In this document: positions 1-64,000 of the stretch, piece after piece
How the letters are laid out: every line of letters begins with the position of its first letter
Position numbering within the stretch: the stretch's first letter is position 1
Assembly: GCA_002011475.1 (NCBI GenBank)
Contig: MTNP01000008.1
Span: 4,037 to 68,036, forward strand
Reading direction: 5' to 3'
Source of the DNA: Dehalococcoides sp. JdFR-54
Lineage (GTDB): Bacteria; Chloroflexota; Dehalococcoidia; JdFR-54
DNA: 64,000 bases
The notes under the pieces: generated by a model
The model's database searches: none
Seen by the model: only the letters and a program-made list of their open reading frames with translations
What the model was told of the DNA's origin: nothing
Translations under genes and position numbers: made by a program

Positions 1-222
1 CACATCAGCCCCCATGTCGCCGAGGAACATGCTAGAAAAGGACGCCGGAGCCAAATGAGTCATGTCAAGAACCCTGATTCCCTCCAGTGGCATGGGCATT
101 TGCTGTCTCCTCCTTGCTGGACTATATCGAGGGCAAGACCCTGCACCAAGATATATGCTGCCCGTATAGGTGTCAAGTTGGCTTGGGGGGACGGGCGCCC
201 CTTTGCTCCAAAAGGGAACTTC

Positions 223-1128
223 CTACTGACAACGGCATTTTCGTCCTACTGCGGTGGCCACCGTGGCCAGTTCCCTCATCAGCTCTGCAAACTCAGCAGT
301 CGATATCGTCTGGGCAGCATCGCTGATGGAATCTTTCGGCGAGTAATGGGTCTCTATGATGAGCCCATCAGCGCCACAGGCGATGGCGGCCCGGCTCATG
401 GCTGGCACCAGGCGGGCAGTGCCTGTGCCGTGGCTGGGGTCCACTATCACTGGGAGGTGCGTCTCTCCCTTAAGATAGGGCACGGCGCTGAGGTCCAGGG
501 TGAAGCGTAGCTCGGTGGATAACCCCCTTATTCCCCTTTCGCACAGGATCACCTGGCCGTTGCCTTCCGCCATGATATGTTCCGCCGCCAGCAGGAACTC
601 TCTGTAGGTGGCCGATAGGCCCCGCTTGAGCAGCACTGGCTTCGATGTCCTGCCCACCTCGCGCAGGAGGGGGTAGTTCTGCATGTTCCGGGAGCCGATC
701 TGAAGGCAGTGGGCATATTGGGCCACCAGCTCCACGTCCCGTGGGTCCATGACCTCGGTGACGACCTTGAGGCCGGTCTCACGAGAAGCAGCCAGGAGAT
801 ACTCCAGTCCGACCTTGCCCAGCCCCTGGAAGTCATAGGGTGAGGTCCTGGGCTTGAAGGCGCCACCGCGCAAGATGGTGGCTCCCGCCTCCTTTACCTC
901 ATGGGCAATACGCAGTATTTGCTCAGCGCTTTCAACCGAGCAGGGTCCGGCCATTATCGCCAGCTCCGCCAGGCCCACCTTGACCCCATCTATGTCCACC
1001 ACCGTGCCCGCTGGCCGACCGTGGCGGCTGGTGAGGGGCTGGAGTGGCCTCCGCGGCGCCCTTCCCCGACCAGGAACGGAACGGGCTCCTTTTTCAGTCT
1101 CCCCATGCTCACCTGCGCTGGCTCTCAT
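223..1128 (-). CDS. 3-deoxy-7-phosphoheptulonate (DAHP) synthase, class I-beta (KDO8PS-like). The first ATG gives a 45-aa Arg/Pro-rich N-extension; an in-frame GTG at 1002 gives a canonical 259-aa protein.
   Basis: Translation aligns along its length with archaeal/Thermotoga-type I-beta DAHP synthases ([24 protein letters not shown]...[14 protein letters not shown]). Stop TAG at 223-225 on the reverse strand. Confidence 0.82.
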
Positions 1129-1164
1129 TCTCTTGACCCCCGAGGAGAGTCGAAGTAAGTCAAA

Positions 1165-1198
1165 CTGAGAGACCCTCCCGCCTGGGAGGGTCTCTCAG
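1165..1198. other. Perfect 15-bp-stem inverted repeat (CTGAGAGACCCTCCC gcct GGGAGGGTCTCTCAG) upstream of the DAHP synthase start, followed on + by a T-rich stretch. Possible intrinsic terminator/insulator hairpin.
   Basis: Read directly from the sequence: 15/15 complementary arms with a 4-nt loop. Confidence 0.45.
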
Positions 1199-1668
1199 TT
1201 GCTTTAGCTATTTAACTGTTTCTTAATTTTCTCTGGATTTCATCTTCAGGTCACTCGCCTCCCAGGCCCGTTCGCAAGCGTGCCAAACCAAAAATAGAAA
1301 TAGTAGCTGCTGGCCTGGTCAAGCATATCGACCTTCACGATGATATGATAACACTAGCCACACGAAGATGTCAATAAGACCGAAGACAACTACGCTACAG
1401 AAATCTGCTGCACTGCTCTTGACCGGGGAAACCCAATGAGCTACCCTATTAACCGCCTGCCCGCTGGCCGGTTTTGAGGGCCCGCGACAGTGCCTCTGCC
1501 CGTTATCAATCAGGAAGGCCTGCCAAGAACGGGCATCTCCTGATCAACCTACCGGCGGTGTAGAAGAGCTTATAGGGAAAGGCGACTGAGAGGGGTGGAC
1601 AATATTCTACCTTTACCACCGCGAATCTCGGGGTCCCTATAGAGTTAGCTAGCAATCGGAGCTGCGAC

Positions 1669-2469
1669 ATGGATCTCGCCGAACAAATCAAGACCCGCGC
1701 TCGGGAGCTTTGGCCGGTGGAGGTAGGTATCTGTTCCGCTCTAGCCCTGCCTCTCAACAAGGCTTCGCTGGACAGGATGTTGCCCGGGTGTCGTTCTGTT
1801 GTTTGCATAATGTTTCCCCATGCGGAGACCGCGCTGGCCTCTGCCGACCTTTACGTAAAACAATATGACACCATCTTCTGCTACAATGGGGTGGCTCGCA
1901 TCAGCCACCAGTTAGCCCGCTATCTGGAAATGCAGGGTTATCAGGCGGTAGCAGTCCCAGCCTTCATCCCTTTGGACATGAGTGATGCCACCATGGGGAT
2001 GGTAGGAGCTGTCAATTGGAAACAGGCCGCTGTTGAGAGCGGCTTGGCGAGTTGGGGAAAGAATGGGCTGGCGGTGAGCCCTCTCTTTGGGCCGCGCACC
2101 CGCCTGGGTGGGCTCATCACCACCGCTGAGCTCAAGCTCGACGAAAAGCTGGATTTCTCCCCCTGTATCAACTGTAATTTATGTGTCGAGTCGTGTCCGG
2201 CAGGGGCATTGCTGGGCGATGGCTGGGTAGACAAGAAACTTTGCGCTGACCATGTCTTGTCGTACGGGCTGCGTGCTTTAACGCGGCTTCTCATGGATGT
2301 AGCTACGACTAAAGATGAAGCAAGTGCCAAAAAAGCGATCTACAGTTACCGCACCCGCGAGCTCTGGCAGGCGCTTGAGACGGGAAACTATTATTACTGC
2401 TGGACATGTCAAAGCGTTTGCCCGGTGGGCAAAGGCCACCCTCCTGCAGATGCGGATTCACAGGGTTGA
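1669..2469 (+). CDS. QueG-like (epoxyqueuosine reductase family, DUF1730 + 2x[4Fe-4S]) iron-sulfur protein, truncated (266 aa, no C-terminal HEAT domain).
   Basis: SGLASWGKNGL...SPLFGPRTRLGGLITTAEL segment followed by CINCNLCVESCPAGAL and CWTCQSVCPVG ferredoxin motifs, resembling the QueG core. Confidence 0.55.
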   Translation: MDLAEQIKTRARELWPVEVGICSALALPLNKASLDRMLPGCRSVVCIMFPHAETALASADLYVKQYDTIFCYNGVARISHQLARYLEMQGYQAVAVPAFIPLDMSDATMGMVGAVNWKQAAVESGLASWGKNGLAVSPLFGPRTRLGGLITTAELKLDEKLDFSPCINCNLCVESCPAGALLGDGWVDKKLCADHVLSYGLRALTRLLMDVATTKDEASAKKAIYSYRTRELWQALETGNYYYCWTCQSVCPVGKGHPPADADSQG

Positions 2470-2738
2470 GACGCTTGAGCAAGGAAAAGGCTATACCATC
2501 GTAGGGAAGTATGATAGGCATAATTAGCGACAAGGGGGAAAAGCATACCCAGGCCCCAGATGTTAGTACCTGCCGGGAAAGCTATCAGGTCCACAGCAGC
2601 CAAGGGAAACCAGGTCTAGAAAAACTTTACCAGAGGGCATCCCAGCCCCAGGTTGGGCCGCCTGAAGGGCACGAAGTCATAGCTCAGGTTGGGTTAGGCT
2701 TCCTGTCGTGATTTCCTTGGCGAGACTGGATGAAAGTC

Positions 2739-2767
2739 TTGACAAATCGGTATTAATGGCCTATTCT
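2739..2767 (+). promoter_or_regulatory. Near-consensus sigma-70 promoter TTGACA-N17-TATTCT upstream of the TRAP SBP gene.
   Basis: TTGACA at 2739-2744, 17-nt spacer, TATTCT at 2762-2767. A ~115-nt 5'UTR with an AGGAGGTG SD precedes the GTG start at 2885. Confidence 0.5.
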
Positions 2768-2884
2768 ACATCTGTCAAGCTCCCGAAATTATTATCGGAA
2801 GGAGGTGACGAACAGAGAAGCTATAAACAAACTGTATCGTCAGACAAGAGGGGAGGGATTTATGCTTTCAGGAGGTGAATTAGA

Positions 2885-4051
2885 GTGAGACAGAAATGTT
2901 TACTCCTCGTGTTATCCCTGGTACTGGTAGGCAGCTTGCTGGCAGTAGCTTGCGTCAGAGAGACCACCGTAACCAAGACCCAAGTCGAAACCCGAACCGT
3001 AACCGAAGCAGCGGCCGAGATCACGGTAACCGAGACGGTGACTGCGGCCCCGGTCACAGTAACTGAAACTGTAAAAGAGACGGTCACTGTCACTGCCACA
3101 GCCCCCCCACAGCCCGTCATTATGAGGGTGACCTCTGATGCGCCGGCAGCCCCCCACCCCAAAGGCGCCGCTATGGATTGGTTCAAGGCAGAGCTGGAGA
3201 AGCGGATCCCGGGGAGTGAGGTGAGGCTCTACCCCGCCGGTTCTCTGTATACCGACCCCGATGCCGTCGAGGCCCTGGCCCTGGGCACCCTGGAGGCATG
3301 CTGGGGGCAGGCGGGCAAGATCTCAGGGTTTGAGCCTAAGGCCTCCATTTTCGCACTGCCGTTTCTCCTCACCAGCAAGGAAGCCGTGTTAGCCCTGCCC
3401 GATAGCGAGCTGGGGAGGTATATCAGCGACCTCATGGAGACCAAGGGCATCAAGACCCTGGGTTACGGATACGTGAGCACCTACCTGGGTATGTGCAGCA
3501 CCTATCGTATCACCACGCCAGATGACCTGAAGGGCAAGAAGTTCAGGGTCTTCGTGAAGTTGACCCAGGAGCCGATGATGGAGGCCCTGGGGTGCTCACC
3601 CACCACCCTGGCCTGGGCCGAGGTGCCCAGCGCCCTGGGCTCCGGGGTGGTCGATGGTGTTTGCACCTCTACCGGTGGCTGGCGCAAGATCAAGGACTTG
3701 GCACCATACTACACCACCCTGGGCTATGGCGGCTTCGGCACAGACCTCTATCCCTTCTGGGTCAGCACCAAGTGGTGGAATACCTTGACCCCCGAGACCC
3801 AGGCTGTCATCGCTCAGACTGCCTACGAGGCCTGCCTCTACGAACAGGAGCTGCAGGACAAGGACGACCAAAGGATGCTGGATGAGTATGGCACCACGGA
3901 TCCCACCAAGCCGGGGATCTACGTCCTCAGCAAAGAGGAGGCCGAGGCCTTCAGGGCCCTCTGGGTGCCAGCGGTGTATGACAAACTTGCAGCGGTCGTG
4001 GGCAAGGACCTGGTTGCCATGGCCGTAGCCTTTGCCGAGCAGTTTAAGTAA
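2885..4051 (+). CDS. dctP: TRAP transporter substrate-binding lipoprotein (DctP family) with signal peptide, lipobox Cys and a Thr/Val-rich (TVTETVT) linker.
   Basis: N-terminal hydrophobic signal ending in ...LAVAC and repetitive TVT linker (DNA ~2965-3110). The mature part has a DctP-family fold. Followed by dctQ and dctM. Confidence 0.8.
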   Translation: MRQKCLLLVLSLVLVGSLLAVACVRETTVTKTQVETRTVTEAAAEITVTETVTAAPVTVTETVKETVTVTATAPPQPVIMRVTSDAPAAPHPKGAAMDWFKAELEKRIPGSEVRLYPAGSLYTDPDAVEALALGTLEACWGQAGKISGFEPKASIFALPFLLTSKEAVLALPDSELGRYISDLMETKGIKTLGYGYVSTYLGMCSTYRITTPDDLKGKKFRVFVKLTQEPMMEALGCSPTTLAWAEVPSALGSGVVDGVCTSTGGWRKIKDLAPYYTTLGYGGFGTDLYPFWVSTKWWNTLTPETQAVIAQTAYEACLYEQELQDKDDQRMLDEYGTTDPTKPGIYVLSKEEAEAFRALWVPAVYDKLAAVVGKDLVAMAVAFAEQFK

Positions 4052-4059
4052 ATATCCAA

Positions 4060-4098
4060 AATGTGAGGCTGATGGGTTAACCCCATCAGCCTCACATT
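4060..4098 (+). promoter_or_regulatory. Perfect 17-bp-stem hairpin (AATGTGAGGCTGATGGG ttaac CCCATCAGCCTCACATT) between dctP and dctQ. No U-tract, so likely an intra-operon attenuator/mRNA stabiliser.
   Basis: Read directly: 17/17 pairing with a 5-nt loop, located 9 nt after the dctP stop. Confidence 0.5.
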
Positions 4099-4164
4099 AC
4101 ATCCCCCCGATCTGGTGGAGACTATGCGTGATGTTTTTGCATGAATAGTCTCAGAAGGTAATGT

Positions 4165-4716
4165 ATGTTTATCAGGGTGCTTAAGAGGATAGGCCAGGCG
4201 GCGAATTTCGTAGAGGATCGTCTCATAAGATACCTAGCTGCCTTTGGCATGCTGGCTGTTGTCCTGGTAGCCCTGGTGGAGGTTTTCAGGAGGTATATCT
4301 TCGCCCGTTCCTTCCTCTGGCACTCGGATTTCGTGATCTACTTCATGTTGATGTCCTTCTTCCTCTACCTCGGCTTGGCCTTGAAAGAGGGCGCCCATCT
4401 CAGGGTTACCGTTTTTATACTGCTTTTTCGCAGGTTCTTTGGCGTCACAGCCGAAAGGGTGCTGGAAACCATCGTCAGCTTTGTAGGATTCGTCTACTGC
4501 CTATCTTTTACCTGGTTTGGCGCCAATCTATCCATGAAGACCTACGAAATAGGGAGGGTGACGGAGGGTGCCTACTATCCCTTCTGGGTGATTTTTTCGG
4601 TTCTCACCGCGGGCTTTTTCTTGCTGGGTATCCGCTACGCAGAGCAGTTCTACCTTCACATCAAGGGTCAGGTGAGCAAGGTTTCACCTGGAGGTGAGGA
4701 GCCCAAAGAGTGCTAG
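4165..4716 (+). CDS. dctQ: TRAP transporter small permease (DctQ family).
   Basis: 183 aa with 4 predicted TM segments; position between dctP and dctM; overlaps the dctM start. Confidence 0.8.
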   Translation: MFIRVLKRIGQAANFVEDRLIRYLAAFGMLAVVLVALVEVFRRYIFARSFLWHSDFVIYFMLMSFFLYLGLALKEGAHLRVTVFILLFRRFFGVTAERVLETIVSFVGFVYCLSFTWFGANLSMKTYEIGRVTEGAYYPFWVIFSVLTAGFFLLGIRYAEQFYLHIKGQVSKVSPGGEEPKEC

Positions 4717-6002
4717 CCCTGGTCTTGACCTTCCTCTTCTTCCTAATTATGGGCACTCATCTGGGAATCGCCCTGGCCCTGGGTGGTGTCGCTTGTGTGT
4801 ACCTCGTCACCGGTTATAGCTTCGATTTTGTGATCCAGTCCTTTCTATTCTTCCTGCATAAATACCCCCTTATGGCCGTCCCTTTCTTTATCCTCGCTGG
4901 CTTCCTGATGGAGAGGACCGGGCTCATCCGGCAGATCTTTGACTTCGCCGAGAGTCTTCTCAAGTTCCTGCCCGGAGGGCTGGGGGCGGCTGCTATGGCC
5001 ACCTGCATGGTCTTTGCCGCCATCACCGGCTCCAGTGTGGCCATGGCCTCCGCCATGGCGGTAATCGCCATCCCCGTCATGAGGCAGCGCGGCTATGATG
5101 AAGCCCTTGCCTCGGGGATAGTCTGCTCCGGGGGAACCCTGGGGCTTTTGATCCCTCCCAGCATAACCCTCATCGTCTACGGGGTCATAACCGAGACCTC
5201 CATTGTCCACTTATTCATGGCGGGGATGGTCCCCGGGGTAGTCTTGGGCAGCCTGTTCATCGGGGTGATCATTATTATCGCCATCAGGAGGGGGTTTCGC
5301 CCGGAGCCTACCGAGCTCAAACGCATAGGCACGACCTTCGTCCGAGCTATAGGGGGGCTTCTCTTCCCGGTCCTGGTGTTGGGCGGCCTCTACGGCGGGG
5401 TGTTCACCCCCACCGAGGCCGGGGCCGCCGCCTGTGGGTATGCCCTCCTCTATGGGCTCATCACGGGCAGGCTCAACTTCGCCAAGAAACTGCCCGAAAT
5501 TCTCACCTCTTCGTTGCAGTTAACAACCGTGGTGTTCCTCCTCGTGGGCGGGGCTGGGATCTTCGTTAAGGTCGCCGCCATCGAGTACATACCTCAGCAC
5601 TTCGCTGAGTTCATAATCGGACTGGGTCTTACGCCGCTTACCTTTGTATTTGCCTACATGGTGGTCCTGTTGATCCTGGGCTGCTTTCTCGATGCCATGG
5701 GGATGATCGTCCTTACCGTGCCCATCATTTTCCCGGTGGCCATGACCCTGGGCATCAACCCCCTTCACTTGGGTGTCCTCATCACCATCAATTCCGAGCT
5801 GGGCTGCATCACCCCTCCCGTAGGCCTTAACCTCTACGCGGTGAGCGGCCTCTCCAAGATACCAATAGCCACGGTTCTTCGCGGCTCTCTCCCCTTCTTC
5901 CTGGTGGGATTCGCCTTTTTGATCTTTATGGTCTTTACTCCCACCCTGGCCCTGTGGTTCCCTCACCTCATACATCCCCCCATCGTGTGGGGCGGTGGCT
6001 AG
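4710..6002 (+). CDS. dctM: TRAP transporter large permease (DctM family).
   Basis: 430 aa polytopic membrane protein with DctM-like conserved segments (GIVCSGGTLGLLIPPSI, NLYAVSG). Confidence 0.88.
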   Translation: MLALVLTFLFFLIMGTHLGIALALGGVACVYLVTGYSFDFVIQSFLFFLHKYPLMAVPFFILAGFLMERTGLIRQIFDFAESLLKFLPGGLGAAAMATCMVFAAITGSSVAMASAMAVIAIPVMRQRGYDEALASGIVCSGGTLGLLIPPSITLIVYGVITETSIVHLFMAGMVPGVVLGSLFIGVIIIIAIRRGFRPEPTELKRIGTTFVRAIGGLLFPVLVLGGLYGGVFTPTEAGAAACGYALLYGLITGRLNFAKKLPEILTSSLQLTTVVFLLVGGAGIFVKVAAIEYIPQHFAEFIIGLGLTPLTFVFAYMVVLLILGCFLDAMGMIVLTVPIIFPVAMTLGINPLHLGVLITINSELGCITPPVGLNLYAVSGLSKIPIATVLRGSLPFFLVGFAFLIFMVFTPTLALWFPHLIHPPIVWGGG

Positions 6003-6090
6003 TCTCCGCCCAGCTTGACTGGCTAACCGGGCTGCGGTAAAATGCGCCTCGTAGGCGATTGTTGCCCGATCTAGTTTGAGAGGGGGTAAT

Positions 6091-8537
6091 ATGGTCGAAG
6101 TATTAGTTCCCACAGAGATCGGCCCCGACTATGCGCCGCCAGCCAGCCCCAGGGTGGAGAGGCTGCGAGATAGCTTAGTTGCTATCAGAAGGTACGATAC
6201 CTGTAGCGAGCGGGCTTTACTGGTAACCGAGTCATATAAGGAGACGGAGGGACAGCCCTATATCATCAGGAGGGCTAAGGCCTTCGATAAGCTGCTCCGG
6301 AATATGACCATCTTCATCCTCGATGATGAGCTCATCGTCGGCCACAGGGCCAGCATGCGCAAGGGAGTGCCCTTCTGTCCAGAAATAGATGTGGACTGGA
6401 TAGAGAAGGAGCTGAACAACCGAGAGAGAGACTCCCTGAGCGGGAGCTGTCCGACCTGTATCGAATTTCTGACAGGGTTAAGGAGGACCTGAGAAAGGTC
6501 GTCATCCCCTACTGGAAGGGAAAGACGGTAAGAGACGCCCGCGATGAGCTGCTCGCCAAGGAGATCAGGCTCGCCAAGGAGAACGGCTTGTGGTTGGAAG
6601 GGGTGGATATGGGGGGCCAGGGGCGTATGATCCTGTATCCGCACCGGGTGCTGGAGGTGGGGCTCAAGGGAATCAAGGCTGAGACCCAGAAGAGGCTTGA
6701 CGAGGTGAACATCGCCCACGACCCCGAAGCCTACCGCAAGACCCTCTTCTGGAGAGCAGTGATTATGTACAGCGACGCTGCCATTGCCTTCGCCCATAGG
6801 TACGCCGAGAAGGCCAGGGAACTGGCCAAAAGGGAGTCAGATGTTCAGAGGAAGGCCGATCTGGAGAGGATAGCAGAGGTTTGCCAGTGGGTGCCCGAAA
6901 ATCCGGCCCGAACCTTCCACGAGGCCCTGCAAACCGCATGGTTCGCCTTCCTCCTCGCCGGACTCGATGACGATGCCGACGCCTTTGGCCTGGGCCGGGT
7001 GGACCAGTTCCTGTATCCCTATTATAAGAGGGACCTGGAGGAAGGGCGGCTCACCCAGGAAGAGGCCCAGGAGCTCTTGGATCTCTTCTGGATAAAGTTC
7101 AACGAGGCCCACAAGGCCCGGCCGGAAAGCCTGCCCCCGGGCAAGGACTCCCACGGTAAGATCGGCAAGGCGGGGGATCCCCTCTTCAACCATATGACCA
7201 TCGGCGGCATTACCGCAGATAGACAGGATGCCACCAATGACCTCACCTATATGATCCTCGCCGCCCGCGAGCATATCTTCCCCCTCCCCTATCCCAACCT
7301 TTCCCTCCGGGTTCACCCCCAAACCCCTAAGAGGTTGCTGATGAGAGCCCTTCAGGTCACCGCCAAGTGCGGGGGGTTACCTCAGTATTGCGGGGACAGC
7401 GGCATCATCAAGTCGCTCCTCAGCCGGGGGATATCTCTGGAGGATGCTCGCGACTACACCGCCCATGGCTGCTCCATCTTCAGCGCCCCGGGCCTTTACG
7501 GTAGATGGCATGTCACCTTCCCCAATATCACCAAGCCCCTGGAACTGGCCTTAAACAACGGGGTTGACCGACTCACTGGGGCCCGGATCGGGCTCCCCAC
7601 CGGCGACCCCACCACCTTCAGCTTCGAAGACCTGTTCCATGCCTTCACCAAGCAACTGGACTACATGCTGGAGCTGTCCTCTCAGGAGGTGGCTGTCACT
7701 CAAAAGGTCATGGAGGAGAAATTCCCCCTAGTGTTCACCTCCATCTTCGTGCCCGATTGTCTAGAGAAGGGCAGGGACATAACGGCGGGCGGTGCCCGCT
7801 ATGAGTGGGGCAACGCCATGGCGGGGATGGGAGCCATCACCGCCGGAGACTCCCTGGCGGCTATTAAGAAGCTGGTCTTCGACGAAAAGAGGGTCACCAT
7901 GTCTGAGCTGCTGGAGGCCCTGGACGCCGACTTCCAGGGCAAAGAGGAGCTGCACCAGCTTCTCCTCAACGCTCCCAAATACGGCAACGACGATGATTAC
8001 GCAGACTCCATAGTGAAAAGGGTGTGTGATACCTTTTGTCGGGAGGCCCAGAAATACCCCACCCCCAAGGGGAAGATGGAGCCGGAGTTCCATTCGGTAA
8101 CCCTGTCCGTGGCCTTGGGGTTCCACACCGCCGCTTCCCCGGACGGCAGGAGGGCCTGCAAACCCCTGAACCACGATATGTCGCCCACCGCCGGATGCGA
8201 CCGCAGCGGCCCCTCTGCAATGCTGAAATCGGCCAGCAAGATCGACCAGAGCGCCACCGTTACTAGCTCCTTGCTTATGACTGCCGACCCCAGCATAGTC
8301 TCCCGGGAACGGGATCTGGAGAAGTTCGCCAGTCTGCTGTGGACTTACTTCAATGTCCTAGACGGCACCAATGTGCAGCTCAATTTCCTATCCACGGAAA
8401 CCTTACGAGATGCCCAGCTTCACCCCGAGAAGTACCCCAACCTAGTGGTGCGGGTAGCTGGATTCAACGCCTTGTTTGTGGAGCTAAGCAAGCCTGTTCA
8501 GGATTACATTATCGAAAGGACCTGCCATAGCGTCTAG
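6091..8537 (+). pseudogene. Glycyl-radical enzyme (PFL2 / glycerol-dehydratase / CutC / BSS family) with its reading frame broken near 6425-6440. The N-terminal ~115 aa lie in one frame (6091..6492) and the remainder in another (6405..8537).
   Basis: N-terminal part (CSERALLVTESYKETEGQP...DELIVG) and the long ORF (…ARDYTAHGC…, C-terminal glycyl-radical motif VRVAGFNALFVEL) together align co-linearly with glycerol dehydratase-type GREs. The frame switch lies within/after a GAGAGAGAG tract. Confidence 0.8.
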
Positions 8538-8558
8538 TCTAAACTGAGAACAGCCATT

Positions 8559-8600
8559 GGCCTGGTCAGGAGGCTGGCGCCCTGACCAGGCCAGCATTTT
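8559..8600 (+). terminator. 12-bp perfect stem-loop (GGCCTGGTCAGG ...10 nt... CCTGACCAGGCC) followed by AGCATTTT. Putative partial terminator between the GRE and its activase.
   Basis: Read directly from the sequence. Confidence 0.45.
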
Positions 8601-8627
8601 GAGACATCATCGGGCTATTAAGGCAAG

Positions 8628-9542
8628 ATGAGCAGGGCTGAAAAGGGCCTTATCTCCGAGATTCAGAGGTATAGTATTCATGATGGACCCGGGATAAGAA
8701 CGGTGGTCTTCGTCAAAGGCTGCCCTTTGCGCTGCCAATGGTGTCATAACCCGGAATCACAACGCCCCGTCCCAGAGCTCCTCTACTACCCGACCAAGTG
8801 CTCGAACTTCAGGAAATGCCTCGAGATCTGCCCTCTCGGTGCCCTAACCGAGGCCGGGGGCAAGATACAAATTGACCGCTCCCTGTGCAACAACTGTGGA
8901 GACTGCAGTCAGGCTTGCCCCACCGGCGCTCTGAAGATCGTGGGGGAATGGATGGGTCTCGACCCCTTGCTGGCCAAGATAAAGAAAGACCTGCCCTTTT
9001 ATCAAACTTCCGGGGGTGGGGTGACCATATCAGGGGGTGAGCCGGCATCCCAGCCCGAGTTCGTCGCCCAGCTTTTGAGAGAATGTCAGAGAAACGCTAT
9101 TCACACTGCCATTGAAACGTGTGGTTATGTAAAATGGGAGGTCCTTTCCCACATACTGAACTACACCAACCTGGTCCTCTATGACCTAAAAGTTATGGAC
9201 CCGGAAAAACACAAGGCGTTCACCGGGGTCTCCAACGAGCTGATTGTGCACAATGCACAGCGGTTGGCCCAGCAGAGGATTCCGACCATAATCCGGGTCC
9301 CCGTTGTCCCCGGATATACCGCCTCTAATGAGAATCTGGAGGCCATAGCCCGGTTTGCCGCCACGCTGAACTCCGTAGAGGAGATCCACCTGTTGCCCTA
9401 CCACAGACTAGGCGAAGCCAAATACCAGAAGCTGGACAGAGAGTACAAGTTGGAGGGGATCGCCCCCCTGAGGGAAGAGGAGCTGGAAACCCTAGCTCAC
9501 CTGGTGGAATCCTACGGGTTTAGGGTGCAAATAGGTGGCTAG
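8628..9542 (+). CDS. Glycyl-radical enzyme activating enzyme (radical SAM, with ferredoxin-like 2x[4Fe-4S] insert).
   Basis: GIRTVVFVKGCPLRCQWCHNPES (CxxxCxxC radical-SAM motif) plus CLEICPLGAL and CNNCGDCSQACPTGAL clusters typical of PFL2-type GRE activases. Confidence 0.9.
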   Translation: MSRAEKGLISEIQRYSIHDGPGIRTVVFVKGCPLRCQWCHNPESQRPVPELLYYPTKCSNFRKCLEICPLGALTEAGGKIQIDRSLCNNCGDCSQACPTGALKIVGEWMGLDPLLAKIKKDLPFYQTSGGGVTISGGEPASQPEFVAQLLRECQRNAIHTAIETCGYVKWEVLSHILNYTNLVLYDLKVMDPEKHKAFTGVSNELIVHNAQRLAQQRIPTIIRVPVVPGYTASNENLEAIARFAATLNSVEEIHLLPYHRLGEAKYQKLDREYKLEGIAPLREEELETLAHLVESYGFRVQIGG

Positions 9543-9608
9543 GGGGCCCTATTCCATGAATTTAGAGCGTCCCGAGAAAGGACGAATCGAGAGGAAAAGG
9601 AGACAGCG

Positions 9609-10496
9609 ATGGTACAGCAGCCAGATTTGCTTGTCCAAGAGACGCCCGCCCAGCGCCTAGAGCAGGCTATTGTGGAGTTTGTCCGCTCCAGCCCGGAGAA
9701 CTGCCTCGCCAAAATAGATGGTAGCCCCATCTTTGAGGAACCGTTGGTGGCCTTTGCCGATGGCCACGATCCTCTCTTCCTCCAATACAAGACCATAATC
9801 GGCGACTTCCACCTCACCCCTCGGGAGGTTATGGAGCACCACTTCGGCCCAGAGGCTGCCCAGGTGGGCATCAGCGTCGTCTCCTGGGTGCTGCCCATCG
9901 CCAGGAAGACCCGAATGTCCAATCGCAGAATGAGCCACCGCCCCAGCCAGCGCTGGTCCCATACCCGCTGGTATGGCGAGCATTTCAACGACCAGCTTCG
10001 TCAACATGTGGTGGCTCTGCTGACGAATTGGGGCTATCGGGCGGTAGCTCCAGCCCTGAGCAGCCTCTTCCACATAGTGGAGCACTTCGGCGCCAGGATC
10101 TCTAACTGGTCGGAGAGGCACGTCGCCTATGCAGCCGGTCTGGGCACCTTCAGCCTGAATGACGGCTTTATTACCCCTAAGGGAATTGCCATGAGGTGCG
10201 GCAGCGTGGTCACAGATCTCAGCCTCCCTGCCAGCCCTAGAAACTACTCCTCCCACACTGCCAACTGCCGATTCTATAGGGGCATCTCCTGCCAGGTTTG
10301 TGCTGAGCGTTGCCCCGCCGGTGCTATCACCGCCCAGGGCCATGATAAGACACTATGCAATAGATATATGCGCGAAACCCTCCGCCACCTCCGGGGAGAA
10401 TACGGTGTGGACATCGTCGGGTGCGGTCTGTGCCAGACCAAAGTCCCTTGCGAATCTCGAATCCCGTCTGCTCGAGGGAGCCAGGCCAGCGCCTGA
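9609..10496 (+). CDS. QueG-like (epoxyqueuosine-reductase family) Fe-S protein, truncated paralogue (295 aa).
   Basis: AAGLGTFSLNDGFITPKGIAMRCGSVVTDLSLP core and CQVCAERCPAGAI ferredoxin motif resemble QueG (AAGLGWIGKN...GS.VFLGELLT...CGSCTRCIDACPTGAL). Paralogous to the ORF at 1669. Confidence 0.6.
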   Translation: MVQQPDLLVQETPAQRLEQAIVEFVRSSPENCLAKIDGSPIFEEPLVAFADGHDPLFLQYKTIIGDFHLTPREVMEHHFGPEAAQVGISVVSWVLPIARKTRMSNRRMSHRPSQRWSHTRWYGEHFNDQLRQHVVALLTNWGYRAVAPALSSLFHIVEHFGARISNWSERHVAYAAGLGTFSLNDGFITPKGIAMRCGSVVTDLSLPASPRNYSSHTANCRFYRGISCQVCAERCPAGAITAQGHDKTLCNRYMRETLRHLRGEYGVDIVGCGLCQTKVPCESRIPSARGSQASA

Positions 10497-10503
10497 TGTT
10501 GCC

Positions 10504-11724
10504 TTAGATAACGCCGGCCGCTCTAAGGGCAGCTATCTTCTCCTCACTATAGCCCAGGAGGTGCCGAAAAACCTCGTCGTTGTGCTCACCCAGTCTGGGC
10601 GCGGTGCTCCGCACCCTGCCGGGCGTGAGGGAAAATTTGCCGATGACGTTGGGCATTTTCACCGGGCCGATGTCCGGGTCCTGAACCTCGATGATGTTCT
10701 CCCGCTCCCAGAATAGAGGGTCCTGGAAGATATCGGCCATATTTTGTACCGGCCCCGCCGGGACCCCAGCGTCATCCAGGATATCCACCACCTCTTTCAA
10801 GGTATGCTCCTTGGTCCACTCCTCAACGATGCGGTTGATCTCCTCCCTATTCTCCGCCCGAGCGCTCTGGCTCACGAATCGGGGGTCGGTGGCCAGTTCC
10901 GGCCTGCCCATGGCCTGGCTCAGGCGCCTGAAAACGGGGTCAGTGCTACAGGTGATGGATACCCAGTGGTCGTCCCTGGATTTCCAGATGCCCAGGGGGG
11001 CAGTGCCAGGGAAATCGTTGCCCGTCCTTTCCTGGAGGATGCCCATCTTGTCCCACAGGGCCGGCTGATATTCCTGAAGCCGAAACAGGCCCTCGTAGAC
11101 CGCCAGGTCGATATACTGCCCCTGCCCCCCACCGATGGTATCCCTATAGTAAAGGGCGAACATGATGGACAGGGCGCCGAATATCCCGGTGATGTAGTCG
11201 GCCAGGGATATGGGCGGGTTTAGGGGCGGGCGATCGGGATACCCGGTAATATAGGTCAACCCACTACGTGCCTGACAGGTCATGCCAAAGCCGGCCTTGT
11301 GTCGGTCCGGGCCGGTCTGCCCATATCCAGAGATGCTAAGCATAATGATGCCGGGGTTCACCTCCTTCAGGTCCTCATAGGCAAGGTTCCACTCCGCCAC
11401 CGTGCCCGGGCGGAAGTTCTCGACCACCACATCAGAGATCTTCGCCAGGTCCTTGATCACCCCCTGCCCCTCACGCCTGCGCATATCAACGGTGATGCTT
11501 TTCTTATTGCGGCCGTTCACCGTCCACCACAGGGATTGCCCCTGGTATTTGGGACTCATCCCTCTCAGGCCATCGCCGACCCCCGGCTGCTCCACTTTGA
11601 TAACCTGGGCCCCGAAATCGCCGAGCAGAGAGCAAGCGAAAGGCGCCGCCAAGACATGGCCTATCTCCAGAACCCTTACCTTGGACAAAGGAAGCTCAGT
11701 GGAATTCCTCTCAACCTGCGCCAT
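10504..11724 (-). CDS. Family III (CaiB/BaiF) CoA-transferase.
   Basis: VRVLEIGHVLAAPFACSLLGDFGAQVIKVEQPG N-terminal signature and length ~405 aa. Start chosen at the second ATG (11724), preceded by GGAGGAGGG. Confidence 0.85.
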   Translation of the reverse strand: MAQVERNSTELPLSKVRVLEIGHVLAAPFACSLLGDFGAQVIKVEQPGVGDGLRGMSPKYQGQSLWWTVNGRNKKSITVDMRRREGQGVIKDLAKISDVVVENFRPGTVAEWNLAYEDLKEVNPGIIMLSISGYGQTGPDRHKAGFGMTCQARSGLTYITGYPDRPPLNPPISLADYITGIFGALSIMFALYYRDTIGGGQGQYIDLAVYEGLFRLQEYQPALWDKMGILQERTGNDFPGTAPLGIWKSRDDHWVSITCSTDPVFRRLSQAMGRPELATDPRFVSQSARAENREEINRIVEEWTKEHTLKEVVDILDDAGVPAGPVQNMADIFQDPLFWERENIIEVQDPDIGPVKMPNVIGKFSLTPGRVRSTAPRLGEHNDEVFRHLLGYSEEKIAALRAAGVI

Positions 11725-11975
11725 AGGACATCCCTCCTCCGCCGACTTGGAATGGCTTGTCATCGGCTTTCGGTCTGGGCAAAAGTATAGAGGCTCACCG
11801 CCCCTGCGTCAAGTTTGTGCGTCGTCCTCCTCTATATTGTTGACAATCTTGCCTTCAATGGCTATACTCTTCATTGGCGTGCGTCCTATCCCCTGAATGC
11901 CGTTGGCGAGAAGGAAACCCTGACTGCGCCTTCAAAGGCGGAAAGTTTGTTGCACATCATAGGGAAGGAGGGGAA

Positions 11976-12899
11976 ATGAACAGGTCGAAATCGATCACCA
12001 TCATAGAGGTGGGGCCCCGGGATGGATTCCAGAACCTGGCCGATGAGATTCCCACTGCCGACAAGATCAGGATTGTGGACCTCCTAGCTGATACTGGTCT
12101 GAAGATGATCGAGACTTCATCCTTTGTTCATCCCAAATGGATACCCCAACTGAAGGATGCCGCCGAGGTATTTGCCGGCATCCATAAGAAGCCCGGCGTC
12201 TCCTATAGCGCCTTGATCCCCAATGAGAAGGGCCTGGACAGGGCCATCGAGTGTGGGGTGGGCGAGGTGGTGTTCGTGGTCGCTGCCAGCAATAGCCTGA
12301 ACCGCGCCAATCAGAACATGACCACGGAGGAATCATTGGCCTACCTGGAACCTATTGCCCAAAAGTCGAGACGACACGGCATTCGGGTGCGCGGCATTAT
12401 CGCTGCCTCCTTCGGCTGCTCCTACGAAGGAGAGGTTCCCATCAAGCAGGTCATCGACATCGGAAAGGAGCTGCGGCGGATGGGTGCCTTCGAGATCTCC
12501 CTGGCGGATTCCTTCGGGATGGCCCACCCTCGCCAGGTTAGGCAGGTGGTATCCCGGTTTCTGAGGGAAATAAACGATGTGAGCGTGGGCGTCCATTTCC
12601 ACGATACCAAGGGCACAGGCACGGCCAACGCTTACGCCGCCTTTGAGGCTGGGGTCAATGTCTTCGAGTCCTCCATCGCCGGCCTGGGGGGCTGTCCCTA
12701 TGCCTTAGGCGCCCCCGGAAATGTGGCCACAGAGAGCCTGGTTTACATGTTCCATAAGATGGGCATAGACTCCGGCATAGACCTAGACAAATTGTTGGCC
12801 TGTGCCGAAACGGTTAAGGAGATCGTGGGCTGGCCCCCCAAGACCTGGTCCTCCGAGAGAACCCGCTGGAACTGGAAGGAAGCCTCGGTGCCGGCGTAA
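11976..12899 (+). CDS. HMG-CoA-lyase-like (HMGL family) acyl-CoA lyase; could be a citramalyl-CoA-type lyase.
   Basis: ITIIEVGPRDGFQN (DRE-TIM metallolyase motif), HFHDTKGTG, GLGGCPYA. ATG at 11976 preceded by GGAAGGAGGGG. Confidence 0.8.
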   Translation: MNRSKSITIIEVGPRDGFQNLADEIPTADKIRIVDLLADTGLKMIETSSFVHPKWIPQLKDAAEVFAGIHKKPGVSYSALIPNEKGLDRAIECGVGEVVFVVAASNSLNRANQNMTTEESLAYLEPIAQKSRRHGIRVRGIIAASFGCSYEGEVPIKQVIDIGKELRRMGAFEISLADSFGMAHPRQVRQVVSRFLREINDVSVGVHFHDTKGTGTANAYAAFEAGVNVFESSIAGLGGCPYALGAPGNVATESLVYMFHKMGIDSGIDLDKLLACAETVKEIVGWPPKTWSSERTRWNWKEASVPA

Positions 12900-12931
12900 C
12901 ATCCCCTGCCAGTTTATGGAAAGGATAGGCC

Positions 12932-13816
12932 ATGCGAGCCCAAGTGACCCTCACCCCCACTGAGTCGAAGAAACTGATTGCCAAGGCGGTGGCGAGGATG
13001 GACATAGTGAAGCGGGCCTTGGCACAGGGAACAGTAGTTCTGCACCCCAGCAGTAGCACCTACTTCATCGTAGAAGAGATCACCAGGGATAAGCCCAAGA
13101 CCAATACCTGGGTCTGCGGCATCGTAGCCCCCAAGGGTACCTGCGTAGAGATGGGCTCTGCCATAGGCAGTCATTCCATAGTCTCAAAAGTGACCCAGGA
13201 GAGTGCCACTACCAATCCCAAGGCTTTCCGGCATTCCTGGGTCATTAGAGGCGGCGAAATGACCACGGGTATACCCCTCGGCTCCCTCCTGGAGGATTTA
13301 GGCCCTGAGGATGTCTATATAAAGGGCGTGAATGCCCTAGATACAGAGGGCAACGTCGGCGTCCTCATCGGCAATCCCATAGAGGGAGGCACTATCGGAC
13401 AGGTAATGGCTGCCTCCAGGGGAAAGGGATTTAACGTTATCTTCCCAGTGGGCCTGGAGAAGTTGATCCCCATTCCCGTCAAAGAGGCGGCTAAGGAGGC
13501 CCTGAGAACGAGCTATGAGTACGCCATGGGTATAGGCTGTGCCCTATTCCCCTGCCAAGGGATAACGGTGACCGAGCCCAAGGCCATCGAGATCCTCAGC
13601 GGCGCCACGGCCATCCCTATTTCGGCGGGCGGTTTAGGCGGGGCGGAGGGATCGGTAACGCTGGTCATTAGGGGGGATGAAGAGCAAGTTCGTAAGGCCA
13701 TTGATTATGCGGAGCAGTCCAAAGGGGCCAGATTACCCCAGGTGCGCACCTTTAATTGCCATCAGTGCGACGTCTCATTCTGTTACTTCCCGGTGGGCGA
13801 TAAGCCTTGGGCCTGA
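12932..13816 (+). CDS. Conserved hypothetical protein (294 aa) with a Cys-rich C-terminus (CHQCDVSFCYFP); no family recognised.
   Basis: Long ORF with consistent codon usage sitting inside the metabolic gene cluster; two internal Cys-containing loops (GTCVEMG, GIGCALFPCQG). Confidence 0.5.
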   Translation: MRAQVTLTPTESKKLIAKAVARMDIVKRALAQGTVVLHPSSSTYFIVEEITRDKPKTNTWVCGIVAPKGTCVEMGSAIGSHSIVSKVTQESATTNPKAFRHSWVIRGGEMTTGIPLGSLLEDLGPEDVYIKGVNALDTEGNVGVLIGNPIEGGTIGQVMAASRGKGFNVIFPVGLEKLIPIPVKEAAKEALRTSYEYAMGIGCALFPCQGITVTEPKAIEILSGATAIPISAGGLGGAEGSVTLVIRGDEEQVRKAIDYAEQSKGARLPQVRTFNCHQCDVSFCYFPVGDKPWA

Positions 13817-14017
13817 GTGGGCGACTCCCAAGGGATGGGATAGTGACCAGGATGTCCCAAAGCATGTGCGGTGGCCGCCCAGGTCGGCGCCGAGAAGATG
13901 CTAGAGTTAATGCCTGAGCCTGCTGCAAAGTGAGGCAGTGGCAAATAGCTTGGCCTTTTTACGCATACCTCAGGAGTTCCACGTCTCCACACGACTTCAA
14001 GGGGAGGAATTAGAGTA

Positions 14018-14947
14018 ATGCAGGAGCTTCTGGTGAGCAGGAAAACCCTTTATGACCTGATGTACAATTCCATCGTCATGGCAGCTACTATTATGCCCTC
14101 CGATGTCAAAGACGAAATCCTGAGCCTGATAGCCGAGGAGACCAACGAGATCGCCCGATTGCATCTGGAGTCTACCATGCGGAACTGCATTGAGCTGGGG
14201 GAGAAGGAGGACAGGCTACTTTGTCCCGATACCGGAACTCCCCTATATTATGTAAGGGTAGGCAATAACGTGAGGATAGAGGGAGGATTCTCCGCCCTAT
14301 ATGATGAGAGCAAGAAGGCGGTCAGCGATGCCACGGCCAATGCCAAGCTGAGACCTAACATGGTTCATCCCATAACCCGCAAGAGCACCGGGAACAATAT
14401 TGGCCACTACGTGCCCAGGGTGGAGATAAGGTTCGACCCGGATATAGATTATATGGACGTTATCGCCGTTCCCAAAGGAGGCGGCTCTGAGATCTTCGGC
14501 ACCTTTTATCGCGTGATGTACCCCGCCGACGGCAGAAAGGGGATAATGAAGTTCATCCTAGATTGTATCAAGGAGTCCACCTATGCCGGAAAGACCTGCC
14601 CGCCCAATGTGCTCGGCATCGGCATCGGGGGCACCGCGGACATCTGCATGAAGATAGCCAAGGAAGCGGCGGTGCTGCGACCCATCGGCAGTCGCCACCC
14701 CGACAAGGATATAGCTGACCTGGAGCTGGAAGTGGTGGAACTCATAAAAACGGCAGGGGCAGGGCCCATGGGGATGGGTGGTACCTCCGGGGTGCTGGAT
14801 GTACACATCGAATACGCGGTTACCCATACCGCCGGATTGCCCATAGCCTTTAATGCCCAGTGTGCCCTCAGCCGGCGGAAGGTGGCCCGCATTACCCCGG
14901 ACGGGCAAATCACCTACAGCGATTTCCCCCAATGGGAATACAGGTAA
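14018..14947 (+). CDS. Class I (Fe-S) fumarate hydratase / tartrate dehydratase alpha-type subunit; candidate mesaconase.
   Basis: N-terminal catalytic domain motifs of FumA/TtdA (CPDTGTP, KTCPPNVLGIGIGGT). Strong SD AAGGGGAGG. Confidence 0.85.
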   Translation: MQELLVSRKTLYDLMYNSIVMAATIMPSDVKDEILSLIAEETNEIARLHLESTMRNCIELGEKEDRLLCPDTGTPLYYVRVGNNVRIEGGFSALYDESKKAVSDATANAKLRPNMVHPITRKSTGNNIGHYVPRVEIRFDPDIDYMDVIAVPKGGGSEIFGTFYRVMYPADGRKGIMKFILDCIKESTYAGKTCPPNVLGIGIGGTADICMKIAKEAAVLRPIGSRHPDKDIADLELEVVELIKTAGAGPMGMGGTSGVLDVHIEYAVTHTAGLPIAFNAQCALSRRKVARITPDGQITYSDFPQWEYR

Positions 14948-14979
14948 TAGGTCTTGTCCCAGCCAGTGAGTAGGAGGAA

Positions 14980-15609
14980 TTGAACATGGCCACGAAAAGA
15001 CTGACCATCCCCCTCTCCCAAGAAGACGTCCGGGGGCTAAAGGTCGGCGACATTGTCTACTTGGATGGGCTCATCTACACGGCGAGGTCGCTGTTTCAGT
15101 TACAGGTCGTGGAGCAGGACATACTGCCGCCCATCGATTTCAGCAGACTGAATGTAATGGTTCATATAGGCCCGGTGATGAAGAAGGTGGGAGATAGCTG
15201 GATGCCAGTGAGCATGGCCCCCACGTCCAGCATTCGCTTTGAGAAGCTGGGGCCCACCATAATCAAGAAGCTGGGCGTCAGGGCCTTCATCGGCAAGACT
15301 ACCATGGGCGAGAAGACCATGCAGGCCATGAAAGAGTACGGCTGTGTCCACCTCTCTGTAGTTGGGGTGATGGGCAACATCTTCGCCAAACAGGTCAAGC
15401 GAGTGGTGGAGGTGCATAACCTGGAGTTGGGCATCCCTGAAGCCACCTGGGTGATGGAAGTGGAAAACGCCGGGCCCTTCATCGTGGATATTGATACTCA
15501 CGGCAACAACCTGTTCCACCAAGTAAATGCCGAGGTGGAGAAAAGATTCGACCAAGTCTATGAGAAGTATGGGCTCAAGGACTTTGCCTATACCAACGTG
15601 GGTGCCTGA
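14980..15609 (+). CDS. Class I fumarate hydratase / tartrate dehydratase beta-type subunit.
   Basis: 209 aa resembling the TtdB/FumA C-terminal domain; immediately downstream of the alpha subunit; SD AGGAGG. Confidence 0.8.
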   Translation: MNMATKRLTIPLSQEDVRGLKVGDIVYLDGLIYTARSLFQLQVVEQDILPPIDFSRLNVMVHIGPVMKKVGDSWMPVSMAPTSSIRFEKLGPTIIKKLGVRAFIGKTTMGEKTMQAMKEYGCVHLSVVGVMGNIFAKQVKRVVEVHNLELGIPEATWVMEVENAGPFIVDIDTHGNNLFHQVNAEVEKRFDQVYEKYGLKDFAYTNVGA

Positions 15610-15645
15610 GCTAGATCAGAAGAACTCACCGAGTTTTCCCGGAAG

Positions 15646-15846
15646 ATGAGCTACAAGAAGCTGGGATTCGCCTTCTGTGCCAGGGTGACCCATGAGGCCC
15701 TGGGAGAGCTGATAGAGAGGTTCCATAAGTTTTCAGCACCGGTTTTCTCCGAAAGCCGAAGGCGTGAGATCATAGCCAAGGTGAGGTCGGTGGAGGCCGA
15801 GGCGGCGATCTCCAATTTGACCAGTTTGTTCGTAAAAGAAACCTGA
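15646..15846 (+). CDS. Small hypothetical protein (66 aa).
   Basis: ORF with cluster-like codon usage and no overlap; weak RBS. Confidence 0.25.
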   Translation: MSYKKLGFAFCARVTHEALGELIERFHKFSAPVFSESRRREIIAKVRSVEAEAAISNLTSLFVKET

Positions 15847-15864
15847 AAGGAGGCAAGGAGCGTC

Positions 15865-16296
15865 ATGGCCGAAGCTGCCATCTGGAACCTGAAAGAGGTC
15901 TTAGAGCGGAGCCGCGTCTCTGATGAGGATGTCAAGGGAAAGGGCTTTGCCGAGTCCATCAGCAGAACCTTTCTGGTACAGAGCAAGTACCTTTCCGTAG
16001 TACTGGTACAGGCACAGCCTCAGACTTCCCCTTACTTGCACACCCATCAGGACCACGACGAGGTCATCCTCGTCCTGGAGGGGGAGGGCGAGTTCGTTTC
16101 TGGAGACATCACCAAGAAGGTCGGGCCTGGAGACCTCATCTATGCCCCCGCGGGCACGGTACACGCGCCCAACTTTCCTGGTAAAGCGGTGAGGCTAGCC
16201 ATCTACGCGCCCCACTTCGACCCCGACAGACCCGATAGGGTGGAAGTGAAGCCTTCGGGCTGGATGCGTGAAGGCAAGGCCGCCTCACCGGATTAG
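15865..16296 (+). CDS. Cupin-domain protein.
   Basis: 143 aa with a cupin_2-like core (HTHQDHDEVILVLEGEGEF...PAGTVHAP); SD AAAGGAGG. Confidence 0.6.
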   Translation: MAEAAIWNLKEVLERSRVSDEDVKGKGFAESISRTFLVQSKYLSVVLVQAQPQTSPYLHTHQDHDEVILVLEGEGEFVSGDITKKVGPGDLIYAPAGTVHAPNFPGKAVRLAIYAPHFDPDRPDRVEVKPSGWMREGKAASPD

Positions 16297-16352
16297 AAGA
16301 TGCCTCCTCCCCCTTTGTCTAGGACATAGAAGCTTGGCTGAGGGAATGCAAT

Positions 16353-17621
16353 ATGGCTAGAATCTATGAGTATCAAGGAAAGCAATTGCTCAAAGCTGTA
16401 GGGATACCTGTTCCTCAGGGGGATGTGGCTGCCACCCCTGAAGAGGTCCGCAGGATTGCAGCAAGCATAGGAAAGCCTGTGGCCATCAAGGCTCAGATAT
16501 GGGTCACGGGGCGTTTCAAGGCGGGCGGCATAAGATTCGCCAGCGACTCTGAAGAGGCGGAGAAAATCGCTCAGGAATTCCTGGGAAGTAGGATCAAGGG
16601 CTTGCTTGTAGAACAGGTGCTCGTTGAAGAGAAACTGGATGTGGATCGTGAGTTCTATGTCGGCGTAATCGTGAACGACTCCTACAAGGTTAGGGCCCCG
16701 GTCTTGGTGTTCTGTAGCGAGGGTGGGGTGGATGTGGAGGAGGTGGCCGCCCGAAATCCGGAACGGGTAGCTACCCTGCCCGTCGATTACCTCAAGGGGG
16801 TGGGGCCCTCGGAGGCGCAAGAGCTAATAGCCAAGATGTCCCTAGAAGCTGCCCTGTCCTCTGAGCTGGTCAAGGTCATCTCCGGCCTCTACCAGGCTTT
16901 CCAGAAGTACGATGCCCGGGTGGCCGAGATCAACCCCCTGGTCTTCACCAAAGACGGCCGTATCTATGCAGCGGATTGCCGGTTCACCCTCGATGATAAC
17001 GCCCTCTTCCGCCACCCCGAGTTCGGCATTAAGGTCCCTCGGGACATGGATCGAGAGCCCACCGAACTCGAGGAGATCGCCTGGCAGATAGAAGAAACCG
17101 ACTACCGGGGAACGGGCTACTTCACTCAGCTAGTCCCCGAGGTCAAAGAGGAGGGCTACGTCGGCTTCCACGGCATAGGCGGGGGGGCAGCCATGCTGGC
17201 GGCTAGCGCCCTGCTAACCCGCGGGCTGAAGATAGCTGACTATGCAGATACCAGCGGCGACCCACCCGCCAGCAAGGTGTATAAGGTGATCAAATGCATC
17301 TTGGCACTGCCCGTCGATGGCTATGTATTGATGGGCTCGGTCCTCGCCAACCAAGAACAATGGCATCATGCCCATGCCATCGTTAAAGCCTTGAGGGAGG
17401 AGCTGAAGGATAGGCCCGGATTCCCCGTGCTGCTCCTCGTCGCCGGGAACAAGGAAAACGAATCCCACCAGATCATCAGAGATGGCCTGAAGGACCTGCC
17501 CATACGCTGGGAACTCTACGGGCGGGATTACATCTACAAGACCGATTTCATAGCCGACAGGGCGGCGGACTTGGTGAAGGCCTATCTGGAAGAGAAACAC
17601 CACAAAGCAGCAGGCAGGTGA
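16353..17621 (+). CDS. Succinyl-CoA-synthetase-like acid--CoA ligase (ADP-forming), beta subunit (ATP-grasp), copy 1.
   Basis: MARIYEYQGKQLLK...GIPVP N-terminus, ATP-grasp and C-terminal CoA-ligase domain, as in SucC / MtkA / CcsA. Confidence 0.8.
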   Translation: MARIYEYQGKQLLKAVGIPVPQGDVAATPEEVRRIAASIGKPVAIKAQIWVTGRFKAGGIRFASDSEEAEKIAQEFLGSRIKGLLVEQVLVEEKLDVDREFYVGVIVNDSYKVRAPVLVFCSEGGVDVEEVAARNPERVATLPVDYLKGVGPSEAQELIAKMSLEAALSSELVKVISGLYQAFQKYDARVAEINPLVFTKDGRIYAADCRFTLDDNALFRHPEFGIKVPRDMDREPTELEEIAWQIEETDYRGTGYFTQLVPEVKEEGYVGFHGIGGGAAMLAASALLTRGLKIADYADTSGDPPASKVYKVIKCILALPVDGYVLMGSVLANQEQWHHAHAIVKALREELKDRPGFPVLLLVAGNKENESHQIIRDGLKDLPIRWELYGRDYIYKTDFIADRAADLVKAYLEEKHHKAAGR

Positions 17622-17627
17622 ATCATC

Positions 17628-17966
17628 ATGGCCCAAGGAAAACTGGAGTTCGAGGCTCGAACCTCCAAGATCACCATCGATTACGACCGGTGTGAGCCGG
17701 CCACAAAGAACACCCCCAACCCCTCCTGCGGCTTCGCCTGTATTAAGGCCGACCGCTGCTACGGCCGAAATGTCCTGAAAATAGAGGGGAATAGACCTGT
17801 GCTTGCCAGTCCGAACCCGGAGGAGATAAGGCGTTTGTGCAACGAGTGTCTGGCCTGCGAATATGACTGCTGGCTCTATGGGGCGGGCTGTATCCACATC
17901 GAGATCCCCTTCCCCGACCTCGACGCCTATAAAGAGAAGGTCAGGACAGGAAAAAGAGGTGAGTAG
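17628..17966 (+). CDS. Small Cys-rich (ferredoxin-like) protein inserted between ligase beta and alpha genes.
   Basis: 112 aa, translationally coupled on both sides, with CNECLACEYDC and upstream C..C..C pattern. Confidence 0.5.
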   Translation: MAQGKLEFEARTSKITIDYDRCEPATKNTPNPSCGFACIKADRCYGRNVLKIEGNRPVLASPNPEEIRRLCNECLACEYDCWLYGAGCIHIEIPFPDLDAYKEKVRTGKRGE

Positions 17967-17968
17967 AG

Positions 17969-18868
17969 ATGGCCATAATCGTTGACAAGACCACCAGAGT
18001 GCTCGTCCAAGGTATCACGGGGCGATTCGGCGAATTCATAACCAGGAACATGCTGGAGGTCGGTACCAATGTAGTGGCCGGGGTGACCCCAGGGCGCGGG
18101 GGTCAGGCGGTATGGGGTATCCCCGTCTACAATACCGTTAGGGAGGCGATAGAAGAGCAGGGGCCCATAGATGCCAGCGTTGTCCTGGTACCTGGCCCAG
18201 ATGCTAAAAAGGCGGTGCTGGAGGCTTTCGACCAAGGGATAAAGACCCTGCTAATGGAGGTGGAGCGGGTCCCCCTGCACGACGCCTTGGAGGTAATAGC
18301 CCACGCCAAGAAAGCCGGCGCCCGATTGATCGGCCCCGGCTCCGCAGGGCTGGTCAGCCCCGGCAAGGCCTCCCTGGGCGTCTTCGGTTCCCCCGAGGAG
18401 TTAGCCCGGGTCGCCTTCATCCCGGGCCGGGTTGGGGTTATCTCGCGAAGCGGTGGGCAAACCTCCACCCTCTCCTGGAACGTCTGCCGCGCCGGGCTGG
18501 GCATAAGCACTGCCATCAACCTGGGCTCCGAGCCGGTCTTGGGCACCACCTTCGCCGAGCTTCTATGCCTGTTTCAAGCCGACGACGAGACCGACGGGGT
18601 AGCCTATTTCGGGGAGATCGGCACAGTCCAAGAAGAGGAGGCAGCGGAGGTTATCAAGGAGGGGAAGTATACCAAGCCGTTGGTAGCCTACGTCGCCGGC
18701 AGAGCCCTCCCCTCGGGGCTGCGCTTCTCCCACGCCAGCGCCATCATTGAGGGCGGCAGGGGCACAGCGGAGAGCAAGGTCAGGGCCCTGAAGGAGGCCG
18801 GAGTATACGTAGCCGATAGGCCGGAGGACATAGGCCCTACCTTAGCGCAGATCCTCAAACGCGACTAA
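17969..18868 (+). CDS. Succinyl-CoA-synthetase-like ligase alpha subunit (CoA-binding), copy 1.
   Basis: VLVQGITGRFG CoA-binding N-terminus and phosphohistidine loop FSHASAII (SucD MGHAGAII). Confidence 0.8.
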   Translation: MAIIVDKTTRVLVQGITGRFGEFITRNMLEVGTNVVAGVTPGRGGQAVWGIPVYNTVREAIEEQGPIDASVVLVPGPDAKKAVLEAFDQGIKTLLMEVERVPLHDALEVIAHAKKAGARLIGPGSAGLVSPGKASLGVFGSPEELARVAFIPGRVGVISRSGGQTSTLSWNVCRAGLGISTAINLGSEPVLGTTFAELLCLFQADDETDGVAYFGEIGTVQEEEAAEVIKEGKYTKPLVAYVAGRALPSGLRFSHASAIIEGGRGTAESKVRALKEAGVYVADRPEDIGPTLAQILKRD

Positions 18869-18881
18869 ATGGGAGATAGCC

Positions 18882-19838
18882 ATGGGCAGTATCCTGAGAA
18901 CAATGCTCTTCATTCCCGCCAATAGCTGGCGGATGATCCTGAGAGCCCGGGATGAGATGGAGGATGCCGTTATCCTGGACCTGGAGGACGCCGTGCCCAT
19001 CGGCGAAAAGGAGACCGCCAGGGTTCTGGCCAGGGATTGCATCCCCCTGCTCAAGGAAAGAGCCATAGACGTTTTCATCCGGGTGAATTCGCTGGCCACC
19101 GGTCTAACCAGGGAAGATTTGAACTACGTAGTAGTCGAGGGAGCGGACGGCATAGTGCTCCCCAAATCGGAATCGAAGCAGGACATCCTCGCCCTAGATG
19201 AGTTCTTGCAGGATGAAGAGAGGAAAAAGGGCTTGGAACCCAACAGCGTCGCTATTATGCCTTTGGTGGAGACTCCCAGGGGGGTTCTGAATGTGAGGGA
19301 CATCGTCTCCGCCAGCCCAAGGGTGATTGCCGTGGGCTTTGGCGCTGGGGATTTCCTCAGGGAGCTGGGGGAGGGGTTCGCCATCACCAGACTAACCCCG
19401 GAGGAGTACTTCCCTATGATTCTCTATGCCCGCTCCAGCATCTCCTTGGCCGCCAGCGCCGCCGGCATTCTGCCTATAGATACCCCCTTCTTCGGGCTGC
19501 TTACCGATACCGAGGGGCTAATCGCTGAGTCCGAGAAGGCCAAGCTTCTGGGATTCAAGGGGAAGATGCTCATTCACCCCCGCCACATCAACCCCGTGAA
19601 TGAGATCTTCTCGCCTTCCGAGGCAGACATCGACTTCGCTAGGCAAATGGTGCAGGCCTACAAGGAAGCCGAGGCCAGGGGGCTGGGGGCAGCCTCCTTC
19701 GGCGGCAGGATGATCGACTATGCCATGCATACCATGGGAATGGACCTCTTGGCCAAAGCCGAAGCCATAGCCGAAAAGAGCCAACGGAGGCTCCGAGTGT
19801 CATCCTCTGCGGGGGCAGCAACTGAGGAGACTTCTTAG
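18882..19838 (+). CDS. CitE-like (HpcH/HpaI family) acyl-CoA lyase, such as malyl-/beta-methylmalyl-/citramalyl-/citryl-CoA lyase.
   Basis: MLFIPAN...AVILDLEDAV N-terminal signature of the citrate lyase beta / malyl-CoA lyase family. Confidence 0.8.
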   Translation: MGSILRTMLFIPANSWRMILRARDEMEDAVILDLEDAVPIGEKETARVLARDCIPLLKERAIDVFIRVNSLATGLTREDLNYVVVEGADGIVLPKSESKQDILALDEFLQDEERKKGLEPNSVAIMPLVETPRGVLNVRDIVSASPRVIAVGFGAGDFLRELGEGFAITRLTPEEYFPMILYARSSISLAASAAGILPIDTPFFGLLTDTEGLIAESEKAKLLGFKGKMLIHPRHINPVNEIFSPSEADIDFARQMVQAYKEAEARGLGAASFGGRMIDYAMHTMGMDLLAKAEAIAEKSQRRLRVSSSAGAATEETS

Positions 19839-19855
19839 CCGGAACTCTGCCAGAA

Positions 19856-20998
19856 ATGGACCTATACGAGCACCAGGCCAAGGCAATCTTCCAGCAATAC
19901 GGGATACCTATCCCCCGAGGGCTGGTGGTCAGGGATGAGTCCTCCCTCCAGGCAGCGTTCGATGCCATCGGCCAAGAGAGCTTCGGAGTGCTCAAGGCCC
20001 AAGTGCTGACCGGGGGGCGGGGCAAGGCGGGGGGCATAAAAGTGGTGGACTCCCTGCCCCAGGCCCTGGAACTGCTCCCCAATATCCTGGGGATGCGGAT
20101 AAAGGAGTTCCCCGTAGATTCGCTCCTGGTGGAAGAAAGACTACACATAAAGAACGAATACTTCATGGGCCTCACCATAGACCCTGAGGCCTCGCTGCCT
20201 GTTCTGCTGCTGAGTCCTCGGGGCGGCATGGATATAGAGGAGGTCGCCAAAGATTACCCCTCGGCCCTGGGCAAATATGTAATACACCCCTCCCGCGGGC
20301 TACCTTCCTTTGCTGTGATGGACTTGGCCAGGGGACTGGGGTTTCCCCACAGGTTATGGGGGGCGCTAATAGACATCGCCGGCAAGCTCTATAAGGCCTT
20401 CTGCCAGGAAGAAGCCACCCTCGCCGAGCTCAACCCCCTGGCGGAGACGACGGGGGACAGCCTGATAGCCGTCGACAGCCGCCTCAGCGTCGATGACAAT
20501 GCCCTGTTCCGCCATCCCGAGCTCAACGAGCTGAAGAAGGGATTCAAGGAAATGTCCCTGAAGGACAAGGGGCTCGACTACATAGACCTGCGGACAGGAG
20601 AGGTGGGCCTGCTCTGCGTCGGCGCCGGCATGACCATGCTCACCATGGACCTGGTGGCACAAGCCGGCGCAAAGGCCCGGTGCTTCCTCGATGTCAGCCA
20701 CGGCATAAGTGCCGAGGGCTTGAGCACCGCCCTGGAACTATTGGCCTCAGAGCCAGGGATCAAGTGTGTCCTGGTAAACATGTTCGGCGGCCTGAGCCGG
20801 ATGGATGAAATAGCCACCTTCATGCTTCAAGCCATCGAGGCTATGGGGGGAAGGTTCCCCAAGCCTATACTGATTCGCCTCCAAGGGACAAACGCCGAGA
20901 TAGGCAGAAGGATGATGATGGAAGCCGGCTACGTCGTCTCTACTGAACTGGAAGAACTGATGGATAATTTCAAAGAACTGCTAAAGGGGACAAAGTGA
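19856..20998 (+). CDS. Succinyl-CoA-synthetase-like ligase beta subunit, copy 2.
   Basis: MDLYEHQAKAIFQQYGIP ATP-grasp N-terminus; 380 aa. Confidence 0.8.
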   Translation: MDLYEHQAKAIFQQYGIPIPRGLVVRDESSLQAAFDAIGQESFGVLKAQVLTGGRGKAGGIKVVDSLPQALELLPNILGMRIKEFPVDSLLVEERLHIKNEYFMGLTIDPEASLPVLLLSPRGGMDIEEVAKDYPSALGKYVIHPSRGLPSFAVMDLARGLGFPHRLWGALIDIAGKLYKAFCQEEATLAELNPLAETTGDSLIAVDSRLSVDDNALFRHPELNELKKGFKEMSLKDKGLDYIDLRTGEVGLLCVGAGMTMLTMDLVAQAGAKARCFLDVSHGISAEGLSTALELLASEPGIKCVLVNMFGGLSRMDEIATFMLQAIEAMGGRFPKPILIRLQGTNAEIGRRMMMEAGYVVSTELEELMDNFKELLKGTK

Positions 20999-21861
20999 GC
21001 ATCTTGGTAGACAAGAATACCCGTCTGGTGGTTCTGGGGATGACGGGAAGGCAAGGCTCCTTCCACACCAGGTTGATGCGGGAGGAGGGCACCAATATAG
21101 TGGCTGGAGTGGTGCCGGGCAAGGGGGGACAACAATTTGAGGGCATACCTATCTATGACACCATCCTACAGGCGAAACTGGCGCAGGATGCCAATGCCTG
21201 CGTCTTCTTCGTTCCTGCCTCGGCTGCTACCCAAGGTATACTGGATGCCATAGACGCCGGCATCGAGGTCGTCAGCGCCATTACCGACGGCATCCCCATG
21301 CACGATATGCTGTTGATCCAGGAGAAGTTGAAGGGAAGTCGCACCCGAGTGATAGGCCCTAACACCTCAGGGCTGATAACGCCGCGGCAGGCCAAGCTGG
21401 GCATAATGCCGTCTATGGCCTACAAGCCCGGGCCTGTGGGCGTCATGGCCAGAAGCGGCTCCCTATCCTATGAGGTGTGCTATGAGCTGAGCAAGGCTGG
21501 CCTGGGCCAAAGCACGGTGGTGGGGATAGGTGGGGACAGGATAGTAGGCACCACCTTTGCTGAGCTGGTGCCTCTATTTGAAGCCGACGCGGAAACCCGA
21601 GCCATCGTTATGGTGGGGGAGATCGGTGGGGTGGATGAGGAAAGGGCCGCCCTGACCATCAAGGAGCACTGCTCCAAACCAGTGGTGGCCATCATCGCCG
21701 GCTCTAGCGCGCCACCGGGCAAGGCCATGGGCCACGCCGGCGCCATCATCACTCAGGGCAAGGGGACCTTCGAGTCCAAAAGGGAGGCGCTTCAAGCAGC
21801 AGGGGTAAAGGTGGTCCGTTATCCCCGAGAGGTTGTCCAGGCCTTGAGGGAGGCATTCTGA
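20995..21861 (+). CDS. Succinyl-CoA-synthetase-like ligase alpha subunit, copy 2.
   Basis: [10 protein letters not shown] CoA-binding motif and canonical MGHAGAII phosphohistidine loop; overlaps beta copy 2 by 4 nt. Confidence 0.82.
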
Positions 21862-21886
21862 CCGCACTGCGTGAGGAGACAGGCCT

Positions 21887-22315
21887 ATGGCAGTTAGGTT
21901 TCTATTGGCCAAAATAGGCATAGACGGGCATGACAGGGGGGCCAGGACGGTGGCCCTGGCCCTTAGAGATGCTGGCATGGAGGTTATCTATACCGGCCCC
22001 TGGCAGAGCATCGAGAGCGTAACCGAGACCGCTATTCAGGAGGATGTGGATATCATCGGCATCAGCACCCTGGGCGGGGATTATTTCCTCGTCCCCAAAC
22101 TACTGAACCGCATTAGGGAGAAGGGACTGAACATCCCCGTCATTGTGGGCGGCATCATACCGGCCCGTGTTGAAGAGGACCTGAGGAAGGCGGGGGTGGC
22201 AGCTATATTTCACCCCGGCGCCAGCATCGACGATATCATCAAGACCATCCATTCCCTGGTCAGCCAGCATGAGTCCGGTGAGGAGGTGGGAAATGCCAGA
22301 AGAAGCAAGCCTTGA
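21887..22315 (+). CDS. Methylmalonyl-CoA mutase family, B12-binding small subunit.
   Basis: KIGIDGHDRGA (DxHxxG base-off/His-on motif) and Rossmann-like B12 domain; 142 aa. Confidence 0.85.
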   Translation: MAVRFLLAKIGIDGHDRGARTVALALRDAGMEVIYTGPWQSIESVTETAIQEDVDIIGISTLGGDYFLVPKLLNRIREKGLNIPVIVGGIIPARVEEDLRKAGVAAIFHPGASIDDIIKTIHSLVSQHESGEEVGNARRSKP

Positions 22316-23990
22316 AGAAGCTATAATTCAGTGGCAGAGAGAGTATGAGGAATCCCTGCGTCGGCTGCCCCCACGACGGAAGCAGTTTGTCACCCAGTCG
22401 GGCATCCCGCTGAAGCCCCTCTATATCCCTGAGCCGACCTCGGCCGAGGCCGCCAATTACTTGGAGAAGCTGGGCTTGCCCGGCCAGTACCCCTTCACCA
22501 GGGGCGTCTACGCCTCGATGTATCGCAATCGGGTCTGGACCAAGAGGCTCCTCGCCGGCTACGGAGCCCCTGAGAACTTCAATGAGAGGGCCAAGCTCCT
22601 CCTGGAGGCCGGGGAGACGGGGCTCAACGCCCCGGCACCCAGCGTATCTATGCGAGGCTATGATACCGACCAGATGGCAGAGATGTACGATAAGGGCTAT
22701 GTCGGGCTATATGGCACGCCCCTAGATAGCGTGCTGGACACCGAGATAAGCCTGAAGGACATACCTATTGACCAGATCAGCGTCAACTACAGTGACCCCG
22801 GCCCCTTCGTCTCCATCGCCTTGCACTTCGCCGAGGCGCGACGGCGGGGCATCCCTTTGAACGATTTGAGGGGCAGCGCCAATCAGGCCGATTGCCTATC
22901 CCACTGGGTTAGCTCCCACCAGTTTATCATCTTCCCCCTGGAAGTGCATATGCGAATGACTGTGGACTTGATCACCTGGTGCACGCGCCATGCGCGCAAA
23001 TGGCACCCGTTGAGCATCATCGGCCAGCATCACTCCCAGAGCGGCGCCACCCCCCTCCAAGAGCTGGCCTTCACCTTGGCTGCGGGCATCGCCTACGTGG
23101 AGGAGTGTTTGAAGACCGGCATGAATATCGATGAGTTCGCTCCCCGCATCAGCGGTTTCTTCGATGGCCAGATAAACTTCCTGGAATTGGCCGCCAAGCT
23201 GCGGGCAGCTCGGCGCATGTGGGCCAAGACAATGAGGGAGAGATTCGGCGCCAAAGACCCTCGTTCCTGGCAACTGCCCATCCATGTGCAGACCTCGGGC
23301 GTAGAGCTCACCCGGCAGATGCCCCTGCTCAACATCGCCCGGGTAGCCCTTCAGGCGGTGGGGGCGGTGCTGGGCGGTACCCAGTCCCTTCATACCGATT
23401 CCTGGGATGAAGCCATTACCATACCCAAGCAGGAAGCGGCGCTAATAGCCCTGATGACCCAACACATCATAAGTGAGGAGTCAGGGGCGGCCGAGGTCAT
23501 CGACCCACTGGGTGGCTCCTACTACGTGGAGGCCCTGACCGATGAACTGGAAAAAAGGGCCTGGGAGATCATCGACACCATCGACTCCATGGGCGGGATG
23601 GTCAAGGCAGTTAGCTCGGGCTGGGTCTACAGGGAGATCACCCGGTCGATACGGGAGAGCCAGGCAGCCATAGATAAAAAGGAGAAAATCGTCGTTGGCG
23701 TGAACGAGTACACCCTGCCTGAGGAGGAGCAACAGCAGTTCGAGTCCTTCGAGGTCGACCCGGAGCTAGTAGACGGGCAAATTGAGCGCACCAAGCGACT
23801 GAGGCAGGAGCGCGACCAGGCCAAGGCCAAGAGTGCTCTCGAGGAACTTCGCGCCATCGCCGAAGACCCCGGAAAGGGCAACATCTTCGAAGGGGTCTTT
23901 AATGCAGTGCAGGCCTATTGCACCCGGGGCGAGATCGTCCACACGCTCAAGGAAGTGTTGGGCGAGGGAAGGCCTTACACCACTATCTGA
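22293..23990 (+). CDS. Methylmalonyl-CoA mutase family large (catalytic TIM-barrel) subunit, split type; substrate unknown.
   Basis: ~565 aa aligning with the MCM/IcmA substrate-binding domain (TRGVYASMYR...). Start at ATG 22293 preceded by GAGGAGGTG. Overlaps the small-subunit gene. Confidence 0.82.
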   Translation: MPEEASLEEAIIQWQREYEESLRRLPPRRKQFVTQSGIPLKPLYIPEPTSAEAANYLEKLGLPGQYPFTRGVYASMYRNRVWTKRLLAGYGAPENFNERAKLLLEAGETGLNAPAPSVSMRGYDTDQMAEMYDKGYVGLYGTPLDSVLDTEISLKDIPIDQISVNYSDPGPFVSIALHFAEARRRGIPLNDLRGSANQADCLSHWVSSHQFIIFPLEVHMRMTVDLITWCTRHARKWHPLSIIGQHHSQSGATPLQELAFTLAAGIAYVEECLKTGMNIDEFAPRISGFFDGQINFLELAAKLRAARRMWAKTMRERFGAKDPRSWQLPIHVQTSGVELTRQMPLLNIARVALQAVGAVLGGTQSLHTDSWDEAITIPKQEAALIALMTQHIISEESGAAEVIDPLGGSYYVEALTDELEKRAWEIIDTIDSMGGMVKAVSSGWVYREITRSIRESQAAIDKKEKIVVGVNEYTLPEEEQQQFESFEVDPELVDGQIERTKRLRQERDQAKAKSALEELRAIAEDPGKGNIFEGVFNAVQAYCTRGEIVHTLKEVLGEGRPYTTI

Positions 23991-24010
23991 GTATCGTTTA
24001 TGAATAAACC

Positions 24011-25513
24011 ATGATCTCCGCGGCATTGGAGCACAGGGTTCGGGCCAAGGAGCTGCTGAATAGGGTGACCTCTCCCCAGGAAGCTGCCAGCTTGGTCGAG
24101 GACGGGATGTCTCTAGGAATAGGGACGGGCGATTCCATCGCCTGCCCTAAGACGTTCTTCACCGCCTTGGCCCAGCAAGCCAAAGGCAGGCTAAGGGTCA
24201 AGCTTTTCACCGGCGGGCCGGTGCCCCACGAGGTGGATGGCCTTATGGTGGAGGCCGATGCCTATGAGCGAAGGTTCGGCCAGTTCAGCAATGCCTGGCT
24301 GCGGGATGCTGCCAATGAGAGACGGTTCCCCCTCCTCGACACCCGGACGGGCACCCTGCCCCATCAGGTACGGGACGGGCGCTTTGGCAGGATCGACATA
24401 GCCCTCATCGAGGCGGCGGCCATCACCGAGGCGGGATACATCGTCCCCACCACTAGCCTCTTGGATGCCCCCAGCTATGCAGTGCTGGCTGAAAAGGTCA
24501 TAGTGGAGATAAACCCCCAGGTCCCCCCAGAGATAGAGGGCATCCACGATGTCTACATCCCCGAGGTAGCCCCCCATCGAAAGCCCATTCCCCTGGAGAA
24601 GCCAGGGGACCGCATCGGCACCCCTTATATACCGGTGAATCCAGAGAGGATCGCCGCCATAATCGAATCGAGCCTGCCCGATAATCCTCCCCCCCGGGCC
24701 GCCACCGACCAGAATAGCCAGAAGATAGCCCACCACCTGTTGGAGTTCTTCAGCAACGAGGTCAAGAGGGGCAGGCTCCCCCCCAATCTGCTGCCCCTCC
24801 AGTTCGGCGTAGGCGCCATCCCCGATGCCTTCGCCGCCGAACTGGCCAAGAGCTCCTTCACCGATATCGAGTTCTTCACCGGCACCTTTGGCGATGGGGG
24901 ACTGGACCTGATCGATGCCGGCAAGGCGAAAGCCCTTTCCACCGCTTCGTTATATCTATCGCAAGAGGGATTCCAGAGGCTATACCGAGACCTGCCCCGG
25001 TATAAGCGATACATAGTCATCAGGCCGGTGGTGCTGGCCGACTGCCCCGAGCTGGTAGCCCGGGTGGGCCTCATAGCCATGAACAGCGGCATTGAGGTAG
25101 ATATCTACGGCCATGTCAACTCCACCCATATTCAGGGGTCGAGGATAGTGAGCGGCATCGGGGGCTCCTGCGACTTCATGTGGAATGCCTTTCTCTCCGT
25201 GGTATTGCTATCGTCCACGGCCCGGAGGGGGGCCATTTCTTGCATCGTGCCCATGGTGACCCACGTGGATCACCCAGAGCACGCCGTGGATGTGATCGTC
25301 ACCGAGCAAGGGTTGGCCGACCTGAGGGGCCTGGCTCCTGTGGAGAGGGCCCGGACCATCATAGCCAACTGTGCCCACCCCGATTACAAACCACTGCTCA
25401 GCCAATACCTGGAGGAGGCCATCAATAGCCGGGGCGGCCATGAGCCCCATATGCTGGAAAAGGCCTTCTCCTTTCACCTCCGTTTTGCCGAAACGGGGAG
25501 CATGAAGCCCTGA
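24011..25513 (+). CDS. Acetyl-CoA hydrolase/transferase family CoA-transferase (Cat1/AbfT-like), copy 1.
   Basis: Two-domain AcetylCoA_hydro architecture; C-terminal VTEQGLADLRGLAPVERARTIIANCAHPDYKP signature. Confidence 0.8.
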   Translation: MISAALEHRVRAKELLNRVTSPQEAASLVEDGMSLGIGTGDSIACPKTFFTALAQQAKGRLRVKLFTGGPVPHEVDGLMVEADAYERRFGQFSNAWLRDAANERRFPLLDTRTGTLPHQVRDGRFGRIDIALIEAAAITEAGYIVPTTSLLDAPSYAVLAEKVIVEINPQVPPEIEGIHDVYIPEVAPHRKPIPLEKPGDRIGTPYIPVNPERIAAIIESSLPDNPPPRAATDQNSQKIAHHLLEFFSNEVKRGRLPPNLLPLQFGVGAIPDAFAAELAKSSFTDIEFFTGTFGDGGLDLIDAGKAKALSTASLYLSQEGFQRLYRDLPRYKRYIVIRPVVLADCPELVARVGLIAMNSGIEVDIYGHVNSTHIQGSRIVSGIGGSCDFMWNAFLSVVLLSSTARRGAISCIVPMVTHVDHPEHAVDVIVTEQGLADLRGLAPVERARTIIANCAHPDYKPLLSQYLEEAINSRGGHEPHMLEKAFSFHLRFAETGSMKP

Positions 25514-25539
25514 ACCAACCGACAATAGGGCTGGAGAAT

Positions 25540-26868
25540 GTGCAGATGTCGCAGTATGAAGATGAATTCAAAAGGAAAATAATCTCGGCGGAGGAAGCAG
25601 CGGGGCTGGTAAAATCCGGCGACTTGGTCGCCTTTAGCTATGGAAGAGAGGCTACCACCCTGGGCTACGCCCTGGTGGCCAAGGCAGGCGAGGTGGAGAA
25701 TGTCAGGGTGCACGTGCCCACACCATCCCGGGACTTCGGCTGGTATGACCCAGGCTTCGAGGACTTCTTCTCCATCGAGCTGTGCTTTGTCCTGCCCGTG
25801 GCCAGAAGGATGATGGCCGAGCGCCGGGGTGACTACCTGATCCGGCCCATATATTGGACTATGGAGCCTGGCCTGAGGCCAGCGCCGGATGTGCTCTTCG
25901 TGGAGGTGTCGCCCCCGGATGCCCATGGCTTTTGCAGCTTTGGCGCTTCGCTGTGGGACAAAAAGGAGGCAACACAGAACGCCAAGCTCGTGGTGGCCGA
26001 ATTCAATGCCAACCTCATCCGCACCTATGGCGACAATTTCGTCCACATCTCGGAGATAGACTACTTTGTAGAACATATGCCTACGGGACAAGCCCCAGGT
26101 ACAACAGACATGCTGGGGAGAAGGGATAAAGGCCCCGGCGAGATAGAGAAGGCTATAGCCGAGAATGTGGCCACGGTGATCCGGGATGGCGACACCCTGG
26201 AGATCGGTATCGGGGGGACGGCCGAGTGGCTGCCCCGGCTGGGCACCTTTGACAATAAGAGCGACCTGGGCTGGCACTCAGAGAATACCGTCCCTGGGAT
26301 CATCAGACTGGTCATGGAGGGGGTATTCACCGGCAAGTACAAGACGCTGCATCAGGGCAAGGTAGTAGCCACCGCCGTGGGCGGCGGCACCAGGGAGGAG
26401 ATGGAATTCGTTAACATGAATCCCCTCTTCGAGCTCTATGGCTCTAGGTATATGCTGGACCCAGCCATCATCGCCGCCCATGACAATATGGTGGCCATAA
26501 ATAGCTGCATCGCAGTGGACTTGACTGGGCAGATCTCCGCCGAGTCCGTAGGGCCGACCATGGTCTCCGGCACGGGGGGACAACTCGCTTTTGCCATAGG
26601 CGCCAACCTCTCCAAGGGAGGGAGGTTCATCACTGTGCTCACCTCCACCTCCCGGGACGGCACCGCCTCACGCATCGTGCCCCAACTGGAGCCTGGAACC
26701 ATCGTCACCGTCCCCCGGACGCTGACCGATATAGTGGTCACCGAGTACGGAGTAGCCAGGCTCAAGGGCAAGACCCAGCGGGAGCGGGCCGAGGCGCTCA
26801 TCGCCATCGCCCACCCCGACCACCGCCCCGAGCTGCGGAAGGCGGCCAGGAAACTGTTCTGGCCCTAG
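25540..26868 (+). CDS. 4-hydroxybutyrate/acetate CoA-transferase family (AbfT-like), copy 2.
   Basis: Co-linear similarity to AbfT (VSPPDAHGFCSFG, VTEYGVARLKGKTQRERAEALIAIAHPDHRPEL). Confidence 0.85.
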   Translation: MQMSQYEDEFKRKIISAEEAAGLVKSGDLVAFSYGREATTLGYALVAKAGEVENVRVHVPTPSRDFGWYDPGFEDFFSIELCFVLPVARRMMAERRGDYLIRPIYWTMEPGLRPAPDVLFVEVSPPDAHGFCSFGASLWDKKEATQNAKLVVAEFNANLIRTYGDNFVHISEIDYFVEHMPTGQAPGTTDMLGRRDKGPGEIEKAIAENVATVIRDGDTLEIGIGGTAEWLPRLGTFDNKSDLGWHSENTVPGIIRLVMEGVFTGKYKTLHQGKVVATAVGGGTREEMEFVNMNPLFELYGSRYMLDPAIIAAHDNMVAINSCIAVDLTGQISAESVGPTMVSGTGGQLAFAIGANLSKGGRFITVLTSTSRDGTASRIVPQLEPGTIVTVPRTLTDIVVTEYGVARLKGKTQRERAEALIAIAHPDHRPELRKAARKLFWP

Positions 26869-26895
26869 CCCCGAGGCTTTTGGAGGCAGAGAGAA

Positions 26896-27051
26896 ATGCA
26901 AGCCAAGGAGACCAAATGCCCCTGGTGCGACGAGGTTATCCAGCCCAAGGAGGTCACCACCGAGGGGAAGCATGGCAAAATCCAGGAGCTCCGGTGCCCC
27001 AAGTGTGATGGCATCATCAAGGCCCGGCTTAAGGACCTGCCGCCAATCTAA
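26896..27051 (+). CDS. Unannotated 51-aa zinc-ribbon protein (CPWC...CPKC).
   Basis: ATG at 26896, TAA at 27049. MQAKETKCPWCDEVIQPKEVTTEGKHGKIQELRCPKCDGIIKARLKDLPPI; GGAGG upstream. Missed by the >=60-aa ORF track. Confidence 0.45.
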   Translation: MQAKETKCPWCDEVIQPKEVTTEGKHGKIQELRCPKCDGIIKARLKDLPPI

Positions 27052-27063
27052 GGAGGTGCGCTC

Positions 27064-28245
27064 ATGGCTAGCGAAAAGGAAGTCGTGGCCGAGGTTTCCG
27101 AAGGCGAAATCTCCCCCCGCACCCTCGATGAGTGGAAGGCGCGGCTGGGGATGTCACTGCGTATCTCTGCCATCTTCAATATGTATGTCTCCAGGGAGGC
27201 GATACGGAACTACGTCAACGGCATCGGGGACATTAACCCTCTCTACCGCGATCCCGACTACGCAGCCAAGACCCGCTACGGCAGGCTCATTGCCCCGCCC
27301 AATTGGCTCTACAGCGTCTTCCCCACCTGGGTGCTCCAGGGTCTGCCGGGGGTGCACGCCTTCCACTCCGGCAACGACTGGCGGTTCTACCTGCCCATCT
27401 ACATGGGCGACACCATCACCCCGGAGTGCATCTTCACCGGCTTCGAGGTGAAAGGCAGCCAGTTTGCTGGCCGCATGGTCATGGAATACCAGAGGGCCAA
27501 CTTCCGCAATCAGCGGGGGGAACTGGTAGCCAGCACCGACCTATGGCTAGTCCGCACCGAGCGGAGGGCCGCCCGAAAGGCGGGCAAATACCACGATCTG
27601 AAGCTCCCCCACCCCTGGACGCCCGAGGAACTGGAGAAGGTAGACCAGGAGATAATGGCCGAGGTAGTTCGAGGGGGCGAGGTGCGCTACTGGGAGGACA
27701 CCCAGGTAGGGGAGGAACTCCAGCCAGTGGTCAAGGGCCCCCTGGGCCTGACCGACATCATCGCCTACTGCGTGGGGGCAGCGCCCATCCAGATCGCGGC
27801 TCACCACGCCCAACTAAACCTGTACCGCGCCCACCCCGCCTGGGGCTTTCGCGACCCGGAGACCAACGCCTGGGAGCCTATCTACGCCGTCCACTACCTA
27901 AAGCCGGCGGCCAAGGCCGCCGGGGTCAATTACTGCTACGACGTGGGCGCTCAACGCCAGGGCTGGCTCATAGGCTTCCTGTGCAACTGGATCGGAGACG
28001 AGGGCTGGATCAAGAAAAATTACGCCGAGTATCGAAGGTTCGTTTACCTCTCCGACGTGGTGCGGTTTACGGGCAAGGTAACGGATAAATACATTGATGA
28101 GAACGGCGAGCACTGCGTCGATATCGAGACCCATGCCATAAACCAGCGAGGGGAAGACACCATGCCCGGCCACTCCACGGTCATCCTGCCCTCCCGGGAG
28201 AAGGGCACCTGGCCGGTAGCCAGGCGGATCAGGACGGACTACTAA
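27064..28245 (+). CDS. Double hot-dog MaoC-like acyl-CoA hydratase/dehydratase (mesaconyl-/itaconyl-CoA hydratase-like).
   Basis: 393 aa with two hot-dog halves; strong SD AAGGAGGTG. Confidence 0.65.
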   Translation: MASEKEVVAEVSEGEISPRTLDEWKARLGMSLRISAIFNMYVSREAIRNYVNGIGDINPLYRDPDYAAKTRYGRLIAPPNWLYSVFPTWVLQGLPGVHAFHSGNDWRFYLPIYMGDTITPECIFTGFEVKGSQFAGRMVMEYQRANFRNQRGELVASTDLWLVRTERRAARKAGKYHDLKLPHPWTPEELEKVDQEIMAEVVRGGEVRYWEDTQVGEELQPVVKGPLGLTDIIAYCVGAAPIQIAAHHAQLNLYRAHPAWGFRDPETNAWEPIYAVHYLKPAAKAAGVNYCYDVGAQRQGWLIGFLCNWIGDEGWIKKNYAEYRRFVYLSDVVRFTGKVTDKYIDENGEHCVDIETHAINQRGEDTMPGHSTVILPSREKGTWPVARRIRTDY

Positions 28246-28251
28246 CGCCCG

Positions 28252-28575
28252 CTATCTTATCGGCTTCCTCACGAAGACCTGCACACCCACCGAGAAAGGT
28301 ATGCTCTCCCGCAGGTCCTTGCTCAGGGTTATGGACTTCTTCTTATCACCGACCTCCTCCAGCCTCTCCACCTTGAACCTGAGCGTCCTGGGGCCGATCA
28401 CCTCCACCAAGCCCCCCACCTCAACCCCCAGCTCCGCCCGGGATTCAGCATCCAAACGGCACACCCCTTTCCCGAGGTCGGCATCCACATCCTCGATGAG
28501 GGTCAGGATTATCTCTTTGCCGTAGCTAGGCGCGCGATATTTGCTGCCGATCACCTGCTCTGAAGTTTCCATCAT
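28252..28575 (-). CDS. Small hypothetical protein with two AbrB/VAT-N-like cradle-loop barrel half-motifs.
   Basis: 107 aa; CRLDAESRAELGVEVGGLVEV and ITLSKDLRESIPFSVGVQVFV resemble swapped-hairpin barrel motifs; co-directional with tfrAB. Confidence 0.3.
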   Translation of the reverse strand: MMETSEQVIGSKYRAPSYGKEIILTLIEDVDADLGKGVCRLDAESRAELGVEVGGLVEVIGPRTLRFKVERLEEVGDKKKSITLSKDLRESIPFSVGVQVFVRKPIR

Positions 28576-30137
28576 ACCTCCAGTGCTCGGGCCACCAACT
28601 CGATGAGGTCCACAATCTCCATATCCTCCCTGCCCAGGGCCTGGGCCGCCTGCTTCAGCCTGGCTGAGTCGGCAGCGCTGGCGGTTACTATGGTCTCGGC
28701 GCCGCCCTCGGCGAGCTGCCTCAACCTGGCCTGGGCTATCTTGGAGTTAACCTCCTCGGAGGCCCCCAGGCCCCCGTCGCCCATGGTATTAGCCCCCCAA
28801 TAGTATTTTGGCTCCACCAAGCTGATGCCAGGGATACTAGCCAGAATCTCCCTAGGCTCCTCGACCATACCCAAGAACCTGGACAGAAAAGCTGGGTCGT
28901 GGAAGACCACCTTCCTGTTGCCCATGGCTTTCAGGGAGATCGCCTTCGACCTGATCTTCTCCAGAATCACCTCCAGCACAGTCCTGACCTGGATATTGGA
29001 GTCGCCGGCATATTTGGGGTAGAGCTCCCTAAAGGTGTAGGCGCAGGCAGGGCTAGGGGTTATTATCTCCTCCACCCCTGTCTCCTTAAGCAGCTTCTGC
29101 ACCTTTGCTGCCTTCTCTCTAAACTCCTTCTGGAAGCCGTAGAAGTAGAGGGGGGCGCCGCAGCACTGCTCCTCCTCGTAGAGATAGGAGAGACTACTCC
29201 CCGCCTTCTGGAGCAATTCCGCCGCCCGGGCCAGAACCGCCCTCCCCCCCTCCGTGGCCGAATACTCGCACGAGGCGAAGAACAGCGTCTTGCCGGACTT
29301 AGGGATTCCCAGGTCGGTAGCCCAGGAAGCCCGCTCCTTCCCACACACCCCGTAGAGGCTATCCGTTTCCAAGATGTTGCGGCGAATCTCCCTCACCTCT
29401 TCTGGAAGGACATCCTCCTCAACCGCCCGCTGTCTAGCCAGGATCATGCTCTCCGTTATCTCTATATCCTTGGGGCACGAGGTGGTGCAGGCCCGGCACA
29501 GGGTACAGTTATACAGCCCCATATCCACGGCCTGAGCCACCCTATCATACTCCTCCAAGGGATTGAACATGGCCCGTATGATGTTCGCCAAATACATGGG
29601 CCCGACGAACCTCGCCGGGCTCTCCAACCAAGGGGGGCAGATGGAATTGCAGCCGTGGCAGTCGGCGCAGATAGTCAAAGCCCTAGAGACGCCTATCGCC
29701 TCGGGCTTGGCCGGTATAAAGCCTATGGGTTTGCCCTCTCGCCCGTATTTGATCTTGCGAAACATCTCGGCCGTCTGCTGGGTTCTATCGATGACGAGAT
29801 CCCTGATCACCGGGTATCCCTTTAGAGGCTCCAGAACGTCTCCATCCTGGGCCAGCGCCCGACAGGCAAGGGCCGGAACGCCGTTTACCGAGATGGTGCA
29901 GGCACCGCAACCAGCCTCGCGGCATCCCCTCCGGAAGGCGATGTTGGCCCGGCTGTGCTTGTTTATGTAGGTTAGGGCCATGATGGCAGTAAGGCTGGGC
30001 AGCCACTCGGCTTCATAGGTTTCGTACCTGGGTTCCGCGTCTGTCTCCGGATTGAACCGGTATACGGTCAGTTTTATAGTCTTGGTCTCGGCGGTCGCGC
30101 TCACAATGGTCACCTCGTCTCCGCTTCTAGTCTGCAA
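28572..30137 (-). CDS. Fumarate reductase/succinate dehydrogenase Fe-S subunit fused to an HdrD-like CCG domain (TfrB / type-E SdhB-like).
   Basis: N-terminal 2Fe-2S ferredoxin (CREAGCGACTISVNG), 4Fe-4S motifs (CADCHGCNSICP, CTLCRACTTSCP), then two CCG-type Cys-rich repeats (QCCGAPLY; SPACAYTF). Confidence 0.78.
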   Translation of the reverse strand: MQTRSGDEVTIVSATAETKTIKLTVYRFNPETDAEPRYETYEAEWLPSLTAIMALTYINKHSRANIAFRRGCREAGCGACTISVNGVPALACRALAQDGDVLEPLKGYPVIRDLVIDRTQQTAEMFRKIKYGREGKPIGFIPAKPEAIGVSRALTICADCHGCNSICPPWLESPARFVGPMYLANIIRAMFNPLEEYDRVAQAVDMGLYNCTLCRACTTSCPKDIEITESMILARQRAVEEDVLPEEVREIRRNILETDSLYGVCGKERASWATDLGIPKSGKTLFFASCEYSATEGGRAVLARAAELLQKAGSSLSYLYEEEQCCGAPLYFYGFQKEFREKAAKVQKLLKETGVEEIITPSPACAYTFRELYPKYAGDSNIQVRTVLEVILEKIRSKAISLKAMGNRKVVFHDPAFLSRFLGMVEEPREILASIPGISLVEPKYYWGANTMGDGGLGASEEVNSKIAQARLRQLAEGGAETIVTASAADSARLKQAAQALGREDMEIVDLIELVARALEV

Positions 30138-31887
30138 GGCCGGGTAAACCGGCCTCCTCCGGCGTGAGCAGGGTCACCCGAACCGGCCTGGCAGTGGTCT
30201 TGATCATCTTGGAGAGGCTGGAAGCCGAGGGGTCATAGGTAACCTCGATGTTCTTCAGCCAGTTCTTGTTGTCAGTATCGGGGTAGTCTTCTCGGTAGTG
30301 GTTGGCCCGGCTCTCCGTGCGCAGCAAAGCTGAGAGCGCCATCGCCTGACTCATGAACAGCCTGGGATAAAGATCCAGGGCCTCCAGCCACTCGTAGTTC
30401 CAGGTCTTGGAGCCGTCGCTGACCCTTACTTTAGGTAGCTCCTGGCTCCACATAGCGTCCATCTCCGCCACGGCCTGCCCCAGCCCCTTCCCATCCCTGA
30501 TAACGCTGACATACTTCCACATCAGATCCAGGTGTCTATCCCTGAGCTCCAGCGGGCTGATGCCGTCCCCCCTCTCCAGAGGCGCAAAGACCCGCTGCAT
30601 CTCCTCTTTGACCTGGTCCTGAGGAACCTTGGCCACCATGCCTGCCTTCTTCAGCCTGGTGGCCCGGATGGAGGCGGCCTGCCCCGCCCTGATGCCGGTC
30701 ACCATGAGATCGGGAAGAGAGTTGGAGCCGAGCCTGTTGCCACCGTGAATCCCCCCGGCGGTCTCACCGACGGCGTATAAACCGGGGATGTCCTCAGACT
30801 CAAACATAACATTTACCACCACCCCGCCGTCAGTGTAGTGGGCTGCTGGCGTTATCTCAAAGGGCTCGGTCCTGATATCTATGCCTACGCTCTTGATGTT
30901 GGCAAACATGGAGGGCAGTCTCTTCTCGATGACCTCTGGTGGAATGTGAGTAAGGCTCAGGTAAACACCACCCCTCTCCGTAGCGTTGCCCGCCATATAT
31001 TCCCTATAGATACTTCTGGAGATGAAGTCCCTAGTGGCCACCTCCAACCACTCAGGGGAATACTTGATCATGAACCGCTCGCCGTGCTTGTTGTAGAGCC
31101 TCCCCCCTTCAGACCTGAGGGCCTCACTACCGGCCATGCCTCTCAGGCCCGGGGGCCACCAGATGGCGGTGGGATGCCACTGGAGCATCTCCAGGTCCAC
31201 CACCCTCGCCCCCGCCAGCATGGCCATGTAGTAACCGTCGCCCACATTCCAGTCTCCGGTATAGGCCAGGGGAAAGACCCTTCCCATGCCACCCGTCGCC
31301 AGGACTACTGCCTTGGCCTTGAAAACGATGAACTTGCCGTCTCGAACGCTGACAGCGGTGGCTCCCGCCACCTCGCCCCGCGCATCGATCAGGAGCTTGG
31401 TCACATTTACCTCATCGAGCACCCTGACCGGGGATCTCACCAGCCTGGCCTTGAGCCCCTTTATCATCTCCGAGCCGCTCCTATCCCCGCTGCTCACCGA
31501 GCGGGCATAGGTATGGCCTCCGAATTGGCGCAGGTAGGGTCCCCCATCCTCGTCCCTATCCCAAATGCACCCCCAATCCTCGAGGGCGAAAAGGGCCATG
31601 GGAGCTTCCTTCACAAAAACCTCGACCAGAGCCTGGTCGCTGAGGAAAGAGCCGCCTAGCACTGTGTCGCAGAAATGCTGCCACCACGAGTCCCTGGGAT
31701 CCCTCACGTAAAACCCGGCTATACCACCCAGCGCTGCCGGGGTACACCCGCTGTGCCCGATGAGCCCCTTGACCGCCAGAGTCACCTCCACCCCGTGCTT
31801 GGCGGCCTCGATGGCCGCCACTATACCGGCACCACCCCCACCTACCACCAATACATCAGTCTCTATTACCTCGTCCACTTCCGGCAT
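30127..31887 (-). CDS. Fumarate reductase/succinate dehydrogenase flavoprotein subunit (TfrA/SdhA-like).
   Basis: DVLVVGGGGAGIVAA FAD fold plus FrdA/SdhA catalytic and capping-domain motifs; 586 aa. Confidence 0.85.
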   Translation of the reverse strand: MPEVDEVIETDVLVVGGGGAGIVAAIEAAKHGVEVTLAVKGLIGHSGCTPAALGGIAGFYVRDPRDSWWQHFCDTVLGGSFLSDQALVEVFVKEAPMALFALEDWGCIWDRDEDGGPYLRQFGGHTYARSVSSGDRSGSEMIKGLKARLVRSPVRVLDEVNVTKLLIDARGEVAGATAVSVRDGKFIVFKAKAVVLATGGMGRVFPLAYTGDWNVGDGYYMAMLAGARVVDLEMLQWHPTAIWWPPGLRGMAGSEALRSEGGRLYNKHGERFMIKYSPEWLEVATRDFISRSIYREYMAGNATERGGVYLSLTHIPPEVIEKRLPSMFANIKSVGIDIRTEPFEITPAAHYTDGGVVVNVMFESEDIPGLYAVGETAGGIHGGNRLGSNSLPDLMVTGIRAGQAASIRATRLKKAGMVAKVPQDQVKEEMQRVFAPLERGDGISPLELRDRHLDLMWKYVSVIRDGKGLGQAVAEMDAMWSQELPKVRVSDGSKTWNYEWLEALDLYPRLFMSQAMALSALLRTESRANHYREDYPDTDNKNWLKNIEVTYDPSASSLSKMIKTTARPVRVTLLTPEEAGLPGLAD

Positions 31888-31995
31888 GCCTTCACCTCGC
31901 TTTCGCCTCTGATTTGTCTACCCGTATGGATTGCCCCTCAACCCAGCGGAGACAAATATATTCGCCCCAGCCTAGCTTGTCAAGGCCAACTGCTG

Positions 31996-32024
31996 TTGAC
32001 ATCGAGCACCCTCTTTGGCAAAAT
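31996..32024 (+). promoter_or_regulatory. Candidate sigma-70 promoter TTGACA-N17-CAAAAT in the divergent tfrA/glmS1 intergenic region.
   Basis: Perfect -35 at 31996-32001; weak -10 at 32019-32024. Confidence 0.3.
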
Positions 32025-32087
32025 GGGGACGACACCTAGAACGCCCTTCGTTGCACGTTTCGATGCGAAGTGGGATTGCCTGGGAAG

Positions 32088-32543
32088 ATGGGGCAGCCAC
32101 AGATCACCATTATAACCGGGGTGTTACGAGATATCCACCACCTTGGCATAAAGGTAGTGGGATATGCTCTCCAGGAAGCTGGCTTCCGACCGGTCTTTAT
32201 CGGGGCCAGATTGGAGCAGGAAGAGTTCATCCAGGCCGCTATCGAGACCGATGCCAAGGCCATCTTTATGTCCTCCTCCAACGGCCACGCCGAGCTTGAC
32301 GCCGTCGATATGCGGGAGAAGTGCACAGAAGTAGGCCTGGGTAATATCCTGCTCTACCTGGGCGGCAATCTGGTCATCGCCGCTCAGGAACAGGACTGGA
32401 CGAGCATTGAAGGCCGATTCAAGGAGATGGGTTACGACCGGGTATATCCACCCGGGGTGAGCCCGGCACAGGTGATCCAGGACTTGAAGGCAGACCTAGC
32501 CCAACGATATGGAATATCCGAAGTGGCTAGGGACGAGCGGTGA
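32088..32543 (+). CDS. Glutamate mutase S-like B12-binding subunit, divergent copy 1. A GTG at 32070 is the alternative start.
   Basis: ITIITGVLRDIHHLG (DxHxxG) and C-terminal GYDRVYPPGVSPAQVIQDLK closely parallel GlmS (…DCHAVGN…GFDRVYPPGTSP…). Confidence 0.75.
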   Translation: MGQPQITIITGVLRDIHHLGIKVVGYALQEAGFRPVFIGARLEQEEFIQAAIETDAKAIFMSSSNGHAELDAVDMREKCTEVGLGNILLYLGGNLVIAAQEQDWTSIEGRFKEMGYDRVYPPGVSPAQVIQDLKADLAQRYGISEVARDER

Positions 32544-34000
32544 AGCTAGAGAACAGGCGCTGGACAGATGAGGAATTCGGGCAAGCCTTCCGGGAGGTAA
32601 TGTCCCTCTATCCCACGGGGCGGGAGGTGGATCTGGATGAGGCGGTGGAATACCTCAGGGCGCTGCCCCCGGAAAAGAGCGTCCCAGCAGCCTTTGACAG
32701 GGCGAAGCGGGATGGGCTGCTCCTGCTGAACCCCAGGGGAGGGGTGGCCACCCTGGAGGCCATGACCCAGCTTCTGCTCTGCCTCCAGAATGAGGGCGGC
32801 GCCGATATCCTGCCCGTAGAGCCGGACAGCTATTCGAGGCGCAATATGTTCCAGGAGGCAGCGGCTGGCCTTGAGGAGAGCCAGAGGCAGGGACGCTCCA
32901 TGCTTAACGGCTTTCCCCTGCCCATCCATGGCGTGGCCACCTGCCGGCGCCTCACCGAGTCGGTGCAGAGGCCCCTGGTCTGTCGCTCAGCGGCGCCCCG
33001 GACCCAATTCGTGAACACCATCGCCTTCGTCAGTGGCATAACCGAGGCAATTGGCAGCGCCACCGGTCTCGCCCTGTGCATGGAGTATGGCCTCGACCTG
33101 GCCCAGGCCATCCAGGATCAGCAGTACACAGCTCGGCTGGTGGGGTGGTTTCAGGAGCGGGGGGTTGCCCTGGGTTTAGATGTCAACAACACTGTAGCCG
33201 CCGGAACCATCGCCGAGCCGAGCCTTTCCATAGCCTACGGGGTCATTGATAGCCTCATCGCCGCCGAACAGGGGGCTCGGTATCAGTCCATCTCCTACCA
33301 GCCCAATCACCACTTCGTCCAGGACCTAGCTGGAATGCGGGCTCAGATGAAGCTGGCCCAGCACTATTTCACCAAGTTCGGATACGACTGGTCTGGGCTG
33401 AGCCAGGCTGTCCACCAGTGGAACGGGCCCTTCCCCCGCGACCCCGCCCGCGCCTATGCCATCATCGTCCTGTCCACAGCCATCGCCTACCTGGGCAAGG
33501 CGAGGCGTATCATGGTGAAGAGCTGCGAGGAGGGATTAGGAGTGCCCACGCCCCAGGCCAACGCCGCCGGCGTGCGCGCTACCCGCCAGGTCGTGGATAT
33601 GCTGCGGGGCCAGGAATTCCCAGAAAGCCCCCAACTCCGAGAGGAGCAGGCGATAATCGAGACCGAGGGCAGGCTGCTCATAGACAAGGTGCTGGAGGTG
33701 GGGGACGGCGATATCGCCGTAGGAGCGGTGCGGGCCCACGAGGCCGGGCTCATCGAGTTCCCCTTCAGCATTAACAAGGCTAACAAGGGACAGATGCTCC
33801 TGGCCCGGGACGCCACCGGGGCCGTCCGATTCCTAGACCCCGGCCACCTCCCCTTCCCCAAGGAGATTCGACAGTTCCACCAGGAGAAACTGCGGGAGAG
33901 ACAGCGCTCCGAGGGCCTAGAACCGCTGGAGATGCTCGTTCGGGATCTGCGGGAGGTGCGGGCTCCGTTCCCTGAGGCCAAAACAAGACGGTTGGTGTAA
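32540..34000 (+). CDS. Glutamate mutase E-like catalytic subunit, copy 1 (methylaspartate-mutase E-chain family).
   Basis: 486 aa, co-linear with Clostridium GlmE (RRWTDEEF, WPTGREVDL, GRSMLNGFP, AEQGARY, AAGVRATRQ). GTG start overlaps the copy-1 S-subunit stop (GTGA). Confidence 0.85.
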   Translation: MKLENRRWTDEEFGQAFREVMSLYPTGREVDLDEAVEYLRALPPEKSVPAAFDRAKRDGLLLLNPRGGVATLEAMTQLLLCLQNEGGADILPVEPDSYSRRNMFQEAAAGLEESQRQGRSMLNGFPLPIHGVATCRRLTESVQRPLVCRSAAPRTQFVNTIAFVSGITEAIGSATGLALCMEYGLDLAQAIQDQQYTARLVGWFQERGVALGLDVNNTVAAGTIAEPSLSIAYGVIDSLIAAEQGARYQSISYQPNHHFVQDLAGMRAQMKLAQHYFTKFGYDWSGLSQAVHQWNGPFPRDPARAYAIIVLSTAIAYLGKARRIMVKSCEEGLGVPTPQANAAGVRATRQVVDMLRGQEFPESPQLREEQAIIETEGRLLIDKVLEVGDGDIAVGAVRAHEAGLIEFPFSINKANKGQMLLARDATGAVRFLDPGHLPFPKEIRQFHQEKLRERQRSEGLEPLEMLVRDLREVRAPFPEAKTRRLV

Positions 34001-34004
34001 CAAG

Positions 34005-34418
34005 GTGATGGGCAAGACCGTAGTGATTGGGACCATAGGCAGTGACTGCCACGTGGTGGGCAACTGGATCATGGCTCGCAGCTTGGAGCAGGCGGGGTTT
34101 AAAGTGGTTCAATTGGGAGCCTGCGTCTCCCAGGAGGAGTTTATCGATGCCGCCGTGGAGGCCAAGGCCGATGCCATCTTCGTCTCTTCCCTCTATGGAA
34201 TGGGCCTGTTCGACTCTGAGGGGCTCAGGGAGAAGTGCATCGAGGCGGGGTTAAAGGACATCCTTCTCTACATCGGCGGCTACCTAGTGACGACCAGACA
34301 GGAATGGCCGGACATTGAGAAACAGTATAAGGACATCGGTTTCGATCGAGTGTATCCCCCCGAGACCAAGCCAGCGGTGGCTATCGCCGACCTGAAGCGG
34401 GATCTGGGATTATCCTAG
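34005..34418 (+). CDS. glmS: Glutamate mutase S subunit (B12-binding), canonical copy 2.
   Basis: MMGKTVVIGTIGSDCHVVGN...SSLYGMG...GFDRVYPPETKP is near-identical in pattern to the GlmS/MutS sigma subunit. Confidence 0.88.
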   Translation: MMGKTVVIGTIGSDCHVVGNWIMARSLEQAGFKVVQLGACVSQEEFIDAAVEAKADAIFVSSLYGMGLFDSEGLREKCIEAGLKDILLYIGGYLVTTRQEWPDIEKQYKDIGFDRVYPPETKPAVAIADLKRDLGLS

Positions 34419-34447
34419 CCCAGAGACCAAGAGGACAGGCAGAGCTT

Positions 34448-35881
34448 ATGGAACTGAGCAGCAGAAGATGGGATGAAGAACAGCTCCTCGAAGTGCGCAA
34501 GGAGGTCCTAGCCCAGTGGCCCACGGGCCGGGAGGTGGACCTGGATGAGGCCGTGGAATACCAGAAGAGCCTGCCCCAGGAGAAGGTCTGGGCTCGAAAA
34601 CTGACCCAGGGCTACCAGCAGGGCACGGTATTCACCATGCCCCAGGTGGGGCGGGCCACCGTGGAAGAGACGGCAACCCATATGAAGTATGTGGAAGAGG
34701 AAGCCGGGGCCGATGCCTGGCTCATCTTCATGGATACCTACACCCGAAAAGGTAGGTTTAAGGACGCCCAGCAGGGCATTGACGAGAGCATCAGGCAGGG
34801 CAGGTCCATGCTAAATGGATATCCCGCGGTTTGCCACGGTGTCAAGGGTCTGCGGCGGATTCGAGAGGTGAGCCAGGTTCCCTTCTATATCACCAATGTG
34901 GATGAAGACCCCAGGCTGGCCACGGAGATCGGGTTTGCCGGGGGCGCCACAGGATATCTGTCCTATGACCTCCACGATTTGCTCCAGCATTCCAAGAATT
35001 ACCCCCTGGATATGAGAATCCAGAACAACCAGTACGGCAACCGGCTTATCTCCTATTACGAGGAGCGGGGAGCCCCCATAGTGGCCTGGTCCTCCGGCCA
35101 CTTCAACGGCTGGGAGCCCCCTGGGCTGAAGATCCCCATAGTTATCCTGACCGCCTTGCTCACCGCGGAACAAGGGGTTAAGCATATCGGGCTTACCCTT
35201 GGCCTATGTGTACACCTGGTGCAGGACGTAGCGGCGCTGAGAGTGCTCCATGAGCTGACCAAGGAATACCTGGCTCGATTCGGCTACTCTGATGTAGCCG
35301 TATATCTCTGGACCTACCCCTTTCTGGGGGTCTGGCCCAGGGATGTGGACCGAACCGCAGCCCTCATCGCCTGGCAGGCAGCTATCAGCGTCCTTTCCGG
35401 GGTTGGCTGTATGATAGTCAAATCCCTGGACGAGGCCTACGTGGTGCCCGAAAAGGAGGGGAATGCCCATGCCGTAAAGATGGCCAAACAGATCATCGAC
35501 GTGGTCGGCAAGCAAAGGCTGGGGGAGAGCCAGGAGCTGAAGCTAGAACAGGAGATGCTCCGACGGGAGGTAAGGGCCAGCTTAGATAAAACCATCGAGC
35601 TGGGAGAGGGAGACGTGGCCATCGGGATGATGAGGGCAGTAGAGCGGGGGGTGCTGGACGGGGTCTTCTCCCCCTGGCTTCGGTGCCACAACAAGGTCCT
35701 CCCGGTGAGGGATGCCACCGGCGCCATCCGCTATCTGGACTATGGCAACGTGCCCCTGCCGCCGGAGGTGGTCGAGTACAATAACCAGAAGATCGCCGAA
35801 AGGGAGAAGCTGGAGGGCGTTAAGGCAGATATCGAGATGGTGATCCAGGACATCAGCTTCCTATCCCGGGCCCTATTCTAG
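34448..35881 (+). CDS. glmE: Glutamate mutase E subunit, copy 2.
   Basis: 477 aa co-linear with GlmE (RRWDEEQLLEVRKEV, WPTGREVDLDEAVEY, GRSMLNGYP, AEQGVKHI). Confidence 0.85.
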   Translation: MELSSRRWDEEQLLEVRKEVLAQWPTGREVDLDEAVEYQKSLPQEKVWARKLTQGYQQGTVFTMPQVGRATVEETATHMKYVEEEAGADAWLIFMDTYTRKGRFKDAQQGIDESIRQGRSMLNGYPAVCHGVKGLRRIREVSQVPFYITNVDEDPRLATEIGFAGGATGYLSYDLHDLLQHSKNYPLDMRIQNNQYGNRLISYYEERGAPIVAWSSGHFNGWEPPGLKIPIVILTALLTAEQGVKHIGLTLGLCVHLVQDVAALRVLHELTKEYLARFGYSDVAVYLWTYPFLGVWPRDVDRTAALIAWQAAISVLSGVGCMIVKSLDEAYVVPEKEGNAHAVKMAKQIIDVVGKQRLGESQELKLEQEMLRREVRASLDKTIELGEGDVAIGMMRAVERGVLDGVFSPWLRCHNKVLPVRDATGAIRYLDYGNVPLPPEVVEYNNQKIAEREKLEGVKADIEMVIQDISFLSRALF

Positions 35882-35911
35882 AGTATTTCCATCAGTAGAA
35901 GGGAGGGTTCC

Positions 35912-37291
35912 ATGGACAGCTCCTTTGAATTCGCCGAAAACATCGTGAATATCAGATACAGCGATCTGCCGGCAGAAGTTGTGGAAATCACCAAGAGGTG
36001 CATTCTGGATACTCTAGGCGTTATGCTGGCGGCGAGCAGCCTGGCGCCGGACGTAAAGGAAATTGTAGAGATGGTCAAGGAGGGCGGAGGCAAGGAGGAG
36101 AGCACCATCATCGCCTTCGGGGGGAGGGTGACGGCATGGATGGCCGCCTTCGCTAATGGAACCATGGGCCATCCCCTAGATTATGATGATACCCATGACC
36201 CCGCCATTGTCCATCCTACAGCACACACCATACCCGCCGCCTTCGCTATAGCGGAGCGAATTGGCGGAGTCAATGGCGAGGACTTTATCACCGCCGTAGC
36301 CTTAGCCAATGATATGGTATGTAGATTGGGGCTGGCCTTGAATAAAGGACTGTTCGGCTATGGCTGGCTAAGGCCAGTGGTCCTGGGGTTTTTCAGCTCT
36401 ACGGCGGCCGCCGGTAAGCTGCTGGGGCTAAACCGGGATCAGATGGTAAACGCCTTCGGTCTCGTCCTCAACCAAGTAGCCGGCAGCCTGGAGCCCGTCC
36501 ATACCCCCGGGTCTGCCTTCCGGGCGATACGGGATGCTTTCTCAGCCAAGGCGGGCGTTCTCTCCGCCCTCATGGCAGAGCGGGGTGTACCCGGCGACAG
36601 GAACAGCCTGCAGGGGAAATATGGCCTGTTCAACCTATATTTCCAGGGCGACTATGACCCCACCCGACTCACCGCCGAGCTGGGCAAAAGGTTTGAAGGG
36701 GTCAACGTCAGCTTTAAGCCTTGGCCTGCCTGTCGGAATGCGCACCCCTTCATAACCGCGACCCTGGATATCGTAAAGGGAAATGGTATCAAACCGGAGG
36801 ACACCGAAGCTATCCTGCTGGCGGGGGGCAGCTTTGCCCAATCCCTGTGTGAGCCTCTGGAGGAGAGACGGAGGCCCAAGGCAAGCATCGACGCCAAGGT
36901 CAGTTTGCCCTTTATCATCGGGGCAGCCCTGGCCCGGGGAAAGGTTGTCCTCTCGGACTTCACCCCCGCGGGCCTCAATGACCCCGCGGCTCTGGAAATG
37001 GCCCAAAAGGTGACCTTCAGGTTCGAGGAGCGCTTCAACACAAGTGGCATCGAGCCCGCCTTGGTCGAAATAAAGACCAAGGACGGCGGGACCTACTCAA
37101 AGGAAGTGGAGTTTGCCTACGGCCACCCTCAGAACCCCATGACCCTGGATGACCTGATAGCTAAGTTCAGGGATTGTGCCTCCTATTCGGTGAGGCCCCT
37201 GGCCAACGATGCCGTTGACCAAGTAATCCAGATGGTCACCAACTTGGAGGGCGTAGAGGACGTAGGTGCCGTTGTCCGCTTGCTGGGTTAG
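35912..37291 (+). CDS. MmgE/PrpD-family protein (2-methylcitrate dehydratase / cis-aconitate decarboxylase / IDS-epimerase superfamily).
   Basis: N-terminal FAENIVNIRYSDLPAEVVEITKRCILDTLGVMLAASS signature; 459 aa. Confidence 0.8.
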   Translation: MDSSFEFAENIVNIRYSDLPAEVVEITKRCILDTLGVMLAASSLAPDVKEIVEMVKEGGGKEESTIIAFGGRVTAWMAAFANGTMGHPLDYDDTHDPAIVHPTAHTIPAAFAIAERIGGVNGEDFITAVALANDMVCRLGLALNKGLFGYGWLRPVVLGFFSSTAAAGKLLGLNRDQMVNAFGLVLNQVAGSLEPVHTPGSAFRAIRDAFSAKAGVLSALMAERGVPGDRNSLQGKYGLFNLYFQGDYDPTRLTAELGKRFEGVNVSFKPWPACRNAHPFITATLDIVKGNGIKPEDTEAILLAGGSFAQSLCEPLEERRRPKASIDAKVSLPFIIGAALARGKVVLSDFTPAGLNDPAALEMAQKVTFRFEERFNTSGIEPALVEIKTKDGGTYSKEVEFAYGHPQNPMTLDDLIAKFRDCASYSVRPLANDAVDQVIQMVTNLEGVEDVGAVVRLLG

Positions 37292-37432
37292 CACCGCTGG
37301 CACCTGACCACCCTCCCTTACCGCCGGGAATCCGATTTTATGCCAAGTAAGAATGGTGGAACGACGGCTGAAAGGGGCTCTTCGTGGCACGGGCTCTTTG
37401 TCTGACTTGCCTCTGGGCGTAGGAGCGAAGGC

Positions 37433-38839
37433 ATGGGAGTCATCTTACTTATAGACTTTGGCAGCACTTATACCAAAATAAGGGCGGTAGACCTGGAAAA
37501 GGAAGAGGTGGTAGGGAGCTGCCAGGCGCCCAGCACGGTCGACACAGATATGACCATTGGGCTACAGGCGGCCTTCGATGCTCTCCTTGCTCAGACGGGC
37601 GTCGGCAACACCGATATAGAGGGCAAGCTTGCTTGTAGCAGTGCTGCCGGCGGCTTGCGCCTGGTGGCCAGTGGCCTGGTCCCCCGGCTGACCACTGAGG
37701 CGGCCAAGAGAGCTGCCCTCGGCGCCGGCGCCAAGGTCATAGGGGTCTATTCCTACCAGCTCACCCCCAAGGAGATAGCCGAGTTGGAGCAGAAGCGCCC
37801 CGACCTGGTGCTGCTGGTGGGTGGCACCGACGGCGGGAATACAGAGGTCATCCTCCACAATGCCAGGATGCTGGCCAACTCCGATCTGGTCTGCCCCATA
37901 GTGGTTGCCGGCAACAAAGTGGCCGCTGAGGAGGTCGAGCACATCCTCCACACCGCTGGCAAGTATGTGGCGGTGGCCGCTAATGTGATGCCAGAGGTCA
38001 GTCAGCTCAACGTAGAGCCGACTCGCGCCGTCATCAGAGAGATGTTTATGAGGCGCATCACCCATGGGAAGGGCCTGAACAAAGCCGAGAGACTCGTGGG
38101 CAGCATTATTATGCCCACTCCCATGGCTGTGCTCCGCGGCGCCGCCTTGCTGGCTCAAGGCACCCCAGAAGAGGCGGGGCTGGGCGACCTCATCGTTGTC
38201 GATGTTGGCGGCGCCACCACCGATGTGGATTCCCTGACGGAAGGCAACCCCACCCAGCCCGGCGTAGTGGCAAAGGGCTTGCCCGAACCCTACGCCAAGC
38301 GGACGGTGGAGGGTGACCTGGGAATTCGATACAGCGCACCCCATATCCTGGAAATCGCCGGCGAGAAGCGCCTGCGAGAGAACCTGATGGCAAGGGACGA
38401 GGGGCTCGCTGGCGACCTGGACCTAGGCGCCAAGCTGTCCTACTTGTCCGACCATATCGATTTTGTCCCCCAGACCCAGCATGACTCCCACCTCGATGTC
38501 GCCCTGGCCCGCAGCTCGGTGGAGATCGCCATGCAAAGACACGCCGGAGTGATAGAGACCTGCTATCTGCCATCGGGCACTGTCTACCTCCAGCATGGCA
38601 AGGACCTGACCCAGGTTAAGCGTGTCATCGGGACCGGCGGCATATTTAGCTACGGGCAGCACCCCCGCTGGATACTGGAGGGAACGCTATACAGCCAGCG
38701 GGAACCCCTGTCCCTCAGGCCCAAGGCGCCAGAATTCTTCATAGATGAACGATACCTGCTCTATGCCATAGGCTTGCTGGCCGAGATCGCCCCTGAGAAA
38801 GCCCTCCGGATAATGAAAAAACACCTGAGAAAGGTATAA
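37433..38839 (+). CDS. glmL: GlmL/MutL-type glutamate-mutase-associated chaperone (ASKHA-fold ATPase).
   Basis: VILLIDFGSTYTKIRAVD N-terminus and ~468 aa, as in component L of clostridial glm operons. Confidence 0.65.
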   Translation: MGVILLIDFGSTYTKIRAVDLEKEEVVGSCQAPSTVDTDMTIGLQAAFDALLAQTGVGNTDIEGKLACSSAAGGLRLVASGLVPRLTTEAAKRAALGAGAKVIGVYSYQLTPKEIAELEQKRPDLVLLVGGTDGGNTEVILHNARMLANSDLVCPIVVAGNKVAAEEVEHILHTAGKYVAVAANVMPEVSQLNVEPTRAVIREMFMRRITHGKGLNKAERLVGSIIMPTPMAVLRGAALLAQGTPEEAGLGDLIVVDVGGATTDVDSLTEGNPTQPGVVAKGLPEPYAKRTVEGDLGIRYSAPHILEIAGEKRLRENLMARDEGLAGDLDLGAKLSYLSDHIDFVPQTQHDSHLDVALARSSVEIAMQRHAGVIETCYLPSGTVYLQHGKDLTQVKRVIGTGGIFSYGQHPRWILEGTLYSQREPLSLRPKAPEFFIDERYLLYAIGLLAEIAPEKALRIMKKHLRKV

Positions 38840-38860
38840 GCCCGGTAGAGAGGAGGGTCA

Positions 38861-40387
38861 ATGGTTATAGGCGACATAGCCATCAGGAACGCCAGGAACT
38901 ACCCCAGCAAAATAGCCCTGGTCTTCGGGAATGACAGGTACACCTTCAAGGAATTCAACGACAGGGTCAATCGCCTGACCAGGGCTCTTCTAGACTCGGG
39001 GGTGGAACGGGGCGGGAGGATAGCCATTCTGGCCGAGAACTGCCCTCAATATGCCGAGGCCTACTTCGCCACGGCCAAAGGGGGGTTGGTCATCCTGCCC
39101 TTGAATGCCAGGCTGGCGGGGCCGGAGCTCGTCTATATCATAAACGATGCGCAGGTCAGCACCCTGCTCGTAGAAAAGGAATTCTTAGGGCTCATCGATT
39201 CCATATGGTCTCAGCTTGAGACGGTCGCGAATCTCATAACCATAGGGGAGGCGGGGGAGAATAGCTACGAGCTCTTGATCTCCCGGTATCCCCCAGAGGA
39301 GCCTGACATCCGAGTGGATGAAGACGACCTGGCTTGCCTTATGTATACCTCGGGCACCACTGGCAGGCCCAAAGGGGCCATGCTCACCCACCGAAATCTC
39401 ATCGCCAACGCCCTCAATCCCATATTGGCCTTTCAGTTCCGCCATGACGATATAACCCTGCACCTGGCCGCCCTCTATCATGTCGCCGCCCAGTGGCCGT
39501 TGATGAGCCACTTCTACCTTGGGGCCACCAACGTTCTATTGAAGAAGTTCGAGCCGCTGGCTACCCTGAAAGTCGTCGAGACGGAGAGGATTACCACCCT
39601 GAATGCAGTCCCGGTCATGATATCTGGTCTCCTCGACCAGCTGGATAAGGAAGAGCATGACCTATCCAGCGCAAGCTGGATAGGCTATGGGGCTTCCCCA
39701 ATGCCCCTGCCATTGATAAAGAGAGCCCTACATAGATTCGGCCAAGTGATGGTTCAGCTATACGGTCTAACGGAGAGCGGCGGCATAGTCACTTGGCTCC
39801 CCCAGGAGGACCATATCATCGAGGGGCCAGAGGAGAAATTGAGGCGGCTCACGTCCTGTGGCAAGGAGATTATTAATGTGGAGGTGAGGGTGGTGGATGA
39901 GGCCGGCCAGGATGTGGCTCCAGGACAAGTGGGCGAGATAATAGTAAGGGGTGACAATGTAATGAAGGGCTATTGGGCCCAGCCCGAGGCCACGGCGGAA
40001 ACCCTGAAGGGAGGATATCTCCATACCGGCGACCTGGCCACTGTAGATGAAGAGGGATATATCTACATTGTGGATAGGAAAAAGGACATGATCATCAGCG
40101 GAGGGGAGAACATCTACTCCCGCGAGGTGGAGGAGGCCATCTTTGCCCACCCCGCGGTGCGGGATGTGGCCGTCATCGGCGTCCCCGATGAAAAATGGGG
40201 CGAGGCGGTCAAGGCAGTAGTGGTCCTCAAAGAAGGCGCCACAGCGACTGAGGAGGAGATAATAGAATTCTGTCGGCAACGCATTGCCAGCTATAAGAAG
40301 CCGAAGTCTGTGGACTTCGTCCCCGAACTGCCCAGGAATGCTACGGGCAAGGTATTGAAGACACTGCTGCGGGAGCAATATGGCTAG
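38861..40387 (+). CDS. AMP-forming acyl-CoA synthetase / acid--CoA ligase.
   Basis: YTSGTTGRPKG AMP-binding motif; GEIIVRGDNVMKGY; C-terminal domain with invariant Lys (YKKPKSV). Confidence 0.88.
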   Translation: MVIGDIAIRNARNYPSKIALVFGNDRYTFKEFNDRVNRLTRALLDSGVERGGRIAILAENCPQYAEAYFATAKGGLVILPLNARLAGPELVYIINDAQVSTLLVEKEFLGLIDSIWSQLETVANLITIGEAGENSYELLISRYPPEEPDIRVDEDDLACLMYTSGTTGRPKGAMLTHRNLIANALNPILAFQFRHDDITLHLAALYHVAAQWPLMSHFYLGATNVLLKKFEPLATLKVVETERITTLNAVPVMISGLLDQLDKEEHDLSSASWIGYGASPMPLPLIKRALHRFGQVMVQLYGLTESGGIVTWLPQEDHIIEGPEEKLRRLTSCGKEIINVEVRVVDEAGQDVAPGQVGEIIVRGDNVMKGYWAQPEATAETLKGGYLHTGDLATVDEEGYIYIVDRKKDMIISGGENIYSREVEEAIFAHPAVRDVAVIGVPDEKWGEAVKAVVVLKEGATATEEEIIEFCRQRIASYKKPKSVDFVPELPRNATGKVLKTLLREQYG

Positions 40388-40422
40388 GCCATCGCGATTA
40401 CCAACCCCAGTAAACGGCAGTC

Positions 40423-41688
40423 ATGCTTAGGCCCAGGTTCTTCTACGGCTGGGCGATTGCGGGGGTGTTGGTGATCATTGGCTTTGTACTGGCCACCCCC
40501 TTCAACTCCACCCTCTCCATCTTCCTCAAACCCATGGGCGAGGAACTGGGCTGGTCGCGCACTGCCATCTCTGGGGCGGTGGCCCTGGGCTCCCTCCTGG
40601 CCGCTGCCATCAGTTTCTGCATCGGTCCTCTCCTCGACCGCTGGGGCTCGCGGGTCGCCATTTCCGCAGCGGTGGCTCTCATGGGGCTGGCCGTTATGGG
40701 CCTATCGCGGTGCACCGCCCTGTGGCACCTCTACCTTTTCCTGGGGCTCGCCCGGGCGCTGGCCAACGGCGTCCTCGATATCGGCATCGTGGTCACCAGC
40801 TCCAACTGGTTTATCCGCTGGCGAGGACGGGTGCTGGGTATGGCCCAACTGGGCATCCGGGTTGGTCAGGCGCTATTTCCCCTGGTGGCTGCCCTCCTCA
40901 TCGCCTCTCTGGACTGGCGCAATGCCTGGGTAGGCGTGGGGGGGCTGGCCATTTTTCTGGCCTTTCTGCCCTCCGTCATTTTCCTGCGTCGCCGCCCCGA
41001 AGACCACAACCTCACCCCCGATGGCCTGCCTCCGCCCAGCCCGACCCAAGGGGACGTAACAGCTACCACGGCGACCGAGCCAATGTGGACTGCCCGCCAG
41101 GCGGCAGGCACCAGCACCTTCTGGTTGCTGACTGCAGCCTTCAGCCTGTTCTTCCTAGTCGCGGCGGCCATGAACCTGCACCAGTACCCCTACCTGACTG
41201 ACATTGGCATCGACCCGGGGGTGGCCGTGGGGGCACTGAGCACCTTCTTTATCAGCGCCGCCGTGGGGGCCTTGCTCCTGGGCTCCCTGGCCGACCGTTT
41301 CCCGGTCAAGGTCCTCCTGGGCACCGTCCAGGCCGGCGCCGCCCTCGGCATCTTTATGCTCATCCTCACCAGGGGGCCGGCCATGCTCTACGCATATGCC
41401 GTTTTCTACGGCATATGCTTCGGAGGCTCCTTTCCCCTTTTCTCCCTGGCCTTCGTGAGGCACTACGGCCGGGCCTCGGCAGGCAGCATACGGGGCCTTT
41501 ACTGGCCGCTATGCATGGTCTTCAACGCCATCGGCCCGGTCTTCGCCGGCTGGATGTTCGACCGGATGGGAAACTACAATCTGGTCTTCACCATATTCTG
41601 CATCATGTTCCTGGTTGGCAGCACCCTGGTCTGGCTCTCCCGCGCCCCCACGTCCTTCCCATCGCCATCCCCTTCCCCCCAGAATTGA
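40423..41688 (+). CDS. MFS transporter (oxalate/formate-antiporter-like organic-acid carrier).
   Basis: 12-TM profile; motif A GPLLDRWGSRV. Confidence 0.78.
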   Translation: MLRPRFFYGWAIAGVLVIIGFVLATPFNSTLSIFLKPMGEELGWSRTAISGAVALGSLLAAAISFCIGPLLDRWGSRVAISAAVALMGLAVMGLSRCTALWHLYLFLGLARALANGVLDIGIVVTSSNWFIRWRGRVLGMAQLGIRVGQALFPLVAALLIASLDWRNAWVGVGGLAIFLAFLPSVIFLRRRPEDHNLTPDGLPPPSPTQGDVTATTATEPMWTARQAAGTSTFWLLTAAFSLFFLVAAAMNLHQYPYLTDIGIDPGVAVGALSTFFISAAVGALLLGSLADRFPVKVLLGTVQAGAALGIFMLILTRGPAMLYAYAVFYGICFGGSFPLFSLAFVRHYGRASAGSIRGLYWPLCMVFNAIGPVFAGWMFDRMGNYNLVFTIFCIMFLVGSTLVWLSRAPTSFPSPSPSPQN

Positions 41689-41738
41689 CGGCCTGGGTGA
41701 TTTCCTCTACACTGCCATCAAAATAGCGTAACAGTGAC

Positions 41739-42983
41739 ATGGCCACACCGGTCGCCGCGGGTCGGGTCTATTATGGCTGGATAATAGTGGCTGCCTGTCT
41801 CCTCCTCACCGCCACTGCCTTCGGCATACAGTACTGCTACGGCATATTCTTCAAGCCGCTTCAACAGGACTTCGGCTGGAGCCGAGCCACCACTGCCTCG
41901 GTAATGTCCTTTCATATGATCTTCTATGGCATCTCGGCCTTCATCAGCGGCTGGTGCACCGACAGATATGGGCCCCGAATGACAGTGGCCGCCGGGGGCC
42001 TGCTCATGGGCCTGGGGCTGGTATTGAGCAGCCAGATATCCGCCGTTTGGCAGCTATACCTCCTCTACAGTTTGCCTCTAGCCTTCGGCATTAGCACCTG
42101 CTGGTATCCTATAGTTACCACCCTCAGCCGATGGTTCAGCGGCAGAAGGGGGCTCGCCCTCGGCACAACCCGGGTTGGCCACGGGCTGGGCATCCTGGGC
42201 ATCTCGCCCCTGGTCAATTATCTGATCACCATGTTCGATTGGCGTCTCTCCTACATAATTGTTGGGCTCATCGCCTGGGCAGTTATCGTCCCCACCGCCC
42301 TGCTCTTGAAGAAGGAGCCCAGAGAGACCACCTATGCCCCCCTCCCCACCGATATGGCCCCATCCGTTCCCCAGTTTTCCCTGCGAGATGCCCTGAGAAC
42401 CCCGAACCTATGGTTTCTGATTTTTATGCAGCTCCTGTGCAGCGTCTGTTTCCGCATGGTCATGGTGCACCTGGTGCCCTATGCCACCGATGTCGGGATA
42501 TCAGCGGCGACGGCGTCGCTGGTCCTCGGCCTTATTGGTGGCGCCAACATCATAGGCGGGGTATTGATGGGTATCGCCCAGGATAGGTTCGGCGCCAGAG
42601 CCAGCTTCATCATCTCCGTGTTATTACAGTCCATATCCCTCTTCTGGCTTACCACCCTTCGCACCACCGCTGCCTTCTTCGGCTTTGCCTTGCTCTTCGG
42701 GTTCACCCTTGGGGGGTATATGGTTCAGTTCTATGGGCTCACCGCGGGCCTGTTCGGGCTGCGCTCCGTAGGTGCCATCAATGGGGCGCTGGGGACAGGG
42801 GCCGGGATCGGCGGCGCCCTGGGCCCCTTTTCAGCAGGCTATTTCTTCGACCGTACTGCCAGCTACTCCGTCCCCTTCCTTATCGCCGCCGGGGCCCTTC
42901 TGTTAGCTGGATTGCTGGCCATCTCCCTGAGGTCGCCAAGTAGGTCCCAGCACCAGCCCCCCAATGCAGTCCCGGGGGTCTGA
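41739..42983 (+). CDS. MFS transporter, second paralogue.
   Basis: 12-TM profile; GWCTDRYGPRM motif A. Confidence 0.78.
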   Translation: MATPVAAGRVYYGWIIVAACLLLTATAFGIQYCYGIFFKPLQQDFGWSRATTASVMSFHMIFYGISAFISGWCTDRYGPRMTVAAGGLLMGLGLVLSSQISAVWQLYLLYSLPLAFGISTCWYPIVTTLSRWFSGRRGLALGTTRVGHGLGILGISPLVNYLITMFDWRLSYIIVGLIAWAVIVPTALLLKKEPRETTYAPLPTDMAPSVPQFSLRDALRTPNLWFLIFMQLLCSVCFRMVMVHLVPYATDVGISAATASLVLGLIGGANIIGGVLMGIAQDRFGARASFIISVLLQSISLFWLTTLRTTAAFFGFALLFGFTLGGYMVQFYGLTAGLFGLRSVGAINGALGTGAGIGGALGPFSAGYFFDRTASYSVPFLIAAGALLLAGLLAISLRSPSRSQHQPPNAVPGV

Positions 42984-43134
42984 TCCCGTTTGTTGATTGG
43001 GGTCCAGAGGGGCGAAGCCCCTCTGTGGGTTTCCTCAGTAGGCATTGACGCTGGAAGCACTGTGCTTATCTGGACATCCCAGGGATGATATAATAGGCAG
43101 CGTAGGCAATTACGCTCTAAGGGGGACATAGCCG

Positions 43135-44451
43135 ATGACGGAACAAGAATTGCTGGACATTGCCCGGGACTATTGCTTCCGTGCTCGAGTACAGAAGAGG
43201 CAGTTCATAGGCCCAGTGCTTGCCTCTGGGAAAGGCTCCATAGTCGTCGATGTCAATGGTAAGGAGTATATCGACTTCGTCGCCGGGCAGATGTGCGCCG
43301 CTTTGGGCCACAATCATCCCAGGATTGTGGAGTCCATCCATAGAAGCTGTGAGACCATGATCCATTCCAATATGACGCATTTTAACGTGGAGGAGATCAA
43401 GCTAGCCAAGCGTCTGGGCGAGGTGTTGCCGTCCCCTCTGAAGAAGTCTCTTTTTCTGCTGACGGGCAGCGACGCCAATGAGGCTGCCATTGTCATCGCC
43501 AAAAAGTATACCAATGGCTTCGAGGTAGCCAGCCCTCATGTCAGTTTCCATGGCATGTCGGATGCGGCCAGGTCTATCACCTTCGGCGTGTGGCACGCTG
43601 GCTATGGTCCCCTCTTGCCCGGTTCTTACGCTATAATGGCCCCTTACTGCTATCGTTGTCCCGTGGACCACACCTTCCCCGAGTGCCATTATGCTTGCCT
43701 CAAGGCAGGGTTTGAGATTCTGGATGCGGAGTCTGTGGGGGCTCTGGCAGCCGTGATAACCGAGCCTCTGTTCAGTGCCGGCGGCGTCATCGACCCTCCA
43801 TCGGGTTGGCTTAAAGAACTGAAAAAGATGTGCCAAGACAGAGGCATGTTGCTCATCGTGGACGAGGCTCAAACGGGCCTGGCCAAGCTGGGGAGTATGT
43901 TCGCCTTCGAGCAGGAGGGCATTGTACCTGACATCGTCTCCATCTCCAAGCATTTCGGCGGCGAACTGACCATTAGCGCCGTGGCCACCAGTCCTGAGAT
44001 CGAAGAGGTGGTTGCCGGCCGGGAGTTTGTGTTGGGTCACTCCCATGCTGCTGATCCTATGGCCTGTGCCGCTGCCATCGTTAGCTTAGATATAATCGAA
44101 GATGAGGGTTTGGTGGACAAGGCCAAGGAAATGGGTAAGCGCATCAGGGACAGCCTCCTGGAGATGGCAAAGCGCTATGAAATAATAGGCGATGTCCGTG
44201 GCCGAGGGGTGCTCCAGGGTATAGAACTGGTGAAGGACCGGGACAGCAAAGTGCCAGCCAACGAGGCGGGGCCTGAAGTAGAGCGCCGCTGTCTAGAGGA
44301 TGGGCTCCTGATCACCGTGCGGGGCGCCCAGGGGCGAACCAACGTTCTGCGGCTGGTGGTGCCCTTTACCACCACCCAGGAGCAGATGGACCGGGCCTTC
44401 GACATCTTGGAGAGCGCCATTAAGAGCCTGAGCCCAACAGTCGTGTCCTGA
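43135..44451 (+). CDS. Class-III (omega) PLP aminotransferase.
   Basis: AT-III fold with GSDANEAA, DEAQTGL and SKHFGG (PLP Lys) motifs. SD AGGGGGAC. Confidence 0.85.
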   Translation: MTEQELLDIARDYCFRARVQKRQFIGPVLASGKGSIVVDVNGKEYIDFVAGQMCAALGHNHPRIVESIHRSCETMIHSNMTHFNVEEIKLAKRLGEVLPSPLKKSLFLLTGSDANEAAIVIAKKYTNGFEVASPHVSFHGMSDAARSITFGVWHAGYGPLLPGSYAIMAPYCYRCPVDHTFPECHYACLKAGFEILDAESVGALAAVITEPLFSAGGVIDPPSGWLKELKKMCQDRGMLLIVDEAQTGLAKLGSMFAFEQEGIVPDIVSISKHFGGELTISAVATSPEIEEVVAGREFVLGHSHAADPMACAAAIVSLDIIEDEGLVDKAKEMGKRIRDSLLEMAKRYEIIGDVRGRGVLQGIELVKDRDSKVPANEAGPEVERRCLEDGLLITVRGAQGRTNVLRLVVPFTTTQEQMDRAFDILESAIKSLSPTVVS

Positions 44452-44639
44452 TATTTGGGTATAGCCAAGACACTGCCCAGACGGCTAGATCTGCTTGGTA
44501 GGGGCCTCCATCCCTTCCAGGTACATTAGCTAAATTCAGTTCGTCGAGGCGAAGGGTCTCTAGACAGCTTTGAGCCAGGAGTTCGGCAACAGGCCCGACG
44601 ACATACACCCCCTTCCGCATGGCCGGCGCCCGAATCGAA

Positions 44640-45758
44640 CTAGACCTCCATAGGCACGCGACCGAATTTGTCTATAAGCTCAGCTACTCTACCTACCCTC
44701 TCGATCTTGCCGTCAAAGGGTAGAGTATCCCCCATGCCCACTATGAAGTTGTAGCCAGGGCTTATCTCCTTGAACAGATTCATAATATAGGCGTCGAACT
44801 CCTCCTCGGTATATTGTGGTTCAAATAGTACTGCGGGTATCCCGCCCCAAATAGTTACCTCGTCGCCCAAGGCTTTTCTCAACTCGGCAGTAGTCACCGA
44901 GGTCATCGGCGCCGGGCTCCAGGCCTCAGCCACATCGATGCCGGTCTCCAAGAAGAAGGGGAGCAATCTCCTCATCTCGCCATCGATGTGAACTTGAGTT
45001 AACTTCCCTCTAGCATGAAGGTAGTCTGAGGCCCCTCTAAGCCAGGGCACAAAGTATTTTCTAAAAATTGGCGTATGAAATTCATCGCTCCAGTTGGCGC
45101 AGAGCATAGGTATTTCCACAGGCGACTCGGCCAGGATTTGAAGCTTTTGCTTAGCCACCTCCTTCTCGAGCTCATAAAGGCGCTCTATCTGGGCAGGATG
45201 GTCGTGAAGCTCATAGAAGAAGCGCTCATAGCCGATCCAATAACGCATAATCGCCTGCATTGGCGAATACTCATCCATGCCGGTTATCACCATCCCGTCT
45301 CCGCCAACCATTCTCTCCATTTGGTAGTACTCACTAAGGTCCGGCACGATCCTGGTGTTCTCAAGAATGTACTCTATGACCGGGTAGTCTTCCTTACTCC
45401 GGAACGGATAGTCGACTTCATGGACGTTCCAGGCGCCTTCCTGGGGGATAAACCTCGTCTTTAAAGTAACGCTGCCGAGTGGGGTCCTCCACTCCGTCGT
45501 CCTATAGGGGGGATTCTCCTGGATGACAACCTCAAGGTTATCGTATTCTATTCTCCAGATACGCATGTGGCGGAGTTGAGTTCCGGCACCCTGGTCGCGC
45601 AGTATCTCCACCATATTCCAATCCTTATATTTCTTCGGCAGGGTACCATGCGCGGAATGGTAATTGTACCACACATCAATGCGGGCCCCGAAGGGCAGCT
45701 TATCCACAGGCTGTTTGCGCGCCGCTGCTAGAATCCTTGCTTTGTGAGTCATCGCCAC
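44640..45758 (-). CDS. Uroporphyrinogen-decarboxylase-fold (URO-D / MtaA-CmuA-like) protein.
   Basis: 372 aa URO-D-like TIM barrel; GTG start at 45758 with AAGGAGG 8 nt upstream. Confidence 0.6.
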   Translation of the reverse strand: MAMTHKARILAAARKQPVDKLPFGARIDVWYNYHSAHGTLPKKYKDWNMVEILRDQGAGTQLRHMRIWRIEYDNLEVVIQENPPYRTTEWRTPLGSVTLKTRFIPQEGAWNVHEVDYPFRSKEDYPVIEYILENTRIVPDLSEYYQMERMVGGDGMVITGMDEYSPMQAIMRYWIGYERFFYELHDHPAQIERLYELEKEVAKQKLQILAESPVEIPMLCANWSDEFHTPIFRKYFVPWLRGASDYLHARGKLTQVHIDGEMRRLLPFFLETGIDVAEAWSPAPMTSVTTAELRKALGDEVTIWGGIPAVLFEPQYTEEEFDAYIMNLFKEISPGYNFIVGMGDTLPFDGKIERVGRVAELIDKFGRVPMEV

Positions 45759-46343
45759 TGCTTTCGCCTCCTTTGAAATCTACCGCAGAGAGCAGCCCTT
45801 ATTCCCCTACCAGTTTGCTTCCCATTTCAACCCGCAATAAGGCGTCTCTCAGACATTTAGTGTGTATTTCATTCTGCAGGCACTACCACACCCTACTAGA
45901 TATTTTATTGCACATTTCTCGCAATCAGTATAGGGATTAACAAGAGATGGCTCCGACTACAATGAGGAAGTGCACAGCCACAAGCGCCAAATCCATGTAA
46001 AGAGAGCCATGAAATGAAGACTAGCGCAACAGCGAAGCTCAAGCAAGTGCCAGTAAGGTATTTAATGGTGGGGGTATATCCACGCAAGAAGAAGCACGCG
46101 GCGGTAGCAATAACCCGGCCTGCGTCAGACCTCTTGTTGCAGATAGGGAGAAATAAGCTACAGGTTATGGTCCCTGGGGCCTCTCTGGAGTAGGATGAGA
46201 ATGACAGAGAGGAGGAAGACCAGGTGTCAGCTCAGCTCTGAGATTCGTCAAAGAAGCATCGGAAGCCCGATAGGATTGACCGCTATCCCACCAGTGAAGT
46301 ACAATGCGGTCAACATCATGACCTGGGGGGAAGGAGGGTCCAA

Positions 46344-48005
46344 GTGAGAAGTGACAACATCAAACTCGGCATTGAACGTGCCCCGCATCGCTCCGTGCTG
46401 CGCGCCTTGGGGTGTGGCGATGAAGACATAAGGAGGCCCTTCGTTGGCGTGGTGAACAGTTTTGCTGAGATTGTGGGGGGACATATTCACCTACGCACCA
46501 TAGCTGAGGCGGTAAAGTCTGGAATAAGGAGCGCTGGTGGCACGCCCTTTGAATTCAATACCATTGCTGTCTGCGATTGCTTGGTTGTGGGCCATATCGG
46601 CATGAAGTATAGTCTCCCCAGTCGAGAGCTGATCGCTGACTCAGTGGAAGTCATGGCCGAGGCTCATCAATTCGACGCCTTGGTGTTCATTCCTAACTGC
46701 GATAAGATTACCCCTGGTATGCTAATGGCAGCGCTGAGGTTAAACATCCCCTGCGTTTTCGTCAGCGGTGGACCCGCTCAAGCAGGAAAACTAGCTGGCT
46801 ATCCGGACCTGGACCATGCGTGCATAAGTGAGGCGGTGGGACAAGTAGTAGCAGGTAAAATTGATGAGTCACAACTACTAAGGATGGAGAGGGTCAGCCG
46901 CCCTGGGTGTGGTAGTTGTGAGGGGATGTTCACCGCCAACACCATGAACTGCATAACTGAGGTCATAGGGCTCGGGCTGCCAGGTAATGGCACCATTCCG
47001 GCTGTATACGGCAGGAGGGTTTCCCTGGCGAGAGAGGCCGGAAGGCTGGTTATGAAGGTGCTGGAGTCGAATCTCCGTCCCCGAGATATTGTGACCAAGG
47101 ACTCTATCTACAATGCCCTTGTAGTAGCTATGGCAGTGGGGGGTAGTACCAATGCTATTCTTCACATGCTAGCCATTGCCAACGCTGCAGGGATACCATT
47201 CTCGCTGTCGGAGGTCAGTGACATCAGTCGAAGCACTCCCTACATTTGCAAGCTGGCCCCAGCCAGCCGCGAGCATATGGAGGACCTGCACTTGGCTGGC
47301 GGAATACCCGCCGTAATGAGACAACTTGAGAGTTTGCTAAGGCTCGATGCCAAGACAGTTGCCGGGAAGACACTGGGCGAAGTCGTCGAGTCTGCCACTG
47401 TGGAGGATGCAGACCTTGTTCGCCCTCTGTCCAACGCGCATGCGCAGACGGGTGGCCTGAATGTCCTCTTTGGCAACTTGGCGCCACACGGGGCCATAGT
47501 CAAAAGTGCCGCGGTAGACCCCAGTAGCCTGGTCCATCGCGGTCCGGCACGGGTGTTCGATTCGGAGGAGGAGGCTACCAAAGCTATTTCAGGTGGCGCA
47601 GCTCAACCTGGAGATGTGCTGGTGATACGATATGAAGGACCTCGAGGTGGTCCCGGGATGAGGGAGATGTTAGTTCCTACCTCCCTCATATCTGGTATGG
47701 GTCTGGAAGGAAAGGTAGCTTTAATTACTGATGGGCGTTTCTCAGGAGCATCCCGTGGACTTTCCATAGGACATGTGGCCCCCGAAGCAGCGAGGAAAGG
47801 CCCGATCGCAGCTCTGCGAAACGGCGATATAATAGTAATAGATGTCCCAAACCTCAGGCTGAATGTGGAATTGCCCCAGGAGGAAATAGATCGGCGCCTG
47901 TCTGAATTGCCCGAGTTCGAGTTCAAGATAAAGACCGGATATTTGAGAAGATACGCCGAACAAGTTGGCTGTGCGAGCGAAGGGGCTGTATTCGCTAAGG
48001 ATTAG
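46344..48005 (+). CDS. ilvD: IlvD/EDD-family dehydratase (dihydroxy-acid dehydratase-like) in a lower-GC segment.
   Basis: [23 protein letters not shown] and C-terminal SGASRG motifs of DHAD. GTG start with GAAGGAGGG SD. Codon usage (AGA, ATA, TTA) differs from neighbours. Confidence 0.82.
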
Positions 48006-48651
48006 ATCCCGAAACCAGAGGGATCGAGGGGGCTGAGCAACTGCGCATGGTCTTGTCAGCTTCTGCGTAAACACCCCTCGACTCAACATTCGTCCATATC
48101 GTTTGGTCGGCACAACAAAAGTGCAGGTTGTCTACCGGCCCGAGAAGGGCCCAGATTGTTTACTCGGGTTCTGAGTCAACAAAAGCTTAGTGTTGGTATC
48201 TATCCTCTTGGGACTGTTGACATGGGGACCTCTCGATCTCAATCAAGCCCTTAATATCGGCTGTGCTTACGGTTTTGGTTTTACGTTACTTGGAGATACG
48301 CAGAAGAGACCAACCTAATTGCGAGGGCTGCCAGGAAACAAGCTGAGGGTACCAAGAAACTTGCCGAGGAAACTGAAGGCAAAGACTAACTCTGAGCGAT
48401 GCTTCGATTTCCGTTCATGTCAGAACCTTGACTAACGGGAGTTATGTTCCTGAGGATCCAAGTCTTAGTGGAAGCGACGTGTTACCTATTCAGGTATCGT
48501 GTAGCAACAGTGGGCCTAAGTGGACGATACAAAGAACTTTTAGCCTGGCATTCAGCCCTTGCTACCCAGCCTGTTGCTCTATACCAAGTCTGATTGTATC
48601 ATAGGCGTTGCCCAGTTACAAAGGCTACTAAACGGGTGCAAAAGGTACGAT

Positions 48652-48912
48652 TTAGGGCTGTCCAGAGTCTTTGTTAACCACAGCGCTGATGCCATACACA
48701 TCCCTGAGGTTAGCATCTGTGATAACCGATGCCGGCTCTCCAACAGCAAACACGTGCCCCTTCTTGAGGAGGGCTATCTTGTCCCAAAAGCGGCAAGCTA
48801 GATTTACATCGTGCATAGCGAAGAGCTTCAGAGCCCGGTGCCAATTGCGGGTCTCTTGGAAGAGGAAGAGTGCCTCATCCCTCGTTATTTCTCTTTCCCT
48901 GGCCTCGTTCAA
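48652..48912 (-). pseudogene. Truncated remnant (C-terminal ~85 aa) of an ABC-transporter ATP-binding protein (siderophore/cobalamin-type).
   Basis: FAMHDVNLACRFWDKIALLKKGHVFAVGEPASVITDANLRDVYG matches the H-loop to C-terminus of FecE/BtuD-type ATPases. Walker A/Q-loop/signature region is absent. Confidence 0.55.
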
Positions 48913-48945
48913 TAAGCTGTCTTATCCTGTCTGGCGAGCCCTTGT

Positions 48946-48975
48946 TTGACACCCTAGCCAAGGCACACTTATAAT
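48946..48975 (+). promoter_or_regulatory. Consensus sigma-70 promoter TTGACA-N18-TATAAT placing the TSS 1-3 nt before the larA-like ATG (leaderless mRNA).
   Basis: TTGACA 48946-48951; TATAAT 48970-48975; ATG at 48984; no SD sequence. Confidence 0.5.
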
Positions 48976-48983
48976 TTTCCAAT

Positions 48984-50435
48984 ATGGAAAACTGGGTAGG
49001 TCATACGGCTCAAGAGCTGACTAGAATAGCTTATGGCACAGGGTTTCTCGAGGCGAGACTGCCAGAGAGGACTAAGATATTAAAGCCTCCCCCCTCCCTG
49101 CCAGCCCTGCCAGATGTGGCCGAGGCCGTAAAGCAGGCCTTGGATTCGCCCCTAAACCACGAACCCCTATCCAAGCTGGTGGGCCCAAAGTTAAAAGTTG
49201 CCATCGCTTTCGATGACCCCTGTATGCCCATTCTACCTCCCAAGCAGCCAGATTTTAGGGAAACCACTATCAAGATCTTGCTCCGGGAATTGGAGCGCCT
49301 TGGTGTCCCCAGGCACAATATTCAGCTTATTTGTGCCAATGCCCTACATCGGAAATGGACTCAGCGGGAACTGGCTACCATCCTGGGGGAAGAGCTGGTT
49401 CTCTCCTTTGGGCCTCACCGTCTGCGTTGCCACGATGCCGAGGATAAGGACGATATCGTTTGTGTGGGCGAGACACCCCGGGGTATGCTGGTGGAGGTGA
49501 GCAAGGCGGTTACGGAATCCGACCAGCTAATCTATGTCAATGTCAATTCTCAGCACTTTAATGGCGGTTGGAAGTCCATAGCAGTGGGCCTTTCCAGCTA
49601 CAACAGCATAAGGCAGCACCATCGCCCCTTTCCCAGGGCCAGCGGCAAGTCCGTGATGGACTACAGGCGCTCCTCGTTCCAGAAGATAATCTGGGAGATG
49701 GGCGACGTGGTCGCCGCCGAGCTGGCCAAGAAGGGGAGACGCATCTTCACCATTGAATCGGTGCCCACCAATCGTATACCGGCGGAAACGGCCGCCGTGT
49801 TCGCCGGCAATATCCCGGACGTCCACGAAAAGACCATCGAGATGCTCCAAAGGCAACTGGTGATAGAGGTGAGAGGGCAGGTGGATGTAGCCATCTTCGG
49901 CCTCTCGCCCCACATGGATCCCTATTCCAAGCTATCCTTTATGAACCCCATCCTGGTGCGCAATACAGCCCTTTCTTACGCCTTTGGCCTGTATCAGGGC
50001 AAGCCTTTGATCAGAGAAGGGGGCATCGCCATTTTTATTCACCCCTGCCCGCGGGCATTCGATGATATTCGCTTCCCCTCATATATAGCGATGTACGAGG
50101 AGATACTGCCCCGAACTCAAGATCCTTTCGAGATTTGGGATGTCTACTCCGAGGACTATGCCCATCGCCCCGAGTTTATTCACCACTATCGTTACCGCTA
50201 TAGCTATCACGGGGCACACCCCCTCATTCTGTGGGGCCAGGGCGCCTATGCCTTGAGGCATCTGGGCAAAGTATTCCTGGCCGGGGCCCAGGACCCGGAT
50301 GCTGCCCGCCTGATGGGCTTCGAGCCATTCCCCACGGTGGCGGAGGCCATTGCCGAGGCAGAGAGGCTGCTGGGCAAGGACTGCTCTATAGCTTACGCCT
50401 CGATGCCTCCCGCCTTCATAATTAGCGTGGAGTAG
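48984..50435 (+). CDS. LarA-family (nickel-pincer cofactor dependent 2-hydroxyacid racemase/epimerase) homologue.
   Basis: KVAIAFDDPCMP (cf. LarA IVIISSDHTRP) and NSQHFNGGWKS (cf. ESHFFAGFSGGRK, Lys that tethers the NPN cofactor); 483 aa. Confidence 0.65.
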   Translation: MENWVGHTAQELTRIAYGTGFLEARLPERTKILKPPPSLPALPDVAEAVKQALDSPLNHEPLSKLVGPKLKVAIAFDDPCMPILPPKQPDFRETTIKILLRELERLGVPRHNIQLICANALHRKWTQRELATILGEELVLSFGPHRLRCHDAEDKDDIVCVGETPRGMLVEVSKAVTESDQLIYVNVNSQHFNGGWKSIAVGLSSYNSIRQHHRPFPRASGKSVMDYRRSSFQKIIWEMGDVVAAELAKKGRRIFTIESVPTNRIPAETAAVFAGNIPDVHEKTIEMLQRQLVIEVRGQVDVAIFGLSPHMDPYSKLSFMNPILVRNTALSYAFGLYQGKPLIREGGIAIFIHPCPRAFDDIRFPSYIAMYEEILPRTQDPFEIWDVYSEDYAHRPEFIHHYRYRYSYHGAHPLILWGQGAYALRHLGKVFLAGAQDPDAARLMGFEPFPTVAEAIAEAERLLGKDCSIAYASMPPAFIISVE

Positions 50436-50512
50436 GTATTAATGAGATTCTGCATCTGTAGCGAGATATTTTGAGGGTGGGAGTTGGGGGGTATTTTCAT
50501 AAGGAGGCAAGG

Positions 50513-51319
50513 GTGACACTATCCATGTTTGACCTGACAGATAGGGTAGCCATTGTTACCGGCAGCGGGAGGGGCATCGGTAAGGGGATTGCCCTGGGCT
50601 TGGCTGAGGCAGGCGCCACGGTAGTGGTAACCTCTCGCACCCCCGCTGAAATCGAGGCTACAGCCAGCGAGATCAGAGATAAGGGGGGCACGGCTCTGGC
50701 TATCGCCACGGACATGATGGACCCTGAGCAGGTATCCAATTTGGTCCAGAAGACGGTGAGCGAGTTTGGCAAGCTGGATATTATGGTCAACAATGCCGGC
50801 GGCAGCACTGGAATCAGCCCGGCACTAGAGCTGAGCCTGGAGGACTGGGAAGGGAACCTTCGCTGGAACCTGACCAGCGCCTTCTTGGGATGCCAGGCTG
50901 CAGCCAAGATAATGATACCGCAGAGAAGGGGCAGCATTATCAACATCGGCTCCATCGCTGCCATCGCCCCTCAGCCTGGCCGAGTCCACTATTGCGCCGC
51001 CAAGGCGGGTATAGACATAATGACCAAGACGCTAGCTATGGAATGGGGCCGCTATAACGTTCGGGTTAATGCCATAAGACCGGGCACCATATGGACCTCG
51101 GCACTGGAACGGAACTACCAGAGATTCCCGGAGGATTACGATTTCCGACTCCGGCTAACCCCGCTGGGGCGTCACGGGACGCCCCGGGACCTGGTAGGGG
51201 TCACCATTTTCTTGGCCTCCGACGCCTCAGCCTTTGTTACCGGGGCCTCTTTCGCAGTGGACGGGGGGCTCCCCATAGTGGCCTCCGTGCGCAAAGATGA
51301 CCCCTCATCATTCTGGTAG
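50513..51319 (+). CDS. Short-chain dehydrogenase/reductase (FabG-like).
   Basis: VAIVTGSGRGIGKG, NNAG, catalytic S...YxxxK. GTG start 5 nt after AAGGAGG; an ATG at 50528 is the alternative. Confidence 0.88.
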   Translation: MTLSMFDLTDRVAIVTGSGRGIGKGIALGLAEAGATVVVTSRTPAEIEATASEIRDKGGTALAIATDMMDPEQVSNLVQKTVSEFGKLDIMVNNAGGSTGISPALELSLEDWEGNLRWNLTSAFLGCQAAAKIMIPQRRGSIINIGSIAAIAPQPGRVHYCAAKAGIDIMTKTLAMEWGRYNVRVNAIRPGTIWTSALERNYQRFPEDYDFRLRLTPLGRHGTPRDLVGVTIFLASDASAFVTGASFAVDGGLPIVASVRKDDPSSFW

Positions 51320-51400
51320 CCATGAGCGAAGGGAGGAGATTCACCGGGGCTAATAGTAGCTGCGCACTCGCCACGCTGCGGACTTGAGCCGAAGGCACTC

Positions 51401-51429
51401 TTGACAAACTGGCATACCCGTGGTATCCT
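51401..51429 (+). promoter_or_regulatory. Near-consensus sigma-70 promoter TTGACA-N17-TATCCT upstream of the second TRAP SBP; its -35 context (CTTGACAAA) matches the promoter at 2739.
   Basis: Read directly: TTGACA 51401-51406, TATCCT 51424-51429. Confidence 0.45.
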
Positions 51430-51513
51430 TTATAGACTGGAGGGGGTGATGCTATAAGGCAATGGACGGATAGGGACGAAGGCAATTAACAGCTTTTATG
51501 GAGAGGAGGGAAA

Positions 51514-52746
51514 ATGAATAAGGTGACGCAGAAGTTGTTGTTGGTTTCCTTTGTGTTGATGTTCGTGATGGGTTCAGCGCTGGTGGGTTGTGCCAGGGTG
51601 GAGACCGTGACAAAGACAGTGACGACCACCGAGGCAGCAGTCACCATAACGGAGACGGTAACAGCGCCCCCGGTAACGGTAACCGCCACGCCGCCGGCAG
51701 TCACAGTGACCAAGACGACTACGGTCACCAAGGAGGTTCCCGTCACCGCCACGCCGGTGGCAATCAAGTGGCGGATGCAATCCTGTGACCCGGTGGGGAG
51801 CTTCGATTACACTGCCAACCTGGTCCAGTTCTGCGACCTGGTCAGCGAATACACCAATGGCCAGATCGAGATCACCCCTTATCCGGCCCCGGCGCTGATG
51901 AAGGCCACCGAGATGCTGGATGCTGTAACCAAGGGCGCCCTGGATGGCCTGGCCGCCTGGATGGTCTACTTCATGGGCAAGGACAAGGGCATGGAGTTTT
52001 GGTGTGAATGGCCCTACGGTGTTAATATGAGCTATGCCGATATGCTGGTCTTCTACTATGAGCTGGGGGGCAAGGAACTCTACAACGAATTTCTTGCCCA
52101 GTTCGATGCCATCGAGATAGCTTGCCCTCCCCACCCCGGCGAGCCCATCCATAGCACCGTCCCCATCCCTCGCCTGGCCGACATGCGGGGCCTGAAGATG
52201 AGGACCTACTCCATAGCGGCGCTGGTTTATACCCGGGCTGGCATTCACGTCACCCCCATCACCCCAGCGGAGCTCTATACCTCCCTGGAAAGGGGCATCA
52301 TCGATATTATGGAGTATACCAGCCTGGCCACCAACATCGGCATGAAGCTCCATGAGCCGGCCCCCTACATGATAAAGCCGGCCCACTCCACCGCCGTCCT
52401 CGGCCATAGCATCGTCCTCAAGAAATCGCAATTCGAGGCCCTGCCTGAAGACCTCCAGAGGGCAATAATGGCGGCGGCCAAGGAGATGACCCTGCGGGTT
52501 ATTCACCAGAACAAGATGCTGGAGCTCGACCTGATGCAGCGTCTGCCTGAGCTTGGCATAGAATGGCACATGTGGCCGCAAGAGGACTATGACGAGATGG
52601 CCGGGTATAGCATGGAGATATGGGAAGGTTACCTCAAGGGCCTGCATGGCATTGAGCAGACCACCGAGTTCGGCCAGAAGATGATCGATATCAAGTTGCG
52701 TTATACTGAGCTGATTCGGGAGTACGGCGACGCGGTATGTAGGTAA
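51514..52746 (+). CDS. TRAP-type substrate-binding lipoprotein, second paralogue, with LVGC lipobox and TVT-repeat linker.
   Basis: Signal peptide, lipobox L-V-G-C, TVTKTVTTTEAAVTITETVTAPPVTVTATPP linker (DNA ~51595-51760). The mature domain resembles the DctP family. Confidence 0.7.
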   Translation: MNKVTQKLLLVSFVLMFVMGSALVGCARVETVTKTVTTTEAAVTITETVTAPPVTVTATPPAVTVTKTTTVTKEVPVTATPVAIKWRMQSCDPVGSFDYTANLVQFCDLVSEYTNGQIEITPYPAPALMKATEMLDAVTKGALDGLAAWMVYFMGKDKGMEFWCEWPYGVNMSYADMLVFYYELGGKELYNEFLAQFDAIEIACPPHPGEPIHSTVPIPRLADMRGLKMRTYSIAALVYTRAGIHVTPITPAELYTSLERGIIDIMEYTSLATNIGMKLHEPAPYMIKPAHSTAVLGHSIVLKKSQFEALPEDLQRAIMAAAKEMTLRVIHQNKMLELDLMQRLPELGIEWHMWPQEDYDEMAGYSMEIWEGYLKGLHGIEQTTEFGQKMIDIKLRYTELIREYGDAVCR

Positions 52747-52867
52747 AAGTCGATCGCCAAATCAGTAAAGGTTGCCTGAGAAATGAAGAGGGGTGCTCCT
52801 GTGGAGCCAGCCACAGGAGCACCCCTCTTTATTTTCCCGCAACCCTCGGCCTGGTAAGATGGGTCGC

Positions 52868-54193
52868 CTATTTCATAAGAATCCCGGGCAACCAGATGGC
52901 CAGGGGGGCGAAGGCAGCCACCAGAACCAGGCCAGTGGCCTGGAGGCCTATGAAGGGCAGAGCTGCCACATAGATGTCGTCCATCTCCACCCCCCTAGGT
53001 GCCACCCCCTTGATGTAATACAGACAATAGCCAAAGGGTGGCGTCAGGTAAGACATCTGCATGTTGATCATGAATATTAGACCATAGTGTATGGGATCAA
53101 ACCCCAACACGTCCCTGGCCAGGGGGGCGAATATAGGAGCACAGATCAGAACTATAGCGGTGGGGTCAAGAATGCACCCCATGAGGAAGAGGATGAGCTG
53201 CATTATGGCCAGAACTATCCAGCGGTTGACCTCTAACCCCGTTATGAAGTCGCTTATGTACGCGTAACCGCCGATGCCATTAAAGGTGGCACCAAAGATG
53301 GTAGCCCCCATCACGATCCACATACACATGACGCCGATCCTAAGGCTGTCCCAGGCGCAATCGACAAAGGTTCGCACATTCATTCGGCGGCGGACGACGG
53401 CGGATATGAAGGCGCCGGCCACGCCGCAGGCGGCAGCCTCAGTGGGGGTAGCAATCCCGGCGAAGATGCTTCCCAGAACCAGGAGGATAACGAATATGGG
53501 CAGGATTATACCCCGGAGCATCAGAAACCTTTGCCCCCAGGACACCGCTGCCCGTTCTTCCCTGGGGAGGGGTGGGGCCAGGCTGGGATTGATGCCAGCC
53601 CTTATGGCTATGTAGGTGATATACAGGCCAGAAAGGACAAGACCGCAGGTTATGCCGCCGGCGAAGAGCTTGCCTATCGAGTCTCCGGTCATTGCCCCGT
53701 ACAGGATCATCAGCAGGCTGGGCGGGATAAGCTGCCCCAGGGTGCCACCGGCCATAATGGCACCTATAGTTAATGTCTTGCTGAATTTGCGTTTGAGCAT
53801 CTCGGGGAGGGCGATCATCCCCATAGGCACTACCTCGGCCCCGGCTATGCCCGTCATGGCACCGGCCACGGTGCAGATGGCCACAGTCCCCATGGTCAGC
53901 CCACCCCTGAGTGGCCCAAACCAGTGATGCATCACATTATAGAGGTCCTCGATAATCCCCGACTTCTGCAAGAGGCTGGCCATCAGCACAAACAAAGGAA
54001 CAGCCAGGAGCACGAAGCTTTTCATGGTGCCCCACACATTGGCAGGGATCAGAAATATGGCGTGCGGCCCCCAGAAGAAGTAGCCGAATACTATGCCCAG
54101 GAAGCCCAAGACAAAGGCAATGGGCAGGCCCGTTATGAGCAACACCAGCAGGCTGCCACACATCAATAGGAGTATATATTCTACAGACATCAC
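52868..54193 (-). CDS. dctM: TRAP transporter large permease (DctM family), second system.
   Basis: 441-aa polytopic protein with DctM conserved blocks (GQLIPPSLLMILYG). Confidence 0.85.
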   Translation of the reverse strand: MMSVEYILLLMCGSLLVLLITGLPIAFVLGFLGIVFGYFFWGPHAIFLIPANVWGTMKSFVLLAVPLFVLMASLLQKSGIIEDLYNVMHHWFGPLRGGLTMGTVAICTVAGAMTGIAGAEVVPMGMIALPEMLKRKFSKTLTIGAIMAGGTLGQLIPPSLLMILYGAMTGDSIGKLFAGGITCGLVLSGLYITYIAIRAGINPSLAPPLPREERAAVSWGQRFLMLRGIILPIFVILLVLGSIFAGIATPTEAAACGVAGAFISAVVRRRMNVRTFVDCAWDSLRIGVMCMWIVMGATIFGATFNGIGGYAYISDFITGLEVNRWIVLAIMQLILFLMGCILDPTAIVLICAPIFAPLARDVLGFDPIHYGLIFMINMQMSYLTPPFGYCLYYIKGVAPRGVEMDDIYVAALPFIGLQATGLVLVAAFAPLAIWLPGILMK

Positions 54194-54232
54194 GTCCTCG
54201 CCTTTATTGTCTTGTGCATAGCCCCGGTAAAC

Positions 54233-54787
54233 TCATTCGGAGGCTACAGGACCAAGAGGCGCATATTCCAGACGCGACATAACCTTGCCAGTTACGGCCT
54301 GGTATATAGACCTAGTGAACTCAGCCAAGCCCTGAAGGCCCAGAAGACCAACGGCTACGGGTATCGCCGTCTTGATGGGATAAAAGGCGGGTTTCCACAC
54401 AGAATCGGGGTTAATCTCCCTGACCCGCCACGACTCGGCAGCAAAATCATAGCCCTGCCAGAACAGGATACCAATGAAAACGAAGAAGAAGACGAAGGTG
54501 ATGGAGTCGAGGATGCCCTGCGTTCTCAGGGAAAGGCGCCTGTAGACTATGTCCAGCTTCACATGACCGCCGATGAAGAGATTGTAGGCACCAGCTACCA
54601 TAAAATAGCCGCCGAAGATCATAAAACTGGTCTCGAGGACCCAAATGGTGGGGTTATGGAAGGCATACCTCAGGATCACATCGTAGCAGATCAGGCCGGC
54701 TATGACATACATAAAAAAGCTAACAGCCCGCCCCGTCCATAGGCTGATGAAGTCAATAATCTTGAGGGGGTTCTTGGGCATGCTCAT
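54233..54787 (-). CDS. dctQ: TRAP transporter small permease (DctQ family), second system.
   Basis: 184 aa, 4 TM, immediately upstream of dctM on the same strand. Confidence 0.78.
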   Translation of the reverse strand: MSMPKNPLKIIDFISLWTGRAVSFFMYVIAGLICYDVILRYAFHNPTIWVLETSFMIFGGYFMVAGAYNLFIGGHVKLDIVYRRLSLRTQGILDSITFVFFFVFIGILFWQGYDFAAESWRVREINPDSVWKPAFYPIKTAIPVAVGLLGLQGLAEFTRSIYQAVTGKVMSRLEYAPLGPVASE

Positions 54788-55024
54788 CTATGTTCCTCCA
54801 TACTATATAGCTAGGGGCAAACATAAATGCCTTTGCCTCACTTATAAACGTGCCAACGAAGATCTCGAATTGCCACAACATGCTGGCGGGCAAAATCGTT
54901 GCCATTACTTTAGGCCATTCAACCATTCGTGTCAAGACTTATATTGTCAATGGGGGAAGCAAGGGCGCCTTGACTGTAGCTGCGCTATTCGCCTGCATTC
55001 AGGGGCGAGCTAGCTGCTATTTCT

Positions 55025-56014
55025 TCAGGATGAGGAGACGGCTGGGGGTTCTATGGTGATTTCCTGGTCGAAATCGGTGAAAACCGCCTCGAGATAGACA
55101 TCCGTGGGCTGCTCCTCAGCGTAGGAGCTTTCTATGGTTATCCGATGAATCATCCGATCCTCCTGGCCGAACCAAACCCTTATCTTCCCCAAGAACTCCC
55201 CCTCAAGTAGTGGCAGGGCAACCATGGGCCGAACACTGCCTTCAATAATGCTACACTTAATGCCCTCTATCTCCTCCATGCCCCTCCACTTTAAGTCCTC
55301 GATCTCGGACACTATCTCCAATACCCGGGTCGGATAAATAGACGAAAGCTCTTCGGCTCCCATTACACTTTTCCTCCATGTTCCGTCCGGAACCTGCTCA
55401 TATAAATCGTTGCCAATGATGACCATCTCCGAAGAGGTGAACAATGGAGGGGCGAAAAACTCCATTGTCCCCTTGAACCTGTCGGGCAGGAGGAAGTCGC
55501 CCTCAAGGACGATGTTATATGTAGTTGTGATTTCCTCCTCCAGGATGTCCCAGATGGAGAACACGATGGAGGAGGGGCCGCTCACGGTCAGACCCTGCGC
55601 AAAATGGAAGGATTTGATATTTGACATGTTCTCCTTAACCTCGTTCCAAGCTGCCTCAAGGCTAATAACTTCTATATCCCTTTGTAACCCCCCTATCTCT
55701 ATGTGGTGGGTCCCCACCTCCCTAAATATTACGTTGAAAGATCGGGTCTCCGAGGCACCTGCTGCCAAGGTAACAACTTGATTGAGGTATTCCTCACCAT
55801 CTACCTTTACGGCTAGATTATAGTCGCCCGATCTATTGCCGATGTTGGCTACCTCCACCGCAACCACGACAGTCTCCTGAACAACTGCCTGAGCCGGGGT
55901 AATCGTCAGGTTGCTTACCTCGAAGTTGGGAGAACGGCAAGCAGCGGGCATGAGCATAAGCACCAGGCTCAGTAGAGATATACCTGCTAACTTAATGCTT
56001 GCCTTATTCGCCAC
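55025..56014 (-). CDS. Secreted hypothetical lipoprotein (CARDB-like N-terminal domain).
   Basis: Signal peptide with ...MPAAC lipobox-like Cys; no enzymatic motifs. Confidence 0.5.
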   Translation of the reverse strand: MANKASIKLAGISLLSLVLMLMPAACRSPNFEVSNLTITPAQAVVQETVVVAVEVANIGNRSGDYNLAVKVDGEEYLNQVVTLAAGASETRSFNVIFREVGTHHIEIGGLQRDIEVISLEAAWNEVKENMSNIKSFHFAQGLTVSGPSSIVFSIWDILEEEITTTYNIVLEGDFLLPDRFKGTMEFFAPPLFTSSEMVIIGNDLYEQVPDGTWRKSVMGAEELSSIYPTRVLEIVSEIEDLKWRGMEEIEGIKCSIIEGSVRPMVALPLLEGEFLGKIRVWFGQEDRMIHRITIESSYAEEQPTDVYLEAVFTDFDQEITIEPPAVSSS

Positions 56015-56230
56015 AGGACTTTCCCTGAAACCGTTTTGCCTCGCCCAGATGAAACAGGAGTGGGAATATTATACAATAAGTTCAGTCAATGCTGTAAAGG
56101 GAACTAATGCCGAGACGCCTCAGCTTGCATTGACCCCTTATGCAACGTGAAAACGGATTGACACAAAAGCAAGTCTGGCATAAACTTATAATGCTGGCCG
56201 GACTGCGGCCAAGCTATAAACCATCAAAGA

Positions 56231-57373
56231 ATGAGGACCCTAATGGAACAGGAGCTCGGCGAACTTGTGGCGGCCAACTCGGAGACCAATAGGACAAAAT
56301 GGGCTCTAGAGTATAAGGCGCAGGGTAAAAAGGTGATAGGGGTGTTTGACCCCCATATGCCCGAGGAACTGATTCATGCCGCCGGCATGTTGCCCTGGAG
56401 GGTCACCGGCACATGGAAGGATAGCATCCCCCTGGCCTCCGTCTATCGGCTGGCCATAAGCTGCGGCTACCCCAATCACGTCTTGGAGTCGCTCTTGGCC
56501 GGCGAGCTTGACTTTCTGGATGGGGCCGTCTTCACCGCCTGGGACGACGATATGAGAACCCTATATGATAACTTCTATTTCTCGGGCAAGATCCCCTTAG
56601 TGCATATCATGTATTTGCCGCACAAGGCGACTAAACTGACCCTTAACTACTGGGCCGGAGAGGTAGAGAGACTCAGGAAGAGGCTGGAGGAGTTTGGGGG
56701 CAAAAGGATCGACCATGCCAGCCTGAGTCACTCGATGGCGGTCTTCGACGAGATGCGCTCGCTTCTAATGAAGCTTTACCAACTGCGCCGGGGGGCTAAG
56801 CCTGCTATCAGCGGTGCCGAAGCCCTGGGGATAACTATAGCTGCCAGGGTTATGCCCAAAGAGGAATTCACTCGAAGGCTGCGGGGCCTGCTTCCTTATC
56901 TGGCAGGCCGTGAAGCCCCCCTGAAAGGGGTTAAACCCCGTTTATTGGTCTCCAGCGATTTCCTGGACGATCCAAGATATCTGGGTCTCATAGAAGACAC
57001 AGGCGCCGTGGTAGCTATGGACGACTTGGATACCGGGAGCCGATATTTCTGGAATGGGATGGCCAAGCCTGGGGGTGACCTCATCCTGGCCCTAGCTAGG
57101 TATTACCTGACTCGCCCCGCCGACCCCCACACTGACAAGTGGGCTGAGGAAGTGGGGCAGGTCATCCAATGGGCGAGGGACTTCCGCGTCGATGGGGTGA
57201 TCCAATTGGCCTTGACCAATTGTTTCCCTCGGGAGACCAGGCTCACCTATTTCAGCCAGGAGTTGACCAAGGCGGGCATCCCTAACATGACCTTCAAGCG
57301 GGACTATCAACTAACCAAAGAGGGTCAACTGCGAACCAGGATAGAGGCCTTCCTGGAGACCCTGGAAGGATAA
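56231..57373 (+). CDS. 2-hydroxyacyl-CoA dehydratase family subunit (HgdB/HadC/FldC-like).
   Basis: 380 aa with 2-hydroxyglutaryl-CoA dehydratase D-component fold and conserved Cys (ALTNCFPRE). Confidence 0.75.
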   Translation: MRTLMEQELGELVAANSETNRTKWALEYKAQGKKVIGVFDPHMPEELIHAAGMLPWRVTGTWKDSIPLASVYRLAISCGYPNHVLESLLAGELDFLDGAVFTAWDDDMRTLYDNFYFSGKIPLVHIMYLPHKATKLTLNYWAGEVERLRKRLEEFGGKRIDHASLSHSMAVFDEMRSLLMKLYQLRRGAKPAISGAEALGITIAARVMPKEEFTRRLRGLLPYLAGREAPLKGVKPRLLVSSDFLDDPRYLGLIEDTGAVVAMDDLDTGSRYFWNGMAKPGGDLILALARYYLTRPADPHTDKWAEEVGQVIQWARDFRVDGVIQLALTNCFPRETRLTYFSQELTKAGIPNMTFKRDYQLTKEGQLRTRIEAFLETLEG

Positions 57374-57422
57374 TAGGGTGTCCCGATTCAATGCCATCTA
57401 AAAATAGCTGGGAGGTAGGGTC

Positions 57423-58712
57423 ATGCACATGGAGTTCTTAGAAACAGAGATCGCCAAATACCAGAGGCGGATAGACAAGATCAAGGCCAACCCCGATCCC
57501 ACCAAGCTCAAGAGCAATCTGCAAATGTATGAGCTAGAACGGGACGAACGCATAGCAGAGCTGGAGGCCTGGAAACAGGGGAAACCCTTTGCCAGTGGGA
57601 TGTTCCCCCCCGTTTTGCTCAGATCTATGGGGTTCGAGATCTATGATGCCGAGATGGCCTGTGACCGGATGGAAAGATGGCAGGTCAAGAAATACCTTCA
57701 GCGGTGCCGAGAGCTGGGCTTCCCAGACCAGATCTGCGACCGCACCGTGCTCAAGATACCGATGGTGCTGGATGAGGACTTCCCCAATCTGAGCCTGGTG
57801 GTGGCCAACAACTGGGAATGCGAGAGTATCCCCCTCACCTTCCAGACCATAGCCCACCTGCGCGGTATCCCCTACTACTACTTGGACGTCCCCTTTGAGG
57901 CCAACGAGGAGACGCTTCAGTATGTGGTGGAGCAACTGCGGGAGCTCATCGACCTCGCCGAATCCACGGTGCCCGGCATCAAGTACGATGAAGACAAGCT
58001 CATCGAAGTTCAGAACATCGAGAAGCGCTGGTACGAGCTATATCAGGATATCCACAGACTCAAGCGGAGGGTCCCCTGCCCGGTTCCCGGACAGGAGGCC
58101 TTTAAGGAGCCTCGCTGGCCTTCCCTCTACCATGACCCGGCCCGGGCCTTGGAGGTATTCCGGATCTACCACGATGAGATAGTGGAAAGGGCAGAAAAGG
58201 GGATTTCCAATGTCCCCGAGGAGAAGCTGCGGCTAATGTGGGCGGTAAGCGGCCCCTTCTATGCCCGTCCTGACCCCTTTAGCATATTGGAGAAGCGGGG
58301 GGCGCAGGCCATCTACTTCCAGATCGGGAATGCCAGCCGGGTCGCCGGCATAAACTTCGGGATCTATGGCGATGAGACGGAATACGGGCGAAAGCTGTCA
58401 CCTTTGGAAGAGGAAGCCCGGATCCTTAATCAGTCCGCCTGGGGCGGCCTGGGGAGACGGTGGGTGGATGACATCCTGATAGCCTGTCGCGACCTCAAGC
58501 TCGATGGCATCGTCTACTTCCAGCAGTGGGGGTGCACGGTGACCGACAATCTGGCCAAGAACGTGGCCGAGGTTGCAGAACAGGAACTGGGCATCCCCAC
58601 CCTGATTATAGAGGGACGGCTGCTCATAGATGAGGCCTTCGACCCGCAAGAGATGGAGGACAAGCTAAACGGCTTTGTGGATATCTGCCTCGCTCGGAAG
58701 GGAATCGCCTGA
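57423..58712 (+). CDS. 2-hydroxyacyl-CoA dehydratase family subunit (HgdA/HadB/FldB-like).
   Basis: 429 aa; Cys ligands (NNWECES, QQWGCTVTDN) in the pattern of HgdA-type subunits. Confidence 0.75.
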   Translation: MHMEFLETEIAKYQRRIDKIKANPDPTKLKSNLQMYELERDERIAELEAWKQGKPFASGMFPPVLLRSMGFEIYDAEMACDRMERWQVKKYLQRCRELGFPDQICDRTVLKIPMVLDEDFPNLSLVVANNWECESIPLTFQTIAHLRGIPYYYLDVPFEANEETLQYVVEQLRELIDLAESTVPGIKYDEDKLIEVQNIEKRWYELYQDIHRLKRRVPCPVPGQEAFKEPRWPSLYHDPARALEVFRIYHDEIVERAEKGISNVPEEKLRLMWAVSGPFYARPDPFSILEKRGAQAIYFQIGNASRVAGINFGIYGDETEYGRKLSPLEEEARILNQSAWGGLGRRWVDDILIACRDLKLDGIVYFQQWGCTVTDNLAKNVAEVAEQELGIPTLIIEGRLLIDEAFDPQEMEDKLNGFVDICLARKGIA

Positions 58713-58815
58713 TCAGCCTTGACTCGCCCTTCCCCGGCGGTGAAGAGGAGCCTCGGCGTTCCGAGCCGCAGTGGCGGCCAAAGGAGGCGAGGCTCTTATT
58801 AAGGAAAGGAGAGGC

Positions 58816-60015
58816 ATGCTGGCACTAGAGGGCATACGAGTTATTGACCTGTCGCGGCTGGCCCCCGGGCCCTATGGCACCATGCTCCTGGGAGACCTGG
58901 GTGCCGATATTATCAAGGTGGAAAGGCCACCCCTGGAGGGCATGAAGCGGCTGACCTCGAAGCTGCCCTACTTGATAGAGGACTCCGACGATGAAAGAAC
59001 CATGGCCTTTCTGGCCACCAATCGCAATAAGCGAAGCATCATCCTCGACCTGAGGCAGGTGGAGGCCCGGGAGGTCTTCTACAAGCTGGTGGGCACAGCC
59101 GATGTCCTATTGGAGCAATTCCGGCCCGGGGTGGTGAGGCGGCTGGGTATAGACTACGATACCCTCAAAGGGATAAATCCCCGACTTATCTACTGCTCCC
59201 TCTCCGGCTATGGGCAAGACGGCCCCTATCGAGACCTGGTGGGGCACGACATAAACTACATTGCCATGGGCGGCTTTCAGGGCATGGTGGGCAACCGCCA
59301 GGGCCCGGCCATCCCCATGAACATCGTTGCCGACTATGCGGCGGGCGGGATGCATGTTGCCATCGGCATCCTGGCCGCCTTAATTGCCAGGGAAAAGACC
59401 GGCCGGGGGCAGTACCTAGACCTGGCCATGGTGGATGGTGTCGTTTCCCTCCTCGCCGCCGAGGTCTCCCGCTACCTGGTCACCGGCGTTGAGCCCAGGT
59501 GGCAAGAGTCAATGAACAATGGAGCTGTGCCCTGGTACAATATCTATGAGACCAAAGACCACAAATACATCAGCATCGGCTGTATAGAGCCCCACTTCTA
59601 TGAGCAATTGTGCCGTGTCCTGGGAAGGGAGGACCTCATCCCATATCAGGCTGCCACCGGCGAAAAACTCGAGGAGATTTTCTCCATCTTCAGGGAAATC
59701 TTCAAGACCAAGACCAGGGACGAATGGTTTGACATTATGCGCCAGGCGGATAATATCTGCGTGGGCAAGGTCTACTCCTTAGGGGAGATGCTGAATGACC
59801 CGCAGGTGCTTCACCGCCAGATGATTGTGGAGGTGGATCACCCCAAATTCGGCAAGATCAAGCAGGTCGGCATCTCCGTCAAGCTCTCGGACACGCCCGG
59901 CCAGATCAGGGGCACCGGCGCCTACCCCGGCGAGAATAGCGAGGAGATCTTGCGGGAACTGGGCTATTCCAAGGACGAGATTGGCACTCTGAAAGAAAAA
60001 GGAGCCGTGAGATAG
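58816..60015 (+). CDS. Family III (CaiB/BaiF) CoA-transferase, tandem copy 1.
   Basis: LEGIRVIDLSRLAPGPYGTMLLGDLGADIIKVERP; start at ATG 58816 after AGGAGAGG. Confidence 0.85.
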   Translation: MLALEGIRVIDLSRLAPGPYGTMLLGDLGADIIKVERPPLEGMKRLTSKLPYLIEDSDDERTMAFLATNRNKRSIILDLRQVEAREVFYKLVGTADVLLEQFRPGVVRRLGIDYDTLKGINPRLIYCSLSGYGQDGPYRDLVGHDINYIAMGGFQGMVGNRQGPAIPMNIVADYAAGGMHVAIGILAALIAREKTGRGQYLDLAMVDGVVSLLAAEVSRYLVTGVEPRWQESMNNGAVPWYNIYETKDHKYISIGCIEPHFYEQLCRVLGREDLIPYQAATGEKLEEIFSIFREIFKTKTRDEWFDIMRQADNICVGKVYSLGEMLNDPQVLHRQMIVEVDHPKFGKIKQVGISVKLSDTPGQIRGTGAYPGENSEEILRELGYSKDEIGTLKEKGAVR

Positions 60016-60057
60016 AGGCAGGGGGGAGACCCTGAGGGATCTTGTGGAGGGTAAAGC

Positions 60058-61272
60058 ATGCCGGAACAGGCCTTGAGCGATGTACGCATATTAGACCTGA
60101 CTCAGTACATTGCCGGCCCCTTTTGCACCAAGCTACTGGCCGACTTTGGGGCTGACGTAATCAAGATCGAGAGGCCAGATGGTGGCGACCCGGCCAGAAG
60201 GTTAAGGCCTTTCTTCAAGGACGAGGCCCATCAGGAAAAGAGCGGCCTATTCCTATACCTCAATATGAATAAGCGAGGCATAACCCTCAACTTGAAGAAT
60301 GCCCTGGGGGTGAAGATCTTCAAGGAGCTGGTGAGGCAGGCCGATGTGGTGGTGGAGAGCTTCAGGCCGGGGGTGATGGCTCGCCTGGGACTCGACTACG
60401 AAACCCTGGAGAAGCTCAACCCTAGGCTGGTCATGACCTCCATCTCCAACTTCGGGCAAACGGGCCCCTACCGCGATTACAAAAGCTCCGAACTCATCCT
60501 CTACGGAATGGGCGGCGAAATGTACAGCTCGGGCTTGCCTGACCGGGAACCGGTGAAAAACGCGGAGACTGTTTCCCTATACCAGGTTGGGGCTGCGGCT
60601 GCTACCGGCACTATGGGGGCACTGCTGGGCAGCCGACTGCAAGGGATAGGGCAGCACGTGGATATGAGTATGCAAGAAGCCCTCACCGCTGCCGCCCCGG
60701 ACAGGAAGAGCACCGTCATGATAGCCTATCAGTTCTGCGGGGAGATCCATCCCCGATTTCCTGGCTATGAGACGGGCTACCCCTATGGGGCTCATCCCAC
60801 CGCCGATGGCTATGTGGAGATATTCGGCGGACGGGCCTACTGGTCCAGGATAGTAAAGATGCTGGGGGAACCCGAGATCCTGAAGGATCCCAAGTGGCTA
60901 GAACCTACAGCCCAAGCCAATCCGGCCCTCAAGGAAGAATTCGAAGCCCTTTTCCTGGCCTGGTCTATGGAGCGCACCAAACGCCAGGTCATGGAGGAGG
61001 GCCAGGCGGCCAGGGCGCCGGTGGGCGCCATCTTGACCATCGACGAGGTGATTAACGACCCCCACTTCAACGAACGTGGGCTTTTCATCGAGGTCGACCA
61101 CCCGGTGGTGGGCAAATTGAAGTACCCTGGCCGGCCATTCATCATGTCCGAAACCCCCTTTCAAGCCAGAAGACCGGCCCCTCTCCTGGGTCAACACAAC
61201 GAAGAGGTCTATGGAGAACTGGGATACACGGGCGAGGAGATCGCCCGACTTCGAGAATGGGGAGTTATTTGA
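60058..61272 (+). CDS. Family III (CaiB/BaiF) CoA-transferase, tandem copy 2.
   Basis: VRILDLTQYIAGPFCTKLLADFGADVIKIERP; SD GGAGGG. Confidence 0.85.
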   Translation: MPEQALSDVRILDLTQYIAGPFCTKLLADFGADVIKIERPDGGDPARRLRPFFKDEAHQEKSGLFLYLNMNKRGITLNLKNALGVKIFKELVRQADVVVESFRPGVMARLGLDYETLEKLNPRLVMTSISNFGQTGPYRDYKSSELILYGMGGEMYSSGLPDREPVKNAETVSLYQVGAAAATGTMGALLGSRLQGIGQHVDMSMQEALTAAAPDRKSTVMIAYQFCGEIHPRFPGYETGYPYGAHPTADGYVEIFGGRAYWSRIVKMLGEPEILKDPKWLEPTAQANPALKEEFEALFLAWSMERTKRQVMEEGQAARAPVGAILTIDEVINDPHFNERGLFIEVDHPVVGKLKYPGRPFIMSETPFQARRPAPLLGQHNEEVYGELGYTGEEIARLREWGVI

Positions 61273-61300
61273 GGACAGGGTAACGGGGGAGGATTGCCAA

Positions 61301-62608
61301 ATGACCAAGCTACCTCTGGAGGGCATAAGGGTGGTGGAGCTGGGCGTGGCCTGGACTGGCCCCTGCGCCGCTATGATACTGGCCGACTTCGGGGCTGAGG
61401 TGATCAAGGTAGATACGGTTAACTTCTGGCAGACCCAGGGCCGCGGTATGGTGGCAAGACCCACCAAAGAGATGCTGGCCACTCAAACCCCCCACTCCGG
61501 CGGTTACCCCAACAAAGAGCCGGGCGAATACCCCTGGAATTGCTGGCCTGTATTCGTCACCGGGGGCAGAAACAAGCTCAGCATGAGCGTGCGCGACCTG
61601 AGAGAGCCGGAGGGCAGGGAGATATTTCTGAGGCTGATAAAGATAAGCGATATCTTCATCGAAAACAATCATCCCGATACCATGCCCAAGCTCAACCTTG
61701 ACTATGAGGTTCTTAAGGAAGTGAAACCAGACCTGATCATGGTTCGTTCATCTGCCACCGGTTTAAGCGGCCCTTATCGGGATTATCGAGCCCATGGAAG
61801 CCAGCTGGACGCCATTTGCAGCCATTCCTCGCTAAGGGGCTACCGCGATATGGACCCCTCGGCCAATACCCCGGTTTTCATCACCGACTATCTGGGGGCC
61901 TGCTTTTCGGCCCTGGCCGCCATGATGGCCCTGAACTACCGCCGGCGCACCGGGAGGGGACAGTTGATCGAGGTGGCTCAGGTGGAAACCGGCGCAGTCT
62001 GCCTTGGGGAAGCTATGATGGACCACTCCATGAATCAGAGAGTCCGCACCACCCAAGGCAACCGGGATATCCACGGTGCGGCGCCCTGTGGCTGCTACCG
62101 CTGTGCCGGAGAGGACCGCTGGGTCAACATCACCGTCACCTCGGATGAGGAATGGCAAGGCCTGTGCCGCGCCCTGGGCAACCCCCCCTGGACCCAGGAG
62201 GAGCGCTTCTCCGATGCCCGCAGCCGGTATGAAAACCAGGATGCCCTAGATCAATACATTGAGCAGTGGACAAGCCAGCGAGACCACTATGCGGTAATGC
62301 ACCTACTTCAAAAAGAAGGTGTGCCAGCAGGCCCAGTTATGGATGCCCGGGATACCTACAACGACCCCCACCTTAAGGAGCGGGGCTTCTTGGTGCCAGT
62401 CAGTCACCGGGACTGTGGTAACTACCTCCATCCTGGGGCTGCCTGGAAGCTTTCCAAAACCCCCATCACCATTCGCAGACCACCGGTCCGTTTTGGCGAG
62501 GATAACGAATACGTATACAAGCAGCTCCTCGGATTCTCAGACGAGGAATATGCCGAGTTGGAGAGGAAGGGGCATATCAGCGACGGGCCGGCGCCTCACA
62601 TTCCGTAA
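61301..62608 (+). CDS. Family III (CaiB/BaiF) CoA-transferase, tandem copy 3 (longer variant with insertion).
   Basis: LEGIRVVELGVAWTGPCAAMILADFGAEVIKVD; ATG 61301 after GGGGGAGG. Confidence 0.82.
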   Translation: MTKLPLEGIRVVELGVAWTGPCAAMILADFGAEVIKVDTVNFWQTQGRGMVARPTKEMLATQTPHSGGYPNKEPGEYPWNCWPVFVTGGRNKLSMSVRDLREPEGREIFLRLIKISDIFIENNHPDTMPKLNLDYEVLKEVKPDLIMVRSSATGLSGPYRDYRAHGSQLDAICSHSSLRGYRDMDPSANTPVFITDYLGACFSALAAMMALNYRRRTGRGQLIEVAQVETGAVCLGEAMMDHSMNQRVRTTQGNRDIHGAAPCGCYRCAGEDRWVNITVTSDEEWQGLCRALGNPPWTQEERFSDARSRYENQDALDQYIEQWTSQRDHYAVMHLLQKEGVPAGPVMDARDTYNDPHLKERGFLVPVSHRDCGNYLHPGAAWKLSKTPITIRRPPVRFGEDNEYVYKQLLGFSDEEYAELERKGHISDGPAPHIP

Positions 62609-62716
62609 CCAGCCCAGCGGCCCTTAGTCTATTTCCTCTATCTTGGGTTTTACTTGCTCTCTCAGGGGCAGGTAGGTGTCCTCGGGGTGGTGGGGCTCCA
62701 TAAGTTGCCCCACGCC

Positions 62717-63145
62717 CTAAGTTTCCTGCACCACTGTGGGCTTCACCCTTTCGCCTGTTGGCAGGTAGACATCCTCCGAGCTCACAGGCCTTAAGGGCTG
62801 TCCCACAATGTATAGATACCGCCAGGTGGTATCGCCGGTATTGGTATGCGGGCCATGAACTGCATTTGGCCTTACATAGATGCTATCGCCCGGCTCCACC
62901 TCATACTCTTTCCCCTCAACCCTATAAATACCCTTTCCCGCTAAAAAGTACATAACCTCATCACAGTTATGTACATGGGCCCCGATTTCCAGGCCTGGTT
63001 CTAGCTCGATCATGCCTAGCCTGAATTGTTGGATCCCTGTATTCTCGTGGTAAACCAGGCTCCTGGTCAGGTAGGAATCCCTGGCACCGGACTTGATAGG
63101 CATTCGTTCTACCTTGCCTTCTCCCCTTTTGATGTGAACCTTCAT
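62717..63145 (-). CDS. Cupin-2 domain protein.
   Basis: GAHVHNCDEVMYFLAGKG...VHGPHN cupin core. Confidence 0.6.
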   Translation of the reverse strand: MKVHIKRGEGKVERMPIKSGARDSYLTRSLVYHENTGIQQFRLGMIELEPGLEIGAHVHNCDEVMYFLAGKGIYRVEGKEYEVEPGDSIYVRPNAVHGPHTNTGDTTWRYLYIVGQPLRPVSSEDVYLPTGERVKPTVVQET

Positions 63146-63235
63146 GACCTCTTCGCCTCCGTCATGATCGATGCTCTTGTCGAGAAGCCCCGCCTGTAAG
63201 ATAAGGCCTGCGGGTTATTGTGTCAATGACCCTGG

Positions 63236-63264
63236 TTGACTGCCTTCTCGGCGTCCTGTACAAT
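63236..63264 (+). promoter_or_regulatory. Candidate sigma-70 promoter TTGACT-N17-TACAAT upstream of the AcnX-like gene.
   Basis: TTGACT 63236-63241; TACAAT 63259-63264; ~90-nt leader with AAGGAGG SD before the GTG at 63360. Confidence 0.4.
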
Positions 63265-63359
63265 CGGGTCGCCTCAGGTGTAGGGCTGGGACATGGGTGG
63301 CGCACTATATAGGGTGAAACCTCCGTTGCTATCCAGATCCCCAGTCAAAGGAGGTTGAT

Positions 63360-64000
63360 GTGAAGCTAACTCGTGATGAGCAAGATATGCTAGAGGGCAA
63401 AGAGGGACGGGCCAAGCAAAGGGCCATGGAACTCCTGGTACAGTATGGAGAAGCCCTCGGCGCAGAGCGCTTCGTAGACACGAACAATGTACACCTGCTC
63501 ATAGGGTTCTATCCCTATCCACAGATGGTCACACCCCGGGACAGCGACGAATTGATCTCCAAATTCCTCCTAGATACCGACGAGAGAATAGTTGTGGACC
63601 GTGTTAAGTCCTTCAACACCACCCACATCTGGGCCATAGACCTGGAACGTTGGCAGGTAATGGAAGCCTCTGAAAGCTTGCACGAACTGATGGAGGTCAT
63701 CAAGAAGTACTGCATCAGAACGGGCGTCAGCATCACCGCCACTTGCACGCCCTACCAGATAGGAAACGTCCCCACCAAGGGAGAACACTGTGCCTGGACG
63801 GAGTCCTCAGCGGTGCCCTTCTGCAACGCTGTGCTGGGGGCCCGCACCAATACCGAAGCGGCCCACAGTGCCTTCGCCATAGCCCTCACTGGCAAGGTGC
63901 CCCTTTCCGGATTCCATATAGACGAGAACCGCCTGGGCACCCACTTAATCGATGTCGAGCTTGATGTCAATGATGTGCTGGAATGGTATCTTTTAGGTTA
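63360..64000 (+). CDS. AcnX-type (DUF521) hydro-lyase catalytic subunit, 5' partial (runs off the window).
   Basis: VKLTRDEQDMLEGKEGRAKQRAMELLVQYGEALGAERFVDT... resembles the AcnX N-terminus (LTKEE..ML.G..G.A.QKAMELLV..G...GAE). The strong AAGGAGG SD precedes the GTG start; no stop before the window end. Confidence 0.6.
   Translation, partial: MKLTRDEQDMLEGKEGRAKQRAMELLVQYGEALGAERFVDTNNVHLLIGFYPYPQMVTPRDSDELISKFLLDTDERIVVDRVKSFNTTHIWAIDLERWQVMEASESLHELMEVIKKYCIRTGVSITATCTPYQIGNVPTKGEHCAWTESSAVPFCNAVLGARTNTEAAHSAFAIALTGKVPLSGFHIDENRLGTHLIDVELDVNDVLEWYLLG

Follow-up and report, generated by a model that had tools for sequence, protein, structure and literature searches.

An atypical LarA-family gene directly behind a consensus promoter in Dehalococcoides sp. 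JdFR-54

The locus

The window, a stretch of 64,000 nucleotides of contig MTNP01000008.1 from Dehalococcoides sp. JdFR-54, carries on its forward strand a coding sequence (48984–50435) for a LarA-superfamily protein of 483 residues, which is identical to an NCBI entry named [quoted passage not shown]. Its ATG at 48984 is the only canonical start codon, because no other ATG, GTG or TTG is found ahead of the conserved "IAYG" strand (residues 15–18); an in-frame TAA within the −10 box of the promoter closes the open reading frame just upstream. The promoter, also on the forward strand, consists of a −35 hexamer TTGACA (48946–48951) and a −10 hexamer TATAAT (48970–48975), separated by an 18-nt spacer. 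It is the only 12/12 match to the sigma-70 consensus in the window, and its −10 hexamer ends 8 nt (tttccaat) before the ATG.

Downstream, on the same strand, follows a generic short-chain dehydrogenase/reductase (SDR; 50502–51319 including its own AGGAGG Shine-Dalgarno (SD) sequence at 50502–50507; 268 residues from a GTG at 50513). Since there is no terminator-like site in the 77-nt gap between the two genes, the SDR is probably co-transcribed with the LarA-family gene. Upstream, about 980 nt of decayed sequence part the gene from ilvD, and a terminator-like hairpin with a T-tract (48137–48161, forward strand), 130 nt after ilvD, argues against ilvD transcripts reading into the LarA-family gene. 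Rfam yielded no match over the whole window, and therefore no riboswitch or other known RNA in the 980-nt gap. A role of the upstream IlvD in a sugar-acid pathway was considered and rejected: the protein satisfies the curated models for dihydroxy-acid dehydratase but not those for arabinonate, xylonate and phosphogluconate. Composition was not decisive as to horizontal transfer of the LarA-family gene: its GC content (0.56) and GC3 (0.67) are slightly low yet inside the range of the window.

Family assignment

The Pfam domain Lar_N (PF09861) matched residues 17–215 with an E-value of 5.1e-40 and a score of 137.3 bits (cutoff 23.3), and LarA-like chains in the PDB matched the protein by sequence with E-values down to 1.2e-43. 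The preliminary description of the locus had called the product a homologue of LarA, and these matches bear it out: judged by its sequence, the gene encodes a genuine relative, though an atypical one, of the nickel-cofactor lactate racemase. With the lactate racemase of Lactiplantibacillus plantarum (5HUQ) and with the characterised racemases and epimerases Mar1/2, Hgr, GntE and LarA_Ip the protein shares the Lar_N domain, the overall fold, the tethering lysine, the nickel-ligand histidine and the first catalytic histidine. In contrast to classical LarA, however, it is about 55 residues longer, has no match to the Pfam LarA_C domain at E ≤ 1, carries a methionine in place of Arg75, and has a shortened loop at the position of His174, where the histidine is not conserved.

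The closest proteins of known structure are LarA_Sp of Streptococcus plurextorum (9Q2U/9Q3K) and LarA_Bw of Blautia wexlerae (9Q3J), which form the "single catalytic histidine" subfamily (PMC12611868). They were the best matches in sequence (9q2u, 1e-43; 9q3j, 5e-34) as well as in fold. The AF2 model of the protein (pLDDT 90.6) superimposed best onto 9q3k, with a TM-score of 0.84/0.85, followed by LarA_Bw with 0.77, whereas classical LarA and Mar2 reached 0.62–0.70 and the GntE2 structure 4NAR 0.56. Common to LarA_Sp, LarA_Bw and our protein are the two-domain layout, the enlarged C-domain and the lack of a known function. The equivalent residues of LarA_Sp and the protein are, respectively, Asp73 and Asp78, His115 and His122, Lys195 and Lys197, His211 and His213, Tyr307 and Tyr314, His398 and His409, His401 and His412, and the dimer arginines Arg431 and Arg442. 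The differences are nevertheless substantial. Sequence identity is only 23–25%; the invariant asparagine that defines the subfamily at the His174 position has no aligned asparagine in the protein, whose loop is 4 residues shorter; Lys76 of LarA_Sp corresponds to Met81, and its His306 to a position that is not conserved among the relatives of the protein (P/Y/H). The genomic context differs as well, as the gene lacks glycolysis-type neighbours.

Among curated family models the best was NF052592, "NPN-dependent hydroxyacid isomerase, LarAH14/15/16 family", which represents groups 14–16 of Desguin et al. 2020 (PMC7583248). It matched with 455 bits (455.5) in two segments, with model positions ~256–303 left unmatched, well below its cutoff of 740. 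No racemase model exceeded 116 bits; the models for lactate racemase, for malate racemase of the LarAH5/6 type and for LarAH10 gave 94–116 bits, about one fifth of their cutoffs of 460–540.

Active-site residues and the clade

The protein belongs to a large clade of homologues of ~478 residues, so far found only in metagenome-assembled genomes, with hosts among Desulfobacterota, Dehalococcoidia, Binatia, Bathyarchaeia and others. It comprises at least 452 clusters at 90% identity and 190 representative genomes. [quoted passage not shown]

We judged residue conservation over 42 homologues and mapped the numbering by alignment to L. plantarum LarA and LarA_Sp. Invariant in all 42 are D78, H122, G194-G195-W196-K197, H212, H213, Y314, H409 and H412, and also D77. 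In L. plantarum LarA, Lys184 forms a thioamide link to the cofactor, and Arg75 binds both the cofactor phosphate and the substrate carboxylate. The lysine of a GGxK loop, which had been pointed out from the first reading of the sequence, is K197 of the heptad H191-F-N-G-G-W-K197 (49554–49574, forward strand, as are the other motifs below): GGWK (49563–49574) aligns with GGRK of LarA and K197 with the tethering Lys184. The variant of the N-terminal DHTRP-type motif, DDPCMP, was likewise found as described, at residues 77–82 (D77-D78-P-C-M81-P; 49212–49229), where D78-P-C-M81-P aligns with D72-H-T-R75-P of LarA. D78 is thereby equivalent to the aspartate that holds the cofactor ribose (D72 in LarA, D73 in LarA_Sp). 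Position 81, the place of Arg75, is occupied by G, I, M, A or S in the 42 sequences and never by arginine or lysine. His122, in the motif LHRK (49347–49349 for the histidine), corresponds to the catalytic His108 of LarA, and H213 of the pair H212-H213 (49617–49622) to the nickel ligand His200. Lys197, His213, Asp78 and His122 remain invariant across phyla, at identities of 46–77%.

The second catalytic histidine of classical racemases is less clear. H191 aligns with His174 of LarA, but across a 4-residue deletion, and within the clade position 191 is mostly proline (28/42), with histidine in 7, alanine in 4 and glutamine in 3 of the 42 sequences. As H191 is present in our protein and seven of the 42, a two-histidine mechanism is possible for it. 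Many invariant histidines and arginines lie in the C-domain (H394, R395, R403, H409, H412, R326); they could supply a second base and a carboxylate site, and racemisation or epimerisation of some hydroxy acid is therefore conceivable. H409 and H412, in the motif H409-G-A-H412 (50208–50219), could serve as the missing second acid/base. In LarA_Sp, the equivalent of H412, His401, contacts ligand density, and that of Tyr314 (49923–49925), Tyr307, adjoins an unidentified ligand (PMC12611868). Taken as a whole, the clade is a widespread, uncharacterised branch of the LarA superfamily that does not conserve two residues on which classical racemases depend.

The surroundings of the gene offered no further guidance to function. 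Open reading frames were called in 87 loci, 82 of which had an ORF for the LarA homologue, and the clustered products gave 44 non-redundant groups. Over these there was no conserved gene neighbourhood and hence no functional inference; the only recurrent neighbours were SDRs (8/44 groups), an ABC ATPase (5) and a protein resembling 3-hydroxyacyl-CoA dehydrogenase (4). In a SAR202 subgroup the gene is flanked by genes for a ribokinase and a rhamnonate-dehydratase-like protein, and at two homologue loci it follows GlcD-type oxidases; both arrangements are suggestive but inconsistent.

Cofactor and function

Nickel-pincer enzymes are few in number, and to our knowledge every LarA homologue characterised so far is a 2-hydroxyacid racemase or epimerase. 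LarA branches without one catalytic histidine have been flagged as open by the field (PMC7583248, PMC12611868). They are the likeliest place for new nickel-pincer chemistry, and the gene described here adds to them one well-delimited, abundant clade, for which the list of invariant residues and the confident model help to choose expression targets.

Our overall reading, which we hold to be reasonably probable, is of a nickel-pincer-nucleotide (NPN) enzyme from an uncharacterised LarA clade, which would be made from a bicistronic mRNA with no leader or almost none, behind a consensus promoter. We infer the dependence on NPN from conserved residues only. In the proposed mechanism, the cofactor would be held by Asp78 at its ribose, by Lys197 through the thioamide tether and by His213 at the nickel. 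His122 would deprotonate the substrate hydroxyl, with proton-coupled hydride transfer to the cofactor. The hydride could then be returned with the help of another acid of the C-domain (Tyr314, His409 or His412), resulting in epimerisation, or alternatively to the neighbouring carbon, resulting in isomerisation.

The genes for cofactor biosynthesis bear on this reading. The preliminary description had noted that there is no larBCE in the window, and we came to the same result: none of its 47 long ORFs matched LarB, LarC or LarE in Pfam scans, and tblastn searches of the window with L. plantarum LarB, LarC1, LarC2 and LarE had no match. Nor were larB, larC or larE found in precomputed Pfam annotation of contig positions 1–77207 or within ±10 kb of ~80 homologues. 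The L. plantarum LarE query is sensitive enough across phyla, as confirmed on plasmids (29–34% identity, E-values of 1e-13 to 1e-40). The protein might accordingly be of the LarA fold and no longer use the nickel-pincer cofactor, being cofactor-free, bound to another ligand or non-catalytic, in a genome without larBCE. Besides the genes unseen in 77 kb of contig and beside the homologues, the missing phosphate-binding arginine speaks for such a loss, as does the finding that loading of LarA_Bw with NPN failed in vivo (PMC12611868). The invariance of Lys197, His213, Asp78 and His122 is, however, hard to explain without the cofactor, and LarA_Sp, the closest structure, carries covalently bound NPN. 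Moreover, in a positive control for linkage, larBCE was absent beside the plasmid-borne canonical larA in two of three records inspected; linkage is thus not to be expected, canonical larA on plasmids being often unlinked itself, and absence nearby says little. We therefore consider the loss of the cofactor very unlikely.

The chemistry was envisaged differently in the preliminary description, as that of a 2-hydroxyacid racemase or epimerase of altered specificity, with malate, 2-hydroxyglutarate or citramalate as possible substrates that would feed the neighbouring pathway. On this reading the protein would be a conventional two-base, NPN-dependent enzyme, in which the altered DxTRP motif only shifts the specificity and the product feeds the surrounding C4/C5-dicarboxylate cluster. 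The window is indeed rich in genes for dicarboxylates and CoA esters (glutamate-mutase-like, MmgE/PrpD, class I fumarase, CoA transferases, HGD-D, TRAP transporters), His191 aligns with His174, and at two distant homologue loci the gene is preceded by FAD hydroxyacid oxidases of the GlcD type, in one case together with a canonical LarA and EtfAB. Against this stand the low scores on the models for lactate and malate racemase proper (cutoffs 460–500), the methionine at the place of Arg75 and the poor conservation of His191 in the clade. The representative of LarAH14, from Frankia, is inactive on lactate, 2-hydroxyisovalerate, 2-hydroxyisocaproate, malate, 2-hydroxyglutarate, phenyllactate and gluconate (PMC7583248), and LarA_Sp has no lactate racemase activity (PMC12611868). 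As the Arg75 equivalent is never basic, the second histidine is not conserved and the closest structures are of proteins of unknown function, we find no support for malate, 2-hydroxyglutarate or citramalate, and such a racemase is unlikely. A simple 2-hydroxy-mono- or dicarboxylate is unlikely to be the substrate, and "lactate or malate racemase" would be an unsuitable name for the protein in annotation. The link to the neighbouring pathway proved weak too: the gene lies outside any operon with dicarboxylate genes, its 5' flank of decayed DNA and the terminator-like hairpin part it from ilvD, its only tight partner is the generic SDR, and the homologues do not share a neighbourhood.

What an NPN enzyme of this clade would do instead can be outlined only tentatively. 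Because the clade lacks the second histidine and an arginine of the Arg75 type, yet retains every cofactor-holding residue, it may possibly catalyse a nickel-pincer reaction other than racemisation, for example an intramolecular hydride shift (hydroxy/oxo isomerisation) or the epimerisation of a non-carboxylate or sugar-type substrate, via His122 together with His409, His412 or Tyr314. [quoted passage not shown]

Promoter and translation start

The promoter coordinates and spacing given in the preliminary description were confirmed, as were the absence of an SD-like motif, with none in the 20 nt upstream of the ATG (in contrast to the AGGAGG of the next gene), and the leaderless-type geometry, in which the −10 box lies 8 nt from the only ATG, as expected for a leaderless mRNA. 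From the hexamer counts of the window itself, 12/12 promoter pairs are expected by chance 0.011 times per window. Matches of at least 10/12 number 19, and as 15 of them are intergenic, this genome uses such promoters. From geometry only, we predict the transcription start at the purines 6–9 nt after the −10 box (48981–48984, forward strand), which would leave a leader of 0–3 nt. As the gene sits directly behind a perfect promoter, its mRNA is probably without a leader. The promoter would then fire 0–3 nt upstream of the AUG and yield a leaderless or nearly leaderless bicistronic mRNA, whose first cistron would initiate without an SD and whose second, the SDR, would use its canonical AGGAGG.

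A −10 box 6–8 nt from the start codon is a signature of leaderless genes, and leaderless signals of the TAtaaT type have been reported in Chloroflexi (PMC6028130, PMC3160421). With the leaderless genes of other bacteria (TANNNT ~10 nt upstream of the start, Zheng et al. 2011, PMC3160421; "group C" of GeneMarkS-2, PMC6028130), the gene shares the position of the −10 box relative to the AUG, the lack of an SD and the unstructured 5' end, but in contrast to a genome-wide leaderless habit it is an isolated case in a genome that uses SD sequences. The other predicted promoters of the window have leaders of 20–216 nt and most genes have an SD; among ~14 predicted intergenic promoters this is the only one of leaderless type. 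Of the homologues, 50/70 have an SD. The leaderless layout is plausible, specific to this genome and not conserved among homologues. On a small scale it neatly illustrates how a single lineage can change from SD-led to leaderless initiation, but such cases are common. An ancestral ATG changed to ACG with a shifted promoter, as suggested by a MAFFT alignment of the 5' region with the conserved promoter, leader and SD of the closest relatives, was not supported: Smith-Waterman scores lay at the shuffle null and anchored ungapped identity was 39–46% over 28 nt.

Alternatively, the mRNA might have a longer leader without an SD, the consensus match being silent or internal only, and translation might initiate independently of an SD on the AU-rich tataattttccaat. 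This would agree with the spacing of 8 nt, which is slightly above the modal 6–7 nt; both this gap and the 18-nt spacer are near the upper limit of what is usual. It would also agree with a Dehalococcoidia/SAR202 subgroup of homologues without an SD, in which a TATAAT lies ~33 nt ahead of the ATG; this lineage therefore appears tolerant of short SD-less leaders. On the other hand, the terminator-like hairpin after ilvD speaks against readthrough, no other promoter-like site of at least 9/12 is found on the forward strand between 48006 and 48946, and an intergenic 12/12 match is hardly expected by chance. RNA folding also disfavours the longer leader: an upstream-initiated RNA would bury the AUG in a stable hairpin (−15.9 kcal/mol), whereas the leaderless RNA would have an unpaired 5' end, AUGGAAAAC. 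We therefore regard a longer leader as somewhat unlikely and retain the leaderless or nearly leaderless mRNA.

The predicted start site and the ATG are spanned by a perfect 17-bp palindrome, TTTTCCA-ATA-TGGAAAA (48975–48991), with 7-nt arms of 100% complementarity. In an RNA initiated upstream, it would fold into the hairpin that hides the AUG. The window holds neither another exact copy of it nor a second good one, which leaves no basis for inferring a regulon; the palindrome itself is a candidate operator and may bind a repressor.

Family placement and structure

The window gene (48984-50435, + strand, ATG start) encodes a LarA-superfamily protein of 483 residues, which, judged from its sequence, is best described as a solitary enzyme of the nickel-pincer nucleotide (NPN) type from an uncharacterised clade, without a conserved second catalytic histidine and without the arginine of classical LarA. 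In Pfam it matches Lar_N (5e-40) and gives no match to LarA_C. The best NCBIfam model, NF052592 ('NPN-dependent hydroxyacid isomerase, LarAH14/15/16 family'), aligns in two stretches with 455.5 bits and does not reach its curated cutoff of 740; the models for lactate racemase, malate racemase and LarAH10 score 94-116 bits against cutoffs of 460-540. The Lar_N match upholds the preliminary description of a LarA homologue, but the further proposal of a 2-hydroxyacid racemase or epimerase with merely altered specificity, acting on malate, 2-hydroxyglutarate or citramalate, finds no support, given the low scores on the racemase models and the absence of a basic Arg75 equivalent. NCBI has an entry identical in sequence, named 'DUF2088 domain-containing protein [Dehalococcoidia bacterium]' (contig DUEO01000008.1, GCA_011170395.1).

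The solved structures closest in sequence are LarA_Sp (9Q2U/9Q3K, 1.2e-43) and LarA_Bw (9Q3J, 4.6e-34), both of the single-catalytic-histidine subfamily and both aligned over the full length, whereas the alignment to classical LarA and Mar2 is limited to the N-domain. With 42 homologues as input, AlphaFold gave a model (pLDDT 90.6, pTM 0.90) that had 9q3k as its top Foldseek match (TM 0.84/0.85) and 9q3j as the next (0.77/0.82), followed by LarA_Ip, LarA_Lp and Mar2 (TM 0.62-0.70).

Active-site residues

Residue equivalents were taken from alignments to L. plantarum LarA and to LarA_Sp numbering, their roles from PMC11770544 and PMC12611868, and their conservation from the 42 homologues. Invariant in all 42 are Asp78 (Asp72 in LarA, Asp73 in LarA_Sp; cofactor ribose), His122 (His108, His115; catalytic base), Lys197 (Lys184, Lys195; thioamide tether), His213 (His200, His211; nickel ligand), His409 (LarA_Sp His398), and Tyr314 and His412, whose LarA_Sp counterparts Tyr307 and His401 lie beside an unidentified ligand. 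For the nickel ligand of LarA_Sp, PMC12611868 gives His221 in section 2.5 and His211 in section 2.4; counting along the 9Q2U alignment shows 211 to be correct. By this conservation the clade keeps all cofactor-holding residues and one base.

The equivalent of Arg75 (LarA) and Lys76 (LarA_Sp), which contacts the cofactor phosphate and the substrate carboxylate, is Met81; among the homologues this position is G, I, M, A or S and never basic. His191, corresponding to the second catalytic base His174, is replaced by proline in 28 of the 42, by alanine in 4 and by glutamine in 3, with histidine in only 7, and its loop is four residues shorter in the clade than in LarA. The clade therefore differs from the classical two-base hydroxyacid racemases in two defining residues, the conserved second histidine and the Arg75 equivalent, and from the LarA_Sp/LarA_Bw subfamily in lacking its defining invariant asparagine as well as Lys76. 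In LarA_Sp itself, Gatreddi et al. 2025 (PMC12611868) showed covalently bound NPN and an unidentified ligand of ∼316 Da; the enzyme does not racemise lactate, and its substrates may be carbohydrates. Desguin et al. 2020 (PMC7583248) observed no activity of the group-14 representative from Frankia with lactate, 2-hydroxyisovalerate, 2-hydroxyisocaproate, malate, 2-hydroxyglutarate, phenyllactate or gluconate.

Distribution of the clade

A large protein database contains at least 452 clusters at E ≤ 1e-10, and among the matches listed for these, almost all are 474-483 residues long and 56-75% identical. Species-representative genomes yielded 190 relatives, every one from MAGs, in Desulfobacterota, Dadabacteria, Binatia, Dehalococcoidia/SAR202, Actinomycetota, Rokubacteria, Spirochaetota, Nitrospinota and Bathyarchaeia. 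On NF052592, nine diverse members reach 405-465 bits and leave model positions ∼256-303 unaligned, which argues that the whole clade is a sister of the curated LarAH14/15/16 family and lies outside it. We found no characterisation of the clade in the literature searched.

The closest relatives with a named source organism (loci L019-L021, 76-77% identity) come from Desulfobacteraceae and Syntrophobacterales MAGs, whereas other Dehalococcoidia (L042-L045, L061-L071) reach at most 58%. This hints at lateral transfer between phyla or at a binning problem; in composition the gene does not stand out clearly as foreign.

Two Chloroflexota/Dehalococcoidales loci carry a second LarA homologue of 420-423 residues upstream of the clade member and on the same strand (L010 2448-3719, L051 4838-6100), directly adjoining it in L051. 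In L010 this homologue matches Lar_N and LarA_C; in L051 it reaches 191 bits with the malate racemase model, which is less than the cutoff.

Cofactor biosynthesis genes

That the window lacks larB, larC and larE was confirmed: its 47 long ORFs contain no LarB, LarC or LarE domain, and tblastn with L. plantarum LarB, LarC1, LarC2 and LarE (plasmid NZ_CP055122.1) returned nothing at E ≤ 1e-3 in the window and 98 other loci (1.5 Mb). The precomputed annotation of contig positions 1-77207 also lists none. The tblastn result is meaningful, since the LarE query, run against a much larger database, finds homologues from Clostridium, Streptomyces and Rhizobium. Local absence is nevertheless uninformative about the genome as a whole, because two of three plasmid-borne canonical larA genes that we inspected also have no adjacent larBCE.

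Promoter and start codon

The gene is preceded on the + strand by a −35 box TTGACA (48946-48951), an 18-nt spacer and a −10 box TATAAT (48970-48975), after which only tttccaat separates the promoter from the ATG. A scan tool found this to be the only 12/12 match within 42-58 kb and our own scan the only one on both strands of the whole 64 kb, where the counts of the two hexamers lead to a chance expectation of 0.011. The start codon is fixed, as the reading frame is closed by the TAA within TATAAT and no further ATG, GTG or TTG occurs between 48984 and the conserved β-strand 'IAYG' (residues 15-18). The 20 nt upstream of the ATG contain no SD-like motif; an SD is visible for roughly two thirds of the window genes, including the next one, an SDR (AGGAGG at 50502-50507, GTG at 50513). 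These scans bear out the earlier reading of a perfect promoter that ends 8 nt from the ATG without an SD.

Intergenic DNA makes up only a small part of the window, yet it holds 15 of the 19 sites matching at least 10/12, at 20-216 nt upstream of the next start codon, so that the promoters of this Dehalococcoidia MAG look like those of E. coli and are predictable. The sites, which nearly always have an exact TTGACA, include 11840-11868, 31983-31955, 46276-46305, 51401-51429 and 56158-56186. A second leaderless candidate, with a site 5 nt before TTG 11874, was rejected, as the real start is an SD-preceded ATG at 11977. With this case dissolved and the others at 20-216 nt, the LarA-type gene is the only leaderless candidate among ∼14 predicted promoters.

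Published leaderless bacterial genes have their −10 box 6-8 nt before the start codon, and for Chloroflexi a motif of the TAtaaT type has been noted (PMC6028130, PMC3160421). An RNA starting at 48982-48984 would have a free 5' end, AUGGAAAAC, whereas in one begun upstream the AUG would be buried in a hairpin (−15.9 kcal/mol, z = −1.9). The hairpin arises from a perfect palindrome of 17 bp, TTTTCCAATATGGAAAA (48975-48991). A terminator-like hairpin (48137-48161) lies 3' of ilvD, the upstream gene. Together with the −10 spacing, these features favour the leaderless model, and the mRNA is probably, if by no great margin of confidence, leaderless or provided with a leader of 1-3 nt; the suggestion of leaderless expression is thus plausible. 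The palindrome, which covers the last −10 base, the predicted start site and also the ATG, is a candidate operator that may control this promoter; no regulator gene adjoins it and the window has no second good copy.

Remodelling of the 5' region

In the 70 homologous loci whose start was usable, an SD of 5 nt or more precedes the gene in 44, a 4-nt core in 6 and none in 20. A −10-like box lies 7 nt upstream in only two of these 20, both from Actinomycetota; by this comparison the leaderless layout is no family trait. The three closest relatives (L001, L019, L021; 75-77% identity) conserve a promoter (TTGACA-N17-TACACT in L001 and L021, TTGACG-N17-TATACT in L019), followed by a leader of ∼55 nt with the SD GGGGGTGA, but GGGGGTAA in L021. 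No similarity between their 5' regions and that of the window gene could be demonstrated. The N-terminus of the window protein extends 6-7 residues beyond the family norm and residues 1-8 are disordered in the AlphaFold model, which, with the missing 5' similarity, points to a 5' end remodelled in this lineage.

Consistent with this, the gap to ilvD (48006-48983, ∼980 nt) is non-coding, with a GC content of 0.495 against 0.575 for the window, and contains on the − strand (48652-48830) a remnant of an HmuV/FhuC-type ABC ATPase, covering its last ∼55 residues (E 5.6e-6 to PDB 5b57), fused in an 86-residue ORF to unrelated N-terminal sequence, with the remaining gene missing. These traces suggest that DNA immediately before the LarA-type gene was once deleted or rearranged.

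In eight SAR202-type Dehalococcoidia loci (L079, L084, L085, L088, L089, L090, L095, L096), TATAAT lies ∼33 nt before the ATG without an SD, implying short SD-less leaders.

Gene neighbourhood

The window as a whole forms a large island of organic-acid and CoA-ester genes, with two TRAP systems, a glycyl-radical enzyme and its activase, class I fumarase, CoA ligases and transferases, a citryl/malyl-CoA-lyase-like protein, methylmalonyl-CoA mutase, two glutamate-mutase E-like proteins with MutL and MutS, MmgE/PrpD, fumarate reductase and HGD-D-type dehydratase subunits. The LarA-type gene lies outside all island operons. Upstream, ilvD is a bona fide dihydroxy-acid dehydratase (779 bits, cutoff 644), separated from it by the terminator-like site and the decayed gap. 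Downstream, a generic SDR that passes only the broad 'glucose 1-dehydrogenase' subfamily model follows after 77 nt free of terminator-like sites, and then dctP with its own promoter. The best description is that the LarA-type gene and the SDR would be expressed from one strong promoter abutting the start codon.

Across 44 non-redundant groups of homologous loci, no neighbour of the gene is conserved. In 8 groups an SDR lies no more than 6 kb away, the tight same-strand pairing being unique to the window. GlcD-type FAD oxidases lie directly upstream in one Desulfatiglandales and one Chloroflexota locus, the latter (L010) with three of them and also a canonical LarA, EtfAB and a CoA transferase; in a SAR202 subgroup the homologue is flanked by a ribokinase and a rhamnonate-dehydratase-like gene; and Zn-ADH, NMO-type and further oxidoreductases are found near it in other loci. 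These local themes disagree with one another. In most of the SAR202 subgroup the gene sits between a same-strand upstream gene of 309-344 residues and a convergent one of ∼350; in L085, the only SAR202 locus scanned, the former is a ribokinase passing TIGR02152 and the latter an L-rhamnonate-dehydratase-like member of the enolase superfamily, below cutoff.

Within the island, the glycyl-radical enzyme is apparently split on the + strand into a PFL-like N-terminal fragment of 133 residues (6091-6492) and a body of 649 residues (6588-8537), whose Pfam match begins at profile position 153; possible causes are a frameshift, decay to a pseudogene or a misassembly. The mutase cluster at 32070-38839 contains tandem methylaspartate-mutase E-chain paralogues (32540-34000 and 34448-35881), an unusual duplication, with a B12-binding subunit, an MmgE/PrpD protein, a MutL-type reactivase and, divergently upstream, a fumarate-reductase-like flavoprotein/Fe-S pair.

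What the first reader, a model, noticed from the sequence alone, without database searches (positions are those of the whole stretch)
56231..62608. 2-hydroxyacyl-CoA dehydratase pair followed by three tandem family-III CoA-transferases, without an activator ATPase in view
HgdAB/HadBC/FldBC-type radical dehydratases need an ATP-dependent activator (HgdC/HadI/FldI). They are classically paired with one family-III CoA-transferase (FldA, HadA). Here three paralogous CaiB/BaiF transferases (one with an insertion, 465 aa) follow the dehydratase and no activator gene lies within 8 kb on either side. The LarA-type 2-hydroxyacid racemase homologue 6 kb upstream would fit a 2-hydroxyacid -> (R)-2-hydroxyacyl-CoA -> enoyl-CoA route, for example a 2-hydroxyglutarate or citramalate/2-hydroxy-methylsuccinate branch.
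Basis: partly seen in the sequence, partly recalled or inferred. Interest (0 to 1): 0.65.

Follow-up and report, generated by a model that had tools for sequence, protein, structure and literature searches.

The report
Radical CoA-ester enzyme, partner lacks iron-sulfur
This five-gene operon from an uncultured Dehalococcoidia bacterium encodes the catalytic pair of an undescribed branch of the oxygen-sensitive radical enzymes that dehydrate or reduce CoA-bound acids; its helper subunit has lost its iron-sulfur cluster ligands, and the ATP-driven electron pump found next to most relatives is not nearby here.

Summary
The five genes are real, but the labels need revising. The "dehydratase pair" (56243-57373 and 57423-58712) belongs to Pfam HGD-D. 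It is not an HgdAB/HadBC/FldBC orthologue. [quoted passage not shown]

In that clade the catalytic subunit keeps the three-cysteine [4Fe-4S] site. The partner subunit has replaced most of the six cluster cysteines, mainly with aspartate.

In 7 of 9 informative loci sampled through the catalytic subunit, the pair lies within 10 kb of two BcrAD/BadFG ATPase genes. That is the reductase-type layout, not a single activator. This window has none in 56 kb upstream or 10 kb downstream. Database searches found no orthologue attributable to this genome, but the whole genome could not be scanned.

The "three transferases" are of two kinds:
- One is an alpha-methylacyl-CoA-racemase-like protein. It has the His/Asp dyad and recurs next to this clade.
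- The other two form a BbsEF-like pair, and one of them lacks the catalytic aspartate.

The substrate and the reaction type remain unknown. I rate this a new variant of a known kind, of moderate interest.

The parts
56243..57373 (+). N-like (BzdN/HadC/BcrC-type) partner subunit, 376 aa; the longest ORF starts at 56231. At the six BzdN [8Fe-9S] ligand positions it has Asp36, Cys74, Asp101, Asp263, Asp294 and Cys327 (codons at 56348, 56462, 56543, 57029, 57122, 57221).
   Evidence: PF06050 6e-65. Best PDB match is BzdN 8s02_B at 2.5e-46, with HadC at 6e-30. Ligand mapping is, using the ligand list in PMC11971306. The Cys-depleted pattern is shared by the whole clade. dN/dS is 0.14 against a sister contig.
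57423..58712 (+). O-like (BzdO/HadB/BcrB-type) catalytic subunit, 429 aa. Cys105, Cys133 and Cys371 (codons at 57735, 57819, 58533) are invariant and correspond to BzdO Cys95/128/380. The clade-specific Cys-Asp-Arg motif is at residues 105-107. Ile136 stands where BzdO has the catalytic His131.
   Evidence: PF06050 1e-34. At least 191 homologues have E <= 1e-5, and none of the named ones among the 120 listed is an isolate. The profile scores 1e-33 against BzdO and 4.5e-26 against HadB. dN/dS is 0.089.
58816..60015 (+). T1: family-III CoA-transferase-fold protein of the alpha-methylacyl-CoA racemase type, 399 aa. His144 lies in a GHDINY motif (codon 59245) and Asp173 is at codon 59332.
   Evidence: PF02515 2e-109. 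Best PDB match is MCR 1x74 at 3e-63. His126 and Asp156 of MCR align to His144 and Asp173. It is 44-49% identical to the family-III genes next to the N/O pair in L007, L017, L028 and L013.
60058..61272 (+). T2: BbsE-type (chain A-like) family-III subunit, 404 aa. Leu174 (codon 60577) occupies the position of the catalytic aspartate.
   Evidence: PF02515 1e-100. Best PDB match is benzylsuccinate CoA-transferase chain 9fn0_A at 4.8e-56. Chain A also lacks Asp at that column, while SUGCT has it.
61301..62608 (+). T3: BbsF-type (chain B-like) family-III subunit, 435 aa. The catalytic Asp196 is present (codon 61886). An insertion lies within residues 41-85 (61421-61555).
   Evidence: PF02515 1e-93. 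Best PDB match is 9fn0_B at 5.2e-58, and the next best is only 1e-35. The start is supported by the gene call and the Shine-Dalgarno sequence. The insertion is shown.
56015..56242 (.). 228-bp divergent intergenic region upstream of the operon, with a promoter-like site at 56158-56186 (+).
   Evidence: Consensus scan only: 10 of 12 hexamer matches. This is not evidence of function.
51514..54787 (.). TRAP transporter genes: DctP 51514-52746 (+), DctM 52868-54193 (-) and DctQ 54233-54787 (-). This is a candidate importer for the acid substrate. The association rests on proximity only.
   Evidence: Pfam matches for DctP, DctM and DctQ. TRAP or Tct carboxylate transporters also flank relatives in L007, L017, L024 and L028.

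Best explanation
**What the operon encodes.** It encodes the catalytic heterodimer of an uncharacterised clade of the class-I benzoyl-CoA reductase / 2-hydroxyacyl-CoA dehydratase (BCR/HAD) radical enzyme family, together with its own CoA-ester supply.

**Shown:**
- The O-like subunit keeps the three-cysteine [4Fe-4S] site with one open iron. In BzdO and HadB that is where the thioester substrate is attacked.
- The N-like subunit derives from a six-cysteine double-cubane ancestor and has lost most ligands. The heterodimer therefore probably carries only the catalytic cluster.
- Both genes are under purifying selection.

**Inferred pathway:**
1. A carboxylic acid, probably a 2-substituted dicarboxylate, is imported by the neighbouring TRAP system.
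2. The BbsEF-like T2/T3 heteromer converts it to its CoA thioester, using succinyl-CoA or the pathway's own product as the CoA donor.
3. The racemase-like T1 sets the configuration at C2. Alternatively, T1 acts as a second, HadA/FldA-like transferase.
4. The N/O enzyme, once its cluster is reduced, carries out low-potential one-electron (ketyl-radical) chemistry on the thioester.

**Reaction type.** I favour an elimination or dehydration of an alpha-substituted acyl-CoA that recycles the electron, over a two-electron Birch-type reduction. The electron-storing double cubane and the BzdO proton donor His131 are both missing.

**Source of the electron.** It should come from a heterodimeric BcrAD/BadFG ATPase, as encoded beside most relatives. 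In this genome that ATPase must be encoded elsewhere.
For: **Family and closest relatives:**

**Catalytic cluster site.** The three catalytic cysteines are invariant in 114 homologues and align with BzdO Cys95/128/380 (PMC11971306).

**Partner subunit.**
- It has Asp, Cys, Asp, Asp, Asp, Cys at the six ligand positions of BzdN.
- The 50%-identity representatives closest to it are mostly Cys-depleted (24 of the 27 full-length sequences aligned from the top-scoring hits; 3 keep five or six of the cysteines), with conserved acidic residues at columns 100 and 263. More distant representatives mostly keep all six cysteines.
- The depleted sequences form one clade, sister to six-cysteine proteins.

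**ATPase genes in relatives.** Two adjacent BcrAD/BadFG genes, each keeping both cluster cysteines, occur in L007, L009, L010, L013, L015, L017 and L021. That is 7 of the 9 informative loci sampled through the O subunit. They also occur in L024, L027 and L028, which were sampled through the ATPase.

**Selection.** dN/dS is 0.089 for O and 0.14 for N against a 91%-identical sister contig. That contig also has N and O adjacent.

**The family-III genes.**
- T2 and T3 match chains A and B of benzylsuccinate CoA-transferase respectively, and only T3 has the catalytic Asp.
- T1 has the racemase His/Asp dyad and recurs in relatives' loci.

**Context.** Relatives always pair the enzyme with CoA ligases or transferases and with carboxylate transporters.

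**Missing reductase residues.** BzdO His131 is Ile136 here, and the Glu65 column is not conserved.
Against: - No ATPase gene was found for this organism. It is absent from the 71 kb of the contig that I could read. It is also absent from the best 120 database hits for either ATPase subunit, although a co-evolving orthologue (about 60% identity expected) should have been listed.
- The closest solved homologue is a reductase, and two ATPase genes per locus is the reductase layout. Both points argue against my preference for dehydratase-like chemistry.
- Relatives' neighbours include enoyl-CoA hydratase, SDR, old-yellow-enzyme, NMO and a molybdenum hydroxylase. These resemble anaerobic aromatic or alicyclic acid pathways.
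- The substrate is unknown.
- T1 keeps the aspartate that transferases use, so the racemase assignment is not exclusive.
- Loss of the cluster is inferred from sequence. Aspartate can ligate iron-sulfur clusters.
Confidence: 0.55

Rival explanations
1. The pair is the catalytic module of a class-I-BCR-like, ATP-consuming two-electron reductase. It would dearomatise or reduce a carboxylated aromatic, alicyclic or enoyl-CoA, and its BzdPQ-like ATPase genes are simply unlinked in this genome.
For: - BzdN and BzdO are the best solved matches, and BzdN/BzdO are also the top NCBIfam models.
- Relatives carry two distinct ATPase genes, as in BcrAD/BzdPQ.
- BZD-type ATPase and catalytic dimers are predicted to associate only transiently (PMC11971306).
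- Neighbours in relatives are typical of benzoyl-CoA-like pathways: enoyl-CoA hydratase, SDR, OYE, CoA ligases and a Mo-hydroxylase.
Against: - The [8Fe-9S] cluster proposed to store the two electrons is not ligated: only 2 of 6 cysteines remain.
- The His131 proton donor is absent, and Glu65 is not conserved.
- NCBIfam scores are far below the cut-offs: 154 against 454, and 51 against 449.
- This window has family-III transferases rather than ligases, in an amino-acid and dicarboxylate fermentation context.
Confidence: 0.25
2. One reading: a canonical (R)-2-hydroxyacyl-CoA dehydratase route (2-hydroxyglutarate, citramalate or similar). It would be fed by the LarA-type racemase and activated by a single HgdC/HadI-type activator encoded elsewhere.
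For: - The Pfam family and a three-cysteine alpha-type site are shared with HadB.
- Family-III genes lie in the operon, as in hadA/fldA operons.
- A LarA homologue and an SDR lie 5-7 kb upstream.
- The window is rich in C5-dicarboxylate and glutamate enzymes.
Against: - HadB and HadC models score 46 and 117 bits against cut-offs of 750 and 700.
- The beta-subunit three-cysteine site is not kept: Cys, Asp, Cys here and Cys, Asp, Ser in three relatives.
- Relatives have two ATPase genes, not one.
- T1 has the racemase GHD motif. T2/T3 resemble BbsEF rather than a single FldA/HadA-type transferase.
- The LarA gene is separated from the operon by a transporter and a divergent block, and it is below its own family cut-off.
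Confidence: 0.13
3. The pair works without any dedicated ATPase in this lineage, being reduced directly by a low-potential ferredoxin or flavodoxin. Alternatively, it has taken on a non-redox role.
For: - There is no ATPase gene in 56 kb upstream or 10 kb downstream.
- A second relative (L018, on a 69-kb contig) has none within 10 kb.
- No attributable orthologue appears among the best database hits, even though the search was sensitive enough.
- Both genes are still under purifying selection.
Against: - Absence from a partial contig view of a metagenome-assembled genome is weak evidence. About 29 kb of this contig, and all other contigs, could not be read.
- Every biochemically studied member of the family needs the ATPase (PMC7317905).
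- 7 of 9 relatives keep the ATPases linked.
Confidence: 0.07

Closest known systems
BzdNO(PQ), BZD-type class I benzoyl-CoA reductase of Aromatoleum sp. CIB (PDB 8S02; PMC11971306)
   Same: - It is the best solved match for both subunits.
- Both are heterodimers of two HGD-D paralogues.
- The catalytic subunit has a three-cysteine [4Fe-4S] site with an open iron (Cys95/128/380 correspond to Cys105/133/371).
- Relatives of the window pair are encoded with two different BcrAD/BadFG ATPase genes.
- Arg53, Arg267 and Arg290 of BzdN are kept.
   Different: - Only 2 of the 6 cysteines that hold the BzdN [8Fe-9S] cluster remain; the other four are Asp.
- His131 is replaced by Ile136, and the Glu65 column is not conserved.
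- A clade-specific Cys-Asp-Arg motif replaces Cys-Ser-Tyr, and that Tyr97 binds the thioester oxygen in BzdO.
- No ATPase genes lie nearby here.
- Scores are far below the equivalog cut-offs.
HadBC/HadI (R)-2-hydroxyisocaproyl-CoA dehydratase of Clostridioides difficile (PDB 3O3M), and the FldABC/HgdAB/LcdAB group
   Same: - They share the Pfam family and the catalytic three-cysteine cluster.
- The operon is associated with family-III CoA-transferase genes.
- Both show a trend of cluster loss relative to the double-cubane ancestor.
   Different: - The HadC-type partner keeps three cysteines for a [4Fe-5S] cluster; here one of the three is Asp, and in three relatives checked a second is Ser.
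- Dehydratases have one homodimeric activator gene, while this clade has two different ones.
- Similarity is weaker than to BzdNO.
- The operon's family-III genes are racemase-like and BbsEF-like. From my memory of the FldA/HadA sequences, which was not tested here, those carry a GFD motif rather than GHD.
Double-cubane cluster proteins (DCCP; PDB 6ENO, 7YYL) and YjiM
   Same: The N-like subunit scores almost as well against the NCBIfam double-cubane model (147 bits) as against BzdN (154 bits). Its nearest non-degenerate relatives have the six-cysteine motif.
   Different: DCCPs are homodimers carrying the complete 6-7 cysteine motif. The window protein has lost the motif and is paired with a distinct catalytic paralogue.
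BbsEF succinyl-CoA:(R)-benzylsuccinate CoA-transferase (PDB 9FN0)
   Same: T2 best matches chain A and T3 best matches chain B. The genes are adjacent. Only the chain-B-type protein keeps the catalytic aspartate.
   Different: - Identity is about 30-35%.
- T3 has an extra insertion in residues 41-85.
- The window has no benzylsuccinate synthase, and none of the remaining bbs genes was recognised in the Pfam tables of the called genes.
- The acid substrate is unknown.
- T2's margin over SUGCT is small (193 against 186 bits).
Alpha-methylacyl-CoA racemase (MCR, M. tuberculosis, PDB 1X74)
   Same: It is the best solved match of T1 (3e-63). The catalytic His126 (in GHDINY) and Asp156 are both conserved.
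   Different: - T1 is 399 aa, against 360 aa for MCR, and has a transferase-like C-terminal extension.
- SUGCT scores nearly as well (194 against 217 bits).
- The conserved aspartate is also the transferase nucleophile, so a transferase function is not excluded.

Membership tests
2-hydroxyacyl-CoA dehydratase (HgdAB/HadBC/FldBC/LcdAB) | Two PF06050 subunits encoded side by side | tested here: met
   PF06050 at 6e-65 and 1e-34; 49-bp spacer.
2-hydroxyacyl-CoA dehydratase (HgdAB/HadBC/FldBC/LcdAB) | Catalytic (alpha) subunit with a three-cysteine [4Fe-4S] site | tested here: met
   Cys105, Cys133 and Cys371 are invariant in 114 homologues and align to the HadB/BzdO ligand regions.
2-hydroxyacyl-CoA dehydratase (HgdAB/HadBC/FldBC/LcdAB) | Partner (beta) subunit with three cysteines holding a [4Fe-4S]/[4Fe-5S] cluster | tested here: not met
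   At the three columns where HadC has Cys, the window has Cys74, Asp101 and Cys327. Relatives L007, L009 and L010 have Cys, Asp, Ser.
2-hydroxyacyl-CoA dehydratase (HgdAB/HadBC/FldBC/LcdAB) | One homodimeric HgdC/HadI-type activator gene with the dehydratase genes | tested here: not met
   There is none in the window or 10 kb beyond it. Relatives carry two different PF01869 genes.
2-hydroxyacyl-CoA dehydratase (HgdAB/HadBC/FldBC/LcdAB) | Equivalog-level similarity to a characterised dehydratase | tested here: not met
   The HadC model scores 117 bits (cut-off 700) and the HadB model 46 bits (cut-off 750).
2-hydroxyacyl-CoA dehydratase (HgdAB/HadBC/FldBC/LcdAB) | ATP-activated syn-elimination of water from an (R)-2-hydroxyacyl-CoA | not testable with these tools
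   Requires anaerobic enzymology.
Class I benzoyl-CoA reductase (Bcr/Bzd/Mbd) | Four genes: two HGD-D subunits plus two different BcrAD/BadFG ATPase subunits | tested here: not met
   The window has only the HGD-D pair. The four-gene set is present in 7 of 9 relatives sampled through the O subunit.
Class I benzoyl-CoA reductase (Bcr/Bzd/Mbd) | BzdN-type subunit with six cysteines for the [8Fe-9S] double cubane (Cys36/73/100/263/293/327) | tested here: not met
   The window has Asp, Cys, Asp, Asp, Asp, Cys at these positions. The depletion is clade-wide.
Class I benzoyl-CoA reductase (Bcr/Bzd/Mbd) | BzdO-type three-cysteine aqua-[4Fe-4S] site | tested here: met
   Cys105, Cys133 and Cys371 align to Cys95, Cys128 and Cys380.
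Class I benzoyl-CoA reductase (Bcr/Bzd/Mbd) | Acid/base residues Glu65 and His131 beside the cluster-bound water | tested here: not met
   His131 aligns to Ile136. The Glu65 column is variable in the clade consensus. The N-terminal alignment is less certain for Glu65.
Class I benzoyl-CoA reductase (Bcr/Bzd/Mbd) | Equivalog-level similarity | tested here: not met
   BzdN scores 154 bits (cut-off 454), BzdO 51 bits (cut-off 449) and BcrC 99.5 bits (cut-off 421).
Double-cubane cluster protein (DCCP) | Six or seven cysteine motif in each subunit | tested here: not met
   The N-like subunit has 2 of 6. The O-like subunit has only the three-cysteine set.
BbsEF-type heteromeric family-III CoA-transferase (T2+T3) | Two adjacent paralogous PF02515 genes, each matching a different subunit | tested here: met
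   T2 scores 4.8e-56 to 9fn0_A and 1.2e-45 to 9fn0_B. T3 scores 5.2e-58 to 9fn0_B, and chain A is not within 1e-20. The spacer is 28 bp.
BbsEF-type heteromeric family-III CoA-transferase (T2+T3) | Catalytic aspartate present in only one of the two subunits | tested here: met
   T3 has Asp196, aligned to the Asp of 9fn0_B. T2 has Leu174 where 9fn0_A has Tyr and SUGCT has Asp.
BbsEF-type heteromeric family-III CoA-transferase (T2+T3) | Physical alpha2beta2 complex with succinyl-CoA-dependent activity | not testable with these tools
   Requires protein work.
Alpha-methylacyl-CoA racemase (T1) | His126/Asp156 catalytic dyad | tested here: met
   His144 (in GHDINY) and Asp173 align to them. The other family-III proteins in the alignment have no His at that position.
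Alpha-methylacyl-CoA racemase (T1) | Clear separation from CoA-transferases by overall similarity | tested here: inconclusive
   MCR scores 217 bits and SUGCT 194 bits. No racemase model appeared among the NCBIfam matches.

The most novel reading that the evidence does not exclude
This clade would be the next step in the stepwise loss of iron-sulfur sub-clusters proposed for the BCR/HAD family: DCCP has 2x[8Fe-9S], BzdNO has [8Fe-9S]+[4Fe-4S], and HAD has [4Fe-5S]+[4Fe-4S]. Here the heterodimer would keep only the catalytic [4Fe-4S], and the partner's former cluster pocket would be filled by conserved aspartates, either as a salt-bridged or as a new metal site. On this reading the ATPase must deliver its electron straight to the catalytic subunit. 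In the window's lineage, where no ATPase can be found, the enzyme would be the first member of the family to run without a dedicated ATP-driven activator.
Probability: 0.1. Interest if true: 0.85.

Novelty: new variant of a known kind. Interest (0 to 1): 0.55.

Why it matters
The BCR/HAD enzymes reach some of the lowest redox potentials known in biology. Their mechanism is usually discussed as two iron-sulfur centres in the catalytic dimer that are charged by an ATPase.

This clade is widespread in Dehalococcoidia, Desulfobacterota-type and Peptococcaceae metagenome genomes. Its partner subunit has given up its cluster ligands while staying under purifying selection. That makes it a natural test of what the second cluster is for, and of where the ATPase docks.

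There is also a practical consequence. These genes are currently annotated as '2-hydroxyacyl-CoA dehydratase' or 'benzoyl-CoA reductase subunit BcrC/BadD/HgdB'. Metagenome surveys that use such labels to infer aromatic degradation or amino-acid fermentation in subsurface Chloroflexota are probably over-interpreting them.

Two further points sharpen annotation of family-III paralogues:
- One family-III gene next to this clade is racemase-like.
- The tandem pair looks like a BbsEF-type heteromer with one catalytically dead subunit.

Tried and rejected
- **Exact look-up of the 380-aa ORF of the first gene failed.** The public gene call starts four codons later.
- **A 40-sequence alignment was too diverse for the genome scan.** A 15-sequence one worked, but this organism's genome (GCA_011170395.1) is not in that collection, so its other contigs could not be scanned.
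- **An attempt to extend the view of the contig failed.** I searched the JGI collection with a protein near the end of locus L001, and it returned only relatives at 56-67% identity, not the contig. About 29 kb of the contig remain unread.
- **The first ATPase probe was a poor choice.** That subunit is only 30-35% identical across the clade.
- **The second ATPase probe was sensitive enough, but found nothing attributable to this genome.** That subunit is 51-76% identical across the clade, and the expected identity here is about 60%. The best hits that I looked up belong to other samples. Cluster look-up gave no sample identifiers for the remaining JGI/Logan candidates P0433, P0460, P0470 and P0482, so an unbinned ATPase from the same community is not excluded.
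- **No homologue of the catalytic subunit occurs in the plasmid collection.**
- **Literature searches found nothing on this clade.** Searches combining Dehalococcoidia with dehydratase or reductase terms returned only annotation-level mentions. A family review describes only 3-Cys and 7-Cys classes of partner subunit.
- **Rejected: that the ILVD_EDD gene upstream belongs to the pathway.** It passes the IlvD equivalog cut-off and is probably a biosynthetic housekeeping gene.
- **Rejected: that the pair is decaying.** dN/dS is 0.09-0.14.
- **Structure prediction was not run.** Homology to solved structures is already unambiguous, and model coordinates could not be inspected.

Full report
**Provenance**

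The window is part of contig DUEO01000008.1 (104,258 bp) of GCA_011170395.1. Window position 1 corresponds to record position 4063. The same sequence occurs in a Logan assembly of SRR3723048. NCBI names the organism "Dehalococcoidia bacterium", and the second gene of the finding is HEX78195.1.

**The observation**

Five + strand genes fill 56231-62608. Pfam assigns the first two to HGD-D (PF06050; 6e-65 and 1e-34). It assigns the next three to CoA_transf_3 (PF02515; 2e-109, 1e-100 and 1e-93).

Public gene calls and Shine-Dalgarno sequences put the starts at 56243, 57423, 58816, 60058 and 61301. The products are therefore 376, 429, 399, 404 and 435 aa. The 465-aa figure comes from an upstream ATG that overlaps the previous gene.

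Spacers are 49, 103, 42 and 28 bp. The flanking genes (a CARDB protein and a cupin) are on the other strand, so the block reads as one operon. A promoter-like site lies at 56158-56186, but this is only a consensus match.

No PF01869 (BcrAD_BadFG) gene is present among the called genes from record 3671 to 75334. That span runs from 392 bp before the window to 7.3 kb after it. A BcrAD HMM that I built from 120 homologues finds nothing in any six-frame ORF of the window or of locus L001, although it detects every ATPase in the related loci.

**What the HGD-D pair is**

The first protein is the BzdN/HadC/BcrC-type partner subunit. Its best solved matches are BzdN (8s02_B, 2.5e-46), HadC (6e-30), MbdN and the double-cubane proteins.

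The second protein is the BzdO/HadB-type catalytic subunit and is much more divergent. Alone it scores 2e-9 to BzdO and 8.5e-5 to HadB. As a 40-sequence profile it scores 1e-33 to BzdO, 4.5e-26 to HadB and 7e-19 to DCCP.

NCBIfam gives the same order, and every score is far below the equivalog cut-offs:

| Model | Score (bits) | Cut-off (bits) |
|---|---|---|
| BzdN | 154 | 454 |
| HadC | 117 | 700 |
| BzdO | 51 | 449 |
| HadB | 46 | 750 |

The catalytic subunit has at least 191 homologues in the 5.8-billion-protein collection. Where an annotation is given, it is only "2-hydroxyacyl-CoA dehydratase" or "BcrC/BadD/HgdB". A further locus belongs to a Peptococcaceae MAG.

**Cluster ligands**

The BzdNO structure paper lists two sets of ligands (PMC11971306). 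Cys36/73/100/263/293/327 of BzdN hold the [8Fe-9S] double cubane. Cys95/128/380 of BzdO hold the catalytic aqua-[4Fe-4S] cluster, with Glu65 and His131 as acid/base residues.

In the catalytic subunit, Cys105, Cys133 and Cys371 are invariant in 114 homologues and align to the BzdO triad. Two differences stand out:
- His131 aligns to Ile136, and the Glu65 column is not conserved.
- Where BzdO has Cys95-Ser-Tyr97, with Tyr97 bound to the thioester oxygen, the clade has an invariant Cys-Asp-Arg.

In the partner subunit, the six ligand positions read Asp36, Cys74, Asp101, Asp263, Asp294 and Cys327. This is a property of the clade, not of this one sequence:
- Among the 150 best 50%-identity representatives, 24 of the 27 full-length sequences aligned from the top-scoring hits are Cys-depleted, and 3 (P0128, P0139, P0141) keep five or six of the cysteines. 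The depleted ones have conserved Asp/Glu at column 100 and Asp at column 263.
- Most of the more distant representatives have all six cysteines.
- In a neighbour-joining tree the depleted sequences form one clade, sister to six-cysteine proteins.
- The arginines that surround the distal sub-cluster in BzdN (Arg53, Arg267, Arg290) are kept. I infer that Asp-Arg pairs now fill the former cluster pocket.

A review of the family describes partner subunits only with 3-Cys or 7-Cys motifs (PMC7317905). I found no description of a Cys-depleted class.

**Relatives and the ATPase question**

Neighbourhoods of relatives show a consistent core.
- The N-like and O-like genes lie with two adjacent PF01869 genes of about 260 aa in L007 (Peptococcaceae, 57% identity), L009, L010, L013, L015, L017 and L021.
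- That is 7 of the 9 informative loci found through the O subunit. The exceptions are this window and L018.
- Three further loci found through the ATPase (L024, L027, L028) have the order N-ATPase-ATPase-O.
- Both ATPase types keep the two cysteines expected to bridge a [4Fe-4S] cluster.
- One ATPase type is conserved (51-76% identity) with canonical nucleotide motifs. The other is fast-evolving (30-35%) with degenerate motifs.

Two different ATPase subunits is the class I reductase layout. Dehydratases have one homodimeric activator (PMC11971306; PMC7317905).

I could not find an ATPase for this organism. Its genome is not in the scannable genome collection, and an attempt to extend the contig failed. 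Neither ATPase query returned a hit with this genome's source and name signature among the best 120. Calibration on other loci predicts about 60% identity for a co-evolving orthologue of the conserved subunit, which is inside the listed range. This is suggestive, not conclusive, because about 29 kb of the contig and all other contigs remain unread.

The pair is not decaying. Against a 91%-identical sister contig (L030), dN/dS is 0.089 for O and 0.14 for the last 171 codons of N. N and O are adjacent there too.

**The three family-III genes**

*T1 (58816-60015)*
- It best matches alpha-methylacyl-CoA racemase (1x74, 3e-63).
- It conserves both catalytic residues: His126 corresponds to His144 in a GHDINY motif, and Asp156 corresponds to Asp173.
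- It is the family-III type that recurs next to the N/O pair in other phyla, at 44-49% identity to the genes in L007, L017, L028 and L013.

*T2 (60058-61272) and T3 (61301-62608)*
- T2 best matches chain A of benzylsuccinate CoA-transferase (9fn0, 4.8e-56).
- T3 best matches chain B of the same enzyme (5.2e-58; the next best hit is only 1e-35).
- T3 keeps the catalytic aspartate (Asp196).
- T2 has Leu174 at that column, and chain A likewise lacks the aspartate.

So the "three paralogous transferases" are a probable acyl-CoA racemase plus a probable two-subunit, BbsEF-like CoA-transferase. T1 could alternatively be an extra transferase, since it retains the nucleophile.

**Wider context**

The window is a dense island of organic-acid and amino-acid fermentation genes. 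It contains:
- two methylaspartate-mutase E/S sets with a MutL-type reactivase and a PrpD-like protein;
- methylmalonyl-CoA-mutase-like genes;
- two acetyl-CoA hydrolase/transferase genes;
- CitE-like and HMG-CoA-lyase-like lyases;
- a class I fumarase/tartrate dehydratase pair;
- succinyl-CoA-synthetase-like genes;
- a thiol:fumarate-reductase-like pair;
- a split glycyl radical enzyme with its activase;
- two TRAP systems.

AcnX-type hydratase subunits follow the operon. This setting favours a small, probably dicarboxylic, acid as substrate, but it does not identify it.

Neighbours differ between relatives: CoA ligases, an enoyl-CoA hydratase, SDRs, OYE, NMO, a Mo-hydroxylase, family-I CoA-transferases, and Tct/TRAP/ABC/MFS transporters. 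The clade therefore probably spans several substrates.

**Interpretation**

The pair is a member of the BCR/HAD superfamily. It fails defining features of each characterised family, as set out in the membership table.

The family-level mechanism is a low-potential electron injected by an ATPase into an open-site [4Fe-4S] cluster, which then attacks a CoA thioester. That is well founded for the O subunit.

Which reaction follows is not settled:
- For a dehydratase-like, electron-recycling reaction: the electron-storing cluster and the Birch proton donors are absent.
- For a reductase: the BzdNO affinity, the two ATPase genes and the neighbours in some relatives.

I favour the dehydratase-like reaction only slightly. 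The missing ATPase is most simply explained by unlinked genes in an incompletely viewed genome.

**Verdict**

The finding is a new variant of a known kind, and the Cys-depleted partner subunit is the most interesting element, more so than the absent activator.

Noticed in passing
window 6076-9542: A glycyl radical enzyme is split across two reading frames. A 133-138-aa PFL-like ORF lies at 6076-6492. A 649-aa ORF at 6588-8537 matches positions 154-786 of the PFL2/glycerol-dehydratase model, and HypD and sulfopropanediol dehydratase are the next best models. A radical-SAM activase follows at 8628-9542, and a TRAP transporter precedes it at 2885-6002. The split is either a frameshift or an assembly error.
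   Followed up: partly
window 32070-38839: There are two consecutive methylaspartate (glutamate) mutase sets. Both E subunits pass the equivalog cut-off (415 and 397 bits against 390). A PrpD/MmgE-family protein with only weak PrpD similarity and a MutL/GlmL-type reactivase follow. Duplicated mutases suggest that one has a substrate other than glutamate.
   Followed up: partly
window 28572-31887 (- strand): A fumarate-reductase-like flavoprotein (586 aa) sits beside an iron-sulfur subunit that carries a CCG domain. This is the thiol:fumarate-reductase-like architecture. A second SdhA/SdhB-like pair lies downstream of the window at L001:16308-18370.
   Followed up: no
window 63360-64000, continuing in L001:13303-14990: AcnX large and small (swivel) subunits lie directly downstream of the operon. 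The best model is cis-3-hydroxy-L-proline dehydratase at 278 bits, below the 700-bit cut-off. A divergently transcribed cupin lies at 62717-63145.
   Followed up: partly
window 223-11763 and record positions before the window: Two more family-III CoA-transferase genes occur besides the three in the finding. One is at 10504-11763 (-), and one runs off the window start (a 393-aa product, L002:1-491). That makes at least five in about 70 kb.
   Followed up: no
L007:8373-9943, L009:2679-4261, L010:12579-14169, L013:11893-13482 and other related loci: The two ATPase subunits of this clade evolve at very different rates. One is 51-76% identical across loci and has canonical GIDIGS / DMGGQD motifs. 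The other is only 30-35% identical and has degenerate nucleotide-binding motifs. Both keep the two cluster cysteines. This suggests that only one ATP site is fully functional.
   Followed up: partly
window 46344-48005: The ILVD_EDD protein upstream passes the dihydroxy-acid dehydratase (IlvD) equivalog cut-off (737 bits against 618). It is probably a housekeeping branched-chain amino-acid gene embedded in the catabolic island, not a sugar-acid dehydratase feeding the operon.
   Followed up: yes
window 55025-56014 (- strand): A 329-aa protein whose only Pfam match is a CARDB domain (5e-08), with no NCBIfam match. It is transcribed divergently from the operon, next to the TRAP membrane subunits. 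Its role is unknown.
   Followed up: no
L013:8193-10644, L015:9148-11575, L021:12431-14859: The Dehalococcoidales relatives also carry a tandem pair of divergent family-III genes, only 28% identical to each other, between the N/O pair and the ATPase genes. This may be another heteromeric transferase. The catalytic-aspartate column of one member aligns ambiguously.
   Followed up: partly
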